Of a stretch of 64,000 nt of DNA, positions 1 to 64,000 are shown piece by piece. Position 1 is the first letter of the stretch. Every line of letters starts with the position of its first letter. The translations under genes were made by a program, and so were the position numbers. The notes under the pieces are model-generated. The model was not told the DNA's origin, ran no database searches, and was given only the letters and a program-made list of their open reading frames with translations. This stretch comes from Candidatus Bathyarchaeota archaeon (lineage in GTDB: Archaea; Thermoproteota; Bathyarchaeia; Bathyarchaeales; Bathycorpusculaceae): positions 288,001 through 352,000 of the forward strand of contig CAVYES010000007.1 of the NCBI GenBank assembly GCA_963767735.1, in the 5' to 3' direction.

Positions 1-181
1 ACTAACCTGTTCAGAACCCTTAATTGTGACTCTCTATTTCACCTTAGAACTGGCACTCAAATGGAAACTCTAAAAATTAAGGGAGGAGCTTTTAACTGTA
101 TTTTCTTGGGCATATGGCTTAGACCTATGTTTGGGCGATGCTAGCCTAAGTCTCATTCGCAGCGGAAAGCTTATCGTTCAG

Positions 182-382
182 CTATGCTTTCTTTGGCTTC
201 AATCCCAGCTTAACATTGACCTCAACAGTATATTCTTTTTCTAGTTTTCCAACAGCAAAATTCCAGTCCTTAACTTCCACATCCATGTCTTTAAAATCTC
301 TCATGAGGATTTCTCTGTATTCGTTTACTGTTTGACCTATTTTCTGCAACCGGTCAGTTATATCCAAATTCTTATCAGACAT
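182..382 (-). CDS. small hypothetical protein
   Basis: ORF from ATG at 382 (MSDKNLDI...), preceded by GGAGGT RBS-like motif; 66 aa. Confidence 0.7.
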   Translation of the reverse strand: MSDKNLDITDRLQKIGQTVNEYREILMRDFKDMDVEVKDWNFAVGKLEKEYTVEVNVKLGLKPKKA

Positions 383-747
383 TGCAATACACCTCCCAAA
401 AACGCAATACCTCCTACGGTTTAGAGGCAAACAATTCTTAAAGATATGTGACTGTGAACAGACAACAACCAAACCTTAACATCTACAAATCAACTAGTTT
501 GGTTCCCAACCGCTATCCTATGATCGACAAAATTACCAACAAGAGCTATGAGCCAAATAACGCCTAAAGTAAGACAATGATATCCCAACCGACCACGCCT
601 GAATTGTTTTTAAAGTTGACTTCTTTGCGAAGTACAGTTCGCTAACATTTGTCAAATTTGACCTTTCGGTGAATTTCAGTTGTCAAAAAGCTATATACTC
701 TTAAAATCCCTATCCAGAGGTACGAAAAAGCGAGAGTGTAGAAACGC

Positions 748-2100
748 TTGGTTCTTGAAGAAACTGAAAACCTTGTAAGCTATCAGTCGTGCATCCCCAA
801 AAATGTGGAAGCATATACAACTGTTAGCGAGTGGAGAGACTATAAATGGCAACTAAGTCATTCCATAAAAACTATTGCTGATTTCGAAAAATTTACCACT
901 ATTACTTTCACAAGAAAAGAACACATAGAACTTGAAAAAACAATTCGCAAATTTCCACTCAGTATAACGCCATATTATGCATCATTAATAAAGAAAGAAA
1001 ATTACCTTAATGATCCTATTTTTAAGCAGGCGTTTCCTAATCCAGCGGAACTAAAAATTTCGAAATGCGATATGAAAGATCCCTTGCATGAAGATAAAGA
1101 CAGTCCCACCAGAGGAATCACTCATCGGTACCCTGATAGAGTGCTTTTTTTGATTAGTAACCGCTGTGCAATGTACTGCAGACACTGTACACGAAAGAGA
1201 AAGGTTGGTGATCCTGAACACATTCCTCTAAAGCAGCAAATAATTGAAGGAATCCGCTACATTGAAAATAATCCTCAGATACGTGATGTGTTACTTTCGG
1301 GCGGAGATCCCCTTATGCTGCCCGACGATTACTTAGATTGGATCCTGACAGAGCTAAACAATATCCCACATGTTGAAGTGGTGCGGATTGGCTCAAGAAT
1401 ACCTGTTGTTCTTCCTTACAGAATAACTAACGAGCTAGTTCAAATGCTAAAGAAACATCACCCATTGTGGTTAAATACCCAATTTAATCACCCAATAGAA
1501 CTTACGCCATCTTCTCGAGAAGCCCTTAACAAGTTAGCAAACGCGGGAATACCCTTAGGAAACCAATCTGTACTGCTGGCAGGCGTAAACGATTGCCCGC
1601 AGATCATGAAAAAACTCAACCAAAAACTCGTACAAAACAGAGTGCGACCATACTACATGTTCCAATGCGACCTATCAGAAGGGCTCAGCCATTTCAGAAC
1701 ACCAATCGGGAAAGGCATCGAAATTATGGAAAGCCTAATAGGACATACAAGCGGGTTTGCAGTGCCAAAATACGTTATAGATGCTCCTGGAGGCGGAGGA
1801 AAAATTCCTCTTATGCCAAACTACATTGTCTCCTGGTCCGCCAATAAGGTGGTTTTAAGAAACTATGAAGGCGTCATCACTACATACAAAGAACCCGATG
1901 ATTACAAATCAACTTCCTGCGACAAAAACTGCAGCAAATGCGGTTTGCAGCTAAAACTAAATGAAGAAGAGCAGACGGCGGTAGGAGTAGAAAAATTGTT
2001 AAAAGACAACGATGAAATATCGCTCGTACCCAAGGGAAATCTTCGAATGAAAAGGAGAGAAAAAAGCAAAGAAGAATGCGTTCTGAATGCAAAAAATTAA
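748..2100 (+). CDS. ablA: lysine 2,3-aminomutase (radical SAM, PLP)
   Basis: [17 protein letters not shown] (CxxxCxxC), [23 protein letters not shown]-terminal CxxxCxxC. Confidence 0.93.
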
Positions 2101-2632
2101 AAAATGCTTAAAATTTAGAATTAGAAACGTAATGTTGAAAGACATAAGAGAAGTGTACAAACTACTTGTGGCGAATAGGCCATACGTAGGGTTAAATTCT
2201 CGATACACCTATTTTCTTTTAGCTAAAGATTTCTCAAATACTTGCGTCGTTGCCGAACAGGATAATAAAGTAATTGCGTTTTCTTCAGGATATGTACCGC
2301 CCGACAGACCAGACACATTTTTCAGCTGGGAAGTAGTAGTTGACGAAAATTACCGGGGAAACGGTTTGCAAAAACAGATGTTTCTTCATCAAATCAGAAT
2401 AACAGGTGCAAAATATTTTGAAGGTACCATAAACCCTTCAAATGAAGTATCTAAAAGAAATTTCTTTGAATTAGCTCGATTACTGAATACCAAATGCGAA
2501 GAAAAGGTGTTGTTTAACGAAGAAGACTTCGAAAACGACGGCCATGAACCTGAGATTCTGTATAGAATAGGGCCAATTTACAGGACTGAGGTAAAAAATA
2601 TCGGGTTAGTATATAGTAGCCAGCAACGTTAG
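2087..2632 (+). CDS. EctA-like (diaminobutyrate acetyltransferase family) GNAT acetyltransferase
   Basis: [60 protein letters not shown] resemble EctA motifs; overlaps ablA stop. Confidence 0.8.
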
Positions 2633-2754
2633 AGCAATGCCGATCATTTTCTTCTTGTTTACGTTTGGTTGGTTATGGGGGGATTTTTAGCCATTTGAGA
2701 GGAGATCTTGAGCGGAATTATGCAACAAGCTGGCGCGCTTAGTTTTATCCCTTA

Positions 2755-3279
2755 CTAAGGCTCCGTTGCAGTTATGATTGTGTCAAAGCTGAAAGTGGTT
2801 ATTCCATTGATAGTAGGGTACACAGTTAGGGTTAGTTCCAGAGGAATCACTTGATCTACGTTAAGGACTTGACCCGAGTAGTTCCAGTTTAGTGAAATAT
2901 AGCCCTCGGAAGCGGATGGGGTCCAATTTGACGTCCCCAACCACAACGAAGCCGCCGAAGTGCCTTCATTCTTAACATAAACCGTAAAGGTATTGTTTGA
3001 ACCGGCTGCTACGAGTCCCAAATCGAGTGAAAGGGTTCTGTTTGTACAGGCTTGATCCCAGTAAATCCCAACTCCAAAGCCTTCCACGGGACTTGCGTAG
3101 ACATTAAATTTGCTTGAACCAAAACCCACTATGATACCCAAGAGAACAACGATACTCAATAAGCATACTGCGGCGAATATTGATTTTCTGTGAAAATGCT
3201 TGCTGGATTGAGTGGCCAAAGGCGCTCTTAAGTCTACAATTCCTTCATTGATTTTGTTTTGAACTTTCTTGAGGCTCAT
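2755..3279 (-). CDS. membrane-anchored/secreted hypothetical protein
   Basis: N-terminal hydrophobic helix then beta-rich Thr/Ser/Asn domain; start uncertain (3279 or 3324). Confidence 0.65.
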   Translation of the reverse strand: MSLKKVQNKINEGIVDLRAPLATQSSKHFHRKSIFAAVCLLSIVVLLGIIVGFGSSKFNVYASPVEGFGVGIYWDQACTNRTLSLDLGLVAAGSNNTFTVYVKNEGTSAASLWLGTSNWTPSASEGYISLNWNYSGQVLNVDQVIPLELTLTVYPTINGITTFSFDTIITATEP

Positions 3280-3819
3280 ATTAAACACTCTTAATGACAT
3301 AAGTCTTATGTCATAATATGACATATTATGTTAGGTATAAACAAATGTGATTGTATTGGCACGCCTACAAGTCCACGCCCTTGAGATAAACCTTTAGCGC
3401 GCACTGCAGTTGCCTCGCTCCGAATCTCAGATCAGAAAAATAAGAGCTCAAGCTGGGCGGTTATCGCTTTGCCATTAGACATATGCAGGCTTAACTAAAC
3501 CTAACAAACTTTGTTAAGTTGACTTGCTAAACTTGCGGCAAAGTTGACAATTAACGTTAATGAGCATTTCAAAAAGCTATAAAAAAGATCAGGTTCTAGT
3601 GTTTTCAAAATTCAGGAAGAGAGAAAAAAATGAAAACACAGATCGTAGGGAAAAAACTTCATCTTATGAAACTCGGAAAACTCCAAGGCCACAGCTTTAT
3701 ACATCAGCCTACTATCCATCGTAACCATCTTTTGACATCTTGCCTTCTTAATAATTTGGCCTATGGGTTTACGGCAATATTTGCGATGCAGCTAACAACA
3801 GGAAAGGATTTTTGAGGTT

Positions 3820-4539
3820 TTGAAAATTATAGTTCAAGAGGCGGAAACACGCTTCTCAGCGCAGCTGATAATTGCTGCCCTAAACGAAGCGCCAGGAATC
3901 GAACTTACAATAGCTGAGATGAAACACACTCTGGATGACATTGCAGTTCTGGTCGTCGATGGTAAAAGCAGCGACCGAACCGTCGAGATTGCTAAAAGCT
4001 TGGGTGCAAAGGTTGTTTGCCAAGATGGTTTTGGCAAAGGCGACGCTTTAGCTAAGGCTTTTGAACATACCGACTTAAACGTGGATTACATTGTTTTTAC
4101 TGATGGGGATTATACTTATCCAGCGGAATACGTTCCCGCTATGATAAGAGTACTGGAAGAAAACCCTCTTGTTGGCATGGTTTGCGGCAACAGACTCTCC
4201 GTTAGCGTTGATAAAGCAGCTTTGAATAGTGTTTTCCGCATGGGCAACAATTTGCTTGCTTTGTTGTATAACATGCTTAGCAGAATGCCGCTTCAAGATC
4301 CATTGACTGGGCTGCGAGTGATACGGGCCGAAATTTTGAAGGGTTGGCTTCCGAAAGCCAAGGGCTTTGACATTGAAGTTGAGCTGAACCATCTGGTGGA
4401 GCGGCGCGGGTTCACCATTCAGGAAATACCAATTTTTTACAGAGCGCGGTTAGGTGAGAAAAAGCTGAAGGTAAGTCACGGCCTCGCTATCTTGAAAAGA
4501 ATACTTTGGACGCGCTTTACAGCTATCAGAAACCAATAG
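3820..4539 (+). CDS. glycosyltransferase family 2 (DPM1-like)
   Basis: AALNEA, VVDGKSSDRT, GKGDAL, DGDYTY, DPLTGLR, GFDIEVE. Confidence 0.9.
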   Translation: MKIIVQEAETRFSAQLIIAALNEAPGIELTIAEMKHTLDDIAVLVVDGKSSDRTVEIAKSLGAKVVCQDGFGKGDALAKAFEHTDLNVDYIVFTDGDYTYPAEYVPAMIRVLEENPLVGMVCGNRLSVSVDKAALNSVFRMGNNLLALLYNMLSRMPLQDPLTGLRVIRAEILKGWLPKAKGFDIEVELNHLVERRGFTIQEIPIFYRARLGEKKLKVSHGLAILKRILWTRFTAIRNQ

Positions 4540-4553
4540 CAGGTTCTAAGAAT

Positions 4554-5836
4554 ATGCCCGAATCGCCCATGTGCATCTTGCATTTTGCCCGTCTGTACTA
4601 CCCCGTTATCGGCGGTTGCGAACGCGATACGCGTGAGTTGTCGATAGAGCTTGTGAGAATGGGTCACAACGTAACGATTGTCACAACTGACCTTGCGGGA
4701 CTTGGTGACCTTAAAAGGAATAAATACATAGAAAAGGTATCTCCTAACGATGCGGGTGTGAAGGTTCTCCGTTCCACGTGAACAACCTTTCCGCCTTGAG
4801 AACTTTCATACGGTTTCTTCACTTGTTGCTTGAGGAAGCAAGAAGAATAGGCTTGGTAAGATCGGATTCGTTTCCTTTTCTCGATGCCCTTCAATACTCA
4901 GCCCTAGTTACAAGAGAGTACTTGGATCCGGTGCGTTTAGGCGGTTTCGAGGTTCTCAATGGTACGCAGTTTGGGCATGGAGAGCTTTTCTTTCTGGAAA
5001 AAGCCTGTAAGAAAAGTCATGTGCCTTTCGTGTTTACGCCCCGAACTCACACTCTAGACCCAAATACCCAAAAGATGATAACTTTGGGCCTGAAAATAGC
5101 GAGTGCAGCGGACGCGATAATAGTTTTCACCAAGTATGAAAAAGAGTACTATGCGGGAAAAGGTATTGACCCGAACAAAATCTTCATTACAGGGATAGGT
5201 GTGAGGCCTGAAGCCTTCGAACCACCGGCCTCTATGATGTTTCGAGCCGAACACGGCATCCCCTGCGATCACAGCGTAGTCTTACACATTGCAAGGATGG
5301 AGAAATACAAGGGAGCAGATCTTCTAATTGAAAGCATGAGAGAGGTGTGGAAGAGAAAACCCAATTCAACCCTTGTGTTAATTGGTAAATCCACGTCCTA
5401 TACTCAAGACATCGAACAAATTGCCAAGAAAGAGACGAGAATTGTTGTGTTGCCTGATGCCTCGGAGAAAATCAAGAAAGAAGCACTCTTCGCCGCGACA
5501 CTGCTCATGAACCCTTCTCAATTCGAGTCCTTTGGAGGGGTCTTTCTTGAAGCTTGGGCCGCGGGAAAACCAGTAATCGGCGCTAAGACACCTGTGAGTG
5601 AATGTGTGATTGATGAAGGAAGGGACGGTTTGCTCTTTGATAATCTAGACGTTAGCGAATTGGCGCAGAAGATACTTTTTCTCTTGGAAAATGAAAAAGT
5701 TGCGTTTGAAATGGGAGAGAACGGCAGGAGGAAGACTCTTCTGAACTATTCGTGGGAGAAGATCGCCAAATTGACACTTGAGGTATATGAGTGGGTTCAG
5801 GATCATCGGGTGTGTTCAGAGAAAGAAAGAATGTAA
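4554..5836 (+). pseudogene. glycosyltransferase family 4, split by a single-base frameshift near 4772 (possibly a sequencing error)
   Basis: N-part YYPVIGGCE...GHNVTIVT (4554-4781); C-part KGADLL, ESFGGVFLEAWAAGKPVI; adding one T (CGT TTC CAC GTG) fuses the two. Confidence 0.8.
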
Positions 5837-6299
5837 AACAAACTTGAAGATTAACATTATTGGTTTGGAACCGTTTTAAAGACGCTAGATTCCTTATTAG
5901 TCAGCATGCTTCTCAAATTAGTGCAATTGGCTTCTCAAAAGAATTCAAAAGCTACTATCCTGACTATACCTGTTTTGGTGAAGCAAGATGTACGCCAACA
6001 ATTCCTCAACTAGGCACACAAGAAAACTGCATAAAACGCAAATAACAATGACCAGTAAAATGCTTCAAGCAGTCATGGAAAACTTGGTCAAGAGCGGAAT
6101 GCGCTACAACAAATTGAAAAACAAAAACAAAAGGTCTCGGCAGTCCTAAGGTAGTTTTTTCACTCTGACTTTTCGGTTTAAACGAACTTTAGAAAAATTA
6201 AATTGAGTTAACTTGATTCAACTTCAATAGTATCATATTCAAAGGCATTACCATAAAGTTACGTTAATCCCAAAGCCCCAAAAGATTTGAAAAAAAGGT

Positions 6300-7196
6300 T
6301 TAATATGTCGCTTCTGACAATATGCGCTTTAAAATTTCGGTGCCGTGCCTAACGCCTAGTTTTTTCTCGCCTAATCTTTCCCGGTATTCAATGGGGACCT
6401 CCGCGATGCCAAAGCCTGCTCGCTCCACATGATGGTTAAGCTCTACCTCGACGTCAAACCCTTTAGACTTCACCTTCCAGTCTCTAAGAATTTCCGCACG
6501 CACAACACGCAACCCAGTCAAAGGATCAACCAACTGCACGCCATTAAGAAAGTTATGAGTAAGCGCGATAAGCCGATTCCCTAAGTAGAAAATGCCATTC
6601 AACCCCTTCAGGTCCATGTAACCGTTAAATCGGTTACCGCAAACCATGCCCACATCCGGATTTTCCTCAAGTACCCGAATCATCCCAGGAACATATTCAG
6701 CAGGATAAGTATAATCTGCATCTGTAATGACCACGTAATCAACCGCTAAATCCAAGTTCTCAACGGCCTTTGCCAAAGCATCACCCTTACCTAACCCATC
6801 TTGGACGACAACGTTGGCACCCATATTCTTGGCCTCCTCGACGGTTCGATCGGTGCTTTTGCCGTCAACAACCAAAATCCGAGGGTTACTCAGAGTGTTC
6901 TTTAGCTCGGATATGGTAAGACCGATGCCTTCTTCCTCGTTCAAAGCAGCTATGATGACCTGCGTCGAAGGAATGCAGCGCAAATCGCCGTTTCGCATTT
7001 GTACTGGCGCTATTTTTTCTTCTTCGACTAACACAGTTGTGATGACCTGCGTCGAAGAAATATACTGTGAAGCTCCTTTCTGCACTTGCACCAATACTCC
7101 TGTAGCGGTAACTTGTTGGTTCAAACTCCTATTTAAAAAGTTATGTAAAAAATGGAAATATGCGAATACTTTGAAACTTAATTTTTTATTCCCCAT
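6300..7196 (-). CDS. glycosyltransferase family 2 (paralog of 3820-4539)
   Basis: AALNEEEGI, VVDGKSTDRT, DADYTY, DPLTGLR; start uncertain. Confidence 0.88.
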   Translation of the reverse strand: MGNKKLSFKVFAYFHFLHNFLNRSLNQQVTATGVLVQVQKGASQYISSTQVITTVLVEEEKIAPVQMRNGDLRCIPSTQVIIAALNEEEGIGLTISELKNTLSNPRILVVDGKSTDRTVEEAKNMGANVVVQDGLGKGDALAKAVENLDLAVDYVVITDADYTYPAEYVPGMIRVLEENPDVGMVCGNRFNGYMDLKGLNGIFYLGNRLIALTHNFLNGVQLVDPLTGLRVVRAEILRDWKVKSKGFDVEVELNHHVERAGFGIAEVPIEYRERLGEKKLGVRHGTEILKRILSEATY

Positions 7197-7354
7197 CAGT
7201 AACTTACCTAAAATAAATAAAGACTAACATAGTCTTCACTCAGCAAAGCCAGAAACCCTTATTTAAAGCAATAAGGAAAACATGGAAATAATTTCCCTAC
7301 TTCAGCCTTAAATTTTTATCTCGCATCAAAAACCAATCTAACGTAACCAACATA

Positions 7355-7675
7355 CTAGCTCATATCCTCACAAAGCAAAGCCAGCAGCTCCCGCTCACAA
7401 CCCAAAGCCTCAAGCAACTTCTGCGCTCCAACATAACGCTCTTTAAAATGATTGTACTGCTTAAGAAACTCTCGACCTCGCTTAGTCAACTTGTACCTGC
7501 AACCTTCTACACGAACAAAACCAGCGCCCAAAACAACCCCCAAATACTTCTCCAAAAGACCAAAACTCAAATTCGCCCTAGTCTTAATACGAGTTTTACT
7601 CGAACCAGAATTTGCAGCCTCCAAAATAGCCGCAACAATCTCCACGCGATCACGATTCTTACCCAACAAAACCAC
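7355..7675 (-). CDS. winged-helix transcriptional regulator
   Basis: RDRVEIVAAIL...KTRIKTRANLSF...YKLTKRGREFL pattern of small archaeal wHTH proteins. Confidence 0.8.
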   Translation of the reverse strand: MVLLGKNRDRVEIVAAILEAANSGSSKTRIKTRANLSFGLLEKYLGVVLGAGFVRVEGCRYKLTKRGREFLKQYNHFKERYVGAQKLLEALGCERELLALLCEDMS

Positions 7676-8254
7676 CCACCAACACTCCAGAAATCAAACC
7701 AAAAAAACTAAAGCCTCCAACACCAAAACAAAACTTAAAGACAACACTAACAAGTACCTTCACAACAGAAGAGAATTTGAACCAAGGGATCTCAATAGAC
7801 TTCAAGCTTCCGCTCCTCTTACTCCTAAGAAACAGAATTGAAGCCTTCCATTCTCACGCAATCCTCTTCAACCCTTAAACAAGCACAACCAAAAAAAACC
7901 ATATAAGTCATATTTCCAAAAACGTAATATGCCAAAAACAAAAAGGATTTCAGCTAAACAAAACAGTTTATGGCGAAAACTTTGTTTGCCATAGGGAAAG
8001 TAGCGATTTAAACAGCGGCTTTCGATTTTGCAGAATATTGTAGCTCCATTCCCTATCCCTTTGAGTGACTTACTTCGCTCAGGGACCAAGCATTTTTATT
8101 TTCTCAACCTGCGAAACCTGATGGACTTAACCCTTTTCGGGTCGCAACCTTATGGGATTTGACGCTAAAAGGGGGCAGAACCATATATTAAAATAAGAAA
8201 CTTTTAAGAAAAATCTGGAAAAATAACTCACAGAAACCAATCCTAGCCGGAAGC

Positions 8255-8292
8255 GAGCCGAGCCGTGCTTGAACCCAAACGGGTTCAAGCCG
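8255..8292. repeat. ~38-bp hairpin repeat, copy 1
   Basis: GAGCCGAGCCGTGCTTGAACCC-AAAC-GGGTTCAAGCCG; perfect 10-bp stem; recurs at 12905 and 17705. Confidence 0.8.
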
Positions 8293-8335
8293 TAAGTTTA
8301 AAAGCATAGTTGATGTCATGCCTAATCGGTTAACG

Positions 8336-10140
8336 TCACGAGAGCAGTCCATCAAACTCAGACTCGCGACCTAATTGTTCCTTAATAACTTGAAGTTGAG
8401 TTAGCATCATTTTCAGCTCGTTCAGTTTGTTCTTCACTTCAAGCTCGCTTATAGTTCGCAAATGCTCGGCTTCATAAACCGCTTGCTTCACGGTTTCAGT
8501 TGAAGATTCCAATGCTCGGTTAATATCCATTTTCAGCTTCAGAACAGCTTGGTCTATTCGAGTAATAAAATAGTCATACCTTATTCGCCCCCCATTCTTG
8601 TCGAATTCAGTTCTTGCTTTTTCCCGTATCTGCTTTTTCAGAATTCCCCCAAACAACGATTTTGGAAGAAGTTGCGCCATCTCTCCTCCACTAATTGTCA
8701 TACTAGCTGTAAAAATAGGGTCTAGATGATAGTAGAACCTAGTTTCAAAACTTAAGGAAGCATTAAAAACAGCGTCAGTTACTTGAAATCCAAAGAGTTT
8801 AGCTGCCTTCTGCCTGACATCCCCAATTAAGGTATTCATTTTTACGTTAGACTCATTCACTAACTGCTGAAATCGCTTCTCAGCTTTAAAATCTTCATCT
8901 TCAATGAATTCTGAGTAAACTTCGATCAACCTTTTCCTAAGGTAATCTTCCGCATAGCTGACAATTTTTCTAGAACTTATTTTTTCTGATTTGATCTTTT
9001 CTTCGGCAAAATCTTCGATTTGTTTTATCAGCAAATCTTCATGTTCTTTTTTAAAGATAGTTAAGTCACCGTCTAGCATGCTCACTATCTCTCTTACTCT
9101 TCCGTCCAATACATAGAAGAGTTCGCGTTTCTTGTTCTCAATCGAATCAAGATAGCGTTCGAATTCTAACAGAAGACTTGCAAGATTTTCTAAAGGCATT
9201 GTTAAGCTGTTGATTTCAAGTTGGACGTATGTGGTTAAATCTGATGCAGATTTTCCCAACTTATTTATTGCTGAGTTTAGTATCAGGCTTTCTTTCACAT
9301 TTATGAGCGATTCTTTGAGGGCTGTCTCGAAGTTCTTTATCCCGCTGCGCTCTACCAGATTTGGGTCATTGCCAAGTCGACCTTCTAGGGCTAATTTAGC
9401 CGATATTGGATAGATCCTCACTGCAGAGCCATGATTATGGCTGAGATGTTCGCTTATGATTTTTTGGCAATACTTTTCTGACTCATTTAGCGAGGCAGAA
9501 TCTACATAATCGATCTTGTTTAGAACAAATAGAATTTTGTTTGATTTCGATGCCAAATCAGTGAGAAGCTCGATTTCCTGCTGACCTACAGGCGGGTCAA
9601 CAGCAAAAACAAATACTGCAAAGTCAGCCCTGTCGAGGAACTGAAAGGTTATTTGTGTTCCACTAAGGTATGTTGAACCTACTCCTGGTGTATCAATCAG
9701 TATTAATCCATCCTTCAGAATCTGCGAAGGCACAAGAACGTCAGCACTGTCACATTCTATGTGTTGTCAGGGTTTCCTGCTTCAGAGACATATTTAGGTA
9801 GCTCTTGAATTGGCACTTCTTTTTCCGAACCATCGCCAAAACTAATCCTCGCAGTCGGGTCGTTGCCATACCTTATTCTTGTTATCACGGAAGTTACTGG
9901 AATAACGCCTGTCGGAACGATTGTTCTTCCTAGCATGGCGTTTATGAGAGTTGACTTTCCTCTTTTGAAAAGCCCGAGCAAAGCGAGATAAAACTCTTCT
10001 TTCGGCAGCTTATCCAGCACTTCATTCAGAAAATCTGCGATAGCCGTGTTGTTGGTTCTCTGAGCAATTTGTAATAATGTTTGTCCCGCGTTCTCAATTT
10101 CGGATTTAAGATAAGAATACTCTGACGATGAATTCACCAT
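8336..10140 (-). pseudogene. bacterial-type dynamin-like GTPase, interrupted near 9745-9760
   Basis: G1 GLFKRGKST, G2 PVT, G3 DTPG, G4 NKID, long helical C-terminus; TAG at 9757 and a frame change. Confidence 0.85.
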
Positions 10141-10144
10141 TTTC

Positions 10145-10999
10145 TCACCCAATATAAAAAGGCTCAAAAGTGCTGAGTTTTTGAAGTGTTGTGATGGCGT
10201 AGTAGGTGTATTCAAAACTGGATATACCGAGGTCTGAGCGGGCAAAACCTCCGTTTTTGTTTTGGCACTTTAATATCCAATCTATCGTTTGTGTTTGATA
10301 CCTACCTTTTTCGCCAAGCAAATCAAGCGTCATTACGCCATAATAGACGTGTTCCATGTACGGCCCGAAATTTATCGGTGTAACTGTGAAGCCGCCGTAG
10401 GGTTTTTCGCATCCCCTCACGAACCTTACAGTGTCATGCAAATCCTGGAGGCTCTCCTTAAGAAGGCTCATAGAAGCAGTGGCGTAATAGGTTGAGTTAA
10501 TGTTTGATTCTCCCTGTGTTCCAAAACCTCCGTCATCATTTTTGAAATGAAGCAGCCACTCCGCCACTTCTTTCGTGTTAACTTTAATTTTCAGCAAATC
10601 AGCAAGCTCGAGTGCCATGAAGGTTGTCAAAAACTCTGAAGGGACTTCGGCGAAAACTTCTGTAGAGCTAAAGTACCTTTTTGAGTTTAGAATTGAAAGA
10701 GCGTGTTTTTTCTGTTTTGCGTCAACGTTTTTGCCAATTAACAGTGAAGTTTTGCTTAGGTAATAAATTGAGTATATGTTGTCTAAATGAATGACGTTTA
10801 TGAATTTTACAGTTTTTTCAATGTTAGGGAAATTTGTATTTAGTGCACTTAGAATATTTAATCCATAATATGTGTCTTGACCGTTTGACTCTGCGCCCTG
10901 GCAAAAAGTGTAACCACCGTCTTCGTTTTGACGATCAATTACGTAATTTGCTATCTTTTTGGTCCATGATGGGTCGGCTAGCTGCTTTACTTCAACCAA
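10145..10999 (-). CDS. prenyltransferase/squalene-cyclase-repeat (alpha-alpha toroid) protein
   Basis: repeated QNEDGGY, KNDDGGF, EKPYGGF, QNKNGGF, each followed by TYY/VYY. Confidence 0.85.
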   Translation of the reverse strand: MVEVKQLADPSWTKKIANYVIDRQNEDGGYTFCQGAESNGQDTYYGLNILSALNTNFPNIEKTVKFINVIHLDNIYSIYYLSKTSLLIGKNVDAKQKKHALSILNSKRYFSSTEVFAEVPSEFLTTFMALELADLLKIKVNTKEVAEWLLHFKNDDGGFGTQGESNINSTYYATASMSLLKESLQDLHDTVRFVRGCEKPYGGFTVTPINFGPYMEHVYYGVMTLDLLGEKGRYQTQTIDWILKCQNKNGGFARSDLGISSFEYTYYAITTLQKLSTFEPFYIG

Positions 11000-11023
11000 T
11001 GGATTATCACTCTGATTTTAGTT

Positions 11024-11085
11024 GGTAGAAGCTATCAGTCTCTGCCTGTAAAGCAAAGGCGGTTGAAGGCGAGCCTCATCGCCAT
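11024..11085 (-). ncRNA. fluoride riboswitch (crcB motif)
   Basis: GGCGAUGAGGCUCGCC-UUCAACCGC-[CUUUGCUU/AGGCAGAG stem]-ACUGAUAGCUUCUAC; P1 GGCGA/UCGCC, pseudoknot GAGGC/GCUUC; BRE-TATA-like GAAAGCTTATTTAT ~25 nt upstream. Confidence 0.88.
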
Positions 11086-11453
11086 GTATTCTTGGAAAAG
11101 GTCTAACCCAATAAATAAGCTTTCTTCTTTAACAAAGGTGAAGGCGTAACAAACATCGCGCCTGTACAAAGTTTCCACAGTTAATGTAAAACAGGTTTGG
11201 CAGTTTCTTGGCAAGAGGAACTGCGCGTTGTTGGACTACAGTCGTCTTTCCCGAATGATTTCCTCGAACTACAGCGACAAACCGCGTCAAGTAAATTCTT
11301 TCTACGAAAAAAAGTAAGCGAATTTATTTATAAACACCCGCAGGACTCCCTTATAAGAAATATAAGCGAGGCTCTGTCAGACGGGTTAGTGACAGTAAGG
11401 CAAAGAAAGGTGTGTTTGGAAGTAGTCGATTTCAAAAAAGGGAAAATTAAAAC

Positions 11454-12710
11454 ATGAGCAGAGAAACAAAAGATACCCTGAAAAAAGAAAAGTGGCTAAA
11501 TAGGAATGTCGCCGCAATAGGACTTACAAGCTTACTTAGCGATTCGAGTCACGAGATGGTTACGGCCATTCTCCCATTTTTCCTTCTTGCAATAGGCGCT
11601 GGACCAGCAGCATTAGGGTTGATAGAAGGCTTTTCAGACGGCGCTTCAAGTTTTGTGAAGTCGTTTGCAGGATATCTTAGCGACAAAATCGGAAAAAGAA
11701 AACCGATTATGAACCTCGGTTATCTTTCAACAGGCGTTTTTATACCTCTTATTGCAGCAACGACTTCATGGTTTCAAGTTTTGGGCTTGCGGGTTGCTGC
11801 TTGGCTGGGAAGAGGCGCTAGAGGTCCACCCAGAGACGCTTTATTGACAGATTCAACTTCTTCAAAATCCATTGGGAAAGCTTTCGGCTTTGAAAGGGCA
11901 ATGGACACTGTAGGTGCCGTAATAGGGTCAGCTTTGGCGCTTCTCTTTTTGACATTTCTTAGTTATAGACAAATTATAACGGTATCTCTGATACCTGGTC
12001 TGGCAGCATTTTTTGTTGTCTTTTTTGTGGTTCGGGAAGTGCGAAAGAAACCATCTCCACAGGCTCCAATCGTCTCTACTCATGGTGATGTTTTTGTAAG
12101 AGACGACGGCTTTATTCAGTCAGTCAGGACGCTTCCAAGGTCGTTTAAGCTTTTTCTCGTTGGAGTAGGCGTTTTTGGGTTGGGTAATTTTGCTAACAGT
12201 CTTTTAACTTTGCGTGCTCAAGAGGTCTTGGCGCCTAAAGTTGGTTCATTTGAAGCTTCAGTCATTGCTGTTGGCTTATATGTTCTGCTTAACGTTTCCT
12301 ATGCAGCTTTCTCGTTTCCCGTTGGTGCGTGGAGTGATAAAATCGGTAGGAAGAGAATTCTTGCGACAGGTTATTTTATATGCGCTATAGTTTGTTTGGC
12401 TACTGCTTTTCTCACGCCTGACTTTTTGGTGTTGGTTCCATTGTTCTTCGCTGCGGGAGTTTTTACAGCGATAACGGATACTATACAGGGGAGTGCGGCA
12501 GCGGATTTGTTGCCCACAGGGTCGAGGGGAACGGGTTTTGGCGTATTGCAGACAGTTAACGGCATTGGTGACTTTGTATCGAGCACTGTAGTTGGTGGGC
12601 TTTGGGTGCTTATATCACCGCTTGTAGCCTTCTCGTATGCAGCCGTACTTTCAACGGCTGGAGGCATCATCCTCCTTTATCTAACTCGAGGAAATCACCC
12701 GCTGAAATAA
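11454..12710 (+). CDS. MFS transporter
   Basis: ~12 hydrophobic segments, GYLSDKIGKRK and SDKIGRK motif A. Confidence 0.9.
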   Translation: MSRETKDTLKKEKWLNRNVAAIGLTSLLSDSSHEMVTAILPFFLLAIGAGPAALGLIEGFSDGASSFVKSFAGYLSDKIGKRKPIMNLGYLSTGVFIPLIAATTSWFQVLGLRVAAWLGRGARGPPRDALLTDSTSSKSIGKAFGFERAMDTVGAVIGSALALLFLTFLSYRQIITVSLIPGLAAFFVVFFVVREVRKKPSPQAPIVSTHGDVFVRDDGFIQSVRTLPRSFKLFLVGVGVFGLGNFANSLLTLRAQEVLAPKVGSFEASVIAVGLYVLLNVSYAAFSFPVGAWSDKIGRKRILATGYFICAIVCLATAFLTPDFLVLVPLFFAAGVFTAITDTIQGSAAADLLPTGSRGTGFGVLQTVNGIGDFVSSTVVGGLWVLISPLVAFSYAAVLSTAGGIILLYLTRGNHPLK

Positions 12711-12904
12711 ATTGATAGATAAAAATCAAATCACGCGCTTTAAGCTTTGCTTATTGTAATATTTTTGGTGTTGTCTACTGTGATACTCAAAAAGAGAATT
12801 GCCTGAGTCAACGGTTCACTTCTGCGGATTTATGCGTTCGCTTTGCACGTTGACTTCGCATGTGCGTTTCTACGGAGGGAATGTGTACTTTCGACGCATA
12901 GGAT

Positions 12905-12941
12905 GGTCCGAGCCGAACTTGAACCAAACGGGTTCAAGCCG
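12905..12941. repeat. ~38-bp hairpin repeat, copy 2
   Basis: GGTCCGAGCCGAACTTGAACC-AAACG-GGTTCAAGCCG. Confidence 0.8.
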
Positions 12942-13104
12942 CCATCATTTTCTCTTCTGTTAACCTTCTAATTGATTGAAACAAGCGAATTTTAACATTT
13001 TAATAGGTTTTCATAAGCGGGCGCTTTAAGACTTATCATCAATTAAAACTTAACTAAGTTACTTTAAAGTACAAAGCAAAGCATTATTAGTCCCGTATGG
13101 TCGC

Positions 13105-13302
13105 ATGTGGCTTGAGTGGGGATGTATTAAAAGAGCAGAAGCAGTAGCTCTTCTAAAAGAGTTATGTTCAGAACAGTTAATTCAACCATCTTTAGTTCTT
13201 ATTGAACAGAGAAAACCCGATAAATACCAGTTATGCGTTAAAGGCGATTATGACCTTCAACGACTAGGAGTATTTCTTCAAAAAATACACTTTGTCATTT
13301 GA
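13105..13302 (+). CDS. small hypothetical protein (3' end possibly frameshifted in an A-run)
   Basis: protein-like ORF KRAEAVALLKEL...; continues in an alternative frame after the A-run at ~13280. Confidence 0.45.
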   Translation: MWLEWGCIKRAEAVALLKELCSEQLIQPSLVLIEQRKPDKYQLCVKGDYDLQRLGVFLQKIHFVI

Positions 13303-13344
13303 AGAGGGCACAAAAGGTCTATGTATTTTAAGCTATAGGAAAGA

Positions 13345-13470
13345 CTATTTCGTTAATTTGAAACAGCAATTACAATTCGTGCAGGTATAAGCTTCGACAT
13401 GAAATATACTGTTTTCAAATACTTTGTCTGGCTTAGAAACTTCATTTCCACAGTTAGGACATTTAGCCAA
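13345..13470 (-). CDS. small zinc-ribbon protein
   Basis: MAKCPNCGNEVSKP...YTCTNC; TTG start. Confidence 0.65.
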   Translation of the reverse strand: MAKCPNCGNEVSKPDKVFENSIFHVEAYTCTNCNCCFKLTK

Positions 13471-13558
13471 CAAGCGTTGCCATCCAACTTTACCAAGTTG
13501 GCGTGAAATTGTTATAAGCTTTTGTTGGCACAACTTGATTCAACAAACAATCTGAACC

Positions 13559-13738
13559 TTACCTATCGCATTTCTTTTCTTCGTCCATCAGTTGAGCTAG
13601 GGTGTAGGTTATATAGGCTGAGAAGCTGTGAATGCCTTTTTTAATGGCGTATTCCTCTTTGACCTTAAGCCACTCGTTAAAAAAGTAATCGTAAACCTCA
13701 GCTTTTACAGTGATGCTTTTAAAGCCTTTTTTCGGCGT
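13559..13738 (-). CDS. ribbon-helix-helix protein with ACG (non-canonical or mutated) start
   Basis: manual translation (T)PKKGFKSITVKAEVYDYFFNEWLKVKEEYAIKKGIHSFSAYITY...; GAGGG RBS-like motif upstream. Confidence 0.6.
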   Translation of the reverse strand, partial: TPKKGFKSITVKAEVYDYFFNEWLKVKEEYAIKKGIHSFSAYITYTLAQLMDEEKKCDR

Positions 13739-13792
13739 TTTGTTTCCCTCTTAAGCTAGTTAGCGGACGTATGTTTATATAAGGTTTCATGC

Positions 13793-13840
13793 AGTACTGT
13801 TTCACCGTTAATTATATATTTAATTGTACGGTAAAGTACT
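13793..13840. promoter_or_regulatory. imperfect palindrome with AT-rich core between divergent RHH genes
   Basis: AGTACT..ACCGTTAATT-ATATAT-TTAATTGTACGGT..AGTACT. Confidence 0.55.
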
Positions 13841-13857
13841 TTTGGAGATTGGTAGTT

Positions 13858-14004
13858 TTGCCACGTAAAGGATACAAATGCATAACAATTACCGACAAAG
13901 TTCACGCAGAAATCAAAAAAAGAGCCAAAGAAACCAACCGCACATTGAGAGAATATGTAGAAGACTTGTTTGCTAAGGACAAAGTTGATAAAAAAGCGGC
14001 TTAA
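13858..14004 (+). CDS. ribbon-helix-helix (CopG-like) protein
   Basis: MPRKGYKCITITDKVHAEIKKRAKETNRTLREYVEDL; TTG start. Confidence 0.7.
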   Translation: MPRKGYKCITITDKVHAEIKKRAKETNRTLREYVEDLFAKDKVDKKAA

Positions 14005-14284
14005 CCACAAATTCTATTATTGCTGAATGAGCTTTTTTTGCTTTTTCTTCATATAGACCATATTCTTAATGTGGATTGATTTTGAGTAAAGTCATCAATG
14101 GACTCAGCAGACTTCTCTCTCAGGTACGAACATTATTAATACTAGTTAGTTAGCTAGCCAATGTATAGTAGTAGTCATCATGGACTTAATTTAACGCTAA
14201 CAAATTGAACTATATCTTTGGATTTTTGCAATAGCATTGGATTCAGAGAGAGAGAAAAAGAATTATCTGAAAGGAGTCTTGCAT

Positions 14285-17200
14285 GTGTCTAAAGTTGAAC
14301 AATCGGTAATTACGGTGGGAATTGGCGCTTCCGCGGGCGGCTTAGAAGCGTTCAAGGTTTTGTTCGAATGTTTGCCTGTTGATACGGGTTTGTCTTTTGT
14401 CGTTATTCAGCATCTGGCGGCTGGTCAGGAAAGCATGCTGACGGACATTCTTTCAAGATTTACTAAAATGCCCGTCCAAGCAGTCAAAGATGGACTGTCG
14501 GTTGTGCCAAACCATGTTTATGTGATTCCGCCTGGAACAATCATGACCATGGAAAATAAGGTCCTCAAACTCAACTCAACGGGTAAGTCTGTGAAACCCA
14601 TAGATGCTTTCTTTGTTTCATTGGCTGAAAACTTGAAAACTCAAAGCTTAGGAATTGTGCTCTCAGGAACGGGGTCTGATGGAACCGAAGGGCTAAAAGC
14701 TATAAAAGCTCAGGGAGGAATCACCTTTGCACAAACTCCAGTCACCGCACAGTACGGTGACATGCCTCAAAGTGCAATTTCAGCGGAAGCTGCAGATTTT
14801 GTTCTGCCTCCAGACAAAATAGCACAAGAACTGCAAAAAATCGCCAATAATCCTCAACTAGCACGAAGCGAAATCGCAGCAAAAGAAGAAACTGGATTAA
14901 AAGAAATAAAGCCAAAAAAGGCAACAGGCCTAAACTCAATATTCACCATGCTAAAATCTGAATGCAATGTTGATTTCTCACACTTCAAAGAAACAGTTGT
15001 AAACAGGCGTGTCACACGCCGGATGGTAATTAACCACATAGAAAAAATGGCCAATTACGCAAACTACCTTCAAACACATCCAGAAGAGCTGGCGGCATTA
15101 TACTCTGACATGCTAATCGGCGTAACAAGCTTCTTCAGAGAACCTGAAACATTTGAAGCACTAAAAGAAACGGTGTTTCCAGCACTAATTAAAAACCGCT
15201 CACCCAAAGAACCTATCAGAGTTTGGATCCCAGGATGCTCAACAGGAGAAGAAGCGTATTCCTTCGCTATAGCAATACAAGAGTACCTCAAAGAAAATGC
15301 CATAACAAACATTCAGGTTCAAATTTTCGGCACTGACGTGAACGAAAAAAACATTGAAAAAGCAAGACATGGAACCTACCCGCCAACCATAGAAACCGAC
15401 GTACTCGAAACGCGATTAAAACATTTCTTCGCAAGCTCTGACGGCAACTATCAAATCACAAAATCTATTCGGGACATGTGTGTTTTCGCCAAGCAGGACA
15501 TAACCGCTGATCCGCCGTTCTCCAATATGGATCTTATCAGTTGCCGCAACATGCTAATTTACTTTGATGAGTACCTTCACGAAAGAGTAGTGCCTACTCT
15601 GCATTATGCATTGAAGACCGGTGGTTTTCTCGTTGTTGGACAATCTGAAAGCATCGGAAAATTCACCCAGTTATTTGAACCTGTAGGCAAGAAGGGTGCG
15701 ATCTACGTAAAAAAGAGGGCGCAGCCTAGCATTACTTTTGGTCTTCAAGCGACGGCGCCTTATCTTAAGCGTAAACAGGGCAGAGAAGGCGAGCATAAAG
15801 ATGCCCTGGTAGTGTTGAAGGACGAGGTTGATCGTTTGTTGGTTACTGAATATGTTCCTGCAGCGTTGCTAGTTAATGCTGATTTGGATGTTCTCATTTT
15901 TCGGGGAAATATTGTACCGTACATTGTGCCTGAATCGGGATTGGCGAGTTTGAATCTGGCAAAGATCATTCGAAAAGAACTAAGGTCTGAAGTGCAGACG
16001 ATAATCTATAGGGCAAGTAAAGAGAACAAACATGTCAAAGAAAATGCCGTGCGCTTTGAATATTCTGGAGAGCAGAAAACAATCAACATCCAAGTTGTTC
16101 CATTGCATGTTGAACAGTATGAAGCACCATTTTTCCTCGTGTTGTTTGAAGACGTTAGTTCAGCGGCAGCGCTTCTACGCCAAACCATGTCGTTAAATAT
16201 GACGGCTGAAGGTCGAGAAAACGTTAAGGACCGTCAAAATAGAGAGCTCAGGGAAGAGTTGGATTCAACTAAGCAAACTTTGCAGAGAATTATTGAAACT
16301 CAGGAAGCAACAAACGAAGAACTCAGAACTACTATGGAGGAGGCGCAGTCGAGCAATGAGGAGCTTCAGAGCACAAATGAGGAATTGGAAACTGCAAAGG
16401 AAGAGCTTCAATCTAGCAATGAAGAATTAAAAACGTTAAATGACGAGGTCAAGAACCGAAACCAAACACTTGCGCTGCTGAATGATGACTTAACTAATTT
16501 GAATAGGAACATTGATCCAGTCGTTGTTATCATCGATAAAAGCCTTAAAATTAGGTTGTTTTCGCCTTCAGCGCGGAAAATTTTGAATCTTTCGCCATCA
16601 ACAGTTGGGCTGCCAATTACAAGTATCAAACTGGGCATAGCAGTTGAAGATTTGGGAGAAATAATTTCAGAAGTGATTTCAAAACTGAGCGGTTTCAATA
16701 AAGAAGTGCAGGATGGGCAGGGTCATTTTTATGAGTTGCGAGTTCGACCTTACATAACACAAGAAGACAAAATAGACGGCGCTGTTTTGTCGTTTGTCGA
16801 TATTGATGACAGAAAGAAGCTTGAAAAAGTTCAACGGTTGGCGGCGATAGGCGAGACAGCTGGCATGGTGGGTCATGATATTCGCAATCCGCTTCAAGCT
16901 ATAATTGGCGATATCTATTTGGCTAGAACAGAATTGGCTTCGACTCTGGAGAGCGAAGAGAAAAAGTGTGCGTTAGAGAGTTTGGAGGAGATCGAAAAGA
17001 ACATTGATTACATTAACAAAATTGTGTCAGACCTTCAAGACTACGCAAAAACGATTAATCCTGTTGCTCAAGAAACAAACTTGGAAGCCTTATGCAAGGA
17101 GCTGCTACAAGGGAAAGATGTTCCGAAAAACATCAAAGCAACGTGTAATGTTGACAGTACAGCTAAAATAATTGTGGTTGACGGTACTTTGTTAAAACGT

Positions 17201-17509
17201 GTTCTTGGAAATCTGGTTTCTAATGCAATTCAAGCTATGCCAAACGGCGGAGAGCTGACTCTTAGGGCACATCAGGAAGCAAGTGACATGGTCATCGCTA
17301 TTCAGGATACAGGCATCGGCATCCCTGATAAAGTCAAGCCGAAGCTTTTCACTCCATTATTCACCACTAAATCGAAAGGGCAAGGCTTAGGATTAGCCGT
17401 AGTCAAGCGTATGGTCGAAGCATTAAACGGAACTGTAACTTTTGAAAGCGTAGAAGGAAATGGCACGACTTTCATTATTCGTTTCCCCCTTAACAAGAGG
17501 CATATCTAA
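14285..17509 (+). CDS. CheB methylesterase/CheR methyltransferase/PAS/histidine kinase fusion
   Basis: GASAGG, QH, GSDG (CheB); VTSFFRE, GCSTGEEAYS, ISCRN (CheR); EELQS.NEEL coiled coil; HDIRNPL, N/G1/F/G2 boxes. Confidence 0.92.
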   Translation: MSKVEQSVITVGIGASAGGLEAFKVLFECLPVDTGLSFVVIQHLAAGQESMLTDILSRFTKMPVQAVKDGLSVVPNHVYVIPPGTIMTMENKVLKLNSTGKSVKPIDAFFVSLAENLKTQSLGIVLSGTGSDGTEGLKAIKAQGGITFAQTPVTAQYGDMPQSAISAEAADFVLPPDKIAQELQKIANNPQLARSEIAAKEETGLKEIKPKKATGLNSIFTMLKSECNVDFSHFKETVVNRRVTRRMVINHIEKMANYANYLQTHPEELAALYSDMLIGVTSFFREPETFEALKETVFPALIKNRSPKEPIRVWIPGCSTGEEAYSFAIAIQEYLKENAITNIQVQIFGTDVNEKNIEKARHGTYPPTIETDVLETRLKHFFASSDGNYQITKSIRDMCVFAKQDITADPPFSNMDLISCRNMLIYFDEYLHERVVPTLHYALKTGGFLVVGQSESIGKFTQLFEPVGKKGAIYVKKRAQPSITFGLQATAPYLKRKQGREGEHKDALVVLKDEVDRLLVTEYVPAALLVNADLDVLIFRGNIVPYIVPESGLASLNLAKIIRKELRSEVQTIIYRASKENKHVKENAVRFEYSGEQKTINIQVVPLHVEQYEAPFFLVLFEDVSSAAALLRQTMSLNMTAEGRENVKDRQNRELREELDSTKQTLQRIIETQEATNEELRTTMEEAQSSNEELQSTNEELETAKEELQSSNEELKTLNDEVKNRNQTLALLNDDLTNLNRNIDPVVVIIDKSLKIRLFSPSARKILNLSPSTVGLPITSIKLGIAVEDLGEIISEVISKLSGFNKEVQDGQGHFYELRVRPYITQEDKIDGAVLSFVDIDDRKKLEKVQRLAAIGETAGMVGHDIRNPLQAIIGDIYLARTELASTLESEEKKCALESLEEIEKNIDYINKIVSDLQDYAKTINPVAQETNLEALCKELLQGKDVPKNIKATCNVDSTAKIIVVDGTLLKRVLGNLVSNAIQAMPNGGELTLRAHQEASDMVIAIQDTGIGIPDKVKPKLFTPLFTTKSKGQGLGLAVVKRMVEALNGTVTFESVEGNGTTFIIRFPLNKRHI

Positions 17510-17704
17510 GCAATGCACATTAGTCTAGTTCTGCACCATGAGTAACAGGCTTGATGAACATTTATTTTTAAGACTGATTTAGCAAATTTTCTCAATCTTC
17601 TAAATAATTCGCTAAGATGATAAAACAAGAAGGCACTTTTAACTTAAAACTGGAGTTGCCCGAACAAATTGGGGCTCAGACCGTGCAGGGGATGAGTCTA
17701 ATTT

Positions 17705-17742
17705 GGGCCGAGCCGAACTTGAACCTAAACGGTACTAACCCG
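17705..17742. repeat. ~38-bp hairpin repeat, copy 3 (degenerate)
   Basis: GGGCCGAGCCGAACTTGAACCTAAACGGTACTAACCCG. Confidence 0.7.
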
Positions 17743-17903
17743 TTGACCAACAAAATAAATTCAATAGCTTTAATCCGATAAGGAAGAGACCTATACTTAT
17801 CCACAAAAAGTACGTATTCGCTGGTGAGTGGCGGGTCCGCTGGGTTCCGCACTCAAAATATGATGGAACAAGGCCCTACCCCAAACAGGGGCAGAACCGA
17901 TAA

Positions 17904-17978
17904 CGGGCCCGATGGGATTTGAACCCATGACTTTCAGCTTAGAAGGCTGACGCGCTATCCGTACTGCGCCACGGGCCC
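17904..17978 (-). tRNA. tRNA-Arg(TCT)
   Basis: GGGCCCG/CGGGCCC acceptor stem, TCAGC-CTTCTAA-GCTGA anticodon arm, GGTTCAAATCC T-arm; TATA-like element ~30 nt upstream. Confidence 0.95.
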
Positions 17979-18053
17979 TCTTGCGGGCACTCTAATGAAA
18001 ACACTTACAAATATAATTTTATCCCTGAGTATCTGCGTTTATTATATAGTGTT

Positions 18054-19256
18054 CTAAATGTAGCTGGAGAATCTTTTCGGTTTTCTGTAACAGTGAACTT
18101 GCAATCCGTTGATAGCGAGCTCATCGTATTTTATCCAGCCTGCCTGACCAAGCTTCATAATTTCCTCAACAGTCGTCGCGGTTGTTGTCTCAAATTGGTC
18201 ATCCTTGAATTCGATCATGCCAATGTATTTCATGCTGTTTTCAATACGCTTATGACCCAATAGCTTCTTTACTAATAACACGTTGCCGTTTGTGTGGTAG
18301 GCAATCATTGTGCCTCCCCAATGTCTGAAGGTCCTTAGTTCTATCTTTAGAATTCGAGGGTTTTGCTGTAGGTTCGCCACTCGCTTTCTCACGTGGTTAT
18401 AGGTGTAGATGATGCTTCGGTAGGTTGTTGGAAAGACTCTTTGCGATACTCTTGGTAAGCAGTTAATCATTGATAGCAGACGACTTGAAACCTTAAGGGT
18501 TCTTGGCAAGTGGCCTTTTACTGGATGGTTGATCTTAATAGTTTGTTCTTTCTCAGAGATGTCTATCCATTCGATTCTTAGGGCTTCTGAGGGGTCGCCG
18601 TAGGTTTCTTTGAGGGTTTGAAGATAGGTTGCTACTCGTCGCGATTTGCAGGCGCTTATCAAGGCATCAAGCTCTGACTCGTCGGGGATAAATGGAATGA
18701 TTTCTTCTTGCCTGTATTTTGGTGGCTTCCAAGTTATCTTCATCATTGTTACGAGGGCATTGTATGCGTAGACGTACTGCAGTTTCATGCCGTCCTTGAC
18801 TTTTTGTCTTCCGATGACTGCTTTAACGTCTTCGGGATCTCGCAGGTTAGCACCAAGCCTTGCGAGACGTCGAATAACGTTTGGGTATTGTGTTTCGTCG
18901 CTGAATCCTTCTTTCTCCAGGTATGCTAGGAACTGAGCAACTAATCCAGCTGCGTCAGGTGGCAGTTTTGCATCTCCCGCACAAACTTTGGTTTTTTGTC
19001 GTGCGGTTTCCAAATTTTTCGCACCTTCGATGATTGCGCCTATTTGGCGTTTAGAATGTAAGGCAATTGGACTATTTAATAACCAGTTTGGGTTTTTTTG
19101 TAACGGCTTCTCAGAAAACCTGTAACCGCAATCACGGCATAGCCATCGCTGAACTGAATTCTCTTTTGAGAGGTAGCGTAATCCGTCCTTGTACAGTCTA
19201 TTCGAACCGCATTGAGGACATAGGACGCTCAAGGAGTCTGGATTTGGCAACTGCAT
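18054..19256 (-). CDS. tyrosine recombinase/integrase with N-terminal zinc ribbon and atypical catalytic motifs
   Basis: CPQCGS..CRDCG; TFRHW, LLGH, KY; box I reads TYGDPSE. Confidence 0.88.
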   Translation of the reverse strand: MQLPNPDSLSVLCPQCGSNRLYKDGLRYLSKENSVQRWLCRDCGYRFSEKPLQKNPNWLLNSPIALHSKRQIGAIIEGAKNLETARQKTKVCAGDAKLPPDAAGLVAQFLAYLEKEGFSDETQYPNVIRRLARLGANLRDPEDVKAVIGRQKVKDGMKLQYVYAYNALVTMMKITWKPPKYRQEEIIPFIPDESELDALISACKSRRVATYLQTLKETYGDPSEALRIEWIDISEKEQTIKINHPVKGHLPRTLKVSSRLLSMINCLPRVSQRVFPTTYRSIIYTYNHVRKRVANLQQNPRILKIELRTFRHWGGTMIAYHTNGNVLLVKKLLGHKRIENSMKYIGMIEFKDDQFETTTATTVEEIMKLGQAGWIKYDELAINGLQVHCYRKPKRFSSYI

Positions 19257-19629
19257 GAGAATCCGCCATCCTAACTCAGTTGCCCTTCAAGACGCGCCTT
19301 TGATAGTTCGACCTTGCGGTTGTTTTTAAAAAACTCGTTTTCCGTCGCTGTGATAGCACTTTGAATCTTGATCTTCAACCTTTGTTTTCCTCTTCGAATT
19401 TGAATTTCCAAATTCCAAAGTCTCTTCTTACGAAGAGGTTACAAGGTTACATTTTCCAAATTTAACTTACACTTTTTCACTTTAATTATTATAGCGCTAT
19501 TTCGCCATATGAAACACTACATCTAGTGTAGGCGCAATATTTAACTTTTACACCATTTGAAATACAGGTGGTCTAAGCACATCGGGTTCTGTTATTTTTC
19601 AGGGTTGAAGAGGTAGCGTCTTTTCCCTG

Positions 19630-19827
19630 TTACCTTTTGGTTGGTAAATCAATTTTACTGCCGCTCTTAACCGCGCCAGGAACGTTAGCCTCCTGCGGAA
19701 CCTTAGTACTTTTCAGAAGGCCTACGCTGAAGTTTTTGAAACGCTCCCTCTGCTCCGCCTCGTACTCGTTGAATGCAGCTTTAAGTTTCTCGAAACCTTC
19801 ACTATCAAATTTTTCTTCACTCATCAA
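19630..19827 (-). CDS. small hypothetical protein
   Basis: GAGGTGA RBS-like motif upstream; 65 aa charged ORF. Confidence 0.55.
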   Translation of the reverse strand: MMSEEKFDSEGFEKLKAAFNEYEAEQRERFKNFSVGLLKSTKVPQEANVPGAVKSGSKIDLPTKR

Positions 19828-20023
19828 ATCACCTCATTAATCTTAACGCGCTGTTTTGTCGCGAAATCGATGAAATGAAAAATCTAAAAAAACCTTTTAT
19901 GTCTCCACTGCCTCATTCAATTCGAGGTCAATGCGCACCTTGAGGTGTTCCACTCTTGGAACAGTCTGTTTCATCATTAGAACTAAATCTCACTTTGTTT
20001 AAGTATGTGATAGGGAAGCCGAA

Positions 20024-21190
20024 ATGAAGAATCTAAAGAAAATCTTCCGGGTCATAATTCTGATTACATTGATTCTCGTCTTGTCAGCTGCCAACATGGT
20101 TCACGCTCAAGTAACCGCCACGATATCGGTTGGATTTGGACCGGAAAGCGTAGCATATGATTCGGGAAAGAGAGAAATATTTGTAACTCTTTTTGGCCTA
20201 AATAACACGGTTTCGGTTATATCTGATCGCAATAATAGTGTTGTTGCAAGCGTAAACGTAGGAAACCAACCTAGCGGGGTAGCCTATGATTCTGGCAAGA
20301 GCGAAATCTTCGTAGCAAATGAGGACGACAATACGATCTCAATAATTTCCGACAAAAATAACACCGTTGTTGCAACAGTTCCTGTGGGAACTAATCCTGT
20401 CGGCATAGCTTACGATTCTAGCAAGGGCGAAATATACGTAGTCAATCAAGGTTCCAACTCAGTCTCTATCGTATCGGACAGCAATAATTCTGTCGTAGCA
20501 ACCTTAGCTTTAAACAGTCCTATGGACGTAGCCTATGATTCTGGCAAGAACGAAATTTTCGTAGCTAACGGAAATGAAAACGCAGTAACAGTCATATCAG
20601 ACAAAAACAACAGTATTATTGATACGATTCCAGCTGGAAACAGCCCATATTACTTAGCCTATGATTCTGGCAAAGGCGAAATATTCGTGAGTGGTTTAAC
20701 TGACAGCATTATTTCGGTCATATCGGATAGCACGAACACTGTGGTTGCAAACGTGTCTGTAGCGCAAGGTTCCTATCCAACCGGTCCTTGGGCGATGGCT
20801 TATGATTCAGGTAAGGGCGTAGTGTTTGCAGCCACGGAGGGTGATAGTTCTGTCGGTTCAGGCTGGGTCTCGGTCATATCAGACAGTACCAATAAAGTAT
20901 TGGGCATACTTAACGTAGTGAAAGCCAATCTTGTAGGAATAACCTATGATGACGCCATGAGCGAAGTATTCGTCGCTAATGTTGCTGATGGAACAGTTTC
21001 AGTGATATCAGATTCCTATCTCCCATCCATAACTCCAAGTCCAACGGCATCTGCTTCCCCAAGTCCAACTGTTCCAGAGTTTGGCAGTGCAGGTCTCATT
21101 TTAGTGATGGCAGCAGTGGTGACTGCGACCCTATGTGCGGTTGCATTGACAGTCAGAAAATCGACCCGAACTGGCTTTGATTCGAACTAG
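20024..21190 (+). CDS. YncE/YVTN beta-propeller surface protein with PEF-type C-terminal sorting signal
   Basis: signal peptide, 7x AYDSGK.EIFV..SVISD repeats, Pro/Ser/Thr linker, VPEF + TM + basic tail. Confidence 0.88.
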   Translation: MKNLKKIFRVIILITLILVLSAANMVHAQVTATISVGFGPESVAYDSGKREIFVTLFGLNNTVSVISDRNNSVVASVNVGNQPSGVAYDSGKSEIFVANEDDNTISIISDKNNTVVATVPVGTNPVGIAYDSSKGEIYVVNQGSNSVSIVSDSNNSVVATLALNSPMDVAYDSGKNEIFVANGNENAVTVISDKNNSIIDTIPAGNSPYYLAYDSGKGEIFVSGLTDSIISVISDSTNTVVANVSVAQGSYPTGPWAMAYDSGKGVVFAATEGDSSVGSGWVSVISDSTNKVLGILNVVKANLVGITYDDAMSEVFVANVADGTVSVISDSYLPSITPSPTASASPSPTVPEFGSAGLILVMAAVVTATLCAVALTVRKSTRTGFDSN

Positions 21191-21210
21191 ACGAAAAAGA
21201 AAGAAAAACA

Positions 21211-21540
21211 CTAGAAAGTGCTGGTGGCCACAGTCTGCGCTTCACCGCTAATGTCATTTGCAATGGTGCCTTTCTGCCCGTTCTTCACGCTATAAGCTGT
21301 TAAGACAACGTTGCTTAACGTGATTTTTGGAGTTCCCGACCCTGAGGTCGTGCCCTGTGGACCCCAAATAACGGTTACAAATGAACCGTTGAGCACATCT
21401 GTTAATAGCGCTGTGCAGTTTGCTGGAACATAAAGCGCTGAAGCCTTAAACGTGTAGGATTGGTTGCCGCTTGCCGTGAAAGCTGGCGACGGAGAATCTT
21501 CTGTGTACGTGTGTTCTAAATTCAGGTTGAACTCATAAGG
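21211..21540 (-). pseudogene. putative viral tail-tube protein remnant (no start codon)
   Basis: open frame ..SGNQSYTFKASALY..LLTDVLNGSFVTVIWGPQGTTSGSGTPKITLSNVVLTAYSVKNGQKGTIANDISGEA; pattern recognition only. Confidence 0.5.
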
Positions 21541-21700
21541 AAAAAAATTAAAATCCGAAGAAAGAGAAAATAAGCATAATAAAAGTTACGTCGAAAAAGC
21601 ACACGACACACACAGTAAAGTTGCCCTAAAAGCACATTGATATGTGTTCGCTGGCGTAGGGGCACATTAAATCAATCATGCAACTTGCTCTAATTAATGA

Positions 21701-22321
21701 CTATGGCGAATTTGTCCATACTGGCGTTACGGTCCAATTGGTTACAGTGCCTTCGTGAAGAATGCTTAAGGAACCATAAGACGCAGGAGCGCCACCAATA
21801 TATTCCGTCTGCTTACCATCTACAACTCCGAGCGTAGTGCTGTAACCGCTTGTGTAAACTCCAAGAAATGAGTCATAACTGCCATAAGTTTTTAGAATAA
21901 AATCGTTAGTTGCATTGTCGGCTCCAAATATTCCACCGCTAAAAGGAACAGTCATGTTTATTTCTAATGTTCCAGTGCCATTGTAAGCAACAATATCTAA
22001 TCCTGCGTTGTATGCCGTGCCTTCTCCAGTATTATTTACTGAACCAGTTATGTAAAGATAATTATACGGAATTGGAGTAGGTGTCCCCATTGCGGTACTT
22101 TCGTCGCCCATTATTTCAGTTACTCCTAATGAAGCCACAAGATGTGCCGTGGGCAAATTTGCTATGAAACTATTTAGCCTTGAAATTTGGCTGTTTAGCT
22201 TTGTTATTTCCCCATTATAGTAAACTATCGTTCCGGCAATTGCACCAACGAAGAGTACAGCTATCAAAACTGACATGACCATTATTTTTTTACTAATGCG
22301 TGCCTTTCTAACCATGCCCAC
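21701..22321 (-). CDS. membrane-anchored hypothetical protein
   Basis: N-terminal TM, short coiled coil, YLYITGSVNNTG beta domain. Confidence 0.75.
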   Translation of the reverse strand: MGMVRKARISKKIMVMSVLIAVLFVGAIAGTIVYYNGEITKLNSQISRLNSFIANLPTAHLVASLGVTEIMGDESTAMGTPTPIPYNYLYITGSVNNTGEGTAYNAGLDIVAYNGTGTLEINMTVPFSGGIFGADNATNDFILKTYGSYDSFLGVYTSGYSTTLGVVDGKQTEYIGGAPASYGSLSILHEGTVTNWTVTPVWTNSP

Positions 22322-24380
22322 CCAACTTCACCTGTATGCGTTTCTTGAAGGAAACCAACAAACCAGTAGCGTCGAATATTTCCAAATGTACCTCAGTTTT
22401 TGGTTTTCTTGCTTTTCCTAAATACAAGTACAGCCCAACTGTAACGATTGCCGCGATGACTACGCCAGTTACTACTCCATAGATTGCTTCTTGAAGTAAA
22501 CTTGACTGCGGTGTAGGGCTATGAGACACTGGCGTGCTGTTTGGGGTTGTTGTGAATACGATTGATATTTGGTGTGTGCTGAAGCTGGTTGTGTACCATA
22601 CGTAGTAGTTGTTGCTGTCTTGGGTGTAGCCTTGGTTTTGGGCAAGTTGGTCGTCGATGTAGATTGTCGGCGATGTTCCGTAAGTTACTGCGCTTATCGG
22701 GATGGTTATGTTGCCAAAGCCAGTTGTGCCACTTTGTCCTGTTACAGTGAAAGAAACCGTTGTTGTTTTGTCTGACTGGTTTGTTGTGATTGTTACGTTG
22801 GACATTTGTGAAATGGTTACATTCCCGCCCAGTATAAGGTCAACAGTTGCGCCATTCTCAGTCGTTGCAGGAACTGTTGCGCTCGCGCTAACAATAACCC
22901 AAACTCCTGATATTGGAAAACTGTCGTAATCACCATAGCCTGCCGAATCGCTTATGTTAAGAGAAATGTCATATGTTCCAGGTGTGGATTCGACGAACGT
23001 AAAGGTTGATGATGTGGCACCTGGAAACGCAACAATAGGTCCTTCTGGCGAACCCCCTACTGAAGTCCACAACTGCGTGTCCCACTGATAAATATATGGC
23101 GGATTTCCAGACGTTGGGTTTGCTGTGATTTCAACCGGTTGATTCACATACGTATATTGAATGAATGACTGCTTAATGCTCATCGATATTCCAGTAACAA
23201 TTCCAATTGGCTTTGGTGGCGGTGTTGGTGTCGGAAAAGGTGTTGGAATTTGAGTTGGCGTAGATGAACCACCAAAAGCATAAACGTTATCGTCATCGGA
23301 GCCTACATACACTATCCCGTTAACGACAGCAGGAGACGACTCAACCATGCCGCCAGTTGGGTAACTCCAGAGTTTGGTGCCGCTTGTAGCGTTCAAGGCA
23401 TAAACGTTATCGTCATCGGAGCCTATGTAAATTACGTTGTCAACAACAGCAGGAGACGAAGTAAACTCGTCCCGGAAAGTGTCAACGTTCCCGATGTTGT
23501 AACTCCAGAGTTCTGCTCCGTTCGCAGCGTTCAAAGCATAAACATAGCCGTTACCTGATAATATGTATACCACATCGTTGACGATAGCAGGAGACGAATC
23601 AACGGGATCGCCAGCAAAGTAACTCCAGAGTTGGTTGCCGCTCGTGGCGTTCAAAGCATAAACGTTACCATCATCCGAGCCTACACACACTACCCCGCCG
23701 ACAACAGCAGGAGATGAGTGAACCTCTCCGTTGGTAGCGTAACACCAGAGCGGGACGCCGTTGGTAGCGTTCAAAGCATAAACGTTACCGTCATCGGAGC
23801 CTACATACACTACCCCGTTCACAACGGCAGGCGACGAGTCAACATAGCCGCTAGTGGTGTAATTCCAGAGTTTGTCGCCGTTAGTAGCGTTCAAAGCATA
23901 AATGTTTCTATTAAATGAGGCTATGTATACAACGCCGTTTAAGACAGCTGGAGACGCCCAAACCCAGTCACTAGTATTGTAATTCCAAAGTTTGACGCCG
24001 TTGGTAGCGTTCAAAGCATAAACGTTACCGTCAAACGAGGCTATGTATACTACGCCGTTGAAGACGGCAGGAGATGAAAAAACATCGTCACCTGTGGTGT
24101 ACTTCCAGAGTTGGATGCCACTTGTAGCGTCCAAAGCATAAACGTTGCCATCCTCGGAACCTATGTAAACTACGCCGTTGACAACAGCGGGAGACGAATA
24201 AACACTGTTAGCTGTGAGGTATTTCCAGACTAAGGTTGGGTAAGGTTGTGGATTGCCTATGCCGACGCCATCGTGAGACGGGTCCGAGCGGAACATTATC
24301 CAATCCGCGTTCGCAAATGGAACCAAAACTAAGCTGAAAAGAAAAATTATGCAAATTAATGCTCCGGCGGTTTTTTTCAT
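22308..24380 (-). CDS. secreted PQQ-type beta-propeller repeat protein with C-terminal anchor
   Basis: 8x SSPAVV.GVVY.GS.D..VYALNAT.G..LW repeats (~120-bp DNA repeats), signal peptide, C-terminal TM. Confidence 0.9.
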   Translation of the reverse strand: MKKTAGALICIIFLFSLVLVPFANADWIMFRSDPSHDGVGIGNPQPYPTLVWKYLTANSVYSSPAVVNGVVYIGSEDGNVYALDATSGIQLWKYTTGDDVFSSPAVFNGVVYIASFDGNVYALNATNGVKLWNYNTSDWVWASPAVLNGVVYIASFNRNIYALNATNGDKLWNYTTSGYVDSSPAVVNGVVYVGSDDGNVYALNATNGVPLWCYATNGEVHSSPAVVGGVVCVGSDDGNVYALNATSGNQLWSYFAGDPVDSSPAIVNDVVYILSGNGYVYALNAANGAELWSYNIGNVDTFRDEFTSSPAVVDNVIYIGSDDDNVYALNATSGTKLWSYPTGGMVESSPAVVNGIVYVGSDDDNVYAFGGSSTPTQIPTPFPTPTPPPKPIGIVTGISMSIKQSFIQYTYVNQPVEITANPTSGNPPYIYQWDTQLWTSVGGSPEGPIVAFPGATSSTFTFVESTPGTYDISLNISDSAGYGDYDSFPISGVWVIVSASATVPATTENGATVDLILGGNVTISQMSNVTITTNQSDKTTTVSFTVTGQSGTTGFGNITIPISAVTYGTSPTIYIDDQLAQNQGYTQDSNNYYVWYTTSFSTHQISIVFTTTPNSTPVSHSPTPQSSLLQEAIYGVVTGVVIAAIVTVGLYLYLGKARKPKTEVHLEIFDATGLLVSFKKRIQVKLGGHG

Positions 24381-24932
24381 TTGTTTTCTGATTTGCTATT
24401 TGGTTCTTAAAGCGATAAAAGGTTTCTTGTACATGTTTCTTGACTAAGCGGCTAATTTTCAGTACAGATTTCTTGACTAAATGCCGTCAAGCAGTGCCCG
24501 GTGACCAACCTAACCGCTTGGGCACGACGAAGAAATTAAAATCCGGTGCAAAGCCTTTGGGAATCTCATAACGTAACGCTTAGCGACGTTGACGCCTTCT
24601 GTGTCAACTTATCGCTTAACCCACACTTTTTTTATTTTAAGCTTTTACGATAACACCTCTGCAAAGTAATTACACTGCACGCAGAAGAGAAATTCTAATT
24701 GACCTTTAGGAAAAGTAATTTTTAAATTTAAAATCGTAAAAGTAGTCTTTAGTGAGGTTACTCGAAAAAGGCGTGTGTTGTGCAGTTTGATCAAGCCTTG
24801 ATTGCTCGTATGTGCCATTATCGCTTTGGCCTTGGCTCTCCCATCGGAAAAGTCGCTATACCCCTACTTATTCACTTAACCGCTTAATCGCTTACTGTGC
24901 TAAGGCTTAATCCAACCTTATCGCAAAAACCA

Positions 24933-25002
24933 CTGTTCTATGAGAACCCAGGTAAACCGTATACTATATAGTAATCGTTTCACCCAAGTTTCCATAGAAC
25001 AG
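24933..25002. repeat. 70-bp imperfect palindrome, copy 1
   Basis: CTGTTCTATG...TACTATATAGTA...CATAGAACAG, symmetric about 24967/24968. Confidence 0.85.
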
Positions 25003-25187
25003 CCGATAATGCATTTCCCAAAGGGTATTGCGGAACATTATTGTGATCTATGCTCTTTGTCTGCGCCAGAATTCAGTCATCAATTTTTGTCAGCCATTAC
25101 TTCTCTCCAGCGATCAAAGAACTGCGCGACCGAACGTTGAGGGCTTTGAAGGAAATGGAAACAGAACGAGCCCAATAACGTTTCTTT

Positions 25188-25952
25188 CTAAGTGGATGCA
25201 CAAAGACTCGGTTTTTCATAACGTTTTAAAATGAATGTAAAAGTACTTATTGCCCACAAATACAGAAAGTTTGCAACCTCATCTGTGACAAACTCGGGGT
25301 GAGACCCATAATGACACAGCATTTTAAACAGTGCTTCGACAGATTTTGGCTCTTCCTTTCTTGGAGTTTCTTTGAGTACACCTGCATCCACTAATTGTCC
25401 TATGGCATCTGTGAAGGCACTATACGGTGTTATTGATCGCTTTTTGAGAATTTCTTCAATTAGTGATTGCAAACAATTCCTGAAAAGAGCAAATGACCCG
25501 GAATAACTAACTCTGTAGATTTCCAACGCCTGAGTGAGATGGGCAGCGGCTAAAGTAAAGTCTTGCTTAGTCATTTCTGTCTGAAGGTAGCTTTTCCTTT
25601 CTACCAAATCAGGTTTGATAGATTCTTCAACAACTGGCGAAACGACACCGTCAGAGCCTACGGTTATTAGCAGCGAAACTTCCAACGCCATTTCTAATTC
25701 AAAAAGCTTTTCTTCGACTGCTCCGTCATAATCGCTAACTATTATGTATTTTCGTGCATCCTGTACAACCTTCTGCACAACTTTGAGTTCATTTGCTCCA
25801 GAAATTCTTGATGAGAAATTCATAGCGACCTTAAATTTGTTTTCTCCTTCGGGCTCGATGTTTAGTTTATTCGCCATGAGCTCAATATTCGTACGTGAAT
25901 ATAACGCACTCATCAGATCGGACAAGCAGGCACGAACGTCTAATGGTAACAT
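25188..25952 (-). CDS. hypothetical protein, possibly Abi/HEPN-like C-terminal domain
   Basis: AAAHLTQALE..FRNCLQSLIE..HYGSHP helical pattern; family call tentative. Confidence 0.6.
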   Translation of the reverse strand: MLPLDVRACLSDLMSALYSRTNIELMANKLNIEPEGENKFKVAMNFSSRISGANELKVVQKVVQDARKYIIVSDYDGAVEEKLFELEMALEVSLLITVGSDGVVSPVVEESIKPDLVERKSYLQTEMTKQDFTLAAAHLTQALEIYRVSYSGSFALFRNCLQSLIEEILKKRSITPYSAFTDAIGQLVDAGVLKETPRKEEPKSVEALFKMLCHYGSHPEFVTDEVANFLYLWAISTFTFILKRYEKPSLCAST

Positions 25953-26075
25953 TATCTGTCCCTCTTTTCTTAAATACAGTATTAAACCTTAAGAATTTAG
26001 CTACGGACTCGGTTGATGTACGGCACACAAACTGTTAAATCTAAATTTTGAGTTTGAAGTTATTGGGACAGAAAA

Positions 26076-26663
26076 ATGAAGAAAACCTGTGTTTTCTGTA
26101 ATCCTGAAGATTTTGGAAATAGAAAACTGCGTCTTGAGGACCAAAATGGCTATTGGTACTCGATAGTACCAAAGGAAATTGGCACCTTCGGTCAAGTTCT
26201 ATTGGTTGCAAAGAAAAAGCCTGAAGATGGAAGGCACATAACCGACATAAGCGATTCATTACTATTGAAGGATCCATCACGTCTACAATCTATTATGAAA
26301 GGAATTAGTATTATTTCCAACAAGTTGAAGGAAGGATTGAAAGACTCACAGGGTAGAATAGTTGAGAAAGTTTATGTTTTGACCCAGTGTGAGGGAAAAG
26401 AATCGCATCTTCATTTCCAATTCTTCCCTCGCTACAAAGGAGATCTCGAAAGAAACATGTTTCTCTACAATTGTGAATTAGAGGAAGCAAGATGGCAAGA
26501 CCCACCAGAGTTGAAGCCTGAGACGAGGATTATGGAAGGAAGAAGAATCCTTAAGAAATATGACCAATTACTGAAAGAAAACCAATTTTTTTATCACATA
26601 GATTACAGATCGAAAGTAACAGATGATACCGTGAAAGAGCTAAACCGCGTGCTAACGCAGTAG
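26076..26663 (+). CDS. HIT-superfamily hydrolase
   Basis: CVFC near N-terminus, GQVLLV, HLHFQFFPR (HxHxQ). Confidence 0.75.
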   Translation: MKKTCVFCNPEDFGNRKLRLEDQNGYWYSIVPKEIGTFGQVLLVAKKKPEDGRHITDISDSLLLKDPSRLQSIMKGISIISNKLKEGLKDSQGRIVEKVYVLTQCEGKESHLHFQFFPRYKGDLERNMFLYNCELEEARWQDPPELKPETRIMEGRRILKKYDQLLKENQFFYHIDYRSKVTDDTVKELNRVLTQ

Positions 26664-26765
26664 AGATGCATTGGTTTACCCTATCACAGATTTTCTGCTG
26701 AAAATCAACCCAAAGCATTACACGACGTTCTTAAGACAAGCAATGGGATTCTATATCTCATTATT

Positions 26766-27533
26766 TTAGATTGGAGAGGCTATGTATTTTTGCAATAAGA
26801 ACAGAATTTCTTTTCCCTCTTTCTTGTTCTCCTTACCCAATACGGAATAGATGCCTATGATTTTTTCCACTTCAGGAGTTGCTGATTCAAGCAATGATTG
26901 TGATATTATTTCTATGTTAGCGTTTTTCTTAAAGGTAGTTTTGCTTTGGAGACAACGAGCACTAATCTTCTTGAGAGCTGTGTCGTAATCCTTTTTCAAC
27001 ATAGCAGGCAAAACATTATCGGGATTTCTCGACACTATAAGGTCTTGAGAAATATCGTATGCCCTTGCAATATCAGCACCGTCCATCACGCCTCTTTTCT
27101 CTAACGATAATTCCATTTCCCCAGACAAGGTCTGACTCCACGAGTGGAACACCTTTTGTTTTACCATTCTTGTTGTAATTTCTAATTCTGCAAATTCTGG
27201 CAACGCATTTTTCTTAAAAGAACTAATTAAAACATACAAGTCTTCATGGTGCTTTTTCATAAGGAAATCTGTTCCTTATTCATAGAGCATTTTCAAATTT
27301 GTAAAGTCAAAACTAACATCGGGTTCTTCCAAAAATTTTTCCAGCGTCTCAATGTTTCGACGTATTTCATTATGCAAGAGAGGGTACTTTTCCTTAACAA
27401 CGTCGGTGATATATTGTTGAGAAATTTGCCGTTTCTGAATCCTACCTCCAACAAAGTAACCAATGATACCCGTAATGACCGCTGGAATAATAATCGGAAA
27501 CCATTGCGTTAGTTCTTCGCTCATTATTCGCAC
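26766..27533 (-). pseudogene. single-TM hypothetical protein with in-frame TAA at 27276
   Basis: two ORFs in the same frame separated by one stop (LYE*GTDFLMKK). Confidence 0.6.
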
Positions 27534-27807
27534 TTTGAAGAGTAATTGAGCTTTGCAGACTAAAAAACTTGCACTAATAGAGACTGATCTAAGGATTCCT
27601 GAATTATTCGCCGATTTTATCGAGGGCAGACTTTCTCAGAAGATAAAAACATCTAAAAGGCTTACAATAATCGCCCAAAAAGCTTAGAAAAACCAATTGA
27701 TTTGCCAACCGCTTAGAAAGATTCTCATCTTTAAAATCGAAATTTGTTTTTTTTCAAGCGTCAACAGCCTCAATAAACATAATTAGACTTAAAATGTTTG
27801 TAAAAGG

Positions 27808-27883
27808 TAAGCGTGGGGGGATTTGAACCCCCGTCTTGGGAATGCGAATCCCCATGCTCTAATCCGGGCTAAGCTACACGGGC
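27808..27883 (-). tRNA. tRNA-like/pseudo-tRNA, probable anticodon CGC
   Basis: GCCCGTG-TAGCTTAGCCCGGATTAGAGC-ATGGGGATTCGCATTCCCA-AGAC-GGGGGTTCAAATCCCCC-CACG(CTT); only 4 acceptor pairs, one extra G in anticodon stem. Confidence 0.65.
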
Positions 27884-28074
27884 ACGTTTAGTTCGATTGC
27901 TCAAACATCGTGTAACCATACGCCAATCTATGACTAAAGTCAGTAAATATTTAAGTTTTTAGCAATTATCTATGTGGACGCATTGGTGCGTCAAGCAGCG
28001 CGCTACAATATATGCTTGCATGTAGGGAAATATTGGGATCAGAAAAAACCGCTTTTTCCAAGCTGTTTAGGCGC

Positions 28075-29397
28075 TTAACCGAATAAGCTCTTCCATAGCG
28101 GTGGAGTTTGATTGTTAAGAGGGTCGAACCGTCTAAATACAAGATTTTCATTTCGTGATGCTTCAAAGCAATTGGGACATAGTAGTTCTTTAGAAATCAA
28201 ATATTTTCGTCTCCAATATCCATGTTCTCGGCAAGTAGTGCGACCACACCGTTTACATCTAAACCCATGAATACTCTTAATCAAAAACCCGCCAGAATGA
28301 GTTGTTTTTCCGCATGTATCACAAATAATTGCGCCTTCAGATATTCTACTGTTGCAGAGTTGACATTGTCGTAAATTGTCTGAGACTGATAACAAGCGTC
28401 CTGATGGCGATTGAGTTCCTTGAGTGTAATAGCTTGTTGCGCCCAATTTAAAATCTATCCGAGTCAAAGGTAAATAGAGTTGTCGAACATCGCTAATGTA
28501 CACTTCTCTTTCTCCAGGTACACATTCTTTAGTATATCTTTGATTGTTACGCCCATAGTAGGAAACATTCCGAGTATGCTTCTGTATGATGAATTTCTTG
28601 GCACTTCGTTGCATTGTTGTAGAGTCAACTTGGAATGTTGGCAAGTCTCCCACAAAGTCTTGATGTGGCTGATTAAACCGGTCCTGCTGTTCTGACTCCA
28701 AGAAAGCACTTATGTTGTCGTTATGTAGTTGACCAGTGTTTCCATCCAAAAAGAGTCGAGCTTTAGAAACATTCTCTTGATGAACTATTCCTACTGAAGT
28801 CTCAAACACGCAGCTTACATTATATGTTATCGAATATACTGGTCTATAGGAAATCGCTCTGTTCAAGTTGTTTAGCAATTTAGAAGGATGCCGTGGATAA
28901 CTTGACGAAAGTGAAGCGACATAAGATGATATTGTTTGAGCAGTTTCGTCTCTTGGTGAAAGAGAATAAGTCCAAACGCTTAATTTCTGTCTGCCACTAA
29001 CCATAGTTACATTCGCACGAGACGCCATGTCAACCAAAATTGGTCGGTCTATCATATCAATTTGGGTATGTGTACTTGTAAGATTCTCCGCATATTCTAA
29101 CGCTTCTTTTGTAAAGTGTCCTGTCGTTACAAGCATGCCCTTAACAGCTTTCGAGGTTATGACGGCCGAGTGCAACTTTTGAACTATTGGGCGTCCTATA
29201 CTGGTCTTTGGCTGGTGCTTGCATTCTACAACGATTAACCCTTTTGCGGAGTGGATTAATATGTCTCTGCCTCCATCTTGAGTGAAAAGTATTTTCTCAA
29301 CGTGCCCATAGTCTAATCTTTCCAGTATATCTGCAACGAGTTCTTCAAAATCAAACCCTGACATCTTATCTAAGAAAACCGCTGCGTTTTCAGTCAA
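28075..29397 (-). CDS. Mrr-like restriction endonuclease with C-terminal zinc fingers
   Basis: FEELVADIL, DGGRDI, VECK, LVTTGHFT.EA; multiple CxxC pairs in C-terminus. Confidence 0.85.
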   Translation of the reverse strand: MTENAAVFLDKMSGFDFEELVADILERLDYGHVEKILFTQDGGRDILIHSAKGLIVVECKHQPKTSIGRPIVQKLHSAVITSKAVKGMLVTTGHFTKEALEYAENLTSTHTQIDMIDRPILVDMASRANVTMVSGRQKLSVWTYSLSPRDETAQTISSYVASLSSSYPRHPSKLLNNLNRAISYRPVYSITYNVSCVFETSVGIVHQENVSKARLFLDGNTGQLHNDNISAFLESEQQDRFNQPHQDFVGDLPTFQVDSTTMQRSAKKFIIQKHTRNVSYYGRNNQRYTKECVPGEREVYISDVRQLYLPLTRIDFKLGATSYYTQGTQSPSGRLLSVSDNLRQCQLCNSRISEGAIICDTCGKTTHSGGFLIKSIHGFRCKRCGRTTCREHGYWRRKYLISKELLCPNCFEASRNENLVFRRFDPLNNQTPPLWKSLFG

Positions 29398-29678
29398 CCA
29401 GCAAGCACCTTATTTTATATTGTTCTAATTCCGAGACAGCATCTATTTTAAACTTGTGCCAATTTGTTTCTCGCATATGCTTCTATATAATTTAACTATC
29501 TGTTGGTCAAACAGACGCTTAGTCCTATGAAGAGATTGTTAAATCACACAAGAAACACGAAAGAAAAACGCCGAATCTAATGTTCTTTACATGGAATGGC
29601 GAATTGTGCGCCCCGCGTTTCCAAGTTATCTACCCCTATCATTCCGCAAGAAAAGTCTCTCAAACTTTTTGCAAAGAC

Positions 29679-29748
29679 TCGTCCTATGGAAAACAGGGTA
29701 AACCGATTACTATATAGTAAGTGATTTACCCAATTTTTCATAGAACAG
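29679..29748. repeat. 70-bp imperfect palindrome, copy 2
   Basis: ..CTATGGAAAACAGGGTAAACCGA-TTACTATATAGTAA-GTGATTTACCCAATTTTTCATAGAACAG. Confidence 0.85.
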
Positions 29749-29787
29749 GCAGATATTTGCGAAAAAAAAAATAAAAAATAATAGGGC

Positions 29788-29943
29788 TTAATCCTCTGGC
29801 TTAGGCAAAACGAACAATGGAAACGTGTCCAAGTTCGACTCTTCAGCTGTTTTGATTCCGAGGAACTGTTTGATTTTCACCTGAGCCTCCACTGTGAAGT
29901 CGCTAAGGTATATCGGGAGCTCGTCGGATTCATTTTTGCTCAT
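29788..29943 (-). CDS. small hypothetical protein (51 aa)
   Basis: manual translation MSKNESDELPIYLSDFTVEAQVKIKQFLG...; T-rich tract downstream. Confidence 0.55.
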   Translation of the reverse strand: MSKNESDELPIYLSDFTVEAQVKIKQFLGIKTAEESNLDTFPLFVLPKPED

Positions 29944-30413
29944 TTTATCATCTCATAAACGACGACCTAATCCTGATTCTTAAAGGTCTATCACGCAGTG
30001 GGACCTATAGAGACAAAGAGATGAAGGCGACTTAAACTCTTTTTTGATGCCGGTATGCTATTAGCTTAATTCATCATCCGCCTTCTCTATCTACCCCGAT
30101 TTCTGATAGAACTTCGTCACATGGCGGTACGGTTCATTGGAGGGGTTCAAATTTCCCAATGACGCTGCTTGAAAAGGTCCAAGCCATGTTTTCTAAAAAA
30201 ATCAAATGAATCGATGTCACCTTAGCGTTTAGGGTTTGCTGAGGCTCTGGGACTTTTTGAGGAGAAAAGAACGCAAATGCGAATGCGCTATCACGATGCT
30301 GAGCGATTGCGTAAATCGTGATTAACCAGAGCCTTCTCAGCCCCATTTTTCGCCATTGCTTTTGAGACTAAAAAAGGGGAAAGAGAGATTGTGGTTGTTT
30401 TATTGTTTTGGTT

Positions 30414-32836
30414 TTATGGCTTTTTTCTAAGCAAGAGTAAGCCGACTATTGCGATTGCGATGATTATAACGATTATGACGGCAATCATTCCATAAGTTAC
30501 GTCTGATGCTGTTGCTAAGCCTGATACTGGAGTAGGTGTTGATGCGGCAGTTGCTGGGCTAGCACAGAAGTATGTTGTAGCCGAAGATCCATAGTATGCT
30601 CCTGAACCTGCGAAAGTTGCAGTAACTGTGAAGTTGCCAGATATGGTGGGAGTATATGTTAAGCCATAGGTGCCCATAGCATTACTTGTGGTAGTGCCTA
30701 TGTCGTATTGGTTGTGGTTTGAATCAGTGACGGTCAAAGTAACTGGAACTCCAGTTGCGTCTGTTGGCAGGGGCGCATTTTCAAACAAATACGCCATCCA
30801 CTCGCTCTGATCTTTGTCAGCTATAGCTGGTGTACCCTGTTCTGGAATGCCAAGGGTAGTTTGACCTGTAGATTGATCAGTAACAGTTCCCGTTATAGTC
30901 ATTGGTTGTCCTGCGATAACACCTGAACCTGGAGCCGAAATTGTTGTTGCGCTTGGGCCTTGGCCGAACGCATATAGACATCCGTCGTACATGTTTTGAT
31001 AGAAGAGTATGCCGTTGGAGATTCCATCACCGAATCCTACTGATGCAAAGGTGTATGTGGTAAAATTGGGCAGATTCCAAATCACTGCGCCTGTGGTAGC
31101 ATTAATGCAATAAAGTGAATATCCGTAGGGTATAGGGTTCGGGACTGTATGTTCTCCTGTAGCGAAGTAAAGCATGCCGTCAGCAATAACTATGTTTCCC
31201 CAACAAGGCCATGTGCCCCATTCAGTGTAATTGCTGCTTCCGCTGTAAAATGTCCAGAGTAACTTACCTGTAGAGTCGTTCCAAGCATATACATGTCCAT
31301 CGACAAAGCCAGCGTAGAATATTCCGTAAGCTGAAGATGCACTATAAGATTCGTCTTCTCCCCAAGGATAATTAATCGCTTGTGCACTACTTGTCCATAC
31401 TACCTGACCTGTGGTAAGTGACACCGCATACTCATTGAGGTCATTACAACTATAGTAGATATTTCCATCCGCGCAACAAGTATCCAAGCCTACCATGTAA
31501 TGGCCTAATGTGCCATTTGCTATCAGTGCCCCGTTTGTTTCATTATAAGTCGTCGTCACAATATACCCAGCAGCGCTATCGTCGAAACATACTACTAAGC
31601 CCGTGTTGTCGTCAGTAGGGTCATATAAGTAGTTCGGAGAAGCTGCGACCCCAAGAGGAGTACTCCATTCAACTTCGTGCGGGCGGCAGCCCCAACATGT
31701 TAAGTTGCCATTTAAACTAAAGTAGAAGAAGCCGCTGTCGTAAAGGGTGGGACTAAAGCTCGCATTGTAGTAGATAGTGTCTCCATCCGTCGGGTCAATT
31801 TCGCGGAGACCGTCGCCGCTTACCCATAGGCTGTATGCACCTGTAACTGCTGCCGTTGTAATTAATTTCGCCCCTTTTTCTTGTCCAGTTACTTCTAAGA
31901 TCAGTGTTGGTCTAGGGGGGTAGGGGGGGTAGCAAGGGGTGTTTGGAGCCCTGGAGGATTTATTGGATTGTCTAAGTCTTTCGAGTATAAAGTTTGCCCT
32001 GTGTTCAGATTTATGCAATGTAGATCGATGAGGGTCTCCGTGCCGTTATCAGCGATGTCATTGGTTGTATAGAATATGAGGCCGTTCCAAGAGACGTAAT
32101 TAGTGATGCCTGCGTCAGCTCTGTATGTTGGGGTAAAAGTTCCTTCAAGAGCATAATAACCTGCAACCCCTCCGATTAAGCCGCCGGGTACTACTACGTT
32201 TTTCCATAGTATGTGTGGGGTGGTAGGTCCTGCGCTGTCAGGGTTAAAGTTAGCACTTGTTCCGTCGAAGCGATTCTGAAGCCAACCTCCGTTAATTGCA
32301 AACCAGTTATAGTAGTCTGAGGATACTGGAGACGTCCAGTATCTTGACGGAAGAGGAGTATTTGGAGCGGTGGTATCGACTGGAGCTGCCTGTACTGTCC
32401 AAGTGTAAGGAGGACTAGTACAGCCCTCATGCCCAGTGGCACCTGCGCCCTTTACGCTGTCTCCTGCCCATGTCATCACCAATGTATAATTCCCGACTTC
32501 TGTATTTACGTAAGACAAGCTACCCGCTCCGCTTACATCACTCGTAGGCAATACTGTTGTAACAACGGTTCCTTTAGGGGTGGTAATTATCATTGTTTCG
32601 TTATAGTAATATTGGCCTGCTACGAGGGGAGCGGGCGTAACCCAGCAAAGTAAATACTCAGTCTGGCCCACTCCATTAATTTTAGGAAAGGCATAAGTCT
32701 GGCCAGTAGTTGGAATCAAGTTTCCAATTCCAGTTTGTGCTTTAGCATTTGGTATTACTGATGTCGCGGCTGCCATTGAAAGTATAAAGAATATCGAAAT
32801 CGTAATAGCCATAGTTTTATTTTTTAAATTTTGCAT
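30414..32836 (-). pseudogene. secreted PQQ-propeller surface/binding protein, frameshift in C-run at 31915-31920
   Basis: homologous along its length to 35830-38703; C6 to C7 restores frame (TPPTPPRPTL). Confidence 0.85.
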
Positions 32837-33019
32837 TTTTCTTTTCCTTCTATTTTCTGTGAGAGTAATTATCGTGTTAAGTTGTTAAGACCACGTGTAT
32901 GTAAGTAACACCAAATCCCACTAAAAAACGGAAAAGTTTAAATGCCCATAGACCGCAGACAGAACTAAATGCAATAGTCACTCTGTAGCTGGGGTGCGCG
33001 ATAAGAAGGGGCAGGGTAA

Positions 33020-33835
33020 TTGAGGCAAGAGCAGGGTATTGACAAACTAAACCGTGCAGGATTGACTCTTTTACAAGCAAAAATTTATCTTGCTCTCTTC
33101 CAAAATGGAAAACAAACAGTCAAAACACTGTCAGAGATAGCTAGTATTGACCGAGCCAATGCTTATAGAGAAATTTTGAAACTCCAGAAAATTGGATTAA
33201 TCATAAGAATAATAGGTATCCCAAATCTATACGAGGCTCTTCCAATTGACCGCGCAATCCCGCTTTTGTTAAGCTACAAAAAAGAAGAATATGAGGAAAC
33301 AAAAAAAGAAGCAGAGGACTTACTGCGAAAATACAAGTACCCCTTAATGGCTTCCTTTGAAAAGTTGGACGCGCGCTTTATCATGATTCCCAAGAAAAAT
33401 GCTTTTTTGGAGTCGGCTAAAAGAAATATTGAATCGGCTCAAATAACCAACGATACGATCTCCAATTTAAAAAGATTTTCGCAAGCATTGGGAGACACGT
33501 TGGACTTGCATAAAAGCGCGCTTAAACGTGGGGTTAGGACACGTGTGATAGTGGAAAAGCCTCGAGACGAAAAAAGCATCGGCAGAGCCCTTTGTGATTT
33601 AATGGAATATCCTGATTTCGAAATGAGGTGTACGCCAAATCTTCCCCAGGTTCTTGGCGCCTGCTTTGATGGCAAGATAGTCGCTATTCTGATTGACCCC
33701 TTGGCTAGCGTGCAGGAATCGCCATGTTTGACTACTGATCATTCAAGTTTTGTAAAGCTGTTTCAAAATTACTTTAACGACCTTTGGGATTCAGGTAAGC
33801 CCATCCCCAAATTCGCTCTAGTTAAACGCCGTTAG
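33020..33835 (+). CDS. TrmB-family transcriptional regulator
   Basis: GLTLLQAKIYLAL..RANAYREILKL..GLI wHTH plus PLD-like effector domain (KRGVRTRVI). Confidence 0.88.
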   Translation: MRQEQGIDKLNRAGLTLLQAKIYLALFQNGKQTVKTLSEIASIDRANAYREILKLQKIGLIIRIIGIPNLYEALPIDRAIPLLLSYKKEEYEETKKEAEDLLRKYKYPLMASFEKLDARFIMIPKKNAFLESAKRNIESAQITNDTISNLKRFSQALGDTLDLHKSALKRGVRTRVIVEKPRDEKSIGRALCDLMEYPDFEMRCTPNLPQVLGACFDGKIVAILIDPLASVQESPCLTTDHSSFVKLFQNYFNDLWDSGKPIPKFALVKRR

Positions 33836-34006
33836 CAAACAGGAATGCCATCTTGTTACTGACGACTGCTAAGAGGAACGGTTAACTGCCTGATTTTTTT
33901 CAGGGGTTTTGCTAACTTCCGTTTTTCGGATTTACAGATTCAATAAACACTGTACACTGTCCTTTTTTTGAGCAAAATATAAAAACAAAACTACAAATTT
34001 TGACTC

Positions 34007-35176
34007 ATGCAAGCTGGGTTTGGGACTCAGGCATCTGGTTATCGTTGGATAGTTCTGGCAGTCTTATTGCTTAGTTGCGGCATATATTATTTCTCGCTTG
34101 AGTCAATTCCGCCTTTATTGATCAAGATTGAATCTGTTTTCAATATTGGCGCTGGAACAGCCGGGCTTCTAACTTCATTTATAGTTATTCCTGGCCTTTT
34201 CATGGCAATTCCAGCCGGATTCTTGATAAACAAACAAGGTTTTCGAACAATAGGCTTCTTGTCTCTGATATGCATTTCTTTAGGGAACTTAGTTATCGCA
34301 TTGTCAACAAGCTTTTTCCTTTTACTCTGTGGTGGATTTATGATGGGTTTTGGAAGTTGTTTCTTAACCATTGGAACGGCAGCGATGATTGCGAACTGGT
34401 TTAAGAGCAAAGAATTAGGGCTCGCAATGGGAATATTCTCGATTGGGTACCCTTTAGCTACCATAATCGCCTTTCTGACCGTTCCTCTCATGCAACTATC
34501 TTTGGGTTGGCATTCGTCGTTCTACTTGAATGCGATTATAGCAATCCTCTGTAGTTTATTCTTCCTTGTAACAGTCAAAGACACAGGCTTAGTTGTTGAA
34601 TCACGCATGAAGAGTAATTCAACTGTTGAAATGTTTACTGAATATAGGTTAGTTTGGAAAATAGGCTTAATCTGGTTGCTCTACAGTATGGCGTCCGCAG
34701 CTTTTGTGACGTGGGCACCCAGCATACTTTCTATCTATAAGAACTTAAGTATATTGAGTGCAAGTTTATTTTCAAGTTTGTTTTTGGTTTCAGAATTGCT
34801 TTTCATTCCTTTTTACGGATGGGCATCCGATAGATACGGAAATAGAAGGTCACTCATGATTTCAGGTCTGATCGGCATGGCTTGTGGCGTTGTCGCTCTA
34901 ATCTACTTAAATGGATTGATGTTAATACCTGTTATAATAATGATTGGTGCTTTTGGTTCGGCAGTACCGGCTCTAGCACTAGCTTGGATGGGTGAAATCA
35001 TGCCGCTGAAAAAAAGCGGAGTCGGCTTTGGAATGATGTCTTTTTGGAACCGCGCCGCGACGGTGATCATTGTACCATCAGTCGGATTCTTGTTGGACGC
35101 TACGCGTTCAATTACATATAGTTTTGCGTTTATTTCCGTATTTGCAGTACTTAGCGCAATACTTACTTTGACTTAG
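34007..35176 (+). CDS. MFS transporter
   Basis: ~12 TM segments, GWASDRYGNRR. Confidence 0.9.
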   Translation: MQAGFGTQASGYRWIVLAVLLLSCGIYYFSLESIPPLLIKIESVFNIGAGTAGLLTSFIVIPGLFMAIPAGFLINKQGFRTIGFLSLICISLGNLVIALSTSFFLLLCGGFMMGFGSCFLTIGTAAMIANWFKSKELGLAMGIFSIGYPLATIIAFLTVPLMQLSLGWHSSFYLNAIIAILCSLFFLVTVKDTGLVVESRMKSNSTVEMFTEYRLVWKIGLIWLLYSMASAAFVTWAPSILSIYKNLSILSASLFSSLFLVSELLFIPFYGWASDRYGNRRSLMISGLIGMACGVVALIYLNGLMLIPVIIMIGAFGSAVPALALAWMGEIMPLKKSGVGFGMMSFWNRAATVIIVPSVGFLLDATRSITYSFAFISVFAVLSAILTLT

Positions 35177-35479
35177 CCAAAGACACTATTAGATTAGATA
35201 CGCTCACTCGCTGCATTATTAGTAAGCAACAATCTATTTTTAGTTGCGGCGGCTGTTTTTAGCTTTGTCGTTAGTGGTTGAGCTATTCAGAAGTTCAAGG
35301 AATTTGGCATTTTCTTCTTTTCTCCTGAAAGAAAATTTTCTGGAAACCAAAGAGAAAAGAAAATGGAATGCTTTGACTGCAGCTACTTCTGATTTTGACC
35401 AGAGCCTTCTTAGCACAAGTCTTTTCTTCAACGCAGTTCTAATATGAATAAAATGGTTCAGGTAGCTGGACATCTGCAG

Positions 35480-35734
35480 CTATTCAATAGTGTAAAGTGA
35501 TTGCTCAGGAGAGTTCTGCATTTCAAAGGGCAATGATTTGGTAACGCGTAGGATGCTTGCAACAGGACCAGTCGTGATGTAAAGGATTTCAACTTCTGGA
35601 AACTTCGATTTAATTAATTCTGTAATTTTGTCAAAATCCTTATTGGTTGCTTTGAATATGAGCGCTCTTGGTTTGATTGTTTTCGCGAAAGCAGCTACTT
35701 TATCCGAACACGCTTCTCGCGTCACAGCCTCCAC
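35480..35734 (-). CDS. hypothetical protein
   Basis: 84 aa ORF with GGAG RBS-like motif upstream. Confidence 0.55.
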   Translation of the reverse strand: MEAVTREACSDKVAAFAKTIKPRALIFKATNKDFDKITELIKSKFPEVEILYITTGPVASILRVTKSLPFEMQNSPEQSLYTIE

Positions 35735-35829
35735 AGGATCATCTCCTTCAATAAATAATCCATATTCTTTTCTCCAATGCTTTCTAAAACTAAAAAAGGG
35801 GAAAGAGGGATTGTGGTTGTTAATCCTTT

Positions 35830-38703
35830 TTATGGTCGTTTCCGGAGCATCAATAGTACAACTAAGGCGAGGACTACGAGGATTAAAACGAATAAGCCCG
35901 CGATTGCAGGAACAAAGTACGTATTAGCGACAGATACCGGAGTAGCTGCAGGTGCGGCAGTAGTACTAGATTCGCTTTGAACAACCATGTCGGTTTGTGC
36001 GCTTGATCCCCAGTAGCCATTGGTACCAGCGAATGTTGCAGTGACGAGGTAGTTGCCTGGAATATTTGGCGGAGTCCAAATGTAATGGTATAAGCCGTTT
36101 GAATCGGTTGTTGCTGTGCCAAGGGTGATGAAGTTGCCGTTGGGATCAAAAGCGGTTAAGGTTACTGTTACGCCTGTGAAGTTGGTTGGTTCTGCCTGCT
36201 GCTGGTAAACGTATTCCATCCAACTTGTCATGCTTGCGTCAGATGCACATGGAACGCCGCTTGGGAAGTCAGCTTTCACCGTTGATTGTTGTGTCCCAGC
36301 TGAAGTATCCATTACTGTACCCTGTATGAGTCCGCTGTTACCTGCTGTTACTATCGGCTGTGGTACCTGTACTGTAGTAGCGCTGGGTCCTCTGCCGACA
36401 CTGTAAATTGAGTCGTCATATCCATTCCAGAATGCAACATATCCATTTGCAATAACAGCTGCGCCGGCACTTGCACTAGCGTAATCCGAAAGGGTCCAGA
36501 TTTGTTGGCCTGTGGTTGCGTTAATAGCACGTATAAGTGCGCCTTTGTAAACTGGGTCGGTGCTAGTGTGTTCTTCGCTAACTATGTATACCACTCCGTT
36601 ACCTATACATGAAACGGCGCTTGGATAATCGCCATAAGAAGTTTCAAAACCAGAGTTAGTGCTATTATCAGAGCCCATTGGGCCGTTGCCGTAGGTCCAT
36701 AATAGTTTTCCAGTTAAATCGTTATAGCAGTAGCATATTCCTGCGTATCCCATGCTGTAAAGGTTGCCGTAAGCCATAGTGCTGCCGTAACTGGTAGTGT
36801 AGTAGTCGAAGGATGCTTGAGATGCAGTTGGACCCCATAGCTGGGCGCCATTTGTTAAGCTGTATCCTACCCATTGCATAGTTTCACCGTAATTTATAAC
36901 GAAGACACGAGTCTGCCAGTCGACTGATGAAATAGTGAGAGTAAGGTTGCCTGCTGGCGGGTTATAGTTCTGCATCCAAAGTATCTCACCGATTGGACCA
37001 ACAGTTGCGTTTAGGTTAACTGTGAACAGTGTATATGGAAGTTGTGGAAAGCCGCTATAGACTCTCATGAAACCACCAGGTAAGGTCGCGTTTCTGCAAA
37101 GCATTACATCGCCAGGGTTAGCTGCGACTATCGTTACGGGGTTTGATCCAGGAGTGGGCTGCGTTATTGCTTCTCCGGCGGCGCTCAAGGTTGCTTGCGT
37201 AACCAAAGGCATGGTGTTTAGCCAGGGTACTGAAACGTTCCAGTCATAAGTGGTTTGTGCACCAATGTTGAGTGGGTATACAGTAGTTGGGGTTATGGGG
37301 ATGTTTGCATTGACTGTTAGCGTGGAACCATAGGGGACTGCGATGCTCGCGCCACTCGGCAGGGTTCCAGTTTCGCCTGAGATTGGAATAGGAATAGTTG
37401 AAATGAGAGCTCCGTTGCTTGCGTTCACTATTGATGGTGACAAGCTTCCAGTAAAGGTGTATGGATTTACATCGTATTGCCACATTTTGGATGAGTTCCA
37501 CTGGGCTAAATACCAGTTCGTTTTAGCGGCTGTGCCTGCATTAACAAAGACATATCGCAGTAGTTCACCGCTTGGACCCATTACTGACGTGCCTGCGGGA
37601 ACGCCAGTTACGTTAAACAGTGCCTCTCCTGTGTATGCGTCAAAAGCTTGGGCAAAGTTAGCTGTGAATAGTATAGGTGGAAAAACTCCGTGCTGTTCGC
37701 CGTTCCAAACGTCATATACGTAACCGAATGACAGCGGCGGTACAGTAGTGCTGCTCCAAAGCTGTTGTCCTGTTTGCAGGTTAACGCACACTGTTGGTCC
37801 ACTACTGGGTCCCGTGAATGATACAGTTTCCGTGTAGATTAGGTAACCGTCTATTACTATCGGATTGACGAATCTTTGCTGGTAGGCAGAGCCCTCGAAG
37901 TAGCCGACTCCCACATCATTGGGAAACGGGGCTCCCCCGACAATTCCGCCCATTTCAACCGGTTGTGTCCACATGATGTGAGAAGTCATAGGTCCTATAG
38001 CATCGCCAGGGTAATTTGCGGAGGTAGTAAAGCCTGCTAGAGATGGTGACCCTGTACCTAGCCAGTTTGACGAAATCGCGTACCAGTTACTGTTCTCGCC
38101 GTATATTGGGGTGTTCCAGTAATTTGTCGGTAACGGTTCGCTAGTTGTAGCAGCGGGTATTTGCGTTTGCTGCACAACAAGTGTTGTTGATGCACTGCTC
38201 GGCAGATAAGTATCGTTAATCAAATTTGAACCGGAATACCCGTCGCCATTCGCTCCGTACACCTGTCCTGGGAAAGCAAAGGTAAGGTTGTATGTGCCAA
38301 CAGCTGTAGGGGTGAAGTATGTGTACACATTTGATGTCGGATCTGAGATGACTGCAAAAGTCTGTGTTGTGACCGCACCGTTTGGCGCAGTGATGGTAAG
38401 CTTATAGTTTTCAAATCTATAGTCATTTGACGTTAATGCTGCACTGCATGTGTAACCATTCGTTCCAACAATGGCAGTGTTTCCACCAGCCGCTCCGTAA
38501 ACGGGATCCAGCCACATATAAACGACCAGTGTCTGACCGATACCAATCGGGTTAGGTGACGCCATAATGTAAGCGTACGTCGGAATTTGCCAAGGAGGTG
38601 TATGTGCACTAGCGCTTGGCATTAATGCTGTTGAAGCTCCTATTGAAATTGTTAAGATTGCTGCGATCAAAATAGCCAAAGTTTTACCTTTTAGATTTTG
38701 CAT
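35830..38703 (-). CDS. secreted PQQ-propeller surface/binding protein
   Basis: signal peptide, PNPIGIGQ, PLPTNYW, TG..LW repeats, YLVTATFAGT..YWGS, C-terminal TM + RKRP. Confidence 0.9.
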   Translation of the reverse strand: MQNLKGKTLAILIAAILTISIGASTALMPSASAHTPPWQIPTYAYIMASPNPIGIGQTLVVYMWLDPVYGAAGGNTAIVGTNGYTCSAALTSNDYRFENYKLTITAPNGAVTTQTFAVISDPTSNVYTYFTPTAVGTYNLTFAFPGQVYGANGDGYSGSNLINDTYLPSSASTTLVVQQTQIPAATTSEPLPTNYWNTPIYGENSNWYAISSNWLGTGSPSLAGFTTSANYPGDAIGPMTSHIMWTQPVEMGGIVGGAPFPNDVGVGYFEGSAYQQRFVNPIVIDGYLIYTETVSFTGPSSGPTVCVNLQTGQQLWSSTTVPPLSFGYVYDVWNGEQHGVFPPILFTANFAQAFDAYTGEALFNVTGVPAGTSVMGPSGELLRYVFVNAGTAAKTNWYLAQWNSSKMWQYDVNPYTFTGSLSPSIVNASNGALISTIPIPISGETGTLPSGASIAVPYGSTLTVNANIPITPTTVYPLNIGAQTTYDWNVSVPWLNTMPLVTQATLSAAGEAITQPTPGSNPVTIVAANPGDVMLCRNATLPGGFMRVYSGFPQLPYTLFTVNLNATVGPIGEILWMQNYNPPAGNLTLTISSVDWQTRVFVINYGETMQWVGYSLTNGAQLWGPTASQASFDYYTTSYGSTMAYGNLYSMGYAGICYCYNDLTGKLLWTYGNGPMGSDNSTNSGFETSYGDYPSAVSCIGNGVVYIVSEEHTSTDPVYKGALIRAINATTGQQIWTLSDYASASAGAAVIANGYVAFWNGYDDSIYSVGRGPSATTVQVPQPIVTAGNSGLIQGTVMDTSAGTQQSTVKADFPSGVPCASDASMTSWMEYVYQQQAEPTNFTGVTVTLTAFDPNGNFITLGTATTDSNGLYHYIWTPPNIPGNYLVTATFAGTNGYWGSSAQTDMVVQSESSTTAAPAATPVSVANTYFVPAIAGLFVLILVVLALVVLLMLRKRP

Positions 38704-39026
38704 TTTTCTTTCCTTCAATTTAATTTTGTTTTTGTTGAGCAAGAAGACTTAATGCTCTGCCCAACGAAGCCCCTTTATGTTACTAACTTGCTTAAGAAAC
38801 TTTGTAGAATAGTGACATTTACCTCTATTTTTTTACAAAAATTAGTCGATTTTTTGAAAAGTAACTAATTTATGTAAATTACTCCAAAAGGAGACAAAAC
38901 TTCAGAGAAAATTACGATTATAAAAGAAAAAGAGCGGATCGCGGGAGACATCGCCACAGAGTATGTTTCTCCAAACAGTACTTAGCAAATAAAAACTACT
39001 ATTATTTGTCAAAGCAAAAAAAGCGT

Positions 39027-39550
39027 TTATTTCTTGTCTTTTGACAGTTTACTCTCAAGCTCCAATACTCGTTTAAGCAATGCTTCAAGCGCGGGTTTGC
39101 TGCTTTCGATCTGTGCGACCTTAGCTTTTAACTTAGCTATTTCAGCTGCTTTCTTTATGCCTTTTTTGCAAGCATTGAAACGGCCTATCAGCGCCGGGAG
39201 AGCACACGAAAAGAAAAAGAACGTTTATATGTAAATTCTTGATTTGGCACGGGTTCAAAATCCTAAGCCCGCGAAAACCTGTAGCCGCACTCACGGCAAA
39301 GGTAAAGCTGAATCCTTCCTGTACGTGTTTGCCTCATTCCGTCCTTGAAGTTCCTCTGGCTGCCGCACTCTGGGCAAGTGACCTTCTGTTTTTCCAAACT
39401 TCTGCCTTTCCAAACTTCCTCTGACAATATCTTGCCGCAATATGGGCAATTTACGATTTTTTGCTCCAATGTTTCTGCCTCCTTATTTTTTTTAGACCAA
39501 GTTTGCCTCTCAAAGAAAAAAAGAGGGATTTTTGCGGGAGATTTCTCCAC
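39027..39550 (-). pseudogene. integrase-like remnant (zinc-ribbon N-terminus plus coiled-coil tail fragment)
   Basis: CPECGS..KDG.R..IQLYLCRECGYRFS matches N-terminus of the 18054-19256 integrase; no catalytic core. Confidence 0.55.
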
Positions 39551-39612
39551 CCCGAGAAGATATAATTTTACCTATCGCTTCAACTTAAAAAAATAGAAAA
39601 TCAAGATTTCGG

Positions 39613-40431
39613 CTAGATTTTTTGTCCGCAATGAGTACAGTAGCTTGCGTCTGTTTGGTTCGGTGCTCCACAATAACGGCAATATTTTATTTGTCCAGAA
39701 ACAGGCGAAGCATTGATTGGCGAGGCGGCTTGCATTGGAACGGCTGTCGTTTGTACCCTGAAATAGGCTTTTGCCAAAAGTACCCAAGCAACATTCTGTA
39801 TTAAATTGCCAACAGTTAGTAGGGCAAGCAGAGTGTTAAGTGATAAAGCAACATAAAAGCCAACTACCCCAAATGTTACTGCAATGACAATATTTACTAA
39901 TGCGCCAGCTAACACCAATTTAGCGCCAGTTCTAAACAGGGGCACCTTGGATTTGTCAGATAGCAAATTAAATGCCCGCACAACAAACACTATCCAAACT
40001 ACGGCGGCAAGGCTGAAAATAGGCGAAATAAAACCAAACGTCTTCGAGGATGAGAACGAAGTTGAGGAGCTTAAGTTTGGGAAAAAGGTTGCAAAATTAA
40101 ATAAGATAATTATCACCGCAATTACGATTGCTACTACAACCGCAATAATTGTGATTACAATTCCGTAGACGAGGTTACTGAATATTCTGGGTTCATTATA
40201 GTCTTTAGAGAAACCATACATTGCTATGAGGAACAGCAGAAAACCAATAACAGTTGAAACAGCAAATACGTCGCCTATAAAGTTTGATGTCGCGGAAATT
40301 CCTGTTGAATTAGGAAATACGTCGTGGAAAAGGGAAGCGATCACGCTGAAAACGCCGAGCAGAGTAAATACAGCTCCGATTCCGCCCAATGTTCGGTCAG
40401 ATTCAATAGTCAACTTCTCAGCTCTTGTCAA
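39613..40431 (-). CDS. DUF996-like membrane protein with C-terminal zinc ribbon
   Basis: LGGIGA, multiple TM segments, CRYCGAPN..CTHCG. Confidence 0.8.
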   Translation of the reverse strand: MTRAEKLTIESDRTLGGIGAVFTLLGVFSVIASLFHDVFPNSTGISATSNFIGDVFAVSTVIGFLLFLIAMYGFSKDYNEPRIFSNLVYGIVITIIAVVVAIVIAVIIILFNFATFFPNLSSSTSFSSSKTFGFISPIFSLAAVVWIVFVVRAFNLLSDKSKVPLFRTGAKLVLAGALVNIVIAVTFGVVGFYVALSLNTLLALLTVGNLIQNVAWVLLAKAYFRVQTTAVPMQAASPINASPVSGQIKYCRYCGAPNQTDASYCTHCGQKI

Positions 40432-40677
40432 CCGCCATTATGCAGCGGTTAAGGGATAAGTTTTTTGATAGCTACAAGCGCTTTTATTTGCACTTTTGTA
40501 TATTGAAAAGCACCATTTCATGTTGAAAGTGCTGGGCCTTCCTTCTATGTTGGAAGTATGTTGAATCATGTTTGACGTCTAATAAGAGCGTCTAGCAGAC
40601 CAGGGGGTAGGCTTGTGCACACACAAATACCTAGTCCTCAGAGTGAAGAAGCCTAAGAAATCATTTTCCCCGAAAGC

Positions 40678-41679
40678 CTAATCCTTTATGTTACCTACTC
40701 TTAGTTTATCCACGTCGGCGTCGCTTGGAACTGATACGGTTATGGATTTGTTGAGGGTTTCTCTGCCAAAATTCACTTTAACTCCGGCTGTTTTAGCGTC
40801 GGAGTAGTGTGCGGTTAATTTGGCGGCGGTTTCAATGGCTTTTTTGGTTTTAGGCCCTTGCAAAATTGTTATTGGACCAACAATTTCTGGCAGCTCAAAA
40901 TAGTATTCGTCCACTTTTTTTCTAACGGTTAAAAACTTGTTTTCCGCCTCGTTTCTTCCTACAACTATTTTGTTTTTGCCTGCTCTAAAATGCCTGCCAA
41001 CTCGCAGCAAAGCGATATCTGCCATGGAAACGCGTTTTTTATGGGCGAAGAGGTCTCGGATTTTCTTTGCGTATTCTTCGCAGGTTAATAGGCATCCGCC
41101 CGCGGGACAAGGATAATCCTTAATGCTGAATTTCTCTGCAAGCTTGAACTGGGGCTTTCGGGACCTTCCCTGAATATCCAGCAGCTTAGAGCGGTCAACC
41201 AGACCCTTCTTTTCAGCTTCCGTTTCCGGCAATAACCTGGCGGACAGAGGTCTTAGAACCTTGCCCTCCAAACCGCCTTCCTTTTCAATAAGCATCATTG
41301 CAGGGTAATGCTGAGACATGGGACGTTCATCCAAAACTTCGCCTGTAAAAATGAAGGCTGCACCCATCTCTTTTGCGTACTTCTTGGCTTTTTTCATGAG
41401 GAAAATTCTGCAGTCAACGCAGGGATTCATATTCCTGCCATAACCATGCTTGGGATTGCGAAGCATCCGCAAATAATCGTTCCCAGCAGCAACCACTTTC
41501 AACGGCACATTCAACTGTTTAGCGGCATCTACTGCTGCGCAACCGTCTTTTTTGCAGAGACAAAACGGGCTTCTAACGTTAAAGGCAGTTACTTCGATGC
41601 CTTGCTTTAGAATCATCTCTGTAGCAAGAATGCTGTCTAATCCACCTGAAAGTAAACCTAAAGCCTTAACGCGACTCAT
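40678..41679 (-). CDS. PP-loop tRNA sulfurtransferase-like protein (ThiI/MnmA-related)
   Basis: SGGLDS, NPCVDC, GEVL..RPMSQ, PAGGCLLT, GRHFR, VGRNE.EN. Confidence 0.85.
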   Translation of the reverse strand: MSRVKALGLLSGGLDSILATEMILKQGIEVTAFNVRSPFCLCKKDGCAAVDAAKQLNVPLKVVAAGNDYLRMLRNPKHGYGRNMNPCVDCRIFLMKKAKKYAKEMGAAFIFTGEVLDERPMSQHYPAMMLIEKEGGLEGKVLRPLSARLLPETEAEKKGLVDRSKLLDIQGRSRKPQFKLAEKFSIKDYPCPAGGCLLTCEEYAKKIRDLFAHKKRVSMADIALLRVGRHFRAGKNKIVVGRNEAENKFLTVRKKVDEYYFELPEIVGPITILQGPKTKKAIETAAKLTAHYSDAKTAGVKVNFGRETLNKSITVSVPSDADVDKLRVGNIKD

Positions 41680-41798
41680 ACCGCCAATAGCATCCTTACC
41701 CTAAATAATAATCTAACGATAAATATTCAAAGAAAAAACCTGAAAAAACATTCTGGAAGTTTCCGCTGAGCATAACACATTATTATGCTTCACTGACA

Positions 41799-42195
41799 AA
41801 ACAGCAAAATAACCGCGTTTTCCTCAGGATACATTCCGCAAGATAAACCAGAAACTTTCTTCAACTGGGAAATCGTCGTTGACAAAGATTACGGAGGATA
41901 CGGCTTACAAAAGCAGATGCTTATTCATCAAATCCGAAAAACGGAAGCAAAATGTTTTGAGGGCACAGTAAACCCGTCAAATGAAGCGTTAAGAAGAAAC
42001 TACTGCGAATTAGCTCAACTACTAAATACCAAATGCGAAGAATACGTGTTATTTAGCGAAGGCGACTTCGAAAACGACAGCCACGAACCAGAAATCCTCT
42101 ACCGAATCGGACTAATTTCCAAAAACGAGATAAAACTAGTCAGCATGCAGTTGATAGCAACTTTAAGCAGCTCCCATCATTTTCACAAAATTTGA
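41799..42195 (+). pseudogene. 5'-truncated paralog of the EctA-like acetyltransferase
   Basis: [49 protein letters not shown], colinear with 2087-2632. Confidence 0.8.
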
Positions 42196-42340
42196 TGAGC
42201 GGGTAGTTTCACTCTTGCTTAATGCGCATTGCGAAATTCTCTTTTTCAGTCATCCCCAGCTTGTTTGCTACCTTTTTAGTAGAATAATTTAAAAACTCAT
42301 TTGAAAATAAAATATGTGGATTTATGCCCAAGTATGAGGA

Positions 42341-43510
42341 TTGGCTTTGGACATTAGCATCTTTATTCCGGTTTACAAAGAATCGAACCAGTTAGAGTCC
42401 ATGTTAAATAAGTTAAGTTCTCAAAACGTAAAAAAAGAAGTTTTTGTAACAGTTGATGAGCCAACCCAAGATTTTTCCGAGAAAATAAAACAGTTAGAAA
42501 ACGAGAACACAAAATTCATCGTTAACAAAGAACGCGTAGGGAAGGCGAACGCACTAAACAGCGCAGTAAAGTTGTCTTTTGGAAAAGTGCTGCTTTTCCT
42601 TGATTCCGACGTTGAAATAAGTGATGCTGCTGATTTTTTGAAAAAAATTATTATGGAAATGCAGCTGGCTGACGTGCTTGATATAAAAAAGAAGGTTGCA
42701 AAAGGGAAATCATTTTTGTCCAAGATGGCGTACTATGAATATTTTACGTTTAACATTAGCACTTGGTTATCGTCAAGGTACATGCACAAGTGCCCCGCCG
42801 TGAACGGCGCAGCATTTGCGATTAAACGGGAAATGTTCGAGAAAATTGGCGGTTTCCACAAGGTTGTGGCGGAAGACATTGACATCGCAACAAGAGCTTT
42901 CCTTGAAGGCAGCAGCTTCGCGTACACTACTGACGTTGAAGTAAAAAACGTTGTTTACTCTGAATGGGGAAAATGGTTTAAGCAGCGGCGAAGATGGGCA
43001 ATAGGTCAGGCGCTGTGGTTTGGAAACTGGTATCGTGATTTAGCAAAAAAATTCGTAAAGAAACCGCAAGTTTTTCTGCCAAGTTTATTCTTTCTCTATC
43101 CTTCAGTCGCCATTTTTCTTTTGAGCGTCCTTATGCCAAACCTCTGGGTGTACAATTCGATACTGATTTTCTCGCTGTTTTTATCGGTAAAATTCAACAT
43201 TTTATTGCCAGTTTTTCTAGTTTCTCTTGCAACCGCAAACTTACTTAAAGTGCTGGTGATTTCGCTAGCTAGTTTCGGGTTAACTGCCGCCGTTTTCTAC
43301 GGTTTCTCAAGAAAACTCGGGTTTAGAGAAATAAAACTTCACGAATTATTCGTTTACTACTTTTTCTACTCAAACATATGGCTGGTGCTTATAATTATTG
43401 GTTCTATCCAAGTTTTCGTTTTTAAGAAAAAAGTTGCGCCAGGCTGGAGAACTGAGGCGCCAAAAAGCGACATGCAACAAGTCAGTCCTTCTTCATTGCC
43501 TGCGCCTTGA
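42341..43510 (+). CDS. membrane glycosyltransferase family 2
   Basis: IPVYKE, GKANALN, FLDSD, AEDID, QRRRW, C-terminal TM segments. Confidence 0.88.
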   Translation: MALDISIFIPVYKESNQLESMLNKLSSQNVKKEVFVTVDEPTQDFSEKIKQLENENTKFIVNKERVGKANALNSAVKLSFGKVLLFLDSDVEISDAADFLKKIIMEMQLADVLDIKKKVAKGKSFLSKMAYYEYFTFNISTWLSSRYMHKCPAVNGAAFAIKREMFEKIGGFHKVVAEDIDIATRAFLEGSSFAYTTDVEVKNVVYSEWGKWFKQRRRWAIGQALWFGNWYRDLAKKFVKKPQVFLPSLFFLYPSVAIFLLSVLMPNLWVYNSILIFSLFLSVKFNILLPVFLVSLATANLLKVLVISLASFGLTAAVFYGFSRKLGFREIKLHELFVYYFFYSNIWLVLIIIGSIQVFVFKKKVAPGWRTEAPKSDMQQVSPSSLPAP

Positions 43511-44192
43511 GCTCTTTAGGCATCAGTTCAATCGCGTACCTTAAAGCTGTTCTAGGCATAATCTTCCTGTTTTGAACGACGTAGTCGAAAACCTCTTTTT
43601 GATGCTTTCGGCTTTCCTCTTTAAGCAGCCACCCATAACCTTTCTGCACTATATCGTCCTCGTCAATCAACAGCAGGTCACATATCTCGAAGGCTCCTTG
43701 CATGAAACAGCCTTTTTTCGCTGGAACAATAAGCGACACAGTCGCAGCCCGTTTAAGCCAACGGTTTTCAGATTTACCCCACACTTTCAGTTCATTCAGG
43801 CTCTCTGGATATTTCTCGATTAAGTCGCCGATGGTGTGGTTGCAGAAACTGTCGCATTTAGCCCAATTATTGATGTACCGTTCAATCCATATCTTAAATG
43901 TTGCCAAATCGCCTGGTTCAATGTGCTCGATGTAGTTGGGCAGCCAGAAGGAAACTATGAACGCTTCTTCAGTGAAGTCTGAACGGAAAAGCTCTTCGCA
44001 TAACTTGAAAATTTCCTGTTTGTCCCGATTTTTTATTTGTTTCCAATATTTTTTTGCTATTTTGCCGACGACTTCAGTTTTGACCCCATAATATTTTACT
44101 TGTTCTTTAAAGAAACGTTGGAAACTTTTTTGTATTTGCTGATCTGTATTGGCTTTGAGTTCTTCTCTTATCTGCACGAGAATATTGTTCAT
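43482..44192 (-). CDS. DNA alkylation repair protein (AlkD-like)
   Basis: NNWAKCD, NRWLKR, VQKGYGWLLKE, MPRTALRYAIE. Confidence 0.88.
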   Translation of the reverse strand: MNNILVQIREELKANTDQQIQKSFQRFFKEQVKYYGVKTEVVGKIAKKYWKQIKNRDKQEIFKLCEELFRSDFTEEAFIVSFWLPNYIEHIEPGDLATFKIWIERYINNWAKCDSFCNHTIGDLIEKYPESLNELKVWGKSENRWLKRAATVSLIVPAKKGCFMQGAFEICDLLLIDEDDIVQKGYGWLLKEESRKHQKEVFDYVVQNRKIMPRTALRYAIELMPKELKAQAMKKD

Positions 44193-44282
44193 GGCTTAAA
44201 GGTAGACTTAATGAAATAATAGCTTTTTCTAAATATTGTGGACGAAAAAGTTGAGCGTAAAATCAAGGAAGAGAAGTGTTGG

Positions 44283-44573
44283 TCAGTAGTCTTCCATTTG
44301 GTAGAGGCCGAGATCGATGTTCAAAGGTTTTTCTGGTCCATGGGAATCTTCTAAGTCATAGAGGCACTGGGTAGCTTTCTCCAGTCTGCTTGTTCTTTTA
44401 ACGGGCATTTTATTTTTAACCATCCTGGTGTTCATTTTGTTTTTTGGTTTACGAACTATGTGGGAGCCTCCAATCACCATTGAGTTGTCGATGATTTTTG
44501 GTGCAATCTCAACTTTTGCATCCTCGATGGTAAATGGAGCCTTTAGCGTTTCATCTTGTAAATGTTTAGTCAA
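44283..44573 (-). CDS. hypothetical protein
   Basis: TTG start overlapping the upstream RHH stop. Confidence 0.6.
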   Translation of the reverse strand: MTKHLQDETLKAPFTIEDAKVEIAPKIIDNSMVIGGSHIVRKPKNKMNTRMVKNKMPVKRTSRLEKATQCLYDLEDSHGPEKPLNIDLGLYQMEDY

Positions 44574-44721
44574 CGCCTTTGCGCCTCCATACCTCGGCAC
44601 TGATTAAGTCTCGAATTGCTACCCTTATGGCTTCGGCACGGTTAGGGTAGAATCTTTCGTCTACCAGCTGGTCCAAAGCTTTTATATATGTTTCAGGCAG
44701 ATACAGAGTGATCAATTTCAT
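44566..44721 (-). CDS. ribbon-helix-helix regulator (CopG/CdrS-like)
   Basis: manual translation MKLITLYLPETYIKALDQLVDERFYPNRAEAIRVAIRDLISAEVWRRKGVD; GAGGT RBS-like motif. Confidence 0.85.
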   Translation of the reverse strand: MKLITLYLPETYIKALDQLVDERFYPNRAEAIRVAIRDLISAEVWRRKGVD

Positions 44722-44936
44722 TTAGTTACCTCTCCCGATTTAGTGAGTGAATACACACACTGGTATTTGTTTTAGATATATATGCTTAATATGCTACAAA
44801 TATGCTTATAACATGTTCATGCCACAGCTTATAAGCGTTCAATAGGCAAGGATGCAGGTTTCTGTCTATTTCAGCTCAGCAACCTTTAAGTTTTTATCTC
44901 TTGTTGAAACATCTAACATGCTGGTGTACATGGTCA

Positions 44937-46220
44937 ATGCAGGTTTTCGTTAAAAGCTTCGGCTGCTCAGCCAATACAGCTGATAGCGAGGTCTTAGCAG
45001 GCTGCCTAGCACACGCAGGCTTCAAACTGGCAGCTTCAGAATCAGAAGCTGACATTTTAATCTACAATACCTGCGCCGTGAAAGGCCCAACCGAAAACCG
45101 AATCATCTACGCCATGAAGCAAGCACCAAAAGGCAAAAAACTCATTGTCGCAGGCTGTTTACCCATTATTAGTTTTGAGAGACTACTGCATGAAGTGCAT
45201 TTTGACGGCGCAGTTGGTCCTTCGATAGGCAGCGGAATCGTTGATGTTGTTTCCCGTGTTTTAGCTGGAGAAAAAGTCGTGGAACTAACAAGTTTGAATT
45301 GTAAGCCGAAACTTGATTTGCCAAAAGTGAAGTCCAACCCATTAATCAGTGTTGTTCCGGTGAATTATGGTTGTTTAGGCTCGTGCGCTTATTGCTGTGT
45401 TGTTTTTGCGCGTGGCCACCTGAGGAGCTACGGCATAAGAGAAGTGGTTGAACGCGTAGAAAGCGACCTTGCCTCGGGCGCAAAAGAGTTTTGGGTAACC
45501 TCGCAAGATACGGCCTGTTATGGACGAGATTTACAAAGTAACCTTGCAGATTTGCTACTGGAGCTTGGTGGTTTAGCTGGCGATTTTAAGGTTCGAGTTG
45601 GCATGATGACGCCAAACCTGGTAATTGACATGCAGGATAAGCTGATTGATGCTTTTGGAAGCAACAAGATTTTCAAGTTTGTGCATTTGCCAGTTCAAAG
45701 CGGCGATAACGGCACATTAAAGCGTATGCGAAGATTTTACACCGCCGACCAATTCAAGGGCATTGTAGATGCGTTTCGGACAAAGTTTCCTGATTTGACG
45801 CTTGCCACAGACGTCATCGTGGGTTTTCCAGGCGAAACAACCGAAGATTTTGAGAACACTCTTAAGCTTTTGGAGGACGTTAAGCCAGATGTGGTTAATA
45901 TTTCGAAGTTTTTTGCCAGACCAAAAACAGCAGCAGCTCAAATCCAAGATGGTTTGGTTGAGCGAGAGGAGATTAAGCGTAGAAGCACAGTTTCGGCTCA
46001 GTTGGCTAAGAGGATTTCTTTGGAGCGGAATCAACGTTGGGTGGGCTGGGTTGGCGAAGTGCTTGTTGATGAGGAGGGAAAAGTGGAGGGGTCATGGGTT
46101 GGACGCAACTTTGCCTACAAACCAGTCGCCGTAAAAAGCAAAGATAACTTGTTGGGAAAAACGGTGAGGGTTAAGGTCGTGGAGGCTTCAACTACTTATC
46201 TTAAGGGAACAATCGTTTGA
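44937..46220 (+). CDS. tRNA t6A methylthiotransferase (MiaB-like radical SAM, archaeal MtaB type)
   Basis: SFGCSAN, NTCAVK, AGCLP, CLGSCAYC, HLPVQSG, IVGFPGE, TRAM domain. Confidence 0.92.
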   Translation: MQVFVKSFGCSANTADSEVLAGCLAHAGFKLAASESEADILIYNTCAVKGPTENRIIYAMKQAPKGKKLIVAGCLPIISFERLLHEVHFDGAVGPSIGSGIVDVVSRVLAGEKVVELTSLNCKPKLDLPKVKSNPLISVVPVNYGCLGSCAYCCVVFARGHLRSYGIREVVERVESDLASGAKEFWVTSQDTACYGRDLQSNLADLLLELGGLAGDFKVRVGMMTPNLVIDMQDKLIDAFGSNKIFKFVHLPVQSGDNGTLKRMRRFYTADQFKGIVDAFRTKFPDLTLATDVIVGFPGETTEDFENTLKLLEDVKPDVVNISKFFARPKTAAAQIQDGLVEREEIKRRSTVSAQLAKRISLERNQRWVGWVGEVLVDEEGKVEGSWVGRNFAYKPVAVKSKDNLLGKTVRVKVVEASTTYLKGTIV

Positions 46221-46280
46221 AACTAAGTTCATCCAGAATTTTTATATGCGCCCTTCTCCCTTAAAGTGGTTGGGAATTGT

Positions 46281-46505
46281 ATGCGAGACTTCGACGTAGT
46301 GCTTCTGGAAGATGAAACAGGCGGATACGTAGCTATAGTGCCGGCTCTGCCAGGATGCCACACGCAAGGAGACACGTTGGCGGAAGTTATGGAAAACGCG
46401 AAAGAAGCCATAGACCTCTACTGGGAAACTTTAAGTGCGCAAGAGAAAAAAGACCTGTTAAAAGAAAGAGTCGTAGGCATACAAAAAGTGAAAGCACTTG
46501 CCTAA
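46281..46505 (+). CDS. hicB: HicB-family antitoxin
   Basis: GGYVAIVPALPGCHTQGDTLAEVMENAKEAI. Confidence 0.9.
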   Translation: MRDFDVVLLEDETGGYVAIVPALPGCHTQGDTLAEVMENAKEAIDLYWETLSAQEKKDLLKERVVGIQKVKALA

Positions 46506-46730
46506 AATTCCTCCTGTAAATTCTAATCGCTTAATTAAAGTCTTAGAAAAGGAAGGATTCAAGGTTATCCGACAAAAAGGATCTCACGCCATTCTTATTA
46601 ATGAAGAAAAAACTAGAATAGTGGTCCCATACATCCTGGAAAAGAAATTAAACCTGCATTATGCAGGGCAATACTCAGAGAAGCTGGTATAAATCGCGAG
46701 AAATTCTTTAAACTGTTAACGGAGAAATAA
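46498..46730 (+). pseudogene. hicA: HicA-family toxin with a one-base deletion in a C-run at ~46626
   Basis: LEKEGF..RQKGSH; adding one C gives VVPIHPGKEIKP..RAILREAGI. Confidence 0.8.
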
Positions 46731-46734
46731 TGAC

Positions 46735-48150
46735 ATGGAACCAAGAATTTACTTTTTTAACACGTTAACGCGTAAGAAAGAAGTTTTTATTCCGTTGGAA
46801 ACGGGCAAAGTGAAAATGTACACTTGCGGCCCGACAGTTTATGATTATGCTCATATCGGGAATTTTCGGGCTTTTTTGTTTGAGGATTTATTGAAGCGTT
46901 GGCTTTTGTACCGAGGCTTCAAAGTTACGCATGTAATGAACCTAACCGATATCGATGACAAAACCATCAAGGGCAGCCAAACACAACAAATACCTCTCAA
47001 GCAGTACACGGATTTCTATGTGAAAGCGTTTTTCGAAGACACCAAAGCCTTAAACATCCAACCAGCCGACGTTTACCCCCGAGCCACTGAGCATATTTCA
47101 GAAATGGTTGCGTTAATCAAGACTTTGATGGCTAAAGGCTTCGGTTACCGAGGAGAAGATGGCTCAATCTACTTTGCTGTATGCAAGTTTCCGGACTATG
47201 GTAAACTTTCAAAAATCAAAATCGCTGATCTTAAGGCAGGTGCTAGAGTATGCCAAGACGAGTATACTAAAGAAGAAGCTCAAGATTTTGCTCTTTGGAA
47301 GACTTGGACGCCTGAAGACGGCGATGTGTTTTGGGAGACGGAGCTTGGCAAAGGCAGACCGGGTTGGCATATAGAATGTAGCGCCATGAGCATGAAGTAT
47401 CTTGGCGAAACCTTTGATATTCACTGCGGCGGGGTGGATAACATGTTTCCGCATCATGAGAACGAGATTGCGCAAAGCGAAGCAGCCACGGGCAAGAAGT
47501 TTGTAAATTACTGGTTGCACAACGAGCATTTGCAGGTTGAAGGCAAAAAAATGTCTAAGCGCTTTGGCAACTTTTACACGCTCCGAGACCTCTTAGCCAA
47601 AGGTTATGATCCGATCACGATTAGGTACCTGCTTACGTCTACTCATTATCGGCAGCAGTTCAACTTCACTTTTGAAGGCTTAGAATCCGCGAAAAGCGCA
47701 ATTGACAGGTTGAAGAATTTTGTTCGACGCTTGCATGAAACAGACGGCAAAGATAGCAAGGGAAAAGTTGCCGCTTTTACTGAAAAACTTGAGACGTGCT
47801 TCGGCGGATCCATGGATGAAGACTTGGACATTGGAACGGCTTTGGCGTCCTTGTTCGATTTCGTACGGGAAATAAACAGTCTACTTGACGCAAACACCGT
47901 AAGCAAGACAGAAGCATCAGATGTTGGCGGTTTAATGATGCGGATAGATGAAATCTTAGGTGTTATCGGCAAAGTTGAAGTGGAAGAAACCTTGCCAGCG
48001 GACATCGACGCATTAGTGCAGAAGCGTGAGGAAGCCCGAAAAGCCAAAAACTGGAAAGAGGCCGACGCGATAAGAGCACAGCTCAAAGCATTGGGCATCG
48101 TTCTTGAGGATACAGCGCAAGGCGTAAGGTGGCATAAAGAAAAAGCTTAG
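46735..48150 (+). CDS. cysS: cysteine--tRNA ligase
   Basis: CGPTVY, HIGN, GRPGWHIECSAM, FPHHENE, KMSK. Confidence 0.97.
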   Translation: MEPRIYFFNTLTRKKEVFIPLETGKVKMYTCGPTVYDYAHIGNFRAFLFEDLLKRWLLYRGFKVTHVMNLTDIDDKTIKGSQTQQIPLKQYTDFYVKAFFEDTKALNIQPADVYPRATEHISEMVALIKTLMAKGFGYRGEDGSIYFAVCKFPDYGKLSKIKIADLKAGARVCQDEYTKEEAQDFALWKTWTPEDGDVFWETELGKGRPGWHIECSAMSMKYLGETFDIHCGGVDNMFPHHENEIAQSEAATGKKFVNYWLHNEHLQVEGKKMSKRFGNFYTLRDLLAKGYDPITIRYLLTSTHYRQQFNFTFEGLESAKSAIDRLKNFVRRLHETDGKDSKGKVAAFTEKLETCFGGSMDEDLDIGTALASLFDFVREINSLLDANTVSKTEASDVGGLMMRIDEILGVIGKVEVEETLPADIDALVQKREEARKAKNWKEADAIRAQLKALGIVLEDTAQGVRWHKEKA

Positions 48151-48941
48151 CTGGTTTTGCCCGCAAAATTCCATTCGGAGGTAGCGTACTTTTCTTTGCA
48201 AAGCTTATTCGCAAGCTCCACCTCGCAAGCGGTTAACTCTCCGGGCTCAAGCTGAATCTTCAGCATTGCTTTAAACCCCTGTTCCAGCGCGGTAGCTACT
48301 GTTTCAGGCATGACGGCGTGGCCTAGTTCGTTTTGGATGCTTGTGATTTTTCGTTTGCCGATGTCTACGGCTTGGCTGCAACTTGCGTTTTTTAGTTTTA
48401 GAAGTTGGAACATTTTTGGTAAATCAACACTCCGCAACACTGTGCCATGCTGCAAAACGATGCCATGGGTGATGGTTTGGCTGCTGCCTGAGATTTTTTT
48501 GCCATTAACGGTCATGTTTGGGCAGTTTTTGGAGTCGCCGCTGCTGAAGTCGGCGGTTATCCCTAAAAGCCTAAGCGCATCCTTTATCGCCTCATAAATC
48601 TTGGAGTAAACAATGGTGATGTCTGCAGTGCCTATGTCTGTTGTTTTGGCAATTACGCCATAAGTGACTTCGCCCTCAAAATCGTGGTAAACGGTTCCTC
48701 CGCCGCTAATCCGCCGAACCATATCAACACCTAACCGTTTGCAAGCATCCAGGTAAACCTCAGCTTCAGGATTCTGGTTCTTGCCAACGCTTACGGCGGA
48801 TGGCTGCCAACGATAAAACCTAAGCGTATTCGGAACCTGCCCAGCTATTCGCGCAGTTAAAATTGCCTCATCAACTGCCATGTTCATGGAAGCATTGTTG
48901 GTTTCAAGGGGGAGTAAACGCCAAGTATCCATACGATTCAA
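48147..48941 (-). CDS. lplA: lipoate--protein ligase A family protein
   Basis: NMAVDEA, RRISGGGTVYHD, GKKISGS, LQHGT. Confidence 0.9.
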   Translation of the reverse strand: MNRMDTWRLLPLETNNASMNMAVDEAILTARIAGQVPNTLRFYRWQPSAVSVGKNQNPEAEVYLDACKRLGVDMVRRISGGGTVYHDFEGEVTYGVIAKTTDIGTADITIVYSKIYEAIKDALRLLGITADFSSGDSKNCPNMTVNGKKISGSSQTITHGIVLQHGTVLRSVDLPKMFQLLKLKNASCSQAVDIGKRKITSIQNELGHAVMPETVATALEQGFKAMLKIQLEPGELTACEVELANKLCKEKYATSEWNFAGKTS

Positions 48942-49111
48942 TCCTTTTCTTATGGAAATTTGAGTTGCGCTTAAAACTGTTATGCAAATGACGATGCAGT
49001 GAAGATATATTCATATGCGAGTTTTTAAACAAGTAAATGTTGGGATTATAGAATGGTTGCTCGCAAATTCACCGTTTTACTGGAGCCTGCAGAAGAAGGC
49101 GGACTGAAATT

Positions 49112-49514
49112 ATGAACAAAATCTATCTATTGTTAGTTATAGATGACTGTAGAGACATTGACCTTGAAGAGTATTCCAAAACAGGGCATGTACACCGTAT
49201 TAAAGGACCCATAAAAGGCTGGATATTAAATGAGGAAATAGGAATTGACACTATTAGCGGTTTCAAATTGACCGAAGAAGAAGCTAAAAGTTGGGCAGTG
49301 GAAAGATGCAAACTTGGCGAAGAATTAACCCGACAAACCCGTTTCTGAAAAAATTGTTCCTTTTGAAAAACTAATCTATATTGACCATCAAACCGTTCTG
49401 GTTGAACCTGACAGATGGGAAAAACATGTTAAATTCAAAGGATACAGAAGAGAAGATTGTGAACTGCCTGTGTTTGGCTATATAGAACTACTTGAACGGC
49501 CAGAAAAACAATGA
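49112..49514 (+). pseudogene. hypothetical protein with +1 frameshift in a C-run at ~49329
   Basis: ORF continues in an alternative frame to TGA at 49514; preceded by a 20-codon HicB-like stub (49053-49115). Confidence 0.5.
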
Positions 49515-49843
49515 ACAAAGACAATAGAACATAATTCCGTTCTTCTTGTTGCGATTTCCAATAGCAAGTTTCTGAGTTCTAGTAAAAAGAATAGAAGGAT
49601 GTCACAACATATTGGGCACTCAAGTGGAAGCTTCTTTTGCTGATAGATTTGTTCAACTGTGCATGTGAAGCAGAAAAATTACACGTGTAATAATTTAAAC
49701 TAAAACTTAAACGAATCCCTCGTCAAAAACCAAACTAAATAAGTCAAACGGATATCGATAACTTGAAGCATTATTTTTGCTTTAAGCTTCACTCAAGCGT
49801 TCCACCGCATATAGGACATTTCAATGGAAGTTTGTTTTGTATT

Positions 49844-50074
49844 CTATTGAGACGCCCTTCGCCAGCGAAGTTGAATATGTACTCTCTTGATGTAGCCCTG
49901 TTTTTCTAATGAAATTAAGCTGCGGTGAACTGAAGAATATTCCGGTGATTTGTACTCTACAATTTTGCCAAAAATCATCTCGGCAATTTCCTTGGTTGTC
50001 ATGTCAGGTTTTATCTCTAGTATTTCCAAAATTCGTTTTTGGTTTTTAGAGAGACCAGCCAAATCCTGCATCAC
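49844..50074 (-). CDS. winged-helix DNA-binding protein
   Basis: LSKNQKRILEIL..TTKEIAE..VHRSLISLEKQGYI. Confidence 0.8.
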   Translation of the reverse strand: MMQDLAGLSKNQKRILEILEIKPDMTTKEIAEMIFGKIVEYKSPEYSSVHRSLISLEKQGYIKRVHIQLRWRRASQ

Positions 50075-50240
50075 TCTTTTGAGAGCTTAAATTGTTCTAT
50101 CAAAATTAAATCTTTAACCAGCGCTATAACCGCAGTTCTGATAGATAGAATATATCAAGACATGAAATATAAGTTAAGTCAATAAAAAAGGGAAACACTT
50201 GAAAATCCGCACTTCTTAAGAAAATGTGACTATCAAATTT

Positions 50241-50569
50241 TCGTTACTTTCCTTTACGTTTTATTACTTTTCCTTACGTTTCCTTACTTTCTGTTACTTT
50301 TCCTTACTCAACCTGCAAACGTTTCAAAGCCTAAACGAAAAAACCAACCCAAAATAACCAGAACAGTCAGGCAGCACTTACAAATGTTATATCCTCTTCA
50401 AAAAGGCGCAAAAGGACACAGAAATACATTCTGCTACACTTCGCTACGTTCTGCTACATTTGTGTACGCAATTATTTGCGATTAAACGCGATTATTCTCG
50501 ATTATTTGCGATTATTCTAGATTCAACCTGCAAGCAATTTAAGCCCCAAACAAAAAAAACAACCCAAAA
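50241..50569. repeat. composite repeat locus 1: three 10-bp-period arrays and two conserved ~46-bp leaders
   Basis: TTAC x7 (50241-50308), leader 50309-50354, TAC x5 (50421-50470), ATTA x5 (50471-50523), leader 50524-50569. Confidence 0.9.
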
Positions 50570-50690
50570 CACAAATTTTCCGCAAGACACTCCCTATCTA
50601 CTTTTTGTTGACGCAATCAGACACAAAAAGAGCAAATAATAAAGCCTTAAAACCTGAGTCTGCATTCTAAAAGGAAAAGAGGCAAAGTAA

Positions 50691-51572
50691 TTGAAGGTTA
50701 TCTGTGGTCCAGCGTCTAAGGAGCTTGCTGAAGCTGTTTCAGCTCTGACTGGCTTCCAAAACATTCCTGTTGCATCAAAGGTTTTTCCTGACGGCGAATC
50801 ATATGTCCGTTTAGAAGGCAGCGTACAAAGCGAAAACGTCGCAATTGTGCAGACAACATGTCCCCCTCAGCAGGATGGGCGGCTTTTTCAGTTAGCGTTC
50901 ATGGCTGACGCGGCAAAGAGAGGCGGCGCCGTCAAAGTAACCGCGGTCGTCCCGTACCTGGCTTATGCACGTCAAGACAAGATGTTTCTATCAGGCGAAG
51001 GCATAAGCGTAGAAACCGTCGCACGCATGCTCAAAGCCGCGGGAATCGACGAGTTATTAACCATTAACATTCACTCGGAGCAGGCGCTGGAGCAGTTTCC
51101 GTTTCCATCCAAAACAGTGAGCGCCATACCGCTTTTGGCAAAGTATTTTGTGGACAAGGGCTTCAAAGGCGCCTTCGCATTGTCGCCTGACAAGGGTGCA
51201 ATGTACATTGCTAAGCAAGCACAGGAGGTTCTTGGCGGCAAGGCTGGGCATCTGGATAAGCAGCGTGACCGCTACAATGGACAAACCAAACAGACCGCTG
51301 AAGGCTTAAACGTTAAAGACCAAACCGTAATCATCTTCGACGATATCGTCAGCACAGGCGGCACGATTGTGGGAGCGGCAAAAATCCTTCGCGAACAGGG
51401 CGCTAAACATGTTTTCTGCGCTTGCGTGCACGGCTTGCTCATTGGCGACGCACAAAAACGTATCCTTGATGCGGGCGTAGAGGAAATCGTAGGCACCGAC
51501 AGCGTCCCTGGCAGTGTGAGCAAGGTTTCGTTGGCGCCGGTGTTAAGCCAAGAACTAAGGGCGCAAAAATAG
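50691..51572 (+). CDS. prs: ribose-phosphate pyrophosphokinase
   Basis: FPDGE, PYLAYARQD, SPDKGA, DDIVSTGGT. Confidence 0.95.
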   Translation: MKVICGPASKELAEAVSALTGFQNIPVASKVFPDGESYVRLEGSVQSENVAIVQTTCPPQQDGRLFQLAFMADAAKRGGAVKVTAVVPYLAYARQDKMFLSGEGISVETVARMLKAAGIDELLTINIHSEQALEQFPFPSKTVSAIPLLAKYFVDKGFKGAFALSPDKGAMYIAKQAQEVLGGKAGHLDKQRDRYNGQTKQTAEGLNVKDQTVIIFDDIVSTGGTIVGAAKILREQGAKHVFCACVHGLLIGDAQKRILDAGVEEIVGTDSVPGSVSKVSLAPVLSQELRAQK

Positions 51573-52621
51573 TGGCAAAACTGTTTTTTCTTCTGTCAGG
51601 CGAAAACGAGTCGCTGCCTGCCGCTGAAGTTAAAGCGATACTGGAAGCCGAAGGCAACCCATACTCGAATGCAGAGGAGTTCGACCAGGTTCTGCGGTTA
51701 GACGCAGAAGTGGACAGCGTACAAGCCGTTCAAGTCCGTTCGGCGTACACGCGGGTTTGTGCACTGGAGCTTTTTGTTTCAAACGCGAACCTAACTGACA
51801 TAGCTAAGGTGGCTTCCGAAACAGACTTCAAAGCAGTGCTTAAAGGCGGCGAAAGCTTTGCTGTGAGAATAAACCGCATAAAAAACTACGCTGACCAAGC
51901 TTTGAATACGATGGTGCTTGAAGGCAAACTGGGCAAGCAAATCCTAAATGGCACCGAAGGCACAAAAGTCAGCCTCAAGAACCCAGATAAAACCTTTCTA
52001 GGCATAATCACAGACGAAAAACTTGTTTTAGGCTTAAAACTTACAGATATAACCTCCAAAACCTTCTCGGAACGCAGACCCCGCAAAAAACCCTTCTTTC
52101 ACCCATCTGCAATGCCCTCGAAGATGGCGCGTTGCATGGTGAACTTAGCGCATGGAAAAGCCGAAGCATTGGTGCTTGACCCGTTTTGCGGCACTGGCAC
52201 TTCGCTTATTGAAGCCGCCTACATTGGCTGCAGAGCTGTGGGTGTAGATGCTCAGAAACGAATGATTAAGGGTACTAGGAAAAACCTGCGTTTCTTCAAC
52301 ATAACTCCTGAAGGGCTGGTTTTGGCTGACGCACGCCACTTGCCCCTCATAAAGGTTGATTGTGTCGTTACTGACCCGCCTTATGGCCGCTCATCGAGCA
52401 CGCTTAGGTCAACTACTAAGCAGCTGGTGCAAGATGTTTTGGTTTCAGCGCATGACTTGTTGGGAGTGGGGCAACGGATTTGTATTGCCTCTCCTAAAAC
52501 ATTAAACATTAAAGCGTTAGGCGTTGCGTTGGGCTACAGGCATGTGGAGTCCCATTTCGCCTACGTGCATAGAACGTTAACAAGGGAAATCGCAGTATTC
52601 GAGAAGGTGCAACAACGATGA
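51572..52621 (+). CDS. trm11: tRNA (guanine-N2)-methyltransferase Trm11/TrmG10 (THUMP + MTase)
   Basis: LSGEN, KPFFHP, DPFCGTG, TDPPYG. Confidence 0.88.
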   Translation: MAKLFFLLSGENESLPAAEVKAILEAEGNPYSNAEEFDQVLRLDAEVDSVQAVQVRSAYTRVCALELFVSNANLTDIAKVASETDFKAVLKGGESFAVRINRIKNYADQALNTMVLEGKLGKQILNGTEGTKVSLKNPDKTFLGIITDEKLVLGLKLTDITSKTFSERRPRKKPFFHPSAMPSKMARCMVNLAHGKAEALVLDPFCGTGTSLIEAAYIGCRAVGVDAQKRMIKGTRKNLRFFNITPEGLVLADARHLPLIKVDCVVTDPPYGRSSSTLRSTTKQLVQDVLVSAHDLLGVGQRICIASPKTLNIKALGVALGYRHVESHFAYVHRTLTREIAVFEKVQQR

Positions 52622-53541
52622 GTATTCGTGTGGTGTTTTTGGGAACAAGCGGCAGCGTTCCAACCTTAAAGCGGAGCTTGCCATCCGTAGTTGTCCAATG
52701 CCCAAAGGAGCTATGGATGTTTGACTGCGGCGAAAATACACAGCGGCAAATGATGCAGGCAAAAGTAAGCTTCCATAAAAAACTAAATGTTCTCCTCACT
52801 CACCTGCATGGAGACCACGTGTTGGGGTTGCCAGGCGTTTTGCAGACTATGGCACTGATGGACCGCAAAGAGCCAGTCGCCGTTTATGGACCGCCCGGGA
52901 TTAAGGATTTTCTGGTTTGCACTCAAGAAACCCTAAACTTCGGCTTAACCTTCCAAGTTGAAATCACCGAGATTCTAAGCGAGGGCACAATTATAGATGA
53001 AGAAGACTACACCCTAACAGCCGCCAAGTCTAACCATGCCGTGAACAGTTACGCCTACGCGTTTGAGGAAAAACCGCGTCCTGGAAAGTTTTACCCCAAA
53101 AAAGCCCAAGCACTCGGTGTTATCAAAGGTGAATTATGGTCCAAGCTTCAGAGCGGAGAAGAAATCACGCTGCCAGACGGCAGAGCAGTTAAGCCAGGCA
53201 ACGTTATGGGGCCGCCTCGAGCTGGACGCAAAATAGTTTACACAGGCGACACCCGACCGTTCGAAGCGTTTGCAAAGTTTGCCGCAGACGCAGACCTGGT
53301 TATTCACGAGAGCACCTTTGACGATTCATTAGCTGAGAAAGCAGCATTAGATGGGCATTCAACGCCAAGCCAAGCGGCGCAGGAAGCGAAGGCATCTAAT
53401 GCGAAACGGCTGGTTTTAACGCATATTAGCGCAAGGTATCCTGATGCAACTTTGCTTTTGGAGCAGGCCAAAAAAATCTTTGCTAATACCGTGGTTGCTG
53501 AGGATTTTATGGAGCTGGAACTGCCTCTTAACGAGAGCTAA
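52618..53541 (+). CDS. rnz: ribonuclease Z
   Basis: FLGTS, DCGE, HLHGDH, YTGDT, HEST, HST, THISARY. Confidence 0.95.
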   Translation: MSIRVVFLGTSGSVPTLKRSLPSVVVQCPKELWMFDCGENTQRQMMQAKVSFHKKLNVLLTHLHGDHVLGLPGVLQTMALMDRKEPVAVYGPPGIKDFLVCTQETLNFGLTFQVEITEILSEGTIIDEEDYTLTAAKSNHAVNSYAYAFEEKPRPGKFYPKKAQALGVIKGELWSKLQSGEEITLPDGRAVKPGNVMGPPRAGRKIVYTGDTRPFEAFAKFAADADLVIHESTFDDSLAEKAALDGHSTPSQAAQEAKASNAKRLVLTHISARYPDATLLLEQAKKIFANTVVAEDFMELELPLNES

Positions 53542-54320
53542 GCTAAGAGCTGTTTTAGTTTTTTGATGCTTTCGGGAACGTTTGTTGTGGATTCGATGAT
53601 TACGGATTTGTCGTATCCCATTTTCTTTAAGGTTTCTGCGAACGAGTTATAGTCGATTTTGCCTTGGCCTATGCCGAGATGTTGATCGTCGGAGCCGTCG
53701 TTGTCGCTGGCATGGATGTGGACGATTTTGTCGGTTAGCAATTTGAAGAAGGGTTCAATTTGACCCTCCAGGTTAGCGTGCCCAATGTCCAAGACGATGC
53801 CGACAGGCAAGTTTGTTTCCCTGTAGAAACGAGCAAACTCTTCAGGTTTACTCATAAAAAAATAGTATTTAGCCGGCAAATTCTCAAGCGCAATGTTTAA
53901 GCCATATTCTTCCGCCGACTCATAGAGCTCTTCTATGCTTTGGTTGTTTTGTTTCCAGTCGGCGCCAGGGTAGAATTGCCCGATGCCAGTTTTTGCTCCC
54001 GGATGAAAAACCCAAACCTTCGCATCCATTGCGGTGGCGAAAGCCATGGATTGCTTGAGCCGCTTCATTGAAGCAGCAAGCATGGATTTGGAGGGTGATG
54101 CAATGTTGATGTCGGCAAAAGGAGCGTGCAGAGAATACTCTAATTCGTAAGATTTTGCGGCTTCCTTTAGGGTGGCAACGCGTTTTTTGTCAAGTTCATA
54201 CGTCCCGTCATCTACAATTTCTATGGTCCGCGTATCCATACTGCCTAAACGTTTAACCATCCGATTGAACGGCTCACCTAGGCAATAAAGCATCGAAATG
54301 CCAACCTTAGCTTCGGACAT
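53538..54320 (-). CDS. sugar phosphate isomerase/epimerase (xylose isomerase-like TIM barrel)
   Basis: HAPF.DIN, FHPG, LEN, DIGHA, HIHASDNDG..DQH. Confidence 0.88.
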   Translation of the reverse strand: MSEAKVGISMLYCLGEPFNRMVKRLGSMDTRTIEIVDDGTYELDKKRVATLKEAAKSYELEYSLHAPFADINIASPSKSMLAASMKRLKQSMAFATAMDAKVWVFHPGAKTGIGQFYPGADWKQNNQSIEELYESAEEYGLNIALENLPAKYYFFMSKPEEFARFYRETNLPVGIVLDIGHANLEGQIEPFFKLLTDKIVHIHASDNDGSDDQHLGIGQGKIDYNSFAETLKKMGYDKSVIIESTTNVPESIKKLKQLLA

Positions 54321-54610
54321 ACAGCAACTGCCTCGTTTATTTGATTGATTCGTGGGTTTAGAGTTTAAAAACAGCTTAATAACTTAATTGGAATAAGCAA
54401 AAAGCGAATGCTACAAAAAATCTGCTCTTAATTGATAGATGAGCGTATTTACTTTTTCCAACGTTAACTAGGAATGAAAATGCGACGGTTTTTATTCATT
54501 TTTGAGTAAAAAAAATTGCTGAACAATAGAGTCTACAAGCTGACTTCATGTTCTTATGAGTCAGAGGCATAGGTGATTCCTGCTTTTGAATCTTGTACTT
54601 TAGGTTTTTT

Positions 54611-54895
54611 GGTCGAATTGGGTCGGAAAGAGTCGGAAGCAGTCGAAACAGGTCAGATACAGTCGAACAGAGTCGCAACCTGCAAACACCTTAAAGCCTA
54701 AAACAAAAAAGCAACCATAAACAACAAGAACACACAGCGTCCGAAATAGCGGATAATCGCTTGAAGGGTTTAAAGGAAATAAAAATACATTTTGCTACAT
54801 TTCGGTACGTTTTGCTACATTCTAATATATTCTGATACATTTCTGTACGCAACCTACAAGCAATTAAAGCCCTGAAAACGAAAACCAACCCAAAA
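54611..54895. repeat. composite repeat locus 2: two 10-bp-period arrays and two conserved leaders
   Basis: RGTC(G) x7 (54611-54675), leader 54676-54721, TAC x7 with one TAT (54781-54849), leader 54850-54895. Confidence 0.9.
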
Positions 54896-54989
54896 CACAA
54901 AGACAAAAATTTTGCAGCAAAAATAATCAACACCTACTGGTAGATAGCTGAGTGAGCAAACAAATGTGCAGAAACGAAACTTGATAAAA

Positions 54990-55466
54990 CTATGGTTTTC
55001 TGTACAGATAGATTGTGTGAGAAGGATAGCCTAACTGGGGATTCTCGCAGAAATTTTCAACTTTCTCGGGTTGCCAACCGATAATCTCGTAATCATGCGA
55101 AACTACACGTGCGCCTTTTTTAAGGTCGCTTTCAAGTTTAGGCCTGATTTTCTCATTTGCACTTGTTGTCAAATACAAGTAAACTACATCAGCGGAACTT
55201 AAGTTGATGTCAAACATGTTACTGTTCATTATGGTTACTCTGTCCTCAAGACCATTCTCATGAATGGTACCCATCGCTTTTTTCGCCAAATCCTCACGCA
55301 GTTCAATGCCGACGCCCCGGGCACCGAAAGTTTTCGCCGCCATGATTACGGTTCTACCATCTCCAGAACCCATATCAAACAGCACTTCGCCAGCCTTCAA
55401 ATCAGCCAACTTTAGCATATATTCTACAACACTGTTTGGACTTGGAACGAAAGGAGCAATAAACAT
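54990..55466 (-). CDS. class I SAM-dependent methyltransferase (protein lysine MTase-like)
   Basis: APFVPSP, DMGSGDGR, GIE, ADVVYLYL, RVVSHDY. Confidence 0.88.
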   Translation of the reverse strand: MFIAPFVPSPNSVVEYMLKLADLKAGEVLFDMGSGDGRTVIMAAKTFGARGVGIELREDLAKKAMGTIHENGLEDRVTIMNSNMFDINLSSADVVYLYLTTSANEKIRPKLESDLKKGARVVSHDYEIIGWQPEKVENFCENPQLGYPSHTIYLYRKP

Positions 55467-55496
55467 TTCCAGACTTCACCAATGTTATTTATGCTT

Positions 55497-55847
55497 TTAT
55501 GCCACGTAAGCGTCCTTTTTCGGATTTGGTCTTCTAGCTTCTCCGCATTTTGCACAGCTTTGAGCGCATAACTCAAGGTATTTTTCTTCATCTGCTGAAC
55601 CAACGGCGTTAGCTGCTTTTGTGCAGAGTTCACTTGGTTCAGAGCAGCCTTCTTCTTTGCATAGTTTCGAAATGTATTGGCATACTTCTTGCACATCTTT
55701 GGGTTCTAAGATAGCCCTATTGGTGCGAACAATTAAACATAGCTCCCGCGCCATGACACAAGTTTTAACGTATTTAATGCGTTCAAGAACTTCACTGCGT
55801 AAATTCTTTCGACTTATTTCCACGCTTCTTAAATCTCCTACTGGCAC
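55497..55847 (-). CDS. Cys-rich hypothetical protein
   Basis: 116 aa, 9 Cys, co-oriented with the methyltransferase. Confidence 0.7.
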   Translation of the reverse strand: MPVGDLRSVEISRKNLRSEVLERIKYVKTCVMARELCLIVRTNRAILEPKDVQEVCQYISKLCKEEGCSEPSELCTKAANAVGSADEEKYLELCAQSCAKCGEARRPNPKKDAYVA

Positions 55848-55937
55848 TTAAGCAAATAAGCAGATAAGCAGTCTAGGTTTAAATAGTTGCTGTTATTCCG
55901 CATAAACATACAATTTAAAAAAAGAAAACTAAATCAT

Positions 55938-58811
55938 TTATGAAAAACGTTTACTTAGTGCTTTACGTTCAGCCTCCAAAACCAACTCGTAAAATCGATC
56001 CGAAAGCTTAGATTCCTTCTCTAAAACGGCTGCAATTTCCACTGTTGAAACCCGTCGAGCGCTCAATGCCACTGCCGCCGCTTTACCATACTTTTCAATT
56101 AATTCAGCAGTATGCTTAGCTTGCAACCGCATCTTTTCCTCATCCTTAGCCAAGCGTCCCTTCTTCTCAATTAACGGCAAAGCCTTCTCCTCATCCACCT
56201 TCAACAATCCAATGGCAAAAGACCCACATCTGGGACACTTGGGCCTATCAGGCAAATCTTTGATGCAAATCGTCTCCATGTAATCCCAACAGCAAGTGCA
56301 AATGAAATTGCCTGTTTCATTTAGCAATCGCGCCTTGGCTGCCGCAACAAGCACAGCGCGCATTTTCTCGGGCGGAATAAGATCAGTTTTCATGCTTACC
56401 CGCTCGATACCCACGCGAGCAACTGGAGTTGCATCCCCGCCTGTCGCAACAACCTGTAAGCCTACGTCGCCGTCATGAATCCGTTTAAGCACCATGACAA
56501 GCCCATCGGCATCAAGGTCTTTAGAGAAAACCTCCTTCAACCCCTCTTCATAGATCAGGGTACCCTCAAAACTCGAAATCAGCTTCTGGATGCTAATGTT
56601 GCTAAAGTCAGCCCACTTTTTTAGTGCACCAAAACGCCTCGCTACCTGTATTACTCGTCTTTTGAATAAGCCAGTCTTCACAGTTGACCTAGTCAACGTG
56701 TCCTTAACCGATTGGGAACTCATCCCTTTCAACTCATCAAAAACTTCAACCAGCCTCTCAGCACTCATACTGCCCATCGTTTGGACAAAAATGCGGTAAG
56801 GGTCATGCTGAACCACGATACCATAACCAAGCTTGTCAGACAACACTTCCCCAAGGAACTGCGCTAAGGCACGATTAATTAGCGAACCAAAATTAGAATG
56901 AATAATAACAAATTCACCCCAATCCTCAACAACAATCCGCGTAGAAGTAGGAACCACAAAGCCGCAGTTCACTTGCTCAACCGTCTCCGCCAAAGCATGC
57001 AAAATCGTCTCCGCATCGGCTGCATAACGCCCACTAAGCAAAGCACTTATCTGCTCTGGCGTAAGCCCACTATGCATTTTTTCTTCCGCGAATCCGCGTA
57101 TTTCCGCCAGCTCCTGTGCGATTTCATATGGAACAGGAATTTCTTCGCCTATCCAACTGGGAATTGAGCCAGTTGGGTCATCGACAGGGCGGACATAAAC
57201 TTTGTCTTCTGTAGCATGGATTATTTGCCATGGGCTGCCTCGTATAATAAATTTTGTTCCAGGCTTGCCGTACTCCGCCATGAACGCTTCATCTAATACC
57301 CCGATGGATGTGTCAGATGACTCGTCAATTACAAGAAACTGTTTCTCCTCAGGAATCATTGATAAATTATCGAAATAGTATTCAAACAAAGCCTTAGAAC
57401 GCTGAGGCTTCAAAGCGACTTGGTCCTCAAAGGATACCCATGCTAAACGCGGAAAACGATCATACATGTACCTAAAAGCTTTTCCAACGTCTTCGATGGT
57501 TAAATTCTCAAAAGGCGCAGCGTTACGTGCTAATTCTAAAACACCGCTAAATTCTAATCGCCTATTCTTCAGCATCAACCCAGCAATCTGATGAACCAAA
57601 ACATCGTAGGGTTTGTCTGGAATTTGAAGTGGCTCCAACTCTTCATTGAGAGCTCTTCTGGCAATAACTAAGGCTTCAAGCGTATCATCCGAATCCATGC
57701 CGATTATCACGCCTTCGGCAACATCTCCGTAAGTGTGGCCTGCCCGTCCCACGCGTTGTATGAGTCTAGTCACTTGACGTGGACTCATATATTGAATGAC
57801 AAAATCTATTCGCCCAATATCTATTCCCAATTCAAGACTGCTGGTGGCGATTAAACCCTTAAGCTCACCTCGTTTTAAACCGTTTTCAGCAGCAATCCTT
57901 GAAACCTTAGCTAAAGAGCCATGGTGGATCGATATGGGAAAATCAATGTCCCAAACCTTAAATCTAGAAGCCAAAACTTCCGAAATTGAACGCGTATTTG
58001 TAAATAAAAGAACGGATTTTCGTTTACTCATGTAATCGCGGATAATACGCAGTCTGGCTGCCACCTCTGGATGCGTGTAAATTTTCGATGCAAACCTGAC
58101 ATCTTCCTCAGTTGGCTTCGGATAGATTACTTGCAGCTTCACCATTTTGGCAACTGGAACACGGATGATTTCTACGGGGCGTTTATTGCCGACAAGGAAA
58201 TGGGCGACTTTTTCTGGGCTGCCTATCGTAGCGGATAAACCGATCATTTGGAAGTCTTTTCCGATTAGGCTTCTGATCCGTTCCAGTGCCAATGACAGCT
58301 GGCTTCCGCGTTTGCTGTCAGCTAACTCATGTACTTCATCAATTACTACCCATCGTAAGCTTTGTAGGTGTTGACGCAAAATCCAGCCAGAAAGTATAGC
58401 TTGTAGTGTTTCAGGAGTCGTTATAAGAATATCAGGCGGACTTCGGGATTGACGAGTTCTTTCTTTTGATTCAGTGTCACCATGCCGAACGGCGAGTTTT
58501 ATATCTAAGCTGTTGCACCACCATTGAAGCCGCTCAAGCAAGTCTCTATTTAGAGCCCGCAACGGAGTGATGTATAGCACTTTTATGCCTGGCGTTTTGG
58601 GTTCCTTAAGAAGCATGCTTAGCACAGGCAGGAAAGCAGCTTCTGTTTTGCCTGTAGCTGTAGGTGAAATTAACAGGACATTTTTGCCCTCGAGGATTTT
58701 TGGTATTGTTTTTTCTTGAGGTTCAGTTGGTTTAGAGAATCCTTTCTGTTCAACGAGCCTTCGAACTGGCTTCACAAGCATTTCAAAAGCATTCTCAGAA
58801 GTTGCTTGCAA
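55938..58811 (-). CDS. lhr: Lhr-family SF2 helicase
   Basis: PTATGKT, ITPLRAL, TTPE, DEVH, SAT, HHGSL, QRVGRAGH, C-terminal zinc ribbon. Confidence 0.93.
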   Translation of the reverse strand: MQATSENAFEMLVKPVRRLVEQKGFSKPTEPQEKTIPKILEGKNVLLISPTATGKTEAAFLPVLSMLLKEPKTPGIKVLYITPLRALNRDLLERLQWWCNSLDIKLAVRHGDTESKERTRQSRSPPDILITTPETLQAILSGWILRQHLQSLRWVVIDEVHELADSKRGSQLSLALERIRSLIGKDFQMIGLSATIGSPEKVAHFLVGNKRPVEIIRVPVAKMVKLQVIYPKPTEEDVRFASKIYTHPEVAARLRIIRDYMSKRKSVLLFTNTRSISEVLASRFKVWDIDFPISIHHGSLAKVSRIAAENGLKRGELKGLIATSSLELGIDIGRIDFVIQYMSPRQVTRLIQRVGRAGHTYGDVAEGVIIGMDSDDTLEALVIARRALNEELEPLQIPDKPYDVLVHQIAGLMLKNRRLEFSGVLELARNAAPFENLTIEDVGKAFRYMYDRFPRLAWVSFEDQVALKPQRSKALFEYYFDNLSMIPEEKQFLVIDESSDTSIGVLDEAFMAEYGKPGTKFIIRGSPWQIIHATEDKVYVRPVDDPTGSIPSWIGEEIPVPYEIAQELAEIRGFAEEKMHSGLTPEQISALLSGRYAADAETILHALAETVEQVNCGFVVPTSTRIVVEDWGEFVIIHSNFGSLINRALAQFLGEVLSDKLGYGIVVQHDPYRIFVQTMGSMSAERLVEVFDELKGMSSQSVKDTLTRSTVKTGLFKRRVIQVARRFGALKKWADFSNISIQKLISSFEGTLIYEEGLKEVFSKDLDADGLVMVLKRIHDGDVGLQVVATGGDATPVARVGIERVSMKTDLIPPEKMRAVLVAAAKARLLNETGNFICTCCWDYMETICIKDLPDRPKCPRCGSFAIGLLKVDEEKALPLIEKKGRLAKDEEKMRLQAKHTAELIEKYGKAAAVALSARRVSTVEIAAVLEKESKLSDRFYELVLEAERKALSKRFS

Positions 58812-59125
58812 TATAAGTTGAACCTCGAATGGTATGATAAGCGGGGATTCTGCTATAAAAAAGGTTAGGGAAGGTTAACGAGAACTTCAGGCGTTTCTTG
58901 GCAATTATTAACTTTTAAGGCTTAGGGCATGGTTAATTGTTGCTGTTTCTGGTCAGTAAGGAGATATTTTAAAGGATTTCCAACCATTTCCTACGGCGAC
59001 ATCCATGGCGTATACAAAAAATTGTTTAAACATACCGTGTAAACGCAGAATATATATTGGAAACGTATGGAAAGTTTTTTATTCTATAATGATAAACCAT
59101 GGAATCGTAATACGGAGGAAATTGA

Positions 59126-59296
59126 ATGGCTAAATGTCCAAAATGTGGAACAGAAGTTCCAAAGACAAAAAAGAGTTGGAAAATGGCTGGTCGTCCAGAT
59201 AAAGCTGGAAAACGAATGCAACTGGAAATCGGACTCTACGAATGTCCAAAATGCGGCAACGTATTCCGCGAAGTCTTAAGCAAAAAGAAAATCTAA
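59126..59296 (+). CDS. Cren7-like small basic chromatin protein with zinc ribbon
   Basis: manual translation MAKCPKCGTEVPKTKKSWKMAGRPDKAGKRMQLEIGLYECPKCGNVFREVLSKKKI; GGAGG RBS. Confidence 0.75.
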   Translation: MAKCPKCGTEVPKTKKSWKMAGRPDKAGKRMQLEIGLYECPKCGNVFREVLSKKKI

Positions 59297-59423
59297 AACT
59301 GCAATTAAATCAAGTTTAGTTGCATAACTTGCTCTCTTTTATTTTTATTTAATCTAAAAAAGAGAAGAATTAAAACATAGGAACTCTTTATGAACAGGAA
59401 CATTTCAAAGTAGAGGCACAAGT

Positions 59424-60098
59424 TTGAATGCTCGAAAGCATGTGTGGAATAAAGATTACTTCAAAACAGTAGTAGCTATAGCATTAATTGTTGCAATAGT
59501 TTTAAGCTTTTTATTTGGTTTGCAATTCGCGCTTCACACACCTGATCCTGCCTTAACTGTGGAAAGCGGCAGCATGAGTATTCCTTACGATGCCTACGAT
59601 AACTTCTGGGATAGCGTAGCTCACCCGTTTGATCGAACCCTAAGTATAGGAGACATCATAATCGTCCAAGGCGTAAATCCGGCGGATTTGAACGCAAATT
59701 ACCCCAACAGCGACATAATTGTTTACCGCAATCCGTCAGACCCCGACACACTCATTGTTCACCGAATAGTTTCAAAACAAGAAATTAACGGCACATGGTA
59801 CTTCCAGACGAAGGGTGACGGCAACGGGCAACAATGGCCGGCTACACCTTCGCCGGACCAATATGATAGCCAAACCATTTGGCATAGTGCTCAATATAGC
59901 AATACTGGGATTCCACAAAGCTACGTGGTCGGTAAAGTGATTATGCGTATTCCGTGGATAGGTTGGGTAACTCTTTTCATGAGGGATAATTCTTGGGGGT
60001 TACCAGTGATTATTGCTCTCATAACGCTGCTTATTATAATCGAATTTATCGTGCCTATATTGAGAGAGAAAAAACCTGAAAATCAGAACTCGGTGTAA
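59424..60098 (+). CDS. sec11: signal peptidase I (Sec11 type), copy 1
   Basis: VESGSM, GDII, IVHRI, TKGDGN, GKV..RIPWIG. Confidence 0.9.
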   Translation: MNARKHVWNKDYFKTVVAIALIVAIVLSFLFGLQFALHTPDPALTVESGSMSIPYDAYDNFWDSVAHPFDRTLSIGDIIIVQGVNPADLNANYPNSDIIVYRNPSDPDTLIVHRIVSKQEINGTWYFQTKGDGNGQQWPATPSPDQYDSQTIWHSAQYSNTGIPQSYVVGKVIMRIPWIGWVTLFMRDNSWGLPVIIALITLLIIIEFIVPILREKKPENQNSV

Positions 60099-60280
60099 CC
60101 GCAGTGTCAGGTATCTTCATAAAGTCACGTTTTGATAAGACCAAGATGTATTGATGCAACCAGAACCTTACTGATTGCGTCATGTGTCCTCGCTCTTATG
60201 TTTCTATATTACGAAGCGGTAAGTTTTAAAACACAATAGTTCTTTATGAAAAGGAATACTTCGATTGTTGAGGCACAAGT

Positions 60281-60919
60281 TTGAGCGATTTAAAAAAGTT
60301 TTGGAAAAATGATTACTTCAAAACGATAGTTGCCATCGTTTTGATTGTTGCAATTGTCCTCAGCTTCTTATTTGGCCTGCAGTTCGCGCTTCACACGCCT
60401 GATCCTGCCTTAACTGTGGAAAGCGGCAGCATGAGTATTCCTTACGATGCCTACGATAACTTCTGGGATAGCATAGCTCACCCGTTTGATCGAACCCTAA
60501 GTATAGGCGACATCATAATCGTCCAAGGCGTAAACCCTAAAGACCTAAACACAAACTACCCAAACAGCGACATAATCGTCTTCCACAGCCCCAACGATTA
60601 TAACATGTTAATTGTGCACCGCATAATAAGCACAGTAGTAGTCAACGGCACCACATATTTTCTCACTAAAGGGGACGGAAACGGAAACCCATGGCCACAA
60701 ACTCCAACATCAGGCCAAGACCCTTGGGACTACAACAATCCACCCGGAGTTCCGTCAAACTATATAGTAGGCAAAGTTGTTATGCGTATTCCGTGGTTTG
60801 GTTGGATAACACTTTTCATGAGGGATAATTCTTGGGGTTTGCCAGTGGTTATTGCGCTTATATTGTTGCTTATAGTTATCGAATTTATCGTACCTATATT
60901 AAGAGAGAAAGAAACCTGA
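60281..60919 (+). CDS. sec11: signal peptidase I (Sec11 type), copy 2
   Basis: same motifs as copy 1; tandem duplicate. Confidence 0.9.
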   Translation: MSDLKKFWKNDYFKTIVAIVLIVAIVLSFLFGLQFALHTPDPALTVESGSMSIPYDAYDNFWDSIAHPFDRTLSIGDIIIVQGVNPKDLNTNYPNSDIIVFHSPNDYNMLIVHRIISTVVVNGTTYFLTKGDGNGNPWPQTPTSGQDPWDYNNPPGVPSNYIVGKVVMRIPWFGWITLFMRDNSWGLPVVIALILLLIVIEFIVPILREKET

Positions 60920-61013
60920 ACAACAGAACCCAACGCAGCCGCAGTTACAGATGTCTTTATAAAGTCAGTTGATAAGGGATATTTAAAGGGCGTTAAAGCA
61001 AGAGGGAAATGGA

Positions 61014-61574
61014 GTGCCAAAAGTTAAAGCTACAATAAGCATCGAGAACGTGGTCGCTTCCGCAACGCTGAACCAGAAAGTTGACTTGAACGCCGTTGTA
61101 AAGGGTTACCCAGGTGTTGAATATCGCCCTGAACAGTTTCCAGGCCTAGTTTTCAGGTTAAAACGCCCCAAAACTGCGACTTTAATTTTTAGTTCTGGAA
61201 AGATGGTTTGCACAGGGGCTAAATCGGAGAAAGAAGCTCGTAGAGCCGTGATGAAAGTTGTTAAGGAACTTAAGAAAGGCGGCATAATAATCATCAGCAA
61301 ACCAGAACTTAAAATACAAAACATAGTTGCTTCAGGCGGTTTAGGCGGCATGATTGATTTAGAAAAAGCTGCATACACGCTTGGACATGCAATGTATGAA
61401 CCTGAACAGTTCCCAGGATTAATTTATAGGATGCAAGAGCCAAAAGTTGTGATTTTGCTTTTTGCAAGTGGAAAACTCGTTTGCACTGGAGCCAAAAAAG
61501 AACAAGACGTTTATGACGCAGTGGAAAAATTGCATACGCTACTTGAAGAAACCAATCTAATATTTTATGAATAA
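61014..61574 (+). CDS. tbp: TATA-box-binding protein
   Basis: two NVVAS/NIVAS..Y.PEQFPGL..SGK.VCTGAK repeats. Confidence 0.97.
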   Translation: MPKVKATISIENVVASATLNQKVDLNAVVKGYPGVEYRPEQFPGLVFRLKRPKTATLIFSSGKMVCTGAKSEKEARRAVMKVVKELKKGGIIIISKPELKIQNIVASGGLGGMIDLEKAAYTLGHAMYEPEQFPGLIYRMQEPKVVILLFASGKLVCTGAKKEQDVYDAVEKLHTLLEETNLIFYE

Positions 61575-61584
61575 AATTTGGGCT

Positions 61585-62223
61585 TTACTGTTTTTTTACT
61601 TGTTTTAGGATTGTCTTTAGGTCTTCTTGGTCAATGGCGCCTAATTCATAGAGCGTGTTAGCTATTTCGCTTATTTTCAGCAATGTATGAAGTTTTATTC
61701 CGTTTTTTTCAAGCTGTTGGTTTCCGCCTTCTTCTCTGTCTAGAAAAACGACGGCGTCTGTTACCACGCCACCTTCAGCTCTAACAGCTTCCGCAGCTTT
61801 TTTGAGAGTTAACCCAGTGGTTACTAAATCATCAATTAATAGAACTCTGTCCCCTGATGCCAAAAGTCCTTCAACTCTTCGTTCTCTTCCATGCAGTCGG
61901 ACGCCTTTGCGCACATAAAGGAAGGGTTTTTTGAGGTTATACGCAACTTGAGACGCAAAAATAATTCCGGTTAAAGGTACTCCTGCCATTCTATCAAAGT
62001 TTTTTACTCCAATCTGGTTGGTTATGTATTCAGCGTAGAAGTCGCAGATTTCTCTGAAGGCATCTGGAAAACTGGGAATTACTCTTAGATCAATGTAGTA
62101 AGGGCTTGCTTTTCCGCTAGATAGTTTGAACACTCCGAATTTTATTGCGTCAATTTTGAAGAGTATGTTTGCCATTTTGTCTTTCTTCTCTTGGGCCACT
62201 TTGTCTATTTTCAATTTTTTCAC
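61585..62223 (-). CDS. pyrE: orotate phosphoribosyltransferase
   Basis: FKLSSGKASPYYIDLR, VRK, LIDDLVTTG. Confidence 0.93.
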   Translation of the reverse strand: MKKLKIDKVAQEKKDKMANILFKIDAIKFGVFKLSSGKASPYYIDLRVIPSFPDAFREICDFYAEYITNQIGVKNFDRMAGVPLTGIIFASQVAYNLKKPFLYVRKGVRLHGRERRVEGLLASGDRVLLIDDLVTTGLTLKKAAEAVRAEGGVVTDAVVFLDREEGGNQQLEKNGIKLHTLLKISEIANTLYELGAIDQEDLKTILKQVKKQ

Positions 62224-62910
62224 TTCCTTTTTGATACCTGATAGATTTTATTTTGTTCAGGAATCAAGCATGCAGTTCTAGGCAATTCCTTCTTTATTAT
62301 TTGCGCGAATTCTGTTTGGCTAGCTGCTGATGCTGTATGATAGGGCACTGCGACTTGAGGCTTAGTTAAACGGGCTATTTCAAAGCCTGTTTGCGGCGTG
62401 GAGCCCGGCGCTATACCAACTGTGCAGAAGACAACATCGAATTTTTCTTTTTGCCCTATAGAGGCAAGTTCAGGGAAGGGTAAACTGTCTGCTGTATGGT
62501 AGACTTTGACTTCATCTTCGCTGGTTATTATGTAGGTTACTGGCGCTTCAGCATTATGGTTGCATTTTTCTGCTTTAACGGAGACTTCGCCGATTTTTAT
62601 TTCAGCGCCTGGTTTGATTTCTTGGAGTTTTTCTGGCGGGTATTGCATGTTGCAGTTTTTTAGTTGAGGCTGAATCAGCGATTATGGTACAGTTTGTTGC
62701 TTTCTGGATTTCTGTGATTAGTCTTGGGTCCAAGTGGTCATAATGCTCGTGTGTTATTAGGATTGCATCTACGTTTTGGAGGCTTTTGGGTTTGATGTCA
62801 ACAGGGTCGATGGCAAGAGTTTTGCTGGGGGTTTTTAGCATTATTCCAGCATACTGGTTGAACCAAACGAACAGTATGGTGTTTTTTTCTGGTATTTTCT
62901 GGATTGACAA
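62220..62910 (-). pseudogene. MBL-fold metallo-hydrolase with +1 frameshift at ~62638 (probable sequencing error)
   Basis: IDP, THEHYDH, YHTADS, PYH; removing one C fuses the two ORFs. Confidence 0.8.
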
Positions 62911-63092
62911 ACTTGATTCCTCAAAGATAATTATGTGCTCAGCGTTAAAGAAGTTGCGTTACTCGCCTGATTTAACCGGAAAAATGTCGGCTCATTTCAA
63001 GTTAGGAACTACTAAAATGGAATTGTTCTGTTGTTCAACAGGAAAATTGAAGTTGCGTTTTAGGAATAAAGGTTATGTAGTAATCCCAAAAT

Positions 63093-63749
63093 ATGTTAAA
63101 ATGGAGAAGGATGCCTTTTATGGGGTCATTGAAAAGTTTGGCTCAAGGCTTTCTAGTTGCAACTGGGCTAATATGGATATTCAACATCGCATCTCTCATA
63201 AGAGCTGGCGACGCTTGGCTAGGCTTAACATACGCGCTTATCTTGCTTATTCCAGTCTCCAGCATAACATATCTTAAACTGAAAAATACCAACCTCAAAA
63301 CAGCGACGGGCACATCTGAGAAATGGCGGAATTTGCTGTTTTCTTTTCAAGGCGTTGCGTTAGCCTTCTGGATGTTTGATATTGCAACAACATTCTACGC
63401 CATTAACGTTACGGGTTTAGCGGTAGAGTTGAATCCGCTCGGGTGGCCGCTTGGAATTTTAGGCGCATTCGCATATTACGCCCCCACGTTAGTTTTCGCG
63501 TATATTTTGCTCTTCAAAATGAAAGAAAGCATCGCCTTCTACGCTTCCATACCGTTAACACTGATTACCCTTGGAATGGGAGTGATGAACTTGATGGCTG
63601 CAGCACAAAACTTACAAGTGTTCGTTGACACCACTATGCTGGCAACGGGAATACGATATGGACTATTATCGTTGATTATTACGGTGAACTTGACGGTTCC
63701 GTTTGCCTTAAAAAGAACGGTAACTCAGTCTAAAGCCGTTTTGCCATAA
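63093..63749 (+). CDS. multi-pass membrane protein
   Basis: ~6 TM segments, D..TT.YA...ELNPL motif. Confidence 0.75.
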   Translation: MLKWRRMPFMGSLKSLAQGFLVATGLIWIFNIASLIRAGDAWLGLTYALILLIPVSSITYLKLKNTNLKTATGTSEKWRNLLFSFQGVALAFWMFDIATTFYAINVTGLAVELNPLGWPLGILGAFAYYAPTLVFAYILLFKMKESIAFYASIPLTLITLGMGVMNLMAAAQNLQVFVDTTMLATGIRYGLLSLIITVNLTVPFALKRTVTQSKAVLP

Positions 63750-64000
63750 CGTACGCGTCTTCGCCGTCTGAGTAATATCCATTAATGGTTCGGGTAACTT
63801 CAAATCCTAACTTTTTGTAGAGCGAAATTGCAGCGTCGTTTGTCACTCTGACTTCTAGGAAGCATTGTTTAGCTTTGTAATATTGCATGCCCTCCAAGGC
63901 TCTGGTGATTACTGCTTGGGCAATGCCCTTGCGCCTGAATTGTGGCAGAACAGCTATAGATACGACGTGTCCTTTTCTTATCAAGCCGCCGAAACCATAA
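63730..64000 (-). CDS. rimI: RimI/Ard1-like N-terminal acetyltransferase (partial, runs off the window)
   Basis: GHVVSIAV..RRKGIA, LEVRVTN..AISLY, YYSDGEDA. Confidence 0.9.
   Translation of the reverse strand, partial: YGFGGLIRKGHVVSIAVLPQFRRKGIAQAVITRALEGMQYYKAKQCFLEVRVTNDAAISLYKKLGFEVTRTINGYYSDGEDAYVMAKRL

Follow-up and report, generated by a model that had tools for sequence, protein, structure and literature searches.

A conserved 64-nt motif with adjoining arrays of 10-bp boxes, a probable control region of small barrel-type regulators in one genus of Bathyarchaeia

For MraZ of M. genitalium, cryo-EM structures (9r4j, 9sz7) are described in which 4-bp boxes lie 10 bp apart in the protein's own promoter, the bacterial dcw promoter (PMC12957436, in the part available), and the corresponding site of Mollicutes is given as (AAAGTGKN3)3 (available part of PMC5282649). 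The archaeal arrays reported here resemble this arrangement, as boxes with a core of about 4 bp follow each other head-to-tail with an exact 10-bp period beside the gene of their own regulator, the box core carries GT after an A-rich spacer (gene-strand units reading aaaNGTnn) and both regulators consist of two halves of an AbrB-like cradle-loop barrel, which is a prediction in the archaeal case. In contrast to MraZ, however, the host is an archaeon, the protein falls outside the MraZ family (no Pfam match, Z 5.3) and comprises 92 instead of about 140–150 residues, neither mraW nor fts genes are found downstream in 33 loci, the arrays extend to about 17 instead of 3–4 boxes, and a common 64-nt motif stands beside them, including dozens of copies lacking the gene. 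Judging from the difference in length and the secondary structure of the model, the ring-forming helices of MraZ appear to be missing.

A closer structural relative is PhS018 from Pyrococcus horikoshii (2glw), reportedly solved in 2006, which is a single-chain duplicated barrel of 92 aa just as modelled for the family, although sequence similarity is marginal (profile E 0.15, 18–19% identity). PhS018 has been predicted to bind DNA like AbrB-type proteins, with neither a DNA target nor a function given in the available part of that source (PMC4333400). In the same text portion, antitoxins of the AbrB, MazE and VapB types are presented as small DNA-binding barrels encoded behind their own operator and regulating themselves (PMC4333400). 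A small barrel behind its own operator is likewise proposed for the archaeal family, whose genes, in contrast to those of the antitoxins, are not followed by a conserved toxin gene (33 loci) and whose operators would be long one-directional arrays instead of short palindromes.

BIME/REP, pneumococcal BOX and neisserial Correia elements are mosaic intergenic repeats of bacteria. Like these, the element described here is lineage-restricted, high in copy number, modular and intergenic, has interchangeable sub-modules, carries promoter-like sequence in some copies and breaks assemblies; unlike them, it is traceable to the control sequences of one particular family of protein-coding genes and bears helically phased boxes. 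From CRISPR, with its identical repeats of about 24–40 nt, it differs by 10-bp units without spacers and by a lack of cas-like genes among the annotated and clustered flanking ORFs, in agreement with the original prediction, according to which the repeats are neither CRISPR nor coding. A search of openly accessible main texts yielded no description of the element. Most likely, it represents the control region of tiny regulators in one genus of soil Bathyarchaeia, composed of a promoter and binding boxes.

The conserved motif and its period-10 arrays

In the window, i.e., the whole stretch of 64,000 nt analyzed, CAACCTRCAARC has four exact matches on the + strand, at 50309, 50524, 54676 and 54850 as originally predicted, and five further sites with one mismatch; 1.41 matches are expected by chance, and none of 100 shuffles reached nine. 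Because a profile search of the window matches the four exact sites only (scores in Table 1), the one-mismatch sites are not regarded as motif copies. Alignment of the copies extends the motif from CAACCTGCAAAC to ...GCAACCCAAAACANNAAGAACAAAA and hence to 63–64 nt, not the approximately 46 bp assumed initially. Profile searching revealed 103 copies in the 3.04-Mb genome (G000), and, of 120 genomes examined from the genus, 83 contain the motif, which was not found in any other sampled genus of the class. As had been suggested, the profile search was combined with a lag-10 check in this genome and its relatives, resulting in a best upstream lag of 10 for 87 of the 103 copies and for 64 of 79 matches in relatives. 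The motif with its 10-bp array is a real and general feature reaching far beyond the window. A pattern scan of genome contigs returned just 29 stretches, about half of them chance matches in bacteria, and many motif matches are located at contig ends in fragmented assemblies. With Rfam 15, no covariance model matched window positions 48000–57000 at E values up to 5, and eight other loci gave two chance-level matches only.

The original claim that the motif directly abuts arrays of period 10 is corroborated by Tandem Repeats Finder (Table 1) and by a lag-10 self-identity of 0.72, 0.65, 0.62 and 0.63 in the 70 nt before window copies 1–4, compared with a mean of 0.256 and a 99.9th percentile of 0.60 for random 70-mers of the genome. 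Different words had been assigned to the four arrays; they do differ but are not unrelated, as AC (GT on the other strand) recurs in most array words in fixed register with the motif. In 79 copies from this genome and 61 from relatives, A-C is positioned at –3/–2, –13/–12 and so on up to –63/–62 from the motif start, with A present in 46–90% and C in 56–93% of copies at the register positions, most strongly beside the motif, and followed by a T-rich run. The array before 50524, previously read as five units of a single word, turned out to be composite. When pooling all arrays, within-array identity amounts to 0.76–0.94 at xAC and the next 2 nt and to 0.42–0.52 in the linker, whereas between arrays only AC is common (0.64–0.66) and the flanking positions are near random (about 0.27). 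Each array therefore keeps a core of 5–6 bp while the linker is free, and as particular phases are spared, the core is constrained and descent alone is insufficient as an explanation. Copies differ in their arrays by whole 10-bp units, including perfect-repeat expansions typical of slippage, and whole modules are duplicated elsewhere with the order of units kept. At least 20 box words occur in the genus, complete units having between 3 and about 17 boxes at a spacing of exactly 10 bp. For seven word classes (TTGAC, GATTA, GTCCTT, CACC, GGATAT, AACGC and CTACAT), no intact cognate gene is present in the 94.9%-complete assembly.

Table 1. Sequence features of the two window clusters and their surroundings (TRF, Tandem Repeats Finder).
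Feature	Position	Strand	Details
hicB-like gene, 5' stump	49045..49101	+	interrupted where the inserted block begins
Degenerate motif remnant	49707..49745	+	ends the 640-bp repeat (49102-49743); from alignment
Period-10 array (TRF)	50238-50308		7.1 copies
Array 1, period 10	50241..50308	-	about 7 boxes; TTAC on + strand, GTAA on inferred functional strand
Motif copy 1	50309..50372	-	44.8 bits; - strand end ...GTTTGCAGGTTG directly at array
Array 2, composite, period 10	50424..50523	-	about 4 CTAC, then about 5 CGATTA units
Period-10 array (TRF)	50425-50460		3.6 copies
Period-10 arrays (TRF)	50467-50517, 50471-50523		5.1, 5.3 copies
Motif copy 2	50524..50587	-	33.6 bits; carries GGGGCTTAAATTGCTTGCAGGTTG on - strand
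prs promoter-like box ATAAAGCCTTAAAACC	50639..50654	+	downstream of modules, independent of them
Array 3, period 10	54598..54675	-	about 7 GTCG boxes (CGAC on - strand)
Period-10 array (TRF)	54622-54665		4.4 copies
Motif copy 3	54676..54739	-	31.8 bits
Array 4, period 10	54786..54849	-	about 6 (C/G/A)TAC boxes
Period-10 array (TRF)	54786-54821		3.6 copies
Motif copy 4	54850..54913	-	20.5 bits; most diverged of the four

In relatives (L087, L092, L093 and L088), a full hicB-like gene is situated between the lipoate-ligase gene and prs, while only its stump is left in the window, marking the DNA from 49102 to about 50625 as inserted or rearranged. The 640-bp repeat within has a 97%-identical copy at G000:C7:142551-143191 that continues into a recognizable motif and a GCACAA array. 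Among 12 genomes compared, only two have the module at the prs locus, and the prs box, about 45 nt before the start codon, is conserved in 11 of 11 orthologous loci, 10 of them without the module. At the second window cluster, a gene of about 170 aa present in five of five relatives is missing. No regulator gene was found beside the four motif copies of the window, which are of the gene-less kind and lie in rearranged intergenic DNA. The word class of array 1 is that of the array adjoining the intact regulator gene G000:C4:170402-170677, and array 3 shares its word with the array adjoining the intact gene G000:C5:317911-318186; on the basis of these words, the TTAC and GTCG arrays of the window could be bound by the two cognate regulators. 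The composite module of array 2 recurs elsewhere in the genome with the same unit order; apart from one short remnant, no regulator gene adjoins arrays of its word class in G000, and the assembly encodes no intact cognate regulator for the CTAC/CGATTA arrays. In the G052 orthologue of motif copy 2, motif and tail are alike and the array word differs (ATCTTTC).

The associated 92-aa protein family

Associated with the motif and its array is an unannotated family of 92-aa proteins, with up to 15 matches per genome linked to different box words. In G000, all 14 family loci, only four of which are intact, are located at most 253 nt from a motif, which in 13 cases lies upstream on the opposite strand. 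The intact genes are C4:170402-170677 (TTAC/GTAA word), C5:317911-318186 (GTCG/CGAC), C4:302699-302974 (GCACAA) and C5:73684-73965 (AACC). Among 75 loci from many genomes, 73 follow the order motif, array and start codon, motif and gene being on opposite strands, at a median distance between motif and ATG of 95 nt (range 33–196). Read on the gene strand, complete units consist of a T-rich stretch, the motif, the boxes, 5–45 nt and the ATG. The protein was found in 70 of the 120 genus genomes, and considering these related and hence not independent genomes, 69 have both motif and protein, one the protein only, 14 the motif only and 36 neither. Homologues of the family also exist in nine other genera, where the motif is absent. 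By eye, a BRE/TATA-like box, for instance AAAGCTTAAATC, is recognizable upstream of these genes, with a few GT-type boxes between it and the start codon, the arrays being short and the lag-10 values modest, at 0.38–0.62 as the best of many windows.

Three family proteins had no Pfam match at E values up to 1 and a fourth only a chance-level match to fn3_3 (E 0.13). The AF2 model (pLDDT 83.7) comprises two repeats of a strand-strand-helix-strand pattern. Its best Foldseek match is PhS018 (2glw; E 1.2e-4, TM 0.71), followed by MraZ-DNA complexes at E values of about 1e-2, and VIA-align gave a Z of 12.1 for PhS018 (rmsd 1.9 over 84 of 92 residues) and of 5.3 for MraZ. The 2glw scores (TM 0.71, Z 12.1) are well above those of the next unrelated rows. 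At the sequence level, the family profile aligns with 2glw over residues 8–71 (E 0.15) and with the MraZ chain at E 1.3. As modelled, the family matches a single-chain duplicated barrel like PhS018 and, more distantly, MraZ. In 33 loci, neither a recurrent gene downstream of the regulator, one subfamily being located after a carB-like gene, nor a recurrent adjoining toxin partner was found.

Protein sequence and box word vary together. Proteins with CNK(V/I)Q(V/I)PK..RWQFKLEP are associated with AGTCAAAAAA in 10 of 11 loci, the remaining one having AGTCA.AAAA. In the RWRFK subfamily, K18 goes with CGAC in seven of eight loci, and T, A or N at this position with CGTT in nine of ten; pooled over residue 18, T or A is found with GTTT/GTT. 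in seven of nine cases and L with GTG in two of two. In a weak profile alignment (E 1.3), residue 18 is placed opposite Arg15 and Arg86 of MraZ, both described as base-contacting (PMC12957436, available part). Covariation of protein and word is, however, expected from co-inheritance of neighbors and may therefore reflect few independent events. The original prediction of a platform for cooperative protein binding is favored by the evidence, though with the 92-aa PhS018/AbrB-like family and not the nearby winged helix-turn-helix (wHTH) protein as the putative binding partner.

About 50 of the 64 clusters in the genome are without a regulator gene. Over all 64, the downstream gene is co-oriented in 38 and the upstream gene divergent in 33 cases, which is near random, and an ORF starts within 330 nt beyond the array in 38 of 64 clusters, compared with 66% at random positions.

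Candidate promoter signals and proposed mode of control

A promoter directed into the array is probably contained in the motif, while the promoter assignment is weak. A AAAGCTTAAAT box (CTTAAAT), agreeing with the motif derived from the upstream regions of this genome's tRNA genes, is present in gene orientation in no more than 26 of the 72 gene-linked motifs. The best-conserved stretch (GGGTTGCTTTTTT, gene strand) is not accounted for by a standard archaeal BRE/TATA promoter, in which these elements precede the start site by about 25–30 nt. Runs of at least five T are present on the gene strand in 55 of the 72, and a Shine-Dalgarno-like word lies between array and ATG in 33 of the 72 loci. 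Scores obtained with the tRNA-promoter matrix are modest and not higher in gene orientation: at gene-linked loci, the mean best values are 4.8 bits for the gene strand versus 5.4 bits for the opposite one, and for all motifs 5.0 bits on the + and 3.9 bits on the – strand, random 64-mers reaching 2.4 bits with a 90th percentile of 6.3. In the 100 nt past the motif, runs of at least five T or A show A-richness on the + strand (64 versus 23), which may correspond to T-runs preceding the promoter in gene orientation. A scan for bacterial sigma-70 promoters and hairpin terminators gave counts at shuffle level, these models being inapplicable to archaea. AAGCCYTAAA had also been considered as a general promoter word, but its 326 sites, versus 153 for the reversed control, are mostly intragenic and show no positional peak before starts. 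Likewise dismissed was a terminator function of the motif for convergent genes, as only 35 of the 94 copies are oriented toward a gene's 3' end.

It is likely that motif and array together form the control region of the 92-aa PhS018/MraZ-like barrel family, acting as a predicted operator by which the regulator controls itself cooperatively. The promoter in the motif would fire in the direction of the boxes, and transcripts of the gene strand would begin at ...GCAGGTTG or at the first box, or slightly within the latter. Each box would be occupied by one protein molecule, all on a single face of the helix, and neighboring molecules would cooperate in binding and shut their own promoter, in analogy to MraZ with its four GTG boxes. 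Incoming transcription would probably be stopped by the T-runs that precede the promoter. Paralogues may have diverged jointly with their box words, giving rise to many separate regulator-operator pairs per genus, and the unit has probably multiplied within the genus, with the gene lost from most copies. The original idea of a promoter for repeat RNAs holds insofar as a promoter into the array is likely; from a complete unit, however, the transcript would run on into the regulator gene, while a gene-less copy would give a short array-bearing RNA.

Such a control region would provide the first functional context for these unannotated archaeal proteins and, more widely, for the fold of PhS018, and it suggests that MraZ-style DNA reading, with one small barrel per helical turn and 4-bp boxes, exists in archaea too. 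The many natural regulator-word pairs together with a candidate specificity residue could give compact orthogonal repressors. Besides, the element accounts for a high-copy repeat that breaks Bathyarchaeia assemblies and would be an example of a gene control region multiplying into dozens of gene-less copies. A more far-reaching picture of self-propagating promoter-operator-regulator cassettes, in which regulators and box words rapidly diversify together, with residue 18 as a simple recognition position, units jump or recombine into hot spots between genes, gene-less copies persist as decoys or give short array RNAs buffering the regulators and a genus-wide orthogonal network is built on one possibly bidirectional 64-nt core, appears rather unlikely.

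Alternative explanations

A possible, though on balance doubtful, explanation is that the window copies and most gene-less copies are functionless, i.e., dead remnants of regulator cassettes or a MITE-like repeat spread by recombination or transposition. The missing regulator genes at the four window copies, the 10 truncated or broken genes among the 14 of G000, the near-random orientation of clusters relative to neighboring genes, the rearranged DNA around both window clusters (truncated hicB-like gene, lost gene of about 170 aa), the rarity of the module at the prs locus (2 of 12 genomes), the many matches at contig ends of fragmented assemblies and one family of 260-bp modules with GCGCGC at each end are all in line with decay or spreading. 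Against this, core positions are conserved in gene-less arrays too (identity pooled over all arrays), class-specific tails are retained by modules of one class despite the missing gene, intact cognate regulators are encoded for TTAC and GTCG, and a transposase, terminal inverted repeats or target duplications were not consistently found. Filled and empty sites, when compared, appear rearranged and not as clean insertions, and other module families are without clear ends. Quite improbable is a promoter on the + strand pointing away from the array, in which case the arrays would be upstream sites of activation or repression for any element that follows, e.g., prs or small non-coding RNAs. On this strand, the central part of the motif (CAAGCCCTAAAC) does resemble boxes preceding tRNA-Ala, tRNA-Pro and prs, and matrix scores are slightly higher. 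Downstream of 59 of 94 copies, there is an ORF of at least 90 aa in the same orientation, and two non-coding tails are conserved behind the motif, in 10 and 5 copies, respectively. However, the motif middle is not A/T-rich in some species, e.g., CGCCCCAAACGC in G019, 35 of the 94 copies face the 3' end of a convergent gene, the nearest co-oriented starts are at least about 75–300 nt away, prs has its own promoter conserved also in the 10 relatives without the module (11 of 11 in total), and the gene that regularly accompanies the unit is found at its opposite end (73 of 75 loci). Divergent firing from a single A6/T6 box is possible.

Very improbable, too, is an action of the arrays as RNA, either as repeats of a 5' UTR or as short array RNAs which bind a protein or factor and thereby control translation or sequester it. 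Provided that the promoter is correctly assigned, the regulator mRNA would carry the array as its leader, and behind gene-less units there are T-runs at which a transcript of 130–170 nt could terminate; still, the exact 10-nt periodicity and its fixed register relative to the motif suit helical DNA and make no evident sense at the RNA level, T5–T7 runs within some arrays, on either strand, would tend to halt archaeal transcription, and proteins of the MraZ, AbrB and MazE class are described as binding double-stranded DNA (available parts of PMC12957436 and PMC4333400). Most units combine a G/C-containing core with a T- or A-tract of 4–5 nt, phased at 10 bp over 60–70 bp. Such phasing of tracts is a textbook feature of curved DNA and of positioning sequences. 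Hence, the arrays might be purely structural, bending DNA by phased T-tracts or positioning archaeal histones without any sequence-specific reader. We consider this highly improbable, as bending would not need a class-specific core of 5–6 bp within the arrays, words free of tracts exist (GAGACG, GTGACG) and the strict linkage to one protein family would be unaccounted for. Finally, the notion from the original prediction that arrays are written beside the motif by some process, comparable to CRISPR adaptation, is scarcely credible. Although arrays always begin in register at one end of the motif, unique spacers are absent, the motif-adjoining unit is a fixed variant common to its class while perfect units expand away from the motif, and no associated enzyme gene is present among the neighbors; the changes are of whole units and slippage-type, and modules are copied with their order kept.

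Compared with these alternatives, the reading of motif and array as an autoregulated operator of the barrel family is preferred, and two further ideas on the surroundings were abandoned. Small peptides (MAT...) encoded past the motif on the + strand were dropped because indels between copies are not multiples of three. The wHTH protein encoded at 49844-50074, proposed originally as array reader, has homologues also in genomes without detected motif (e.g., G003 and G064) and shows no linkage to the motif across genomes. Its Pfam matches are weak and of wHTH/MarR type, its gene is preceded by a promoter-like box of its own, and a T6 run lies between this gene and array 1.

Motif copies in the window and across the genus

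The four motif copies of the window, each abutting an array of boxes with 10-bp period at its CAACC end, proved to be real, and the observation behind the original prediction is confirmed and extended to the genome and the genus. For the 12-mer CAACCTRCAARC, four exact and five one-mismatch matches are present in the window versus 1.41 expected, nine being reached in none of 100 shuffles, and according to the profile search only the four exact sites are true motif copies. Within the 70 nt ahead of each of them, lag-10 identity amounts to 0.62–0.72, with a genome mean of 0.256 and a 99.9th percentile of 0.60. The conserved block, however, measures 63–64 nt and not about 46 bp as initially proposed, with strongest conservation at AAAAAAGCAACCCAAAAC. 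Rfam gave no match for motif and arrays of the window.

The window is located at C7:288001-352000 of the source genome (G000; 3.04 Mb in 10 contigs, 43% G+C), and a search of this genome with the leader profile yielded 103 motif matches at E values up to 0.01. Lag 10 is the best one in the 70 nt upstream of 87 of these, and 55 attain the 99.9th percentile of lag-10 identity. The better copies, 94 in number, group into 64 clusters with one (39), two (20) or three (5) members, always in the same orientation within a cluster. Among 120 genomes of the genus, 83 carry the motif as judged by a sequence-only covariance model, about 26 of them with at least 44 matches each. In relatives, a 10-bp array lies beside 64 of 79 motif matches, adding box words such as GAGACG, GTGACG, TTTGC, TAGACTT and TGTCAAA. 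Sampling of the class (151 genomes, 79 genera) yielded the motif in this genus only, and the public records with exact pattern matches bear the titles Candidatus Bathyarchaeota or Bathyarchaeia.

A regulator-like family attached to the arrays

Grouping of ORFs up to 700 nt from the 64 clusters by similarity revealed the co-occurring gene that had been suggested as a thing to look for, a single recurrent family (length about 92 aa, pattern MPLT.KV.F...N.VQVPKLIRWQFK...KDGRI.IP...EITLEP), which has no match in Pfam and whose 56 database relatives are all unnamed or "hypothetical." All 14 loci detected in G000 by tblastn are within 253 nt of a motif, which in 13 cases precedes the gene in opposite orientation; four copies are intact, the others truncated or broken. 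Employing a profile of 30 members, the family was found in 70 of the 120 genus genomes, which are related and not independent: 69 possess both protein and motif, one (G003) only the protein, 14 only the motif and 36 neither. Of 75 loci from family-bearing genomes, 73 have the motif on the opposite strand not more than 260 nt upstream and the array filling the gap, with 33–196 nt (median 95) between the end of the motif and the ATG. Read on the gene strand, a T-rich stretch comes first, then ...GGGTTGCTTTTTT..(17 nt)..GTTTGCAGGTTG, then in-register boxes (C/A)GTnn+5 and, after a short interval, the ATG, with a GGAG-like word between boxes and ATG in 33 of 72 loci. A recurrent partner gene downstream of the regulator was not found in 33 loci. 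One subfamily has a fixed place after a carB-like gene in six genomes, its box word varying between CGAC, CGTT and GTAC.

AF2 models the family protein as a duplicated strand-strand-helix-strand barrel (pLDDT 83.7, pTM 0.72). In Foldseek, this model comes closest to P. horikoshii PhS018 (2glw; E 1.2e-4, TM 0.71), with MraZ-promoter complexes solved by cryo-EM next (E about 1e-2). Structural alignment with VIA-align gives Z scores of 12.1 for PhS018 (rmsd 1.9 over 84 of 92 residues), 10.4 for PG0164 and 5.3 for MraZ, whereas sequence-profile matches are marginal (E 0.15 for PhS018, 1.3 for MraZ). PhS018 has been described as an archaeal protein related to the AbrB-like swapped-hairpin barrel, uncharacterised but predicted to bind DNA (PMC4333400). 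For M. genitalium MraZ, four GTG(G/T) boxes six nucleotides apart are reported to be occupied by one subunit each, Lys13, Arg15 and Arg86 reaching into the major groove; binding is cooperative and represses the protein's own promoter (PMC12957436). The Mollicutes MraZ site is given as (AAAGTGKN3)3 (PMC5282649); on the gene strand, units of the present arrays read aaaNGTnn and have the same period. Moreover, position 18 of the family aligns with Arg15 in the first and Arg86 in the second half of MraZ, albeit in a weak profile alignment. The best-supported reading is that motif and array form a putative promoter-operator module belonging to a family of PhS018-like regulators, which would be MraZ-like in their working but are not members of the MraZ family.

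Box words, promoter direction and gene-less copies

All copies, 79 from G000 and 61 from relatives, were aligned at the motif start. That the words differ between arrays holds, but they are not unrelated: in G000 and relatives most share an A-C register at −3/−2, −13/−12 and so on to −63/−62, followed by a T-rich run. A is found at these positions in 46–90% and C in 56–93% of the copies, highest adjoining the motif. Inside arrays, unit-to-unit identity is 0.76–0.94 at xAC plus the two next bases and 0.42–0.52 in the 3-nt linker; between arrays, AC alone is common (0.64–0.66), flanking core positions being random (about 0.27). Each array thus holds a class-specific core of 5–6 bp once per helical turn with the linker left free, which is the signature of a sequence-specific reader and not of descent alone. 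Differences by whole units (two, three or four GGATAT units among five otherwise identical modules) and the perfect-repeat expansion in an array near G000:C3 40950 are ordinary slippage. In the GTCCTT array at this place (L100), the expansion of at least eight perfect TCCTTGTCCT units lies away from the motif and looks recent.

Protein subfamily and word covary. CNK(V/I)Q(V/I)PK..RWQFKLEP proteins are encoded behind AGTCAAAAAA in 10 of 11 loci (AGTCA.AAAA in the remaining one), SER(I/V)QIPKLII.EFKLE proteins behind AGACA or ATACA in all four. At position 18, the RWRFK subfamily has K with CGAC (7/8 loci) and T, A or N with CGTT (9/10); pooled, R/K goes mostly with GTC or GAC, T/A with GTTT/GTT. 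(7/9) and L with GTG (2/2). Such a pattern would be expected of regulators and operators that evolve together and is no proof of binding; as gene and array are neighbours, it may reflect few events.

The weakest link is the promoter direction, from motif toward array and gene. The motif learned from 32 tRNA upstream regions of G000 is AAAGCTTAATATTA. Of 72 gene-linked motifs read on the gene strand, 26 have a AAAGCTTAAAT-like sequence that ends about 13 nt ahead of the first box, 55 a run of T5+ farther upstream and 60 a GCAGGTTG-like end. Promoter-matrix scores are weak and no better for the gene strand, which counts against the gene-strand direction. The + strand also bears a box-like sequence resembling those of tRNA-Ala, tRNA-Pro and prs, and a co-oriented ORF lies downstream of 59 of 94 motif copies. 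The motif may also fire both ways from its invariant A6/T6 box. Upstream regions of homologues in nine other genera lack the 64-nt motif and, by visual reading, hold a BRE/TATA-like box such as AAAGCTTAAATC and then a small number of GT-type boxes as far as the start codon, the lag-10 signal being modest (0.38–0.62). This fits a simple promoter-boxes-gene form as the older state and a later development, in this genus, of the long motif, the long arrays and the copies lacking a gene.

With the putative promoter-operator module as the best-supported reading, it has been multiplied in this genus mostly as gene-less copies, which may be relics, decoys or small transcription units. Across G000, cluster orientation relative to neighbouring genes is near random, and intact cognate regulators are present for the words TTAC and GTCG but absent for CTAC or CGATTA.

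Window clusters and accompanying repeats

Coordinates of motif copies, neighbouring features and repeats (window positions unless a contig of G000 is given)
Feature	Position	Strand	Remark
Motif copies	50309, 50524, 54676, 54850	+	
Block with first cluster	49102 to about 50625		
640-bp segment	49102-49743		start of block
Twin of segment	G000:C7:142551-143191		97% identical
78-aa ORF in segment	49112-49348		no Pfam match
wHTH gene	49844-50074	-	
Region with promoter-like box aaagatttaatttt	50085-50130	-	about 40 nt ahead of wHTH start
Region with second cluster	54320-54990		
Tandem repeat	23498-24229		period 120, 6.1 copies, 73% matches
GTCCTT array (L100)	G000:C3 about 40860-40950		
110-nt repeat (approximate length)	G000:C6:516864-516972		about 12 other places, 76-100% identity
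Conserved tails, examples (L094, L095)	G000:C6:517176-517245; G000:C7:378430-378595	+	

None of the four window copies has a regulator gene beside it. The first cluster is contained in the block, which stands in place of the 3' part of a hicB-like gene, intact in relatives; the truncation is by insertion of the 640-bp segment. Segment and twin each end in a degraded motif, matches of 76–89% occur in G019, G076 (two copies), G058 and G014, and the segment may be a small mobile cassette. Downstream, the box ATAAAGCCTTAAAACC belonging to prs itself is retained in all 11 of 11 relatives. The module at this site is shared only with G052, which has an equal motif and tail and ATCTTTC boxes in place of CGATTA. 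In relatives, the region upstream of prs (L083, L084, L085 and L086) is a hot spot of small toxin-antitoxin-like genes differing between species, named RelE/ParE-like, UPF0175-like and HicB-like from reading the translations. The wHTH gene is probably not driven from the module, since it has its own box and is separated from array 1 by a T6 run. The second cluster stands in place of a − strand gene for about 170 aa, containing CxxC motifs and located between TIM-barrel and methyltransferase genes in 5 of 5 close relatives; G000 is without it and has two modules there.

The 110-nt repeat adjoins several TTGAC arrays at their distal end and occurs on its own elsewhere in G000; it is not among the Rfam matches for locus L094. 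Neither of the two conserved non-coding tails following the motif in G000 (about 67 nt in 10 copies, about 105 nt in five) matches Rfam; both end in GCGCGC, with indels that are not multiples of three, and the five-copy family is a 260-bp unit with GCGCGC on both sides. The tandem repeat in the window is probably a repeated protein domain.
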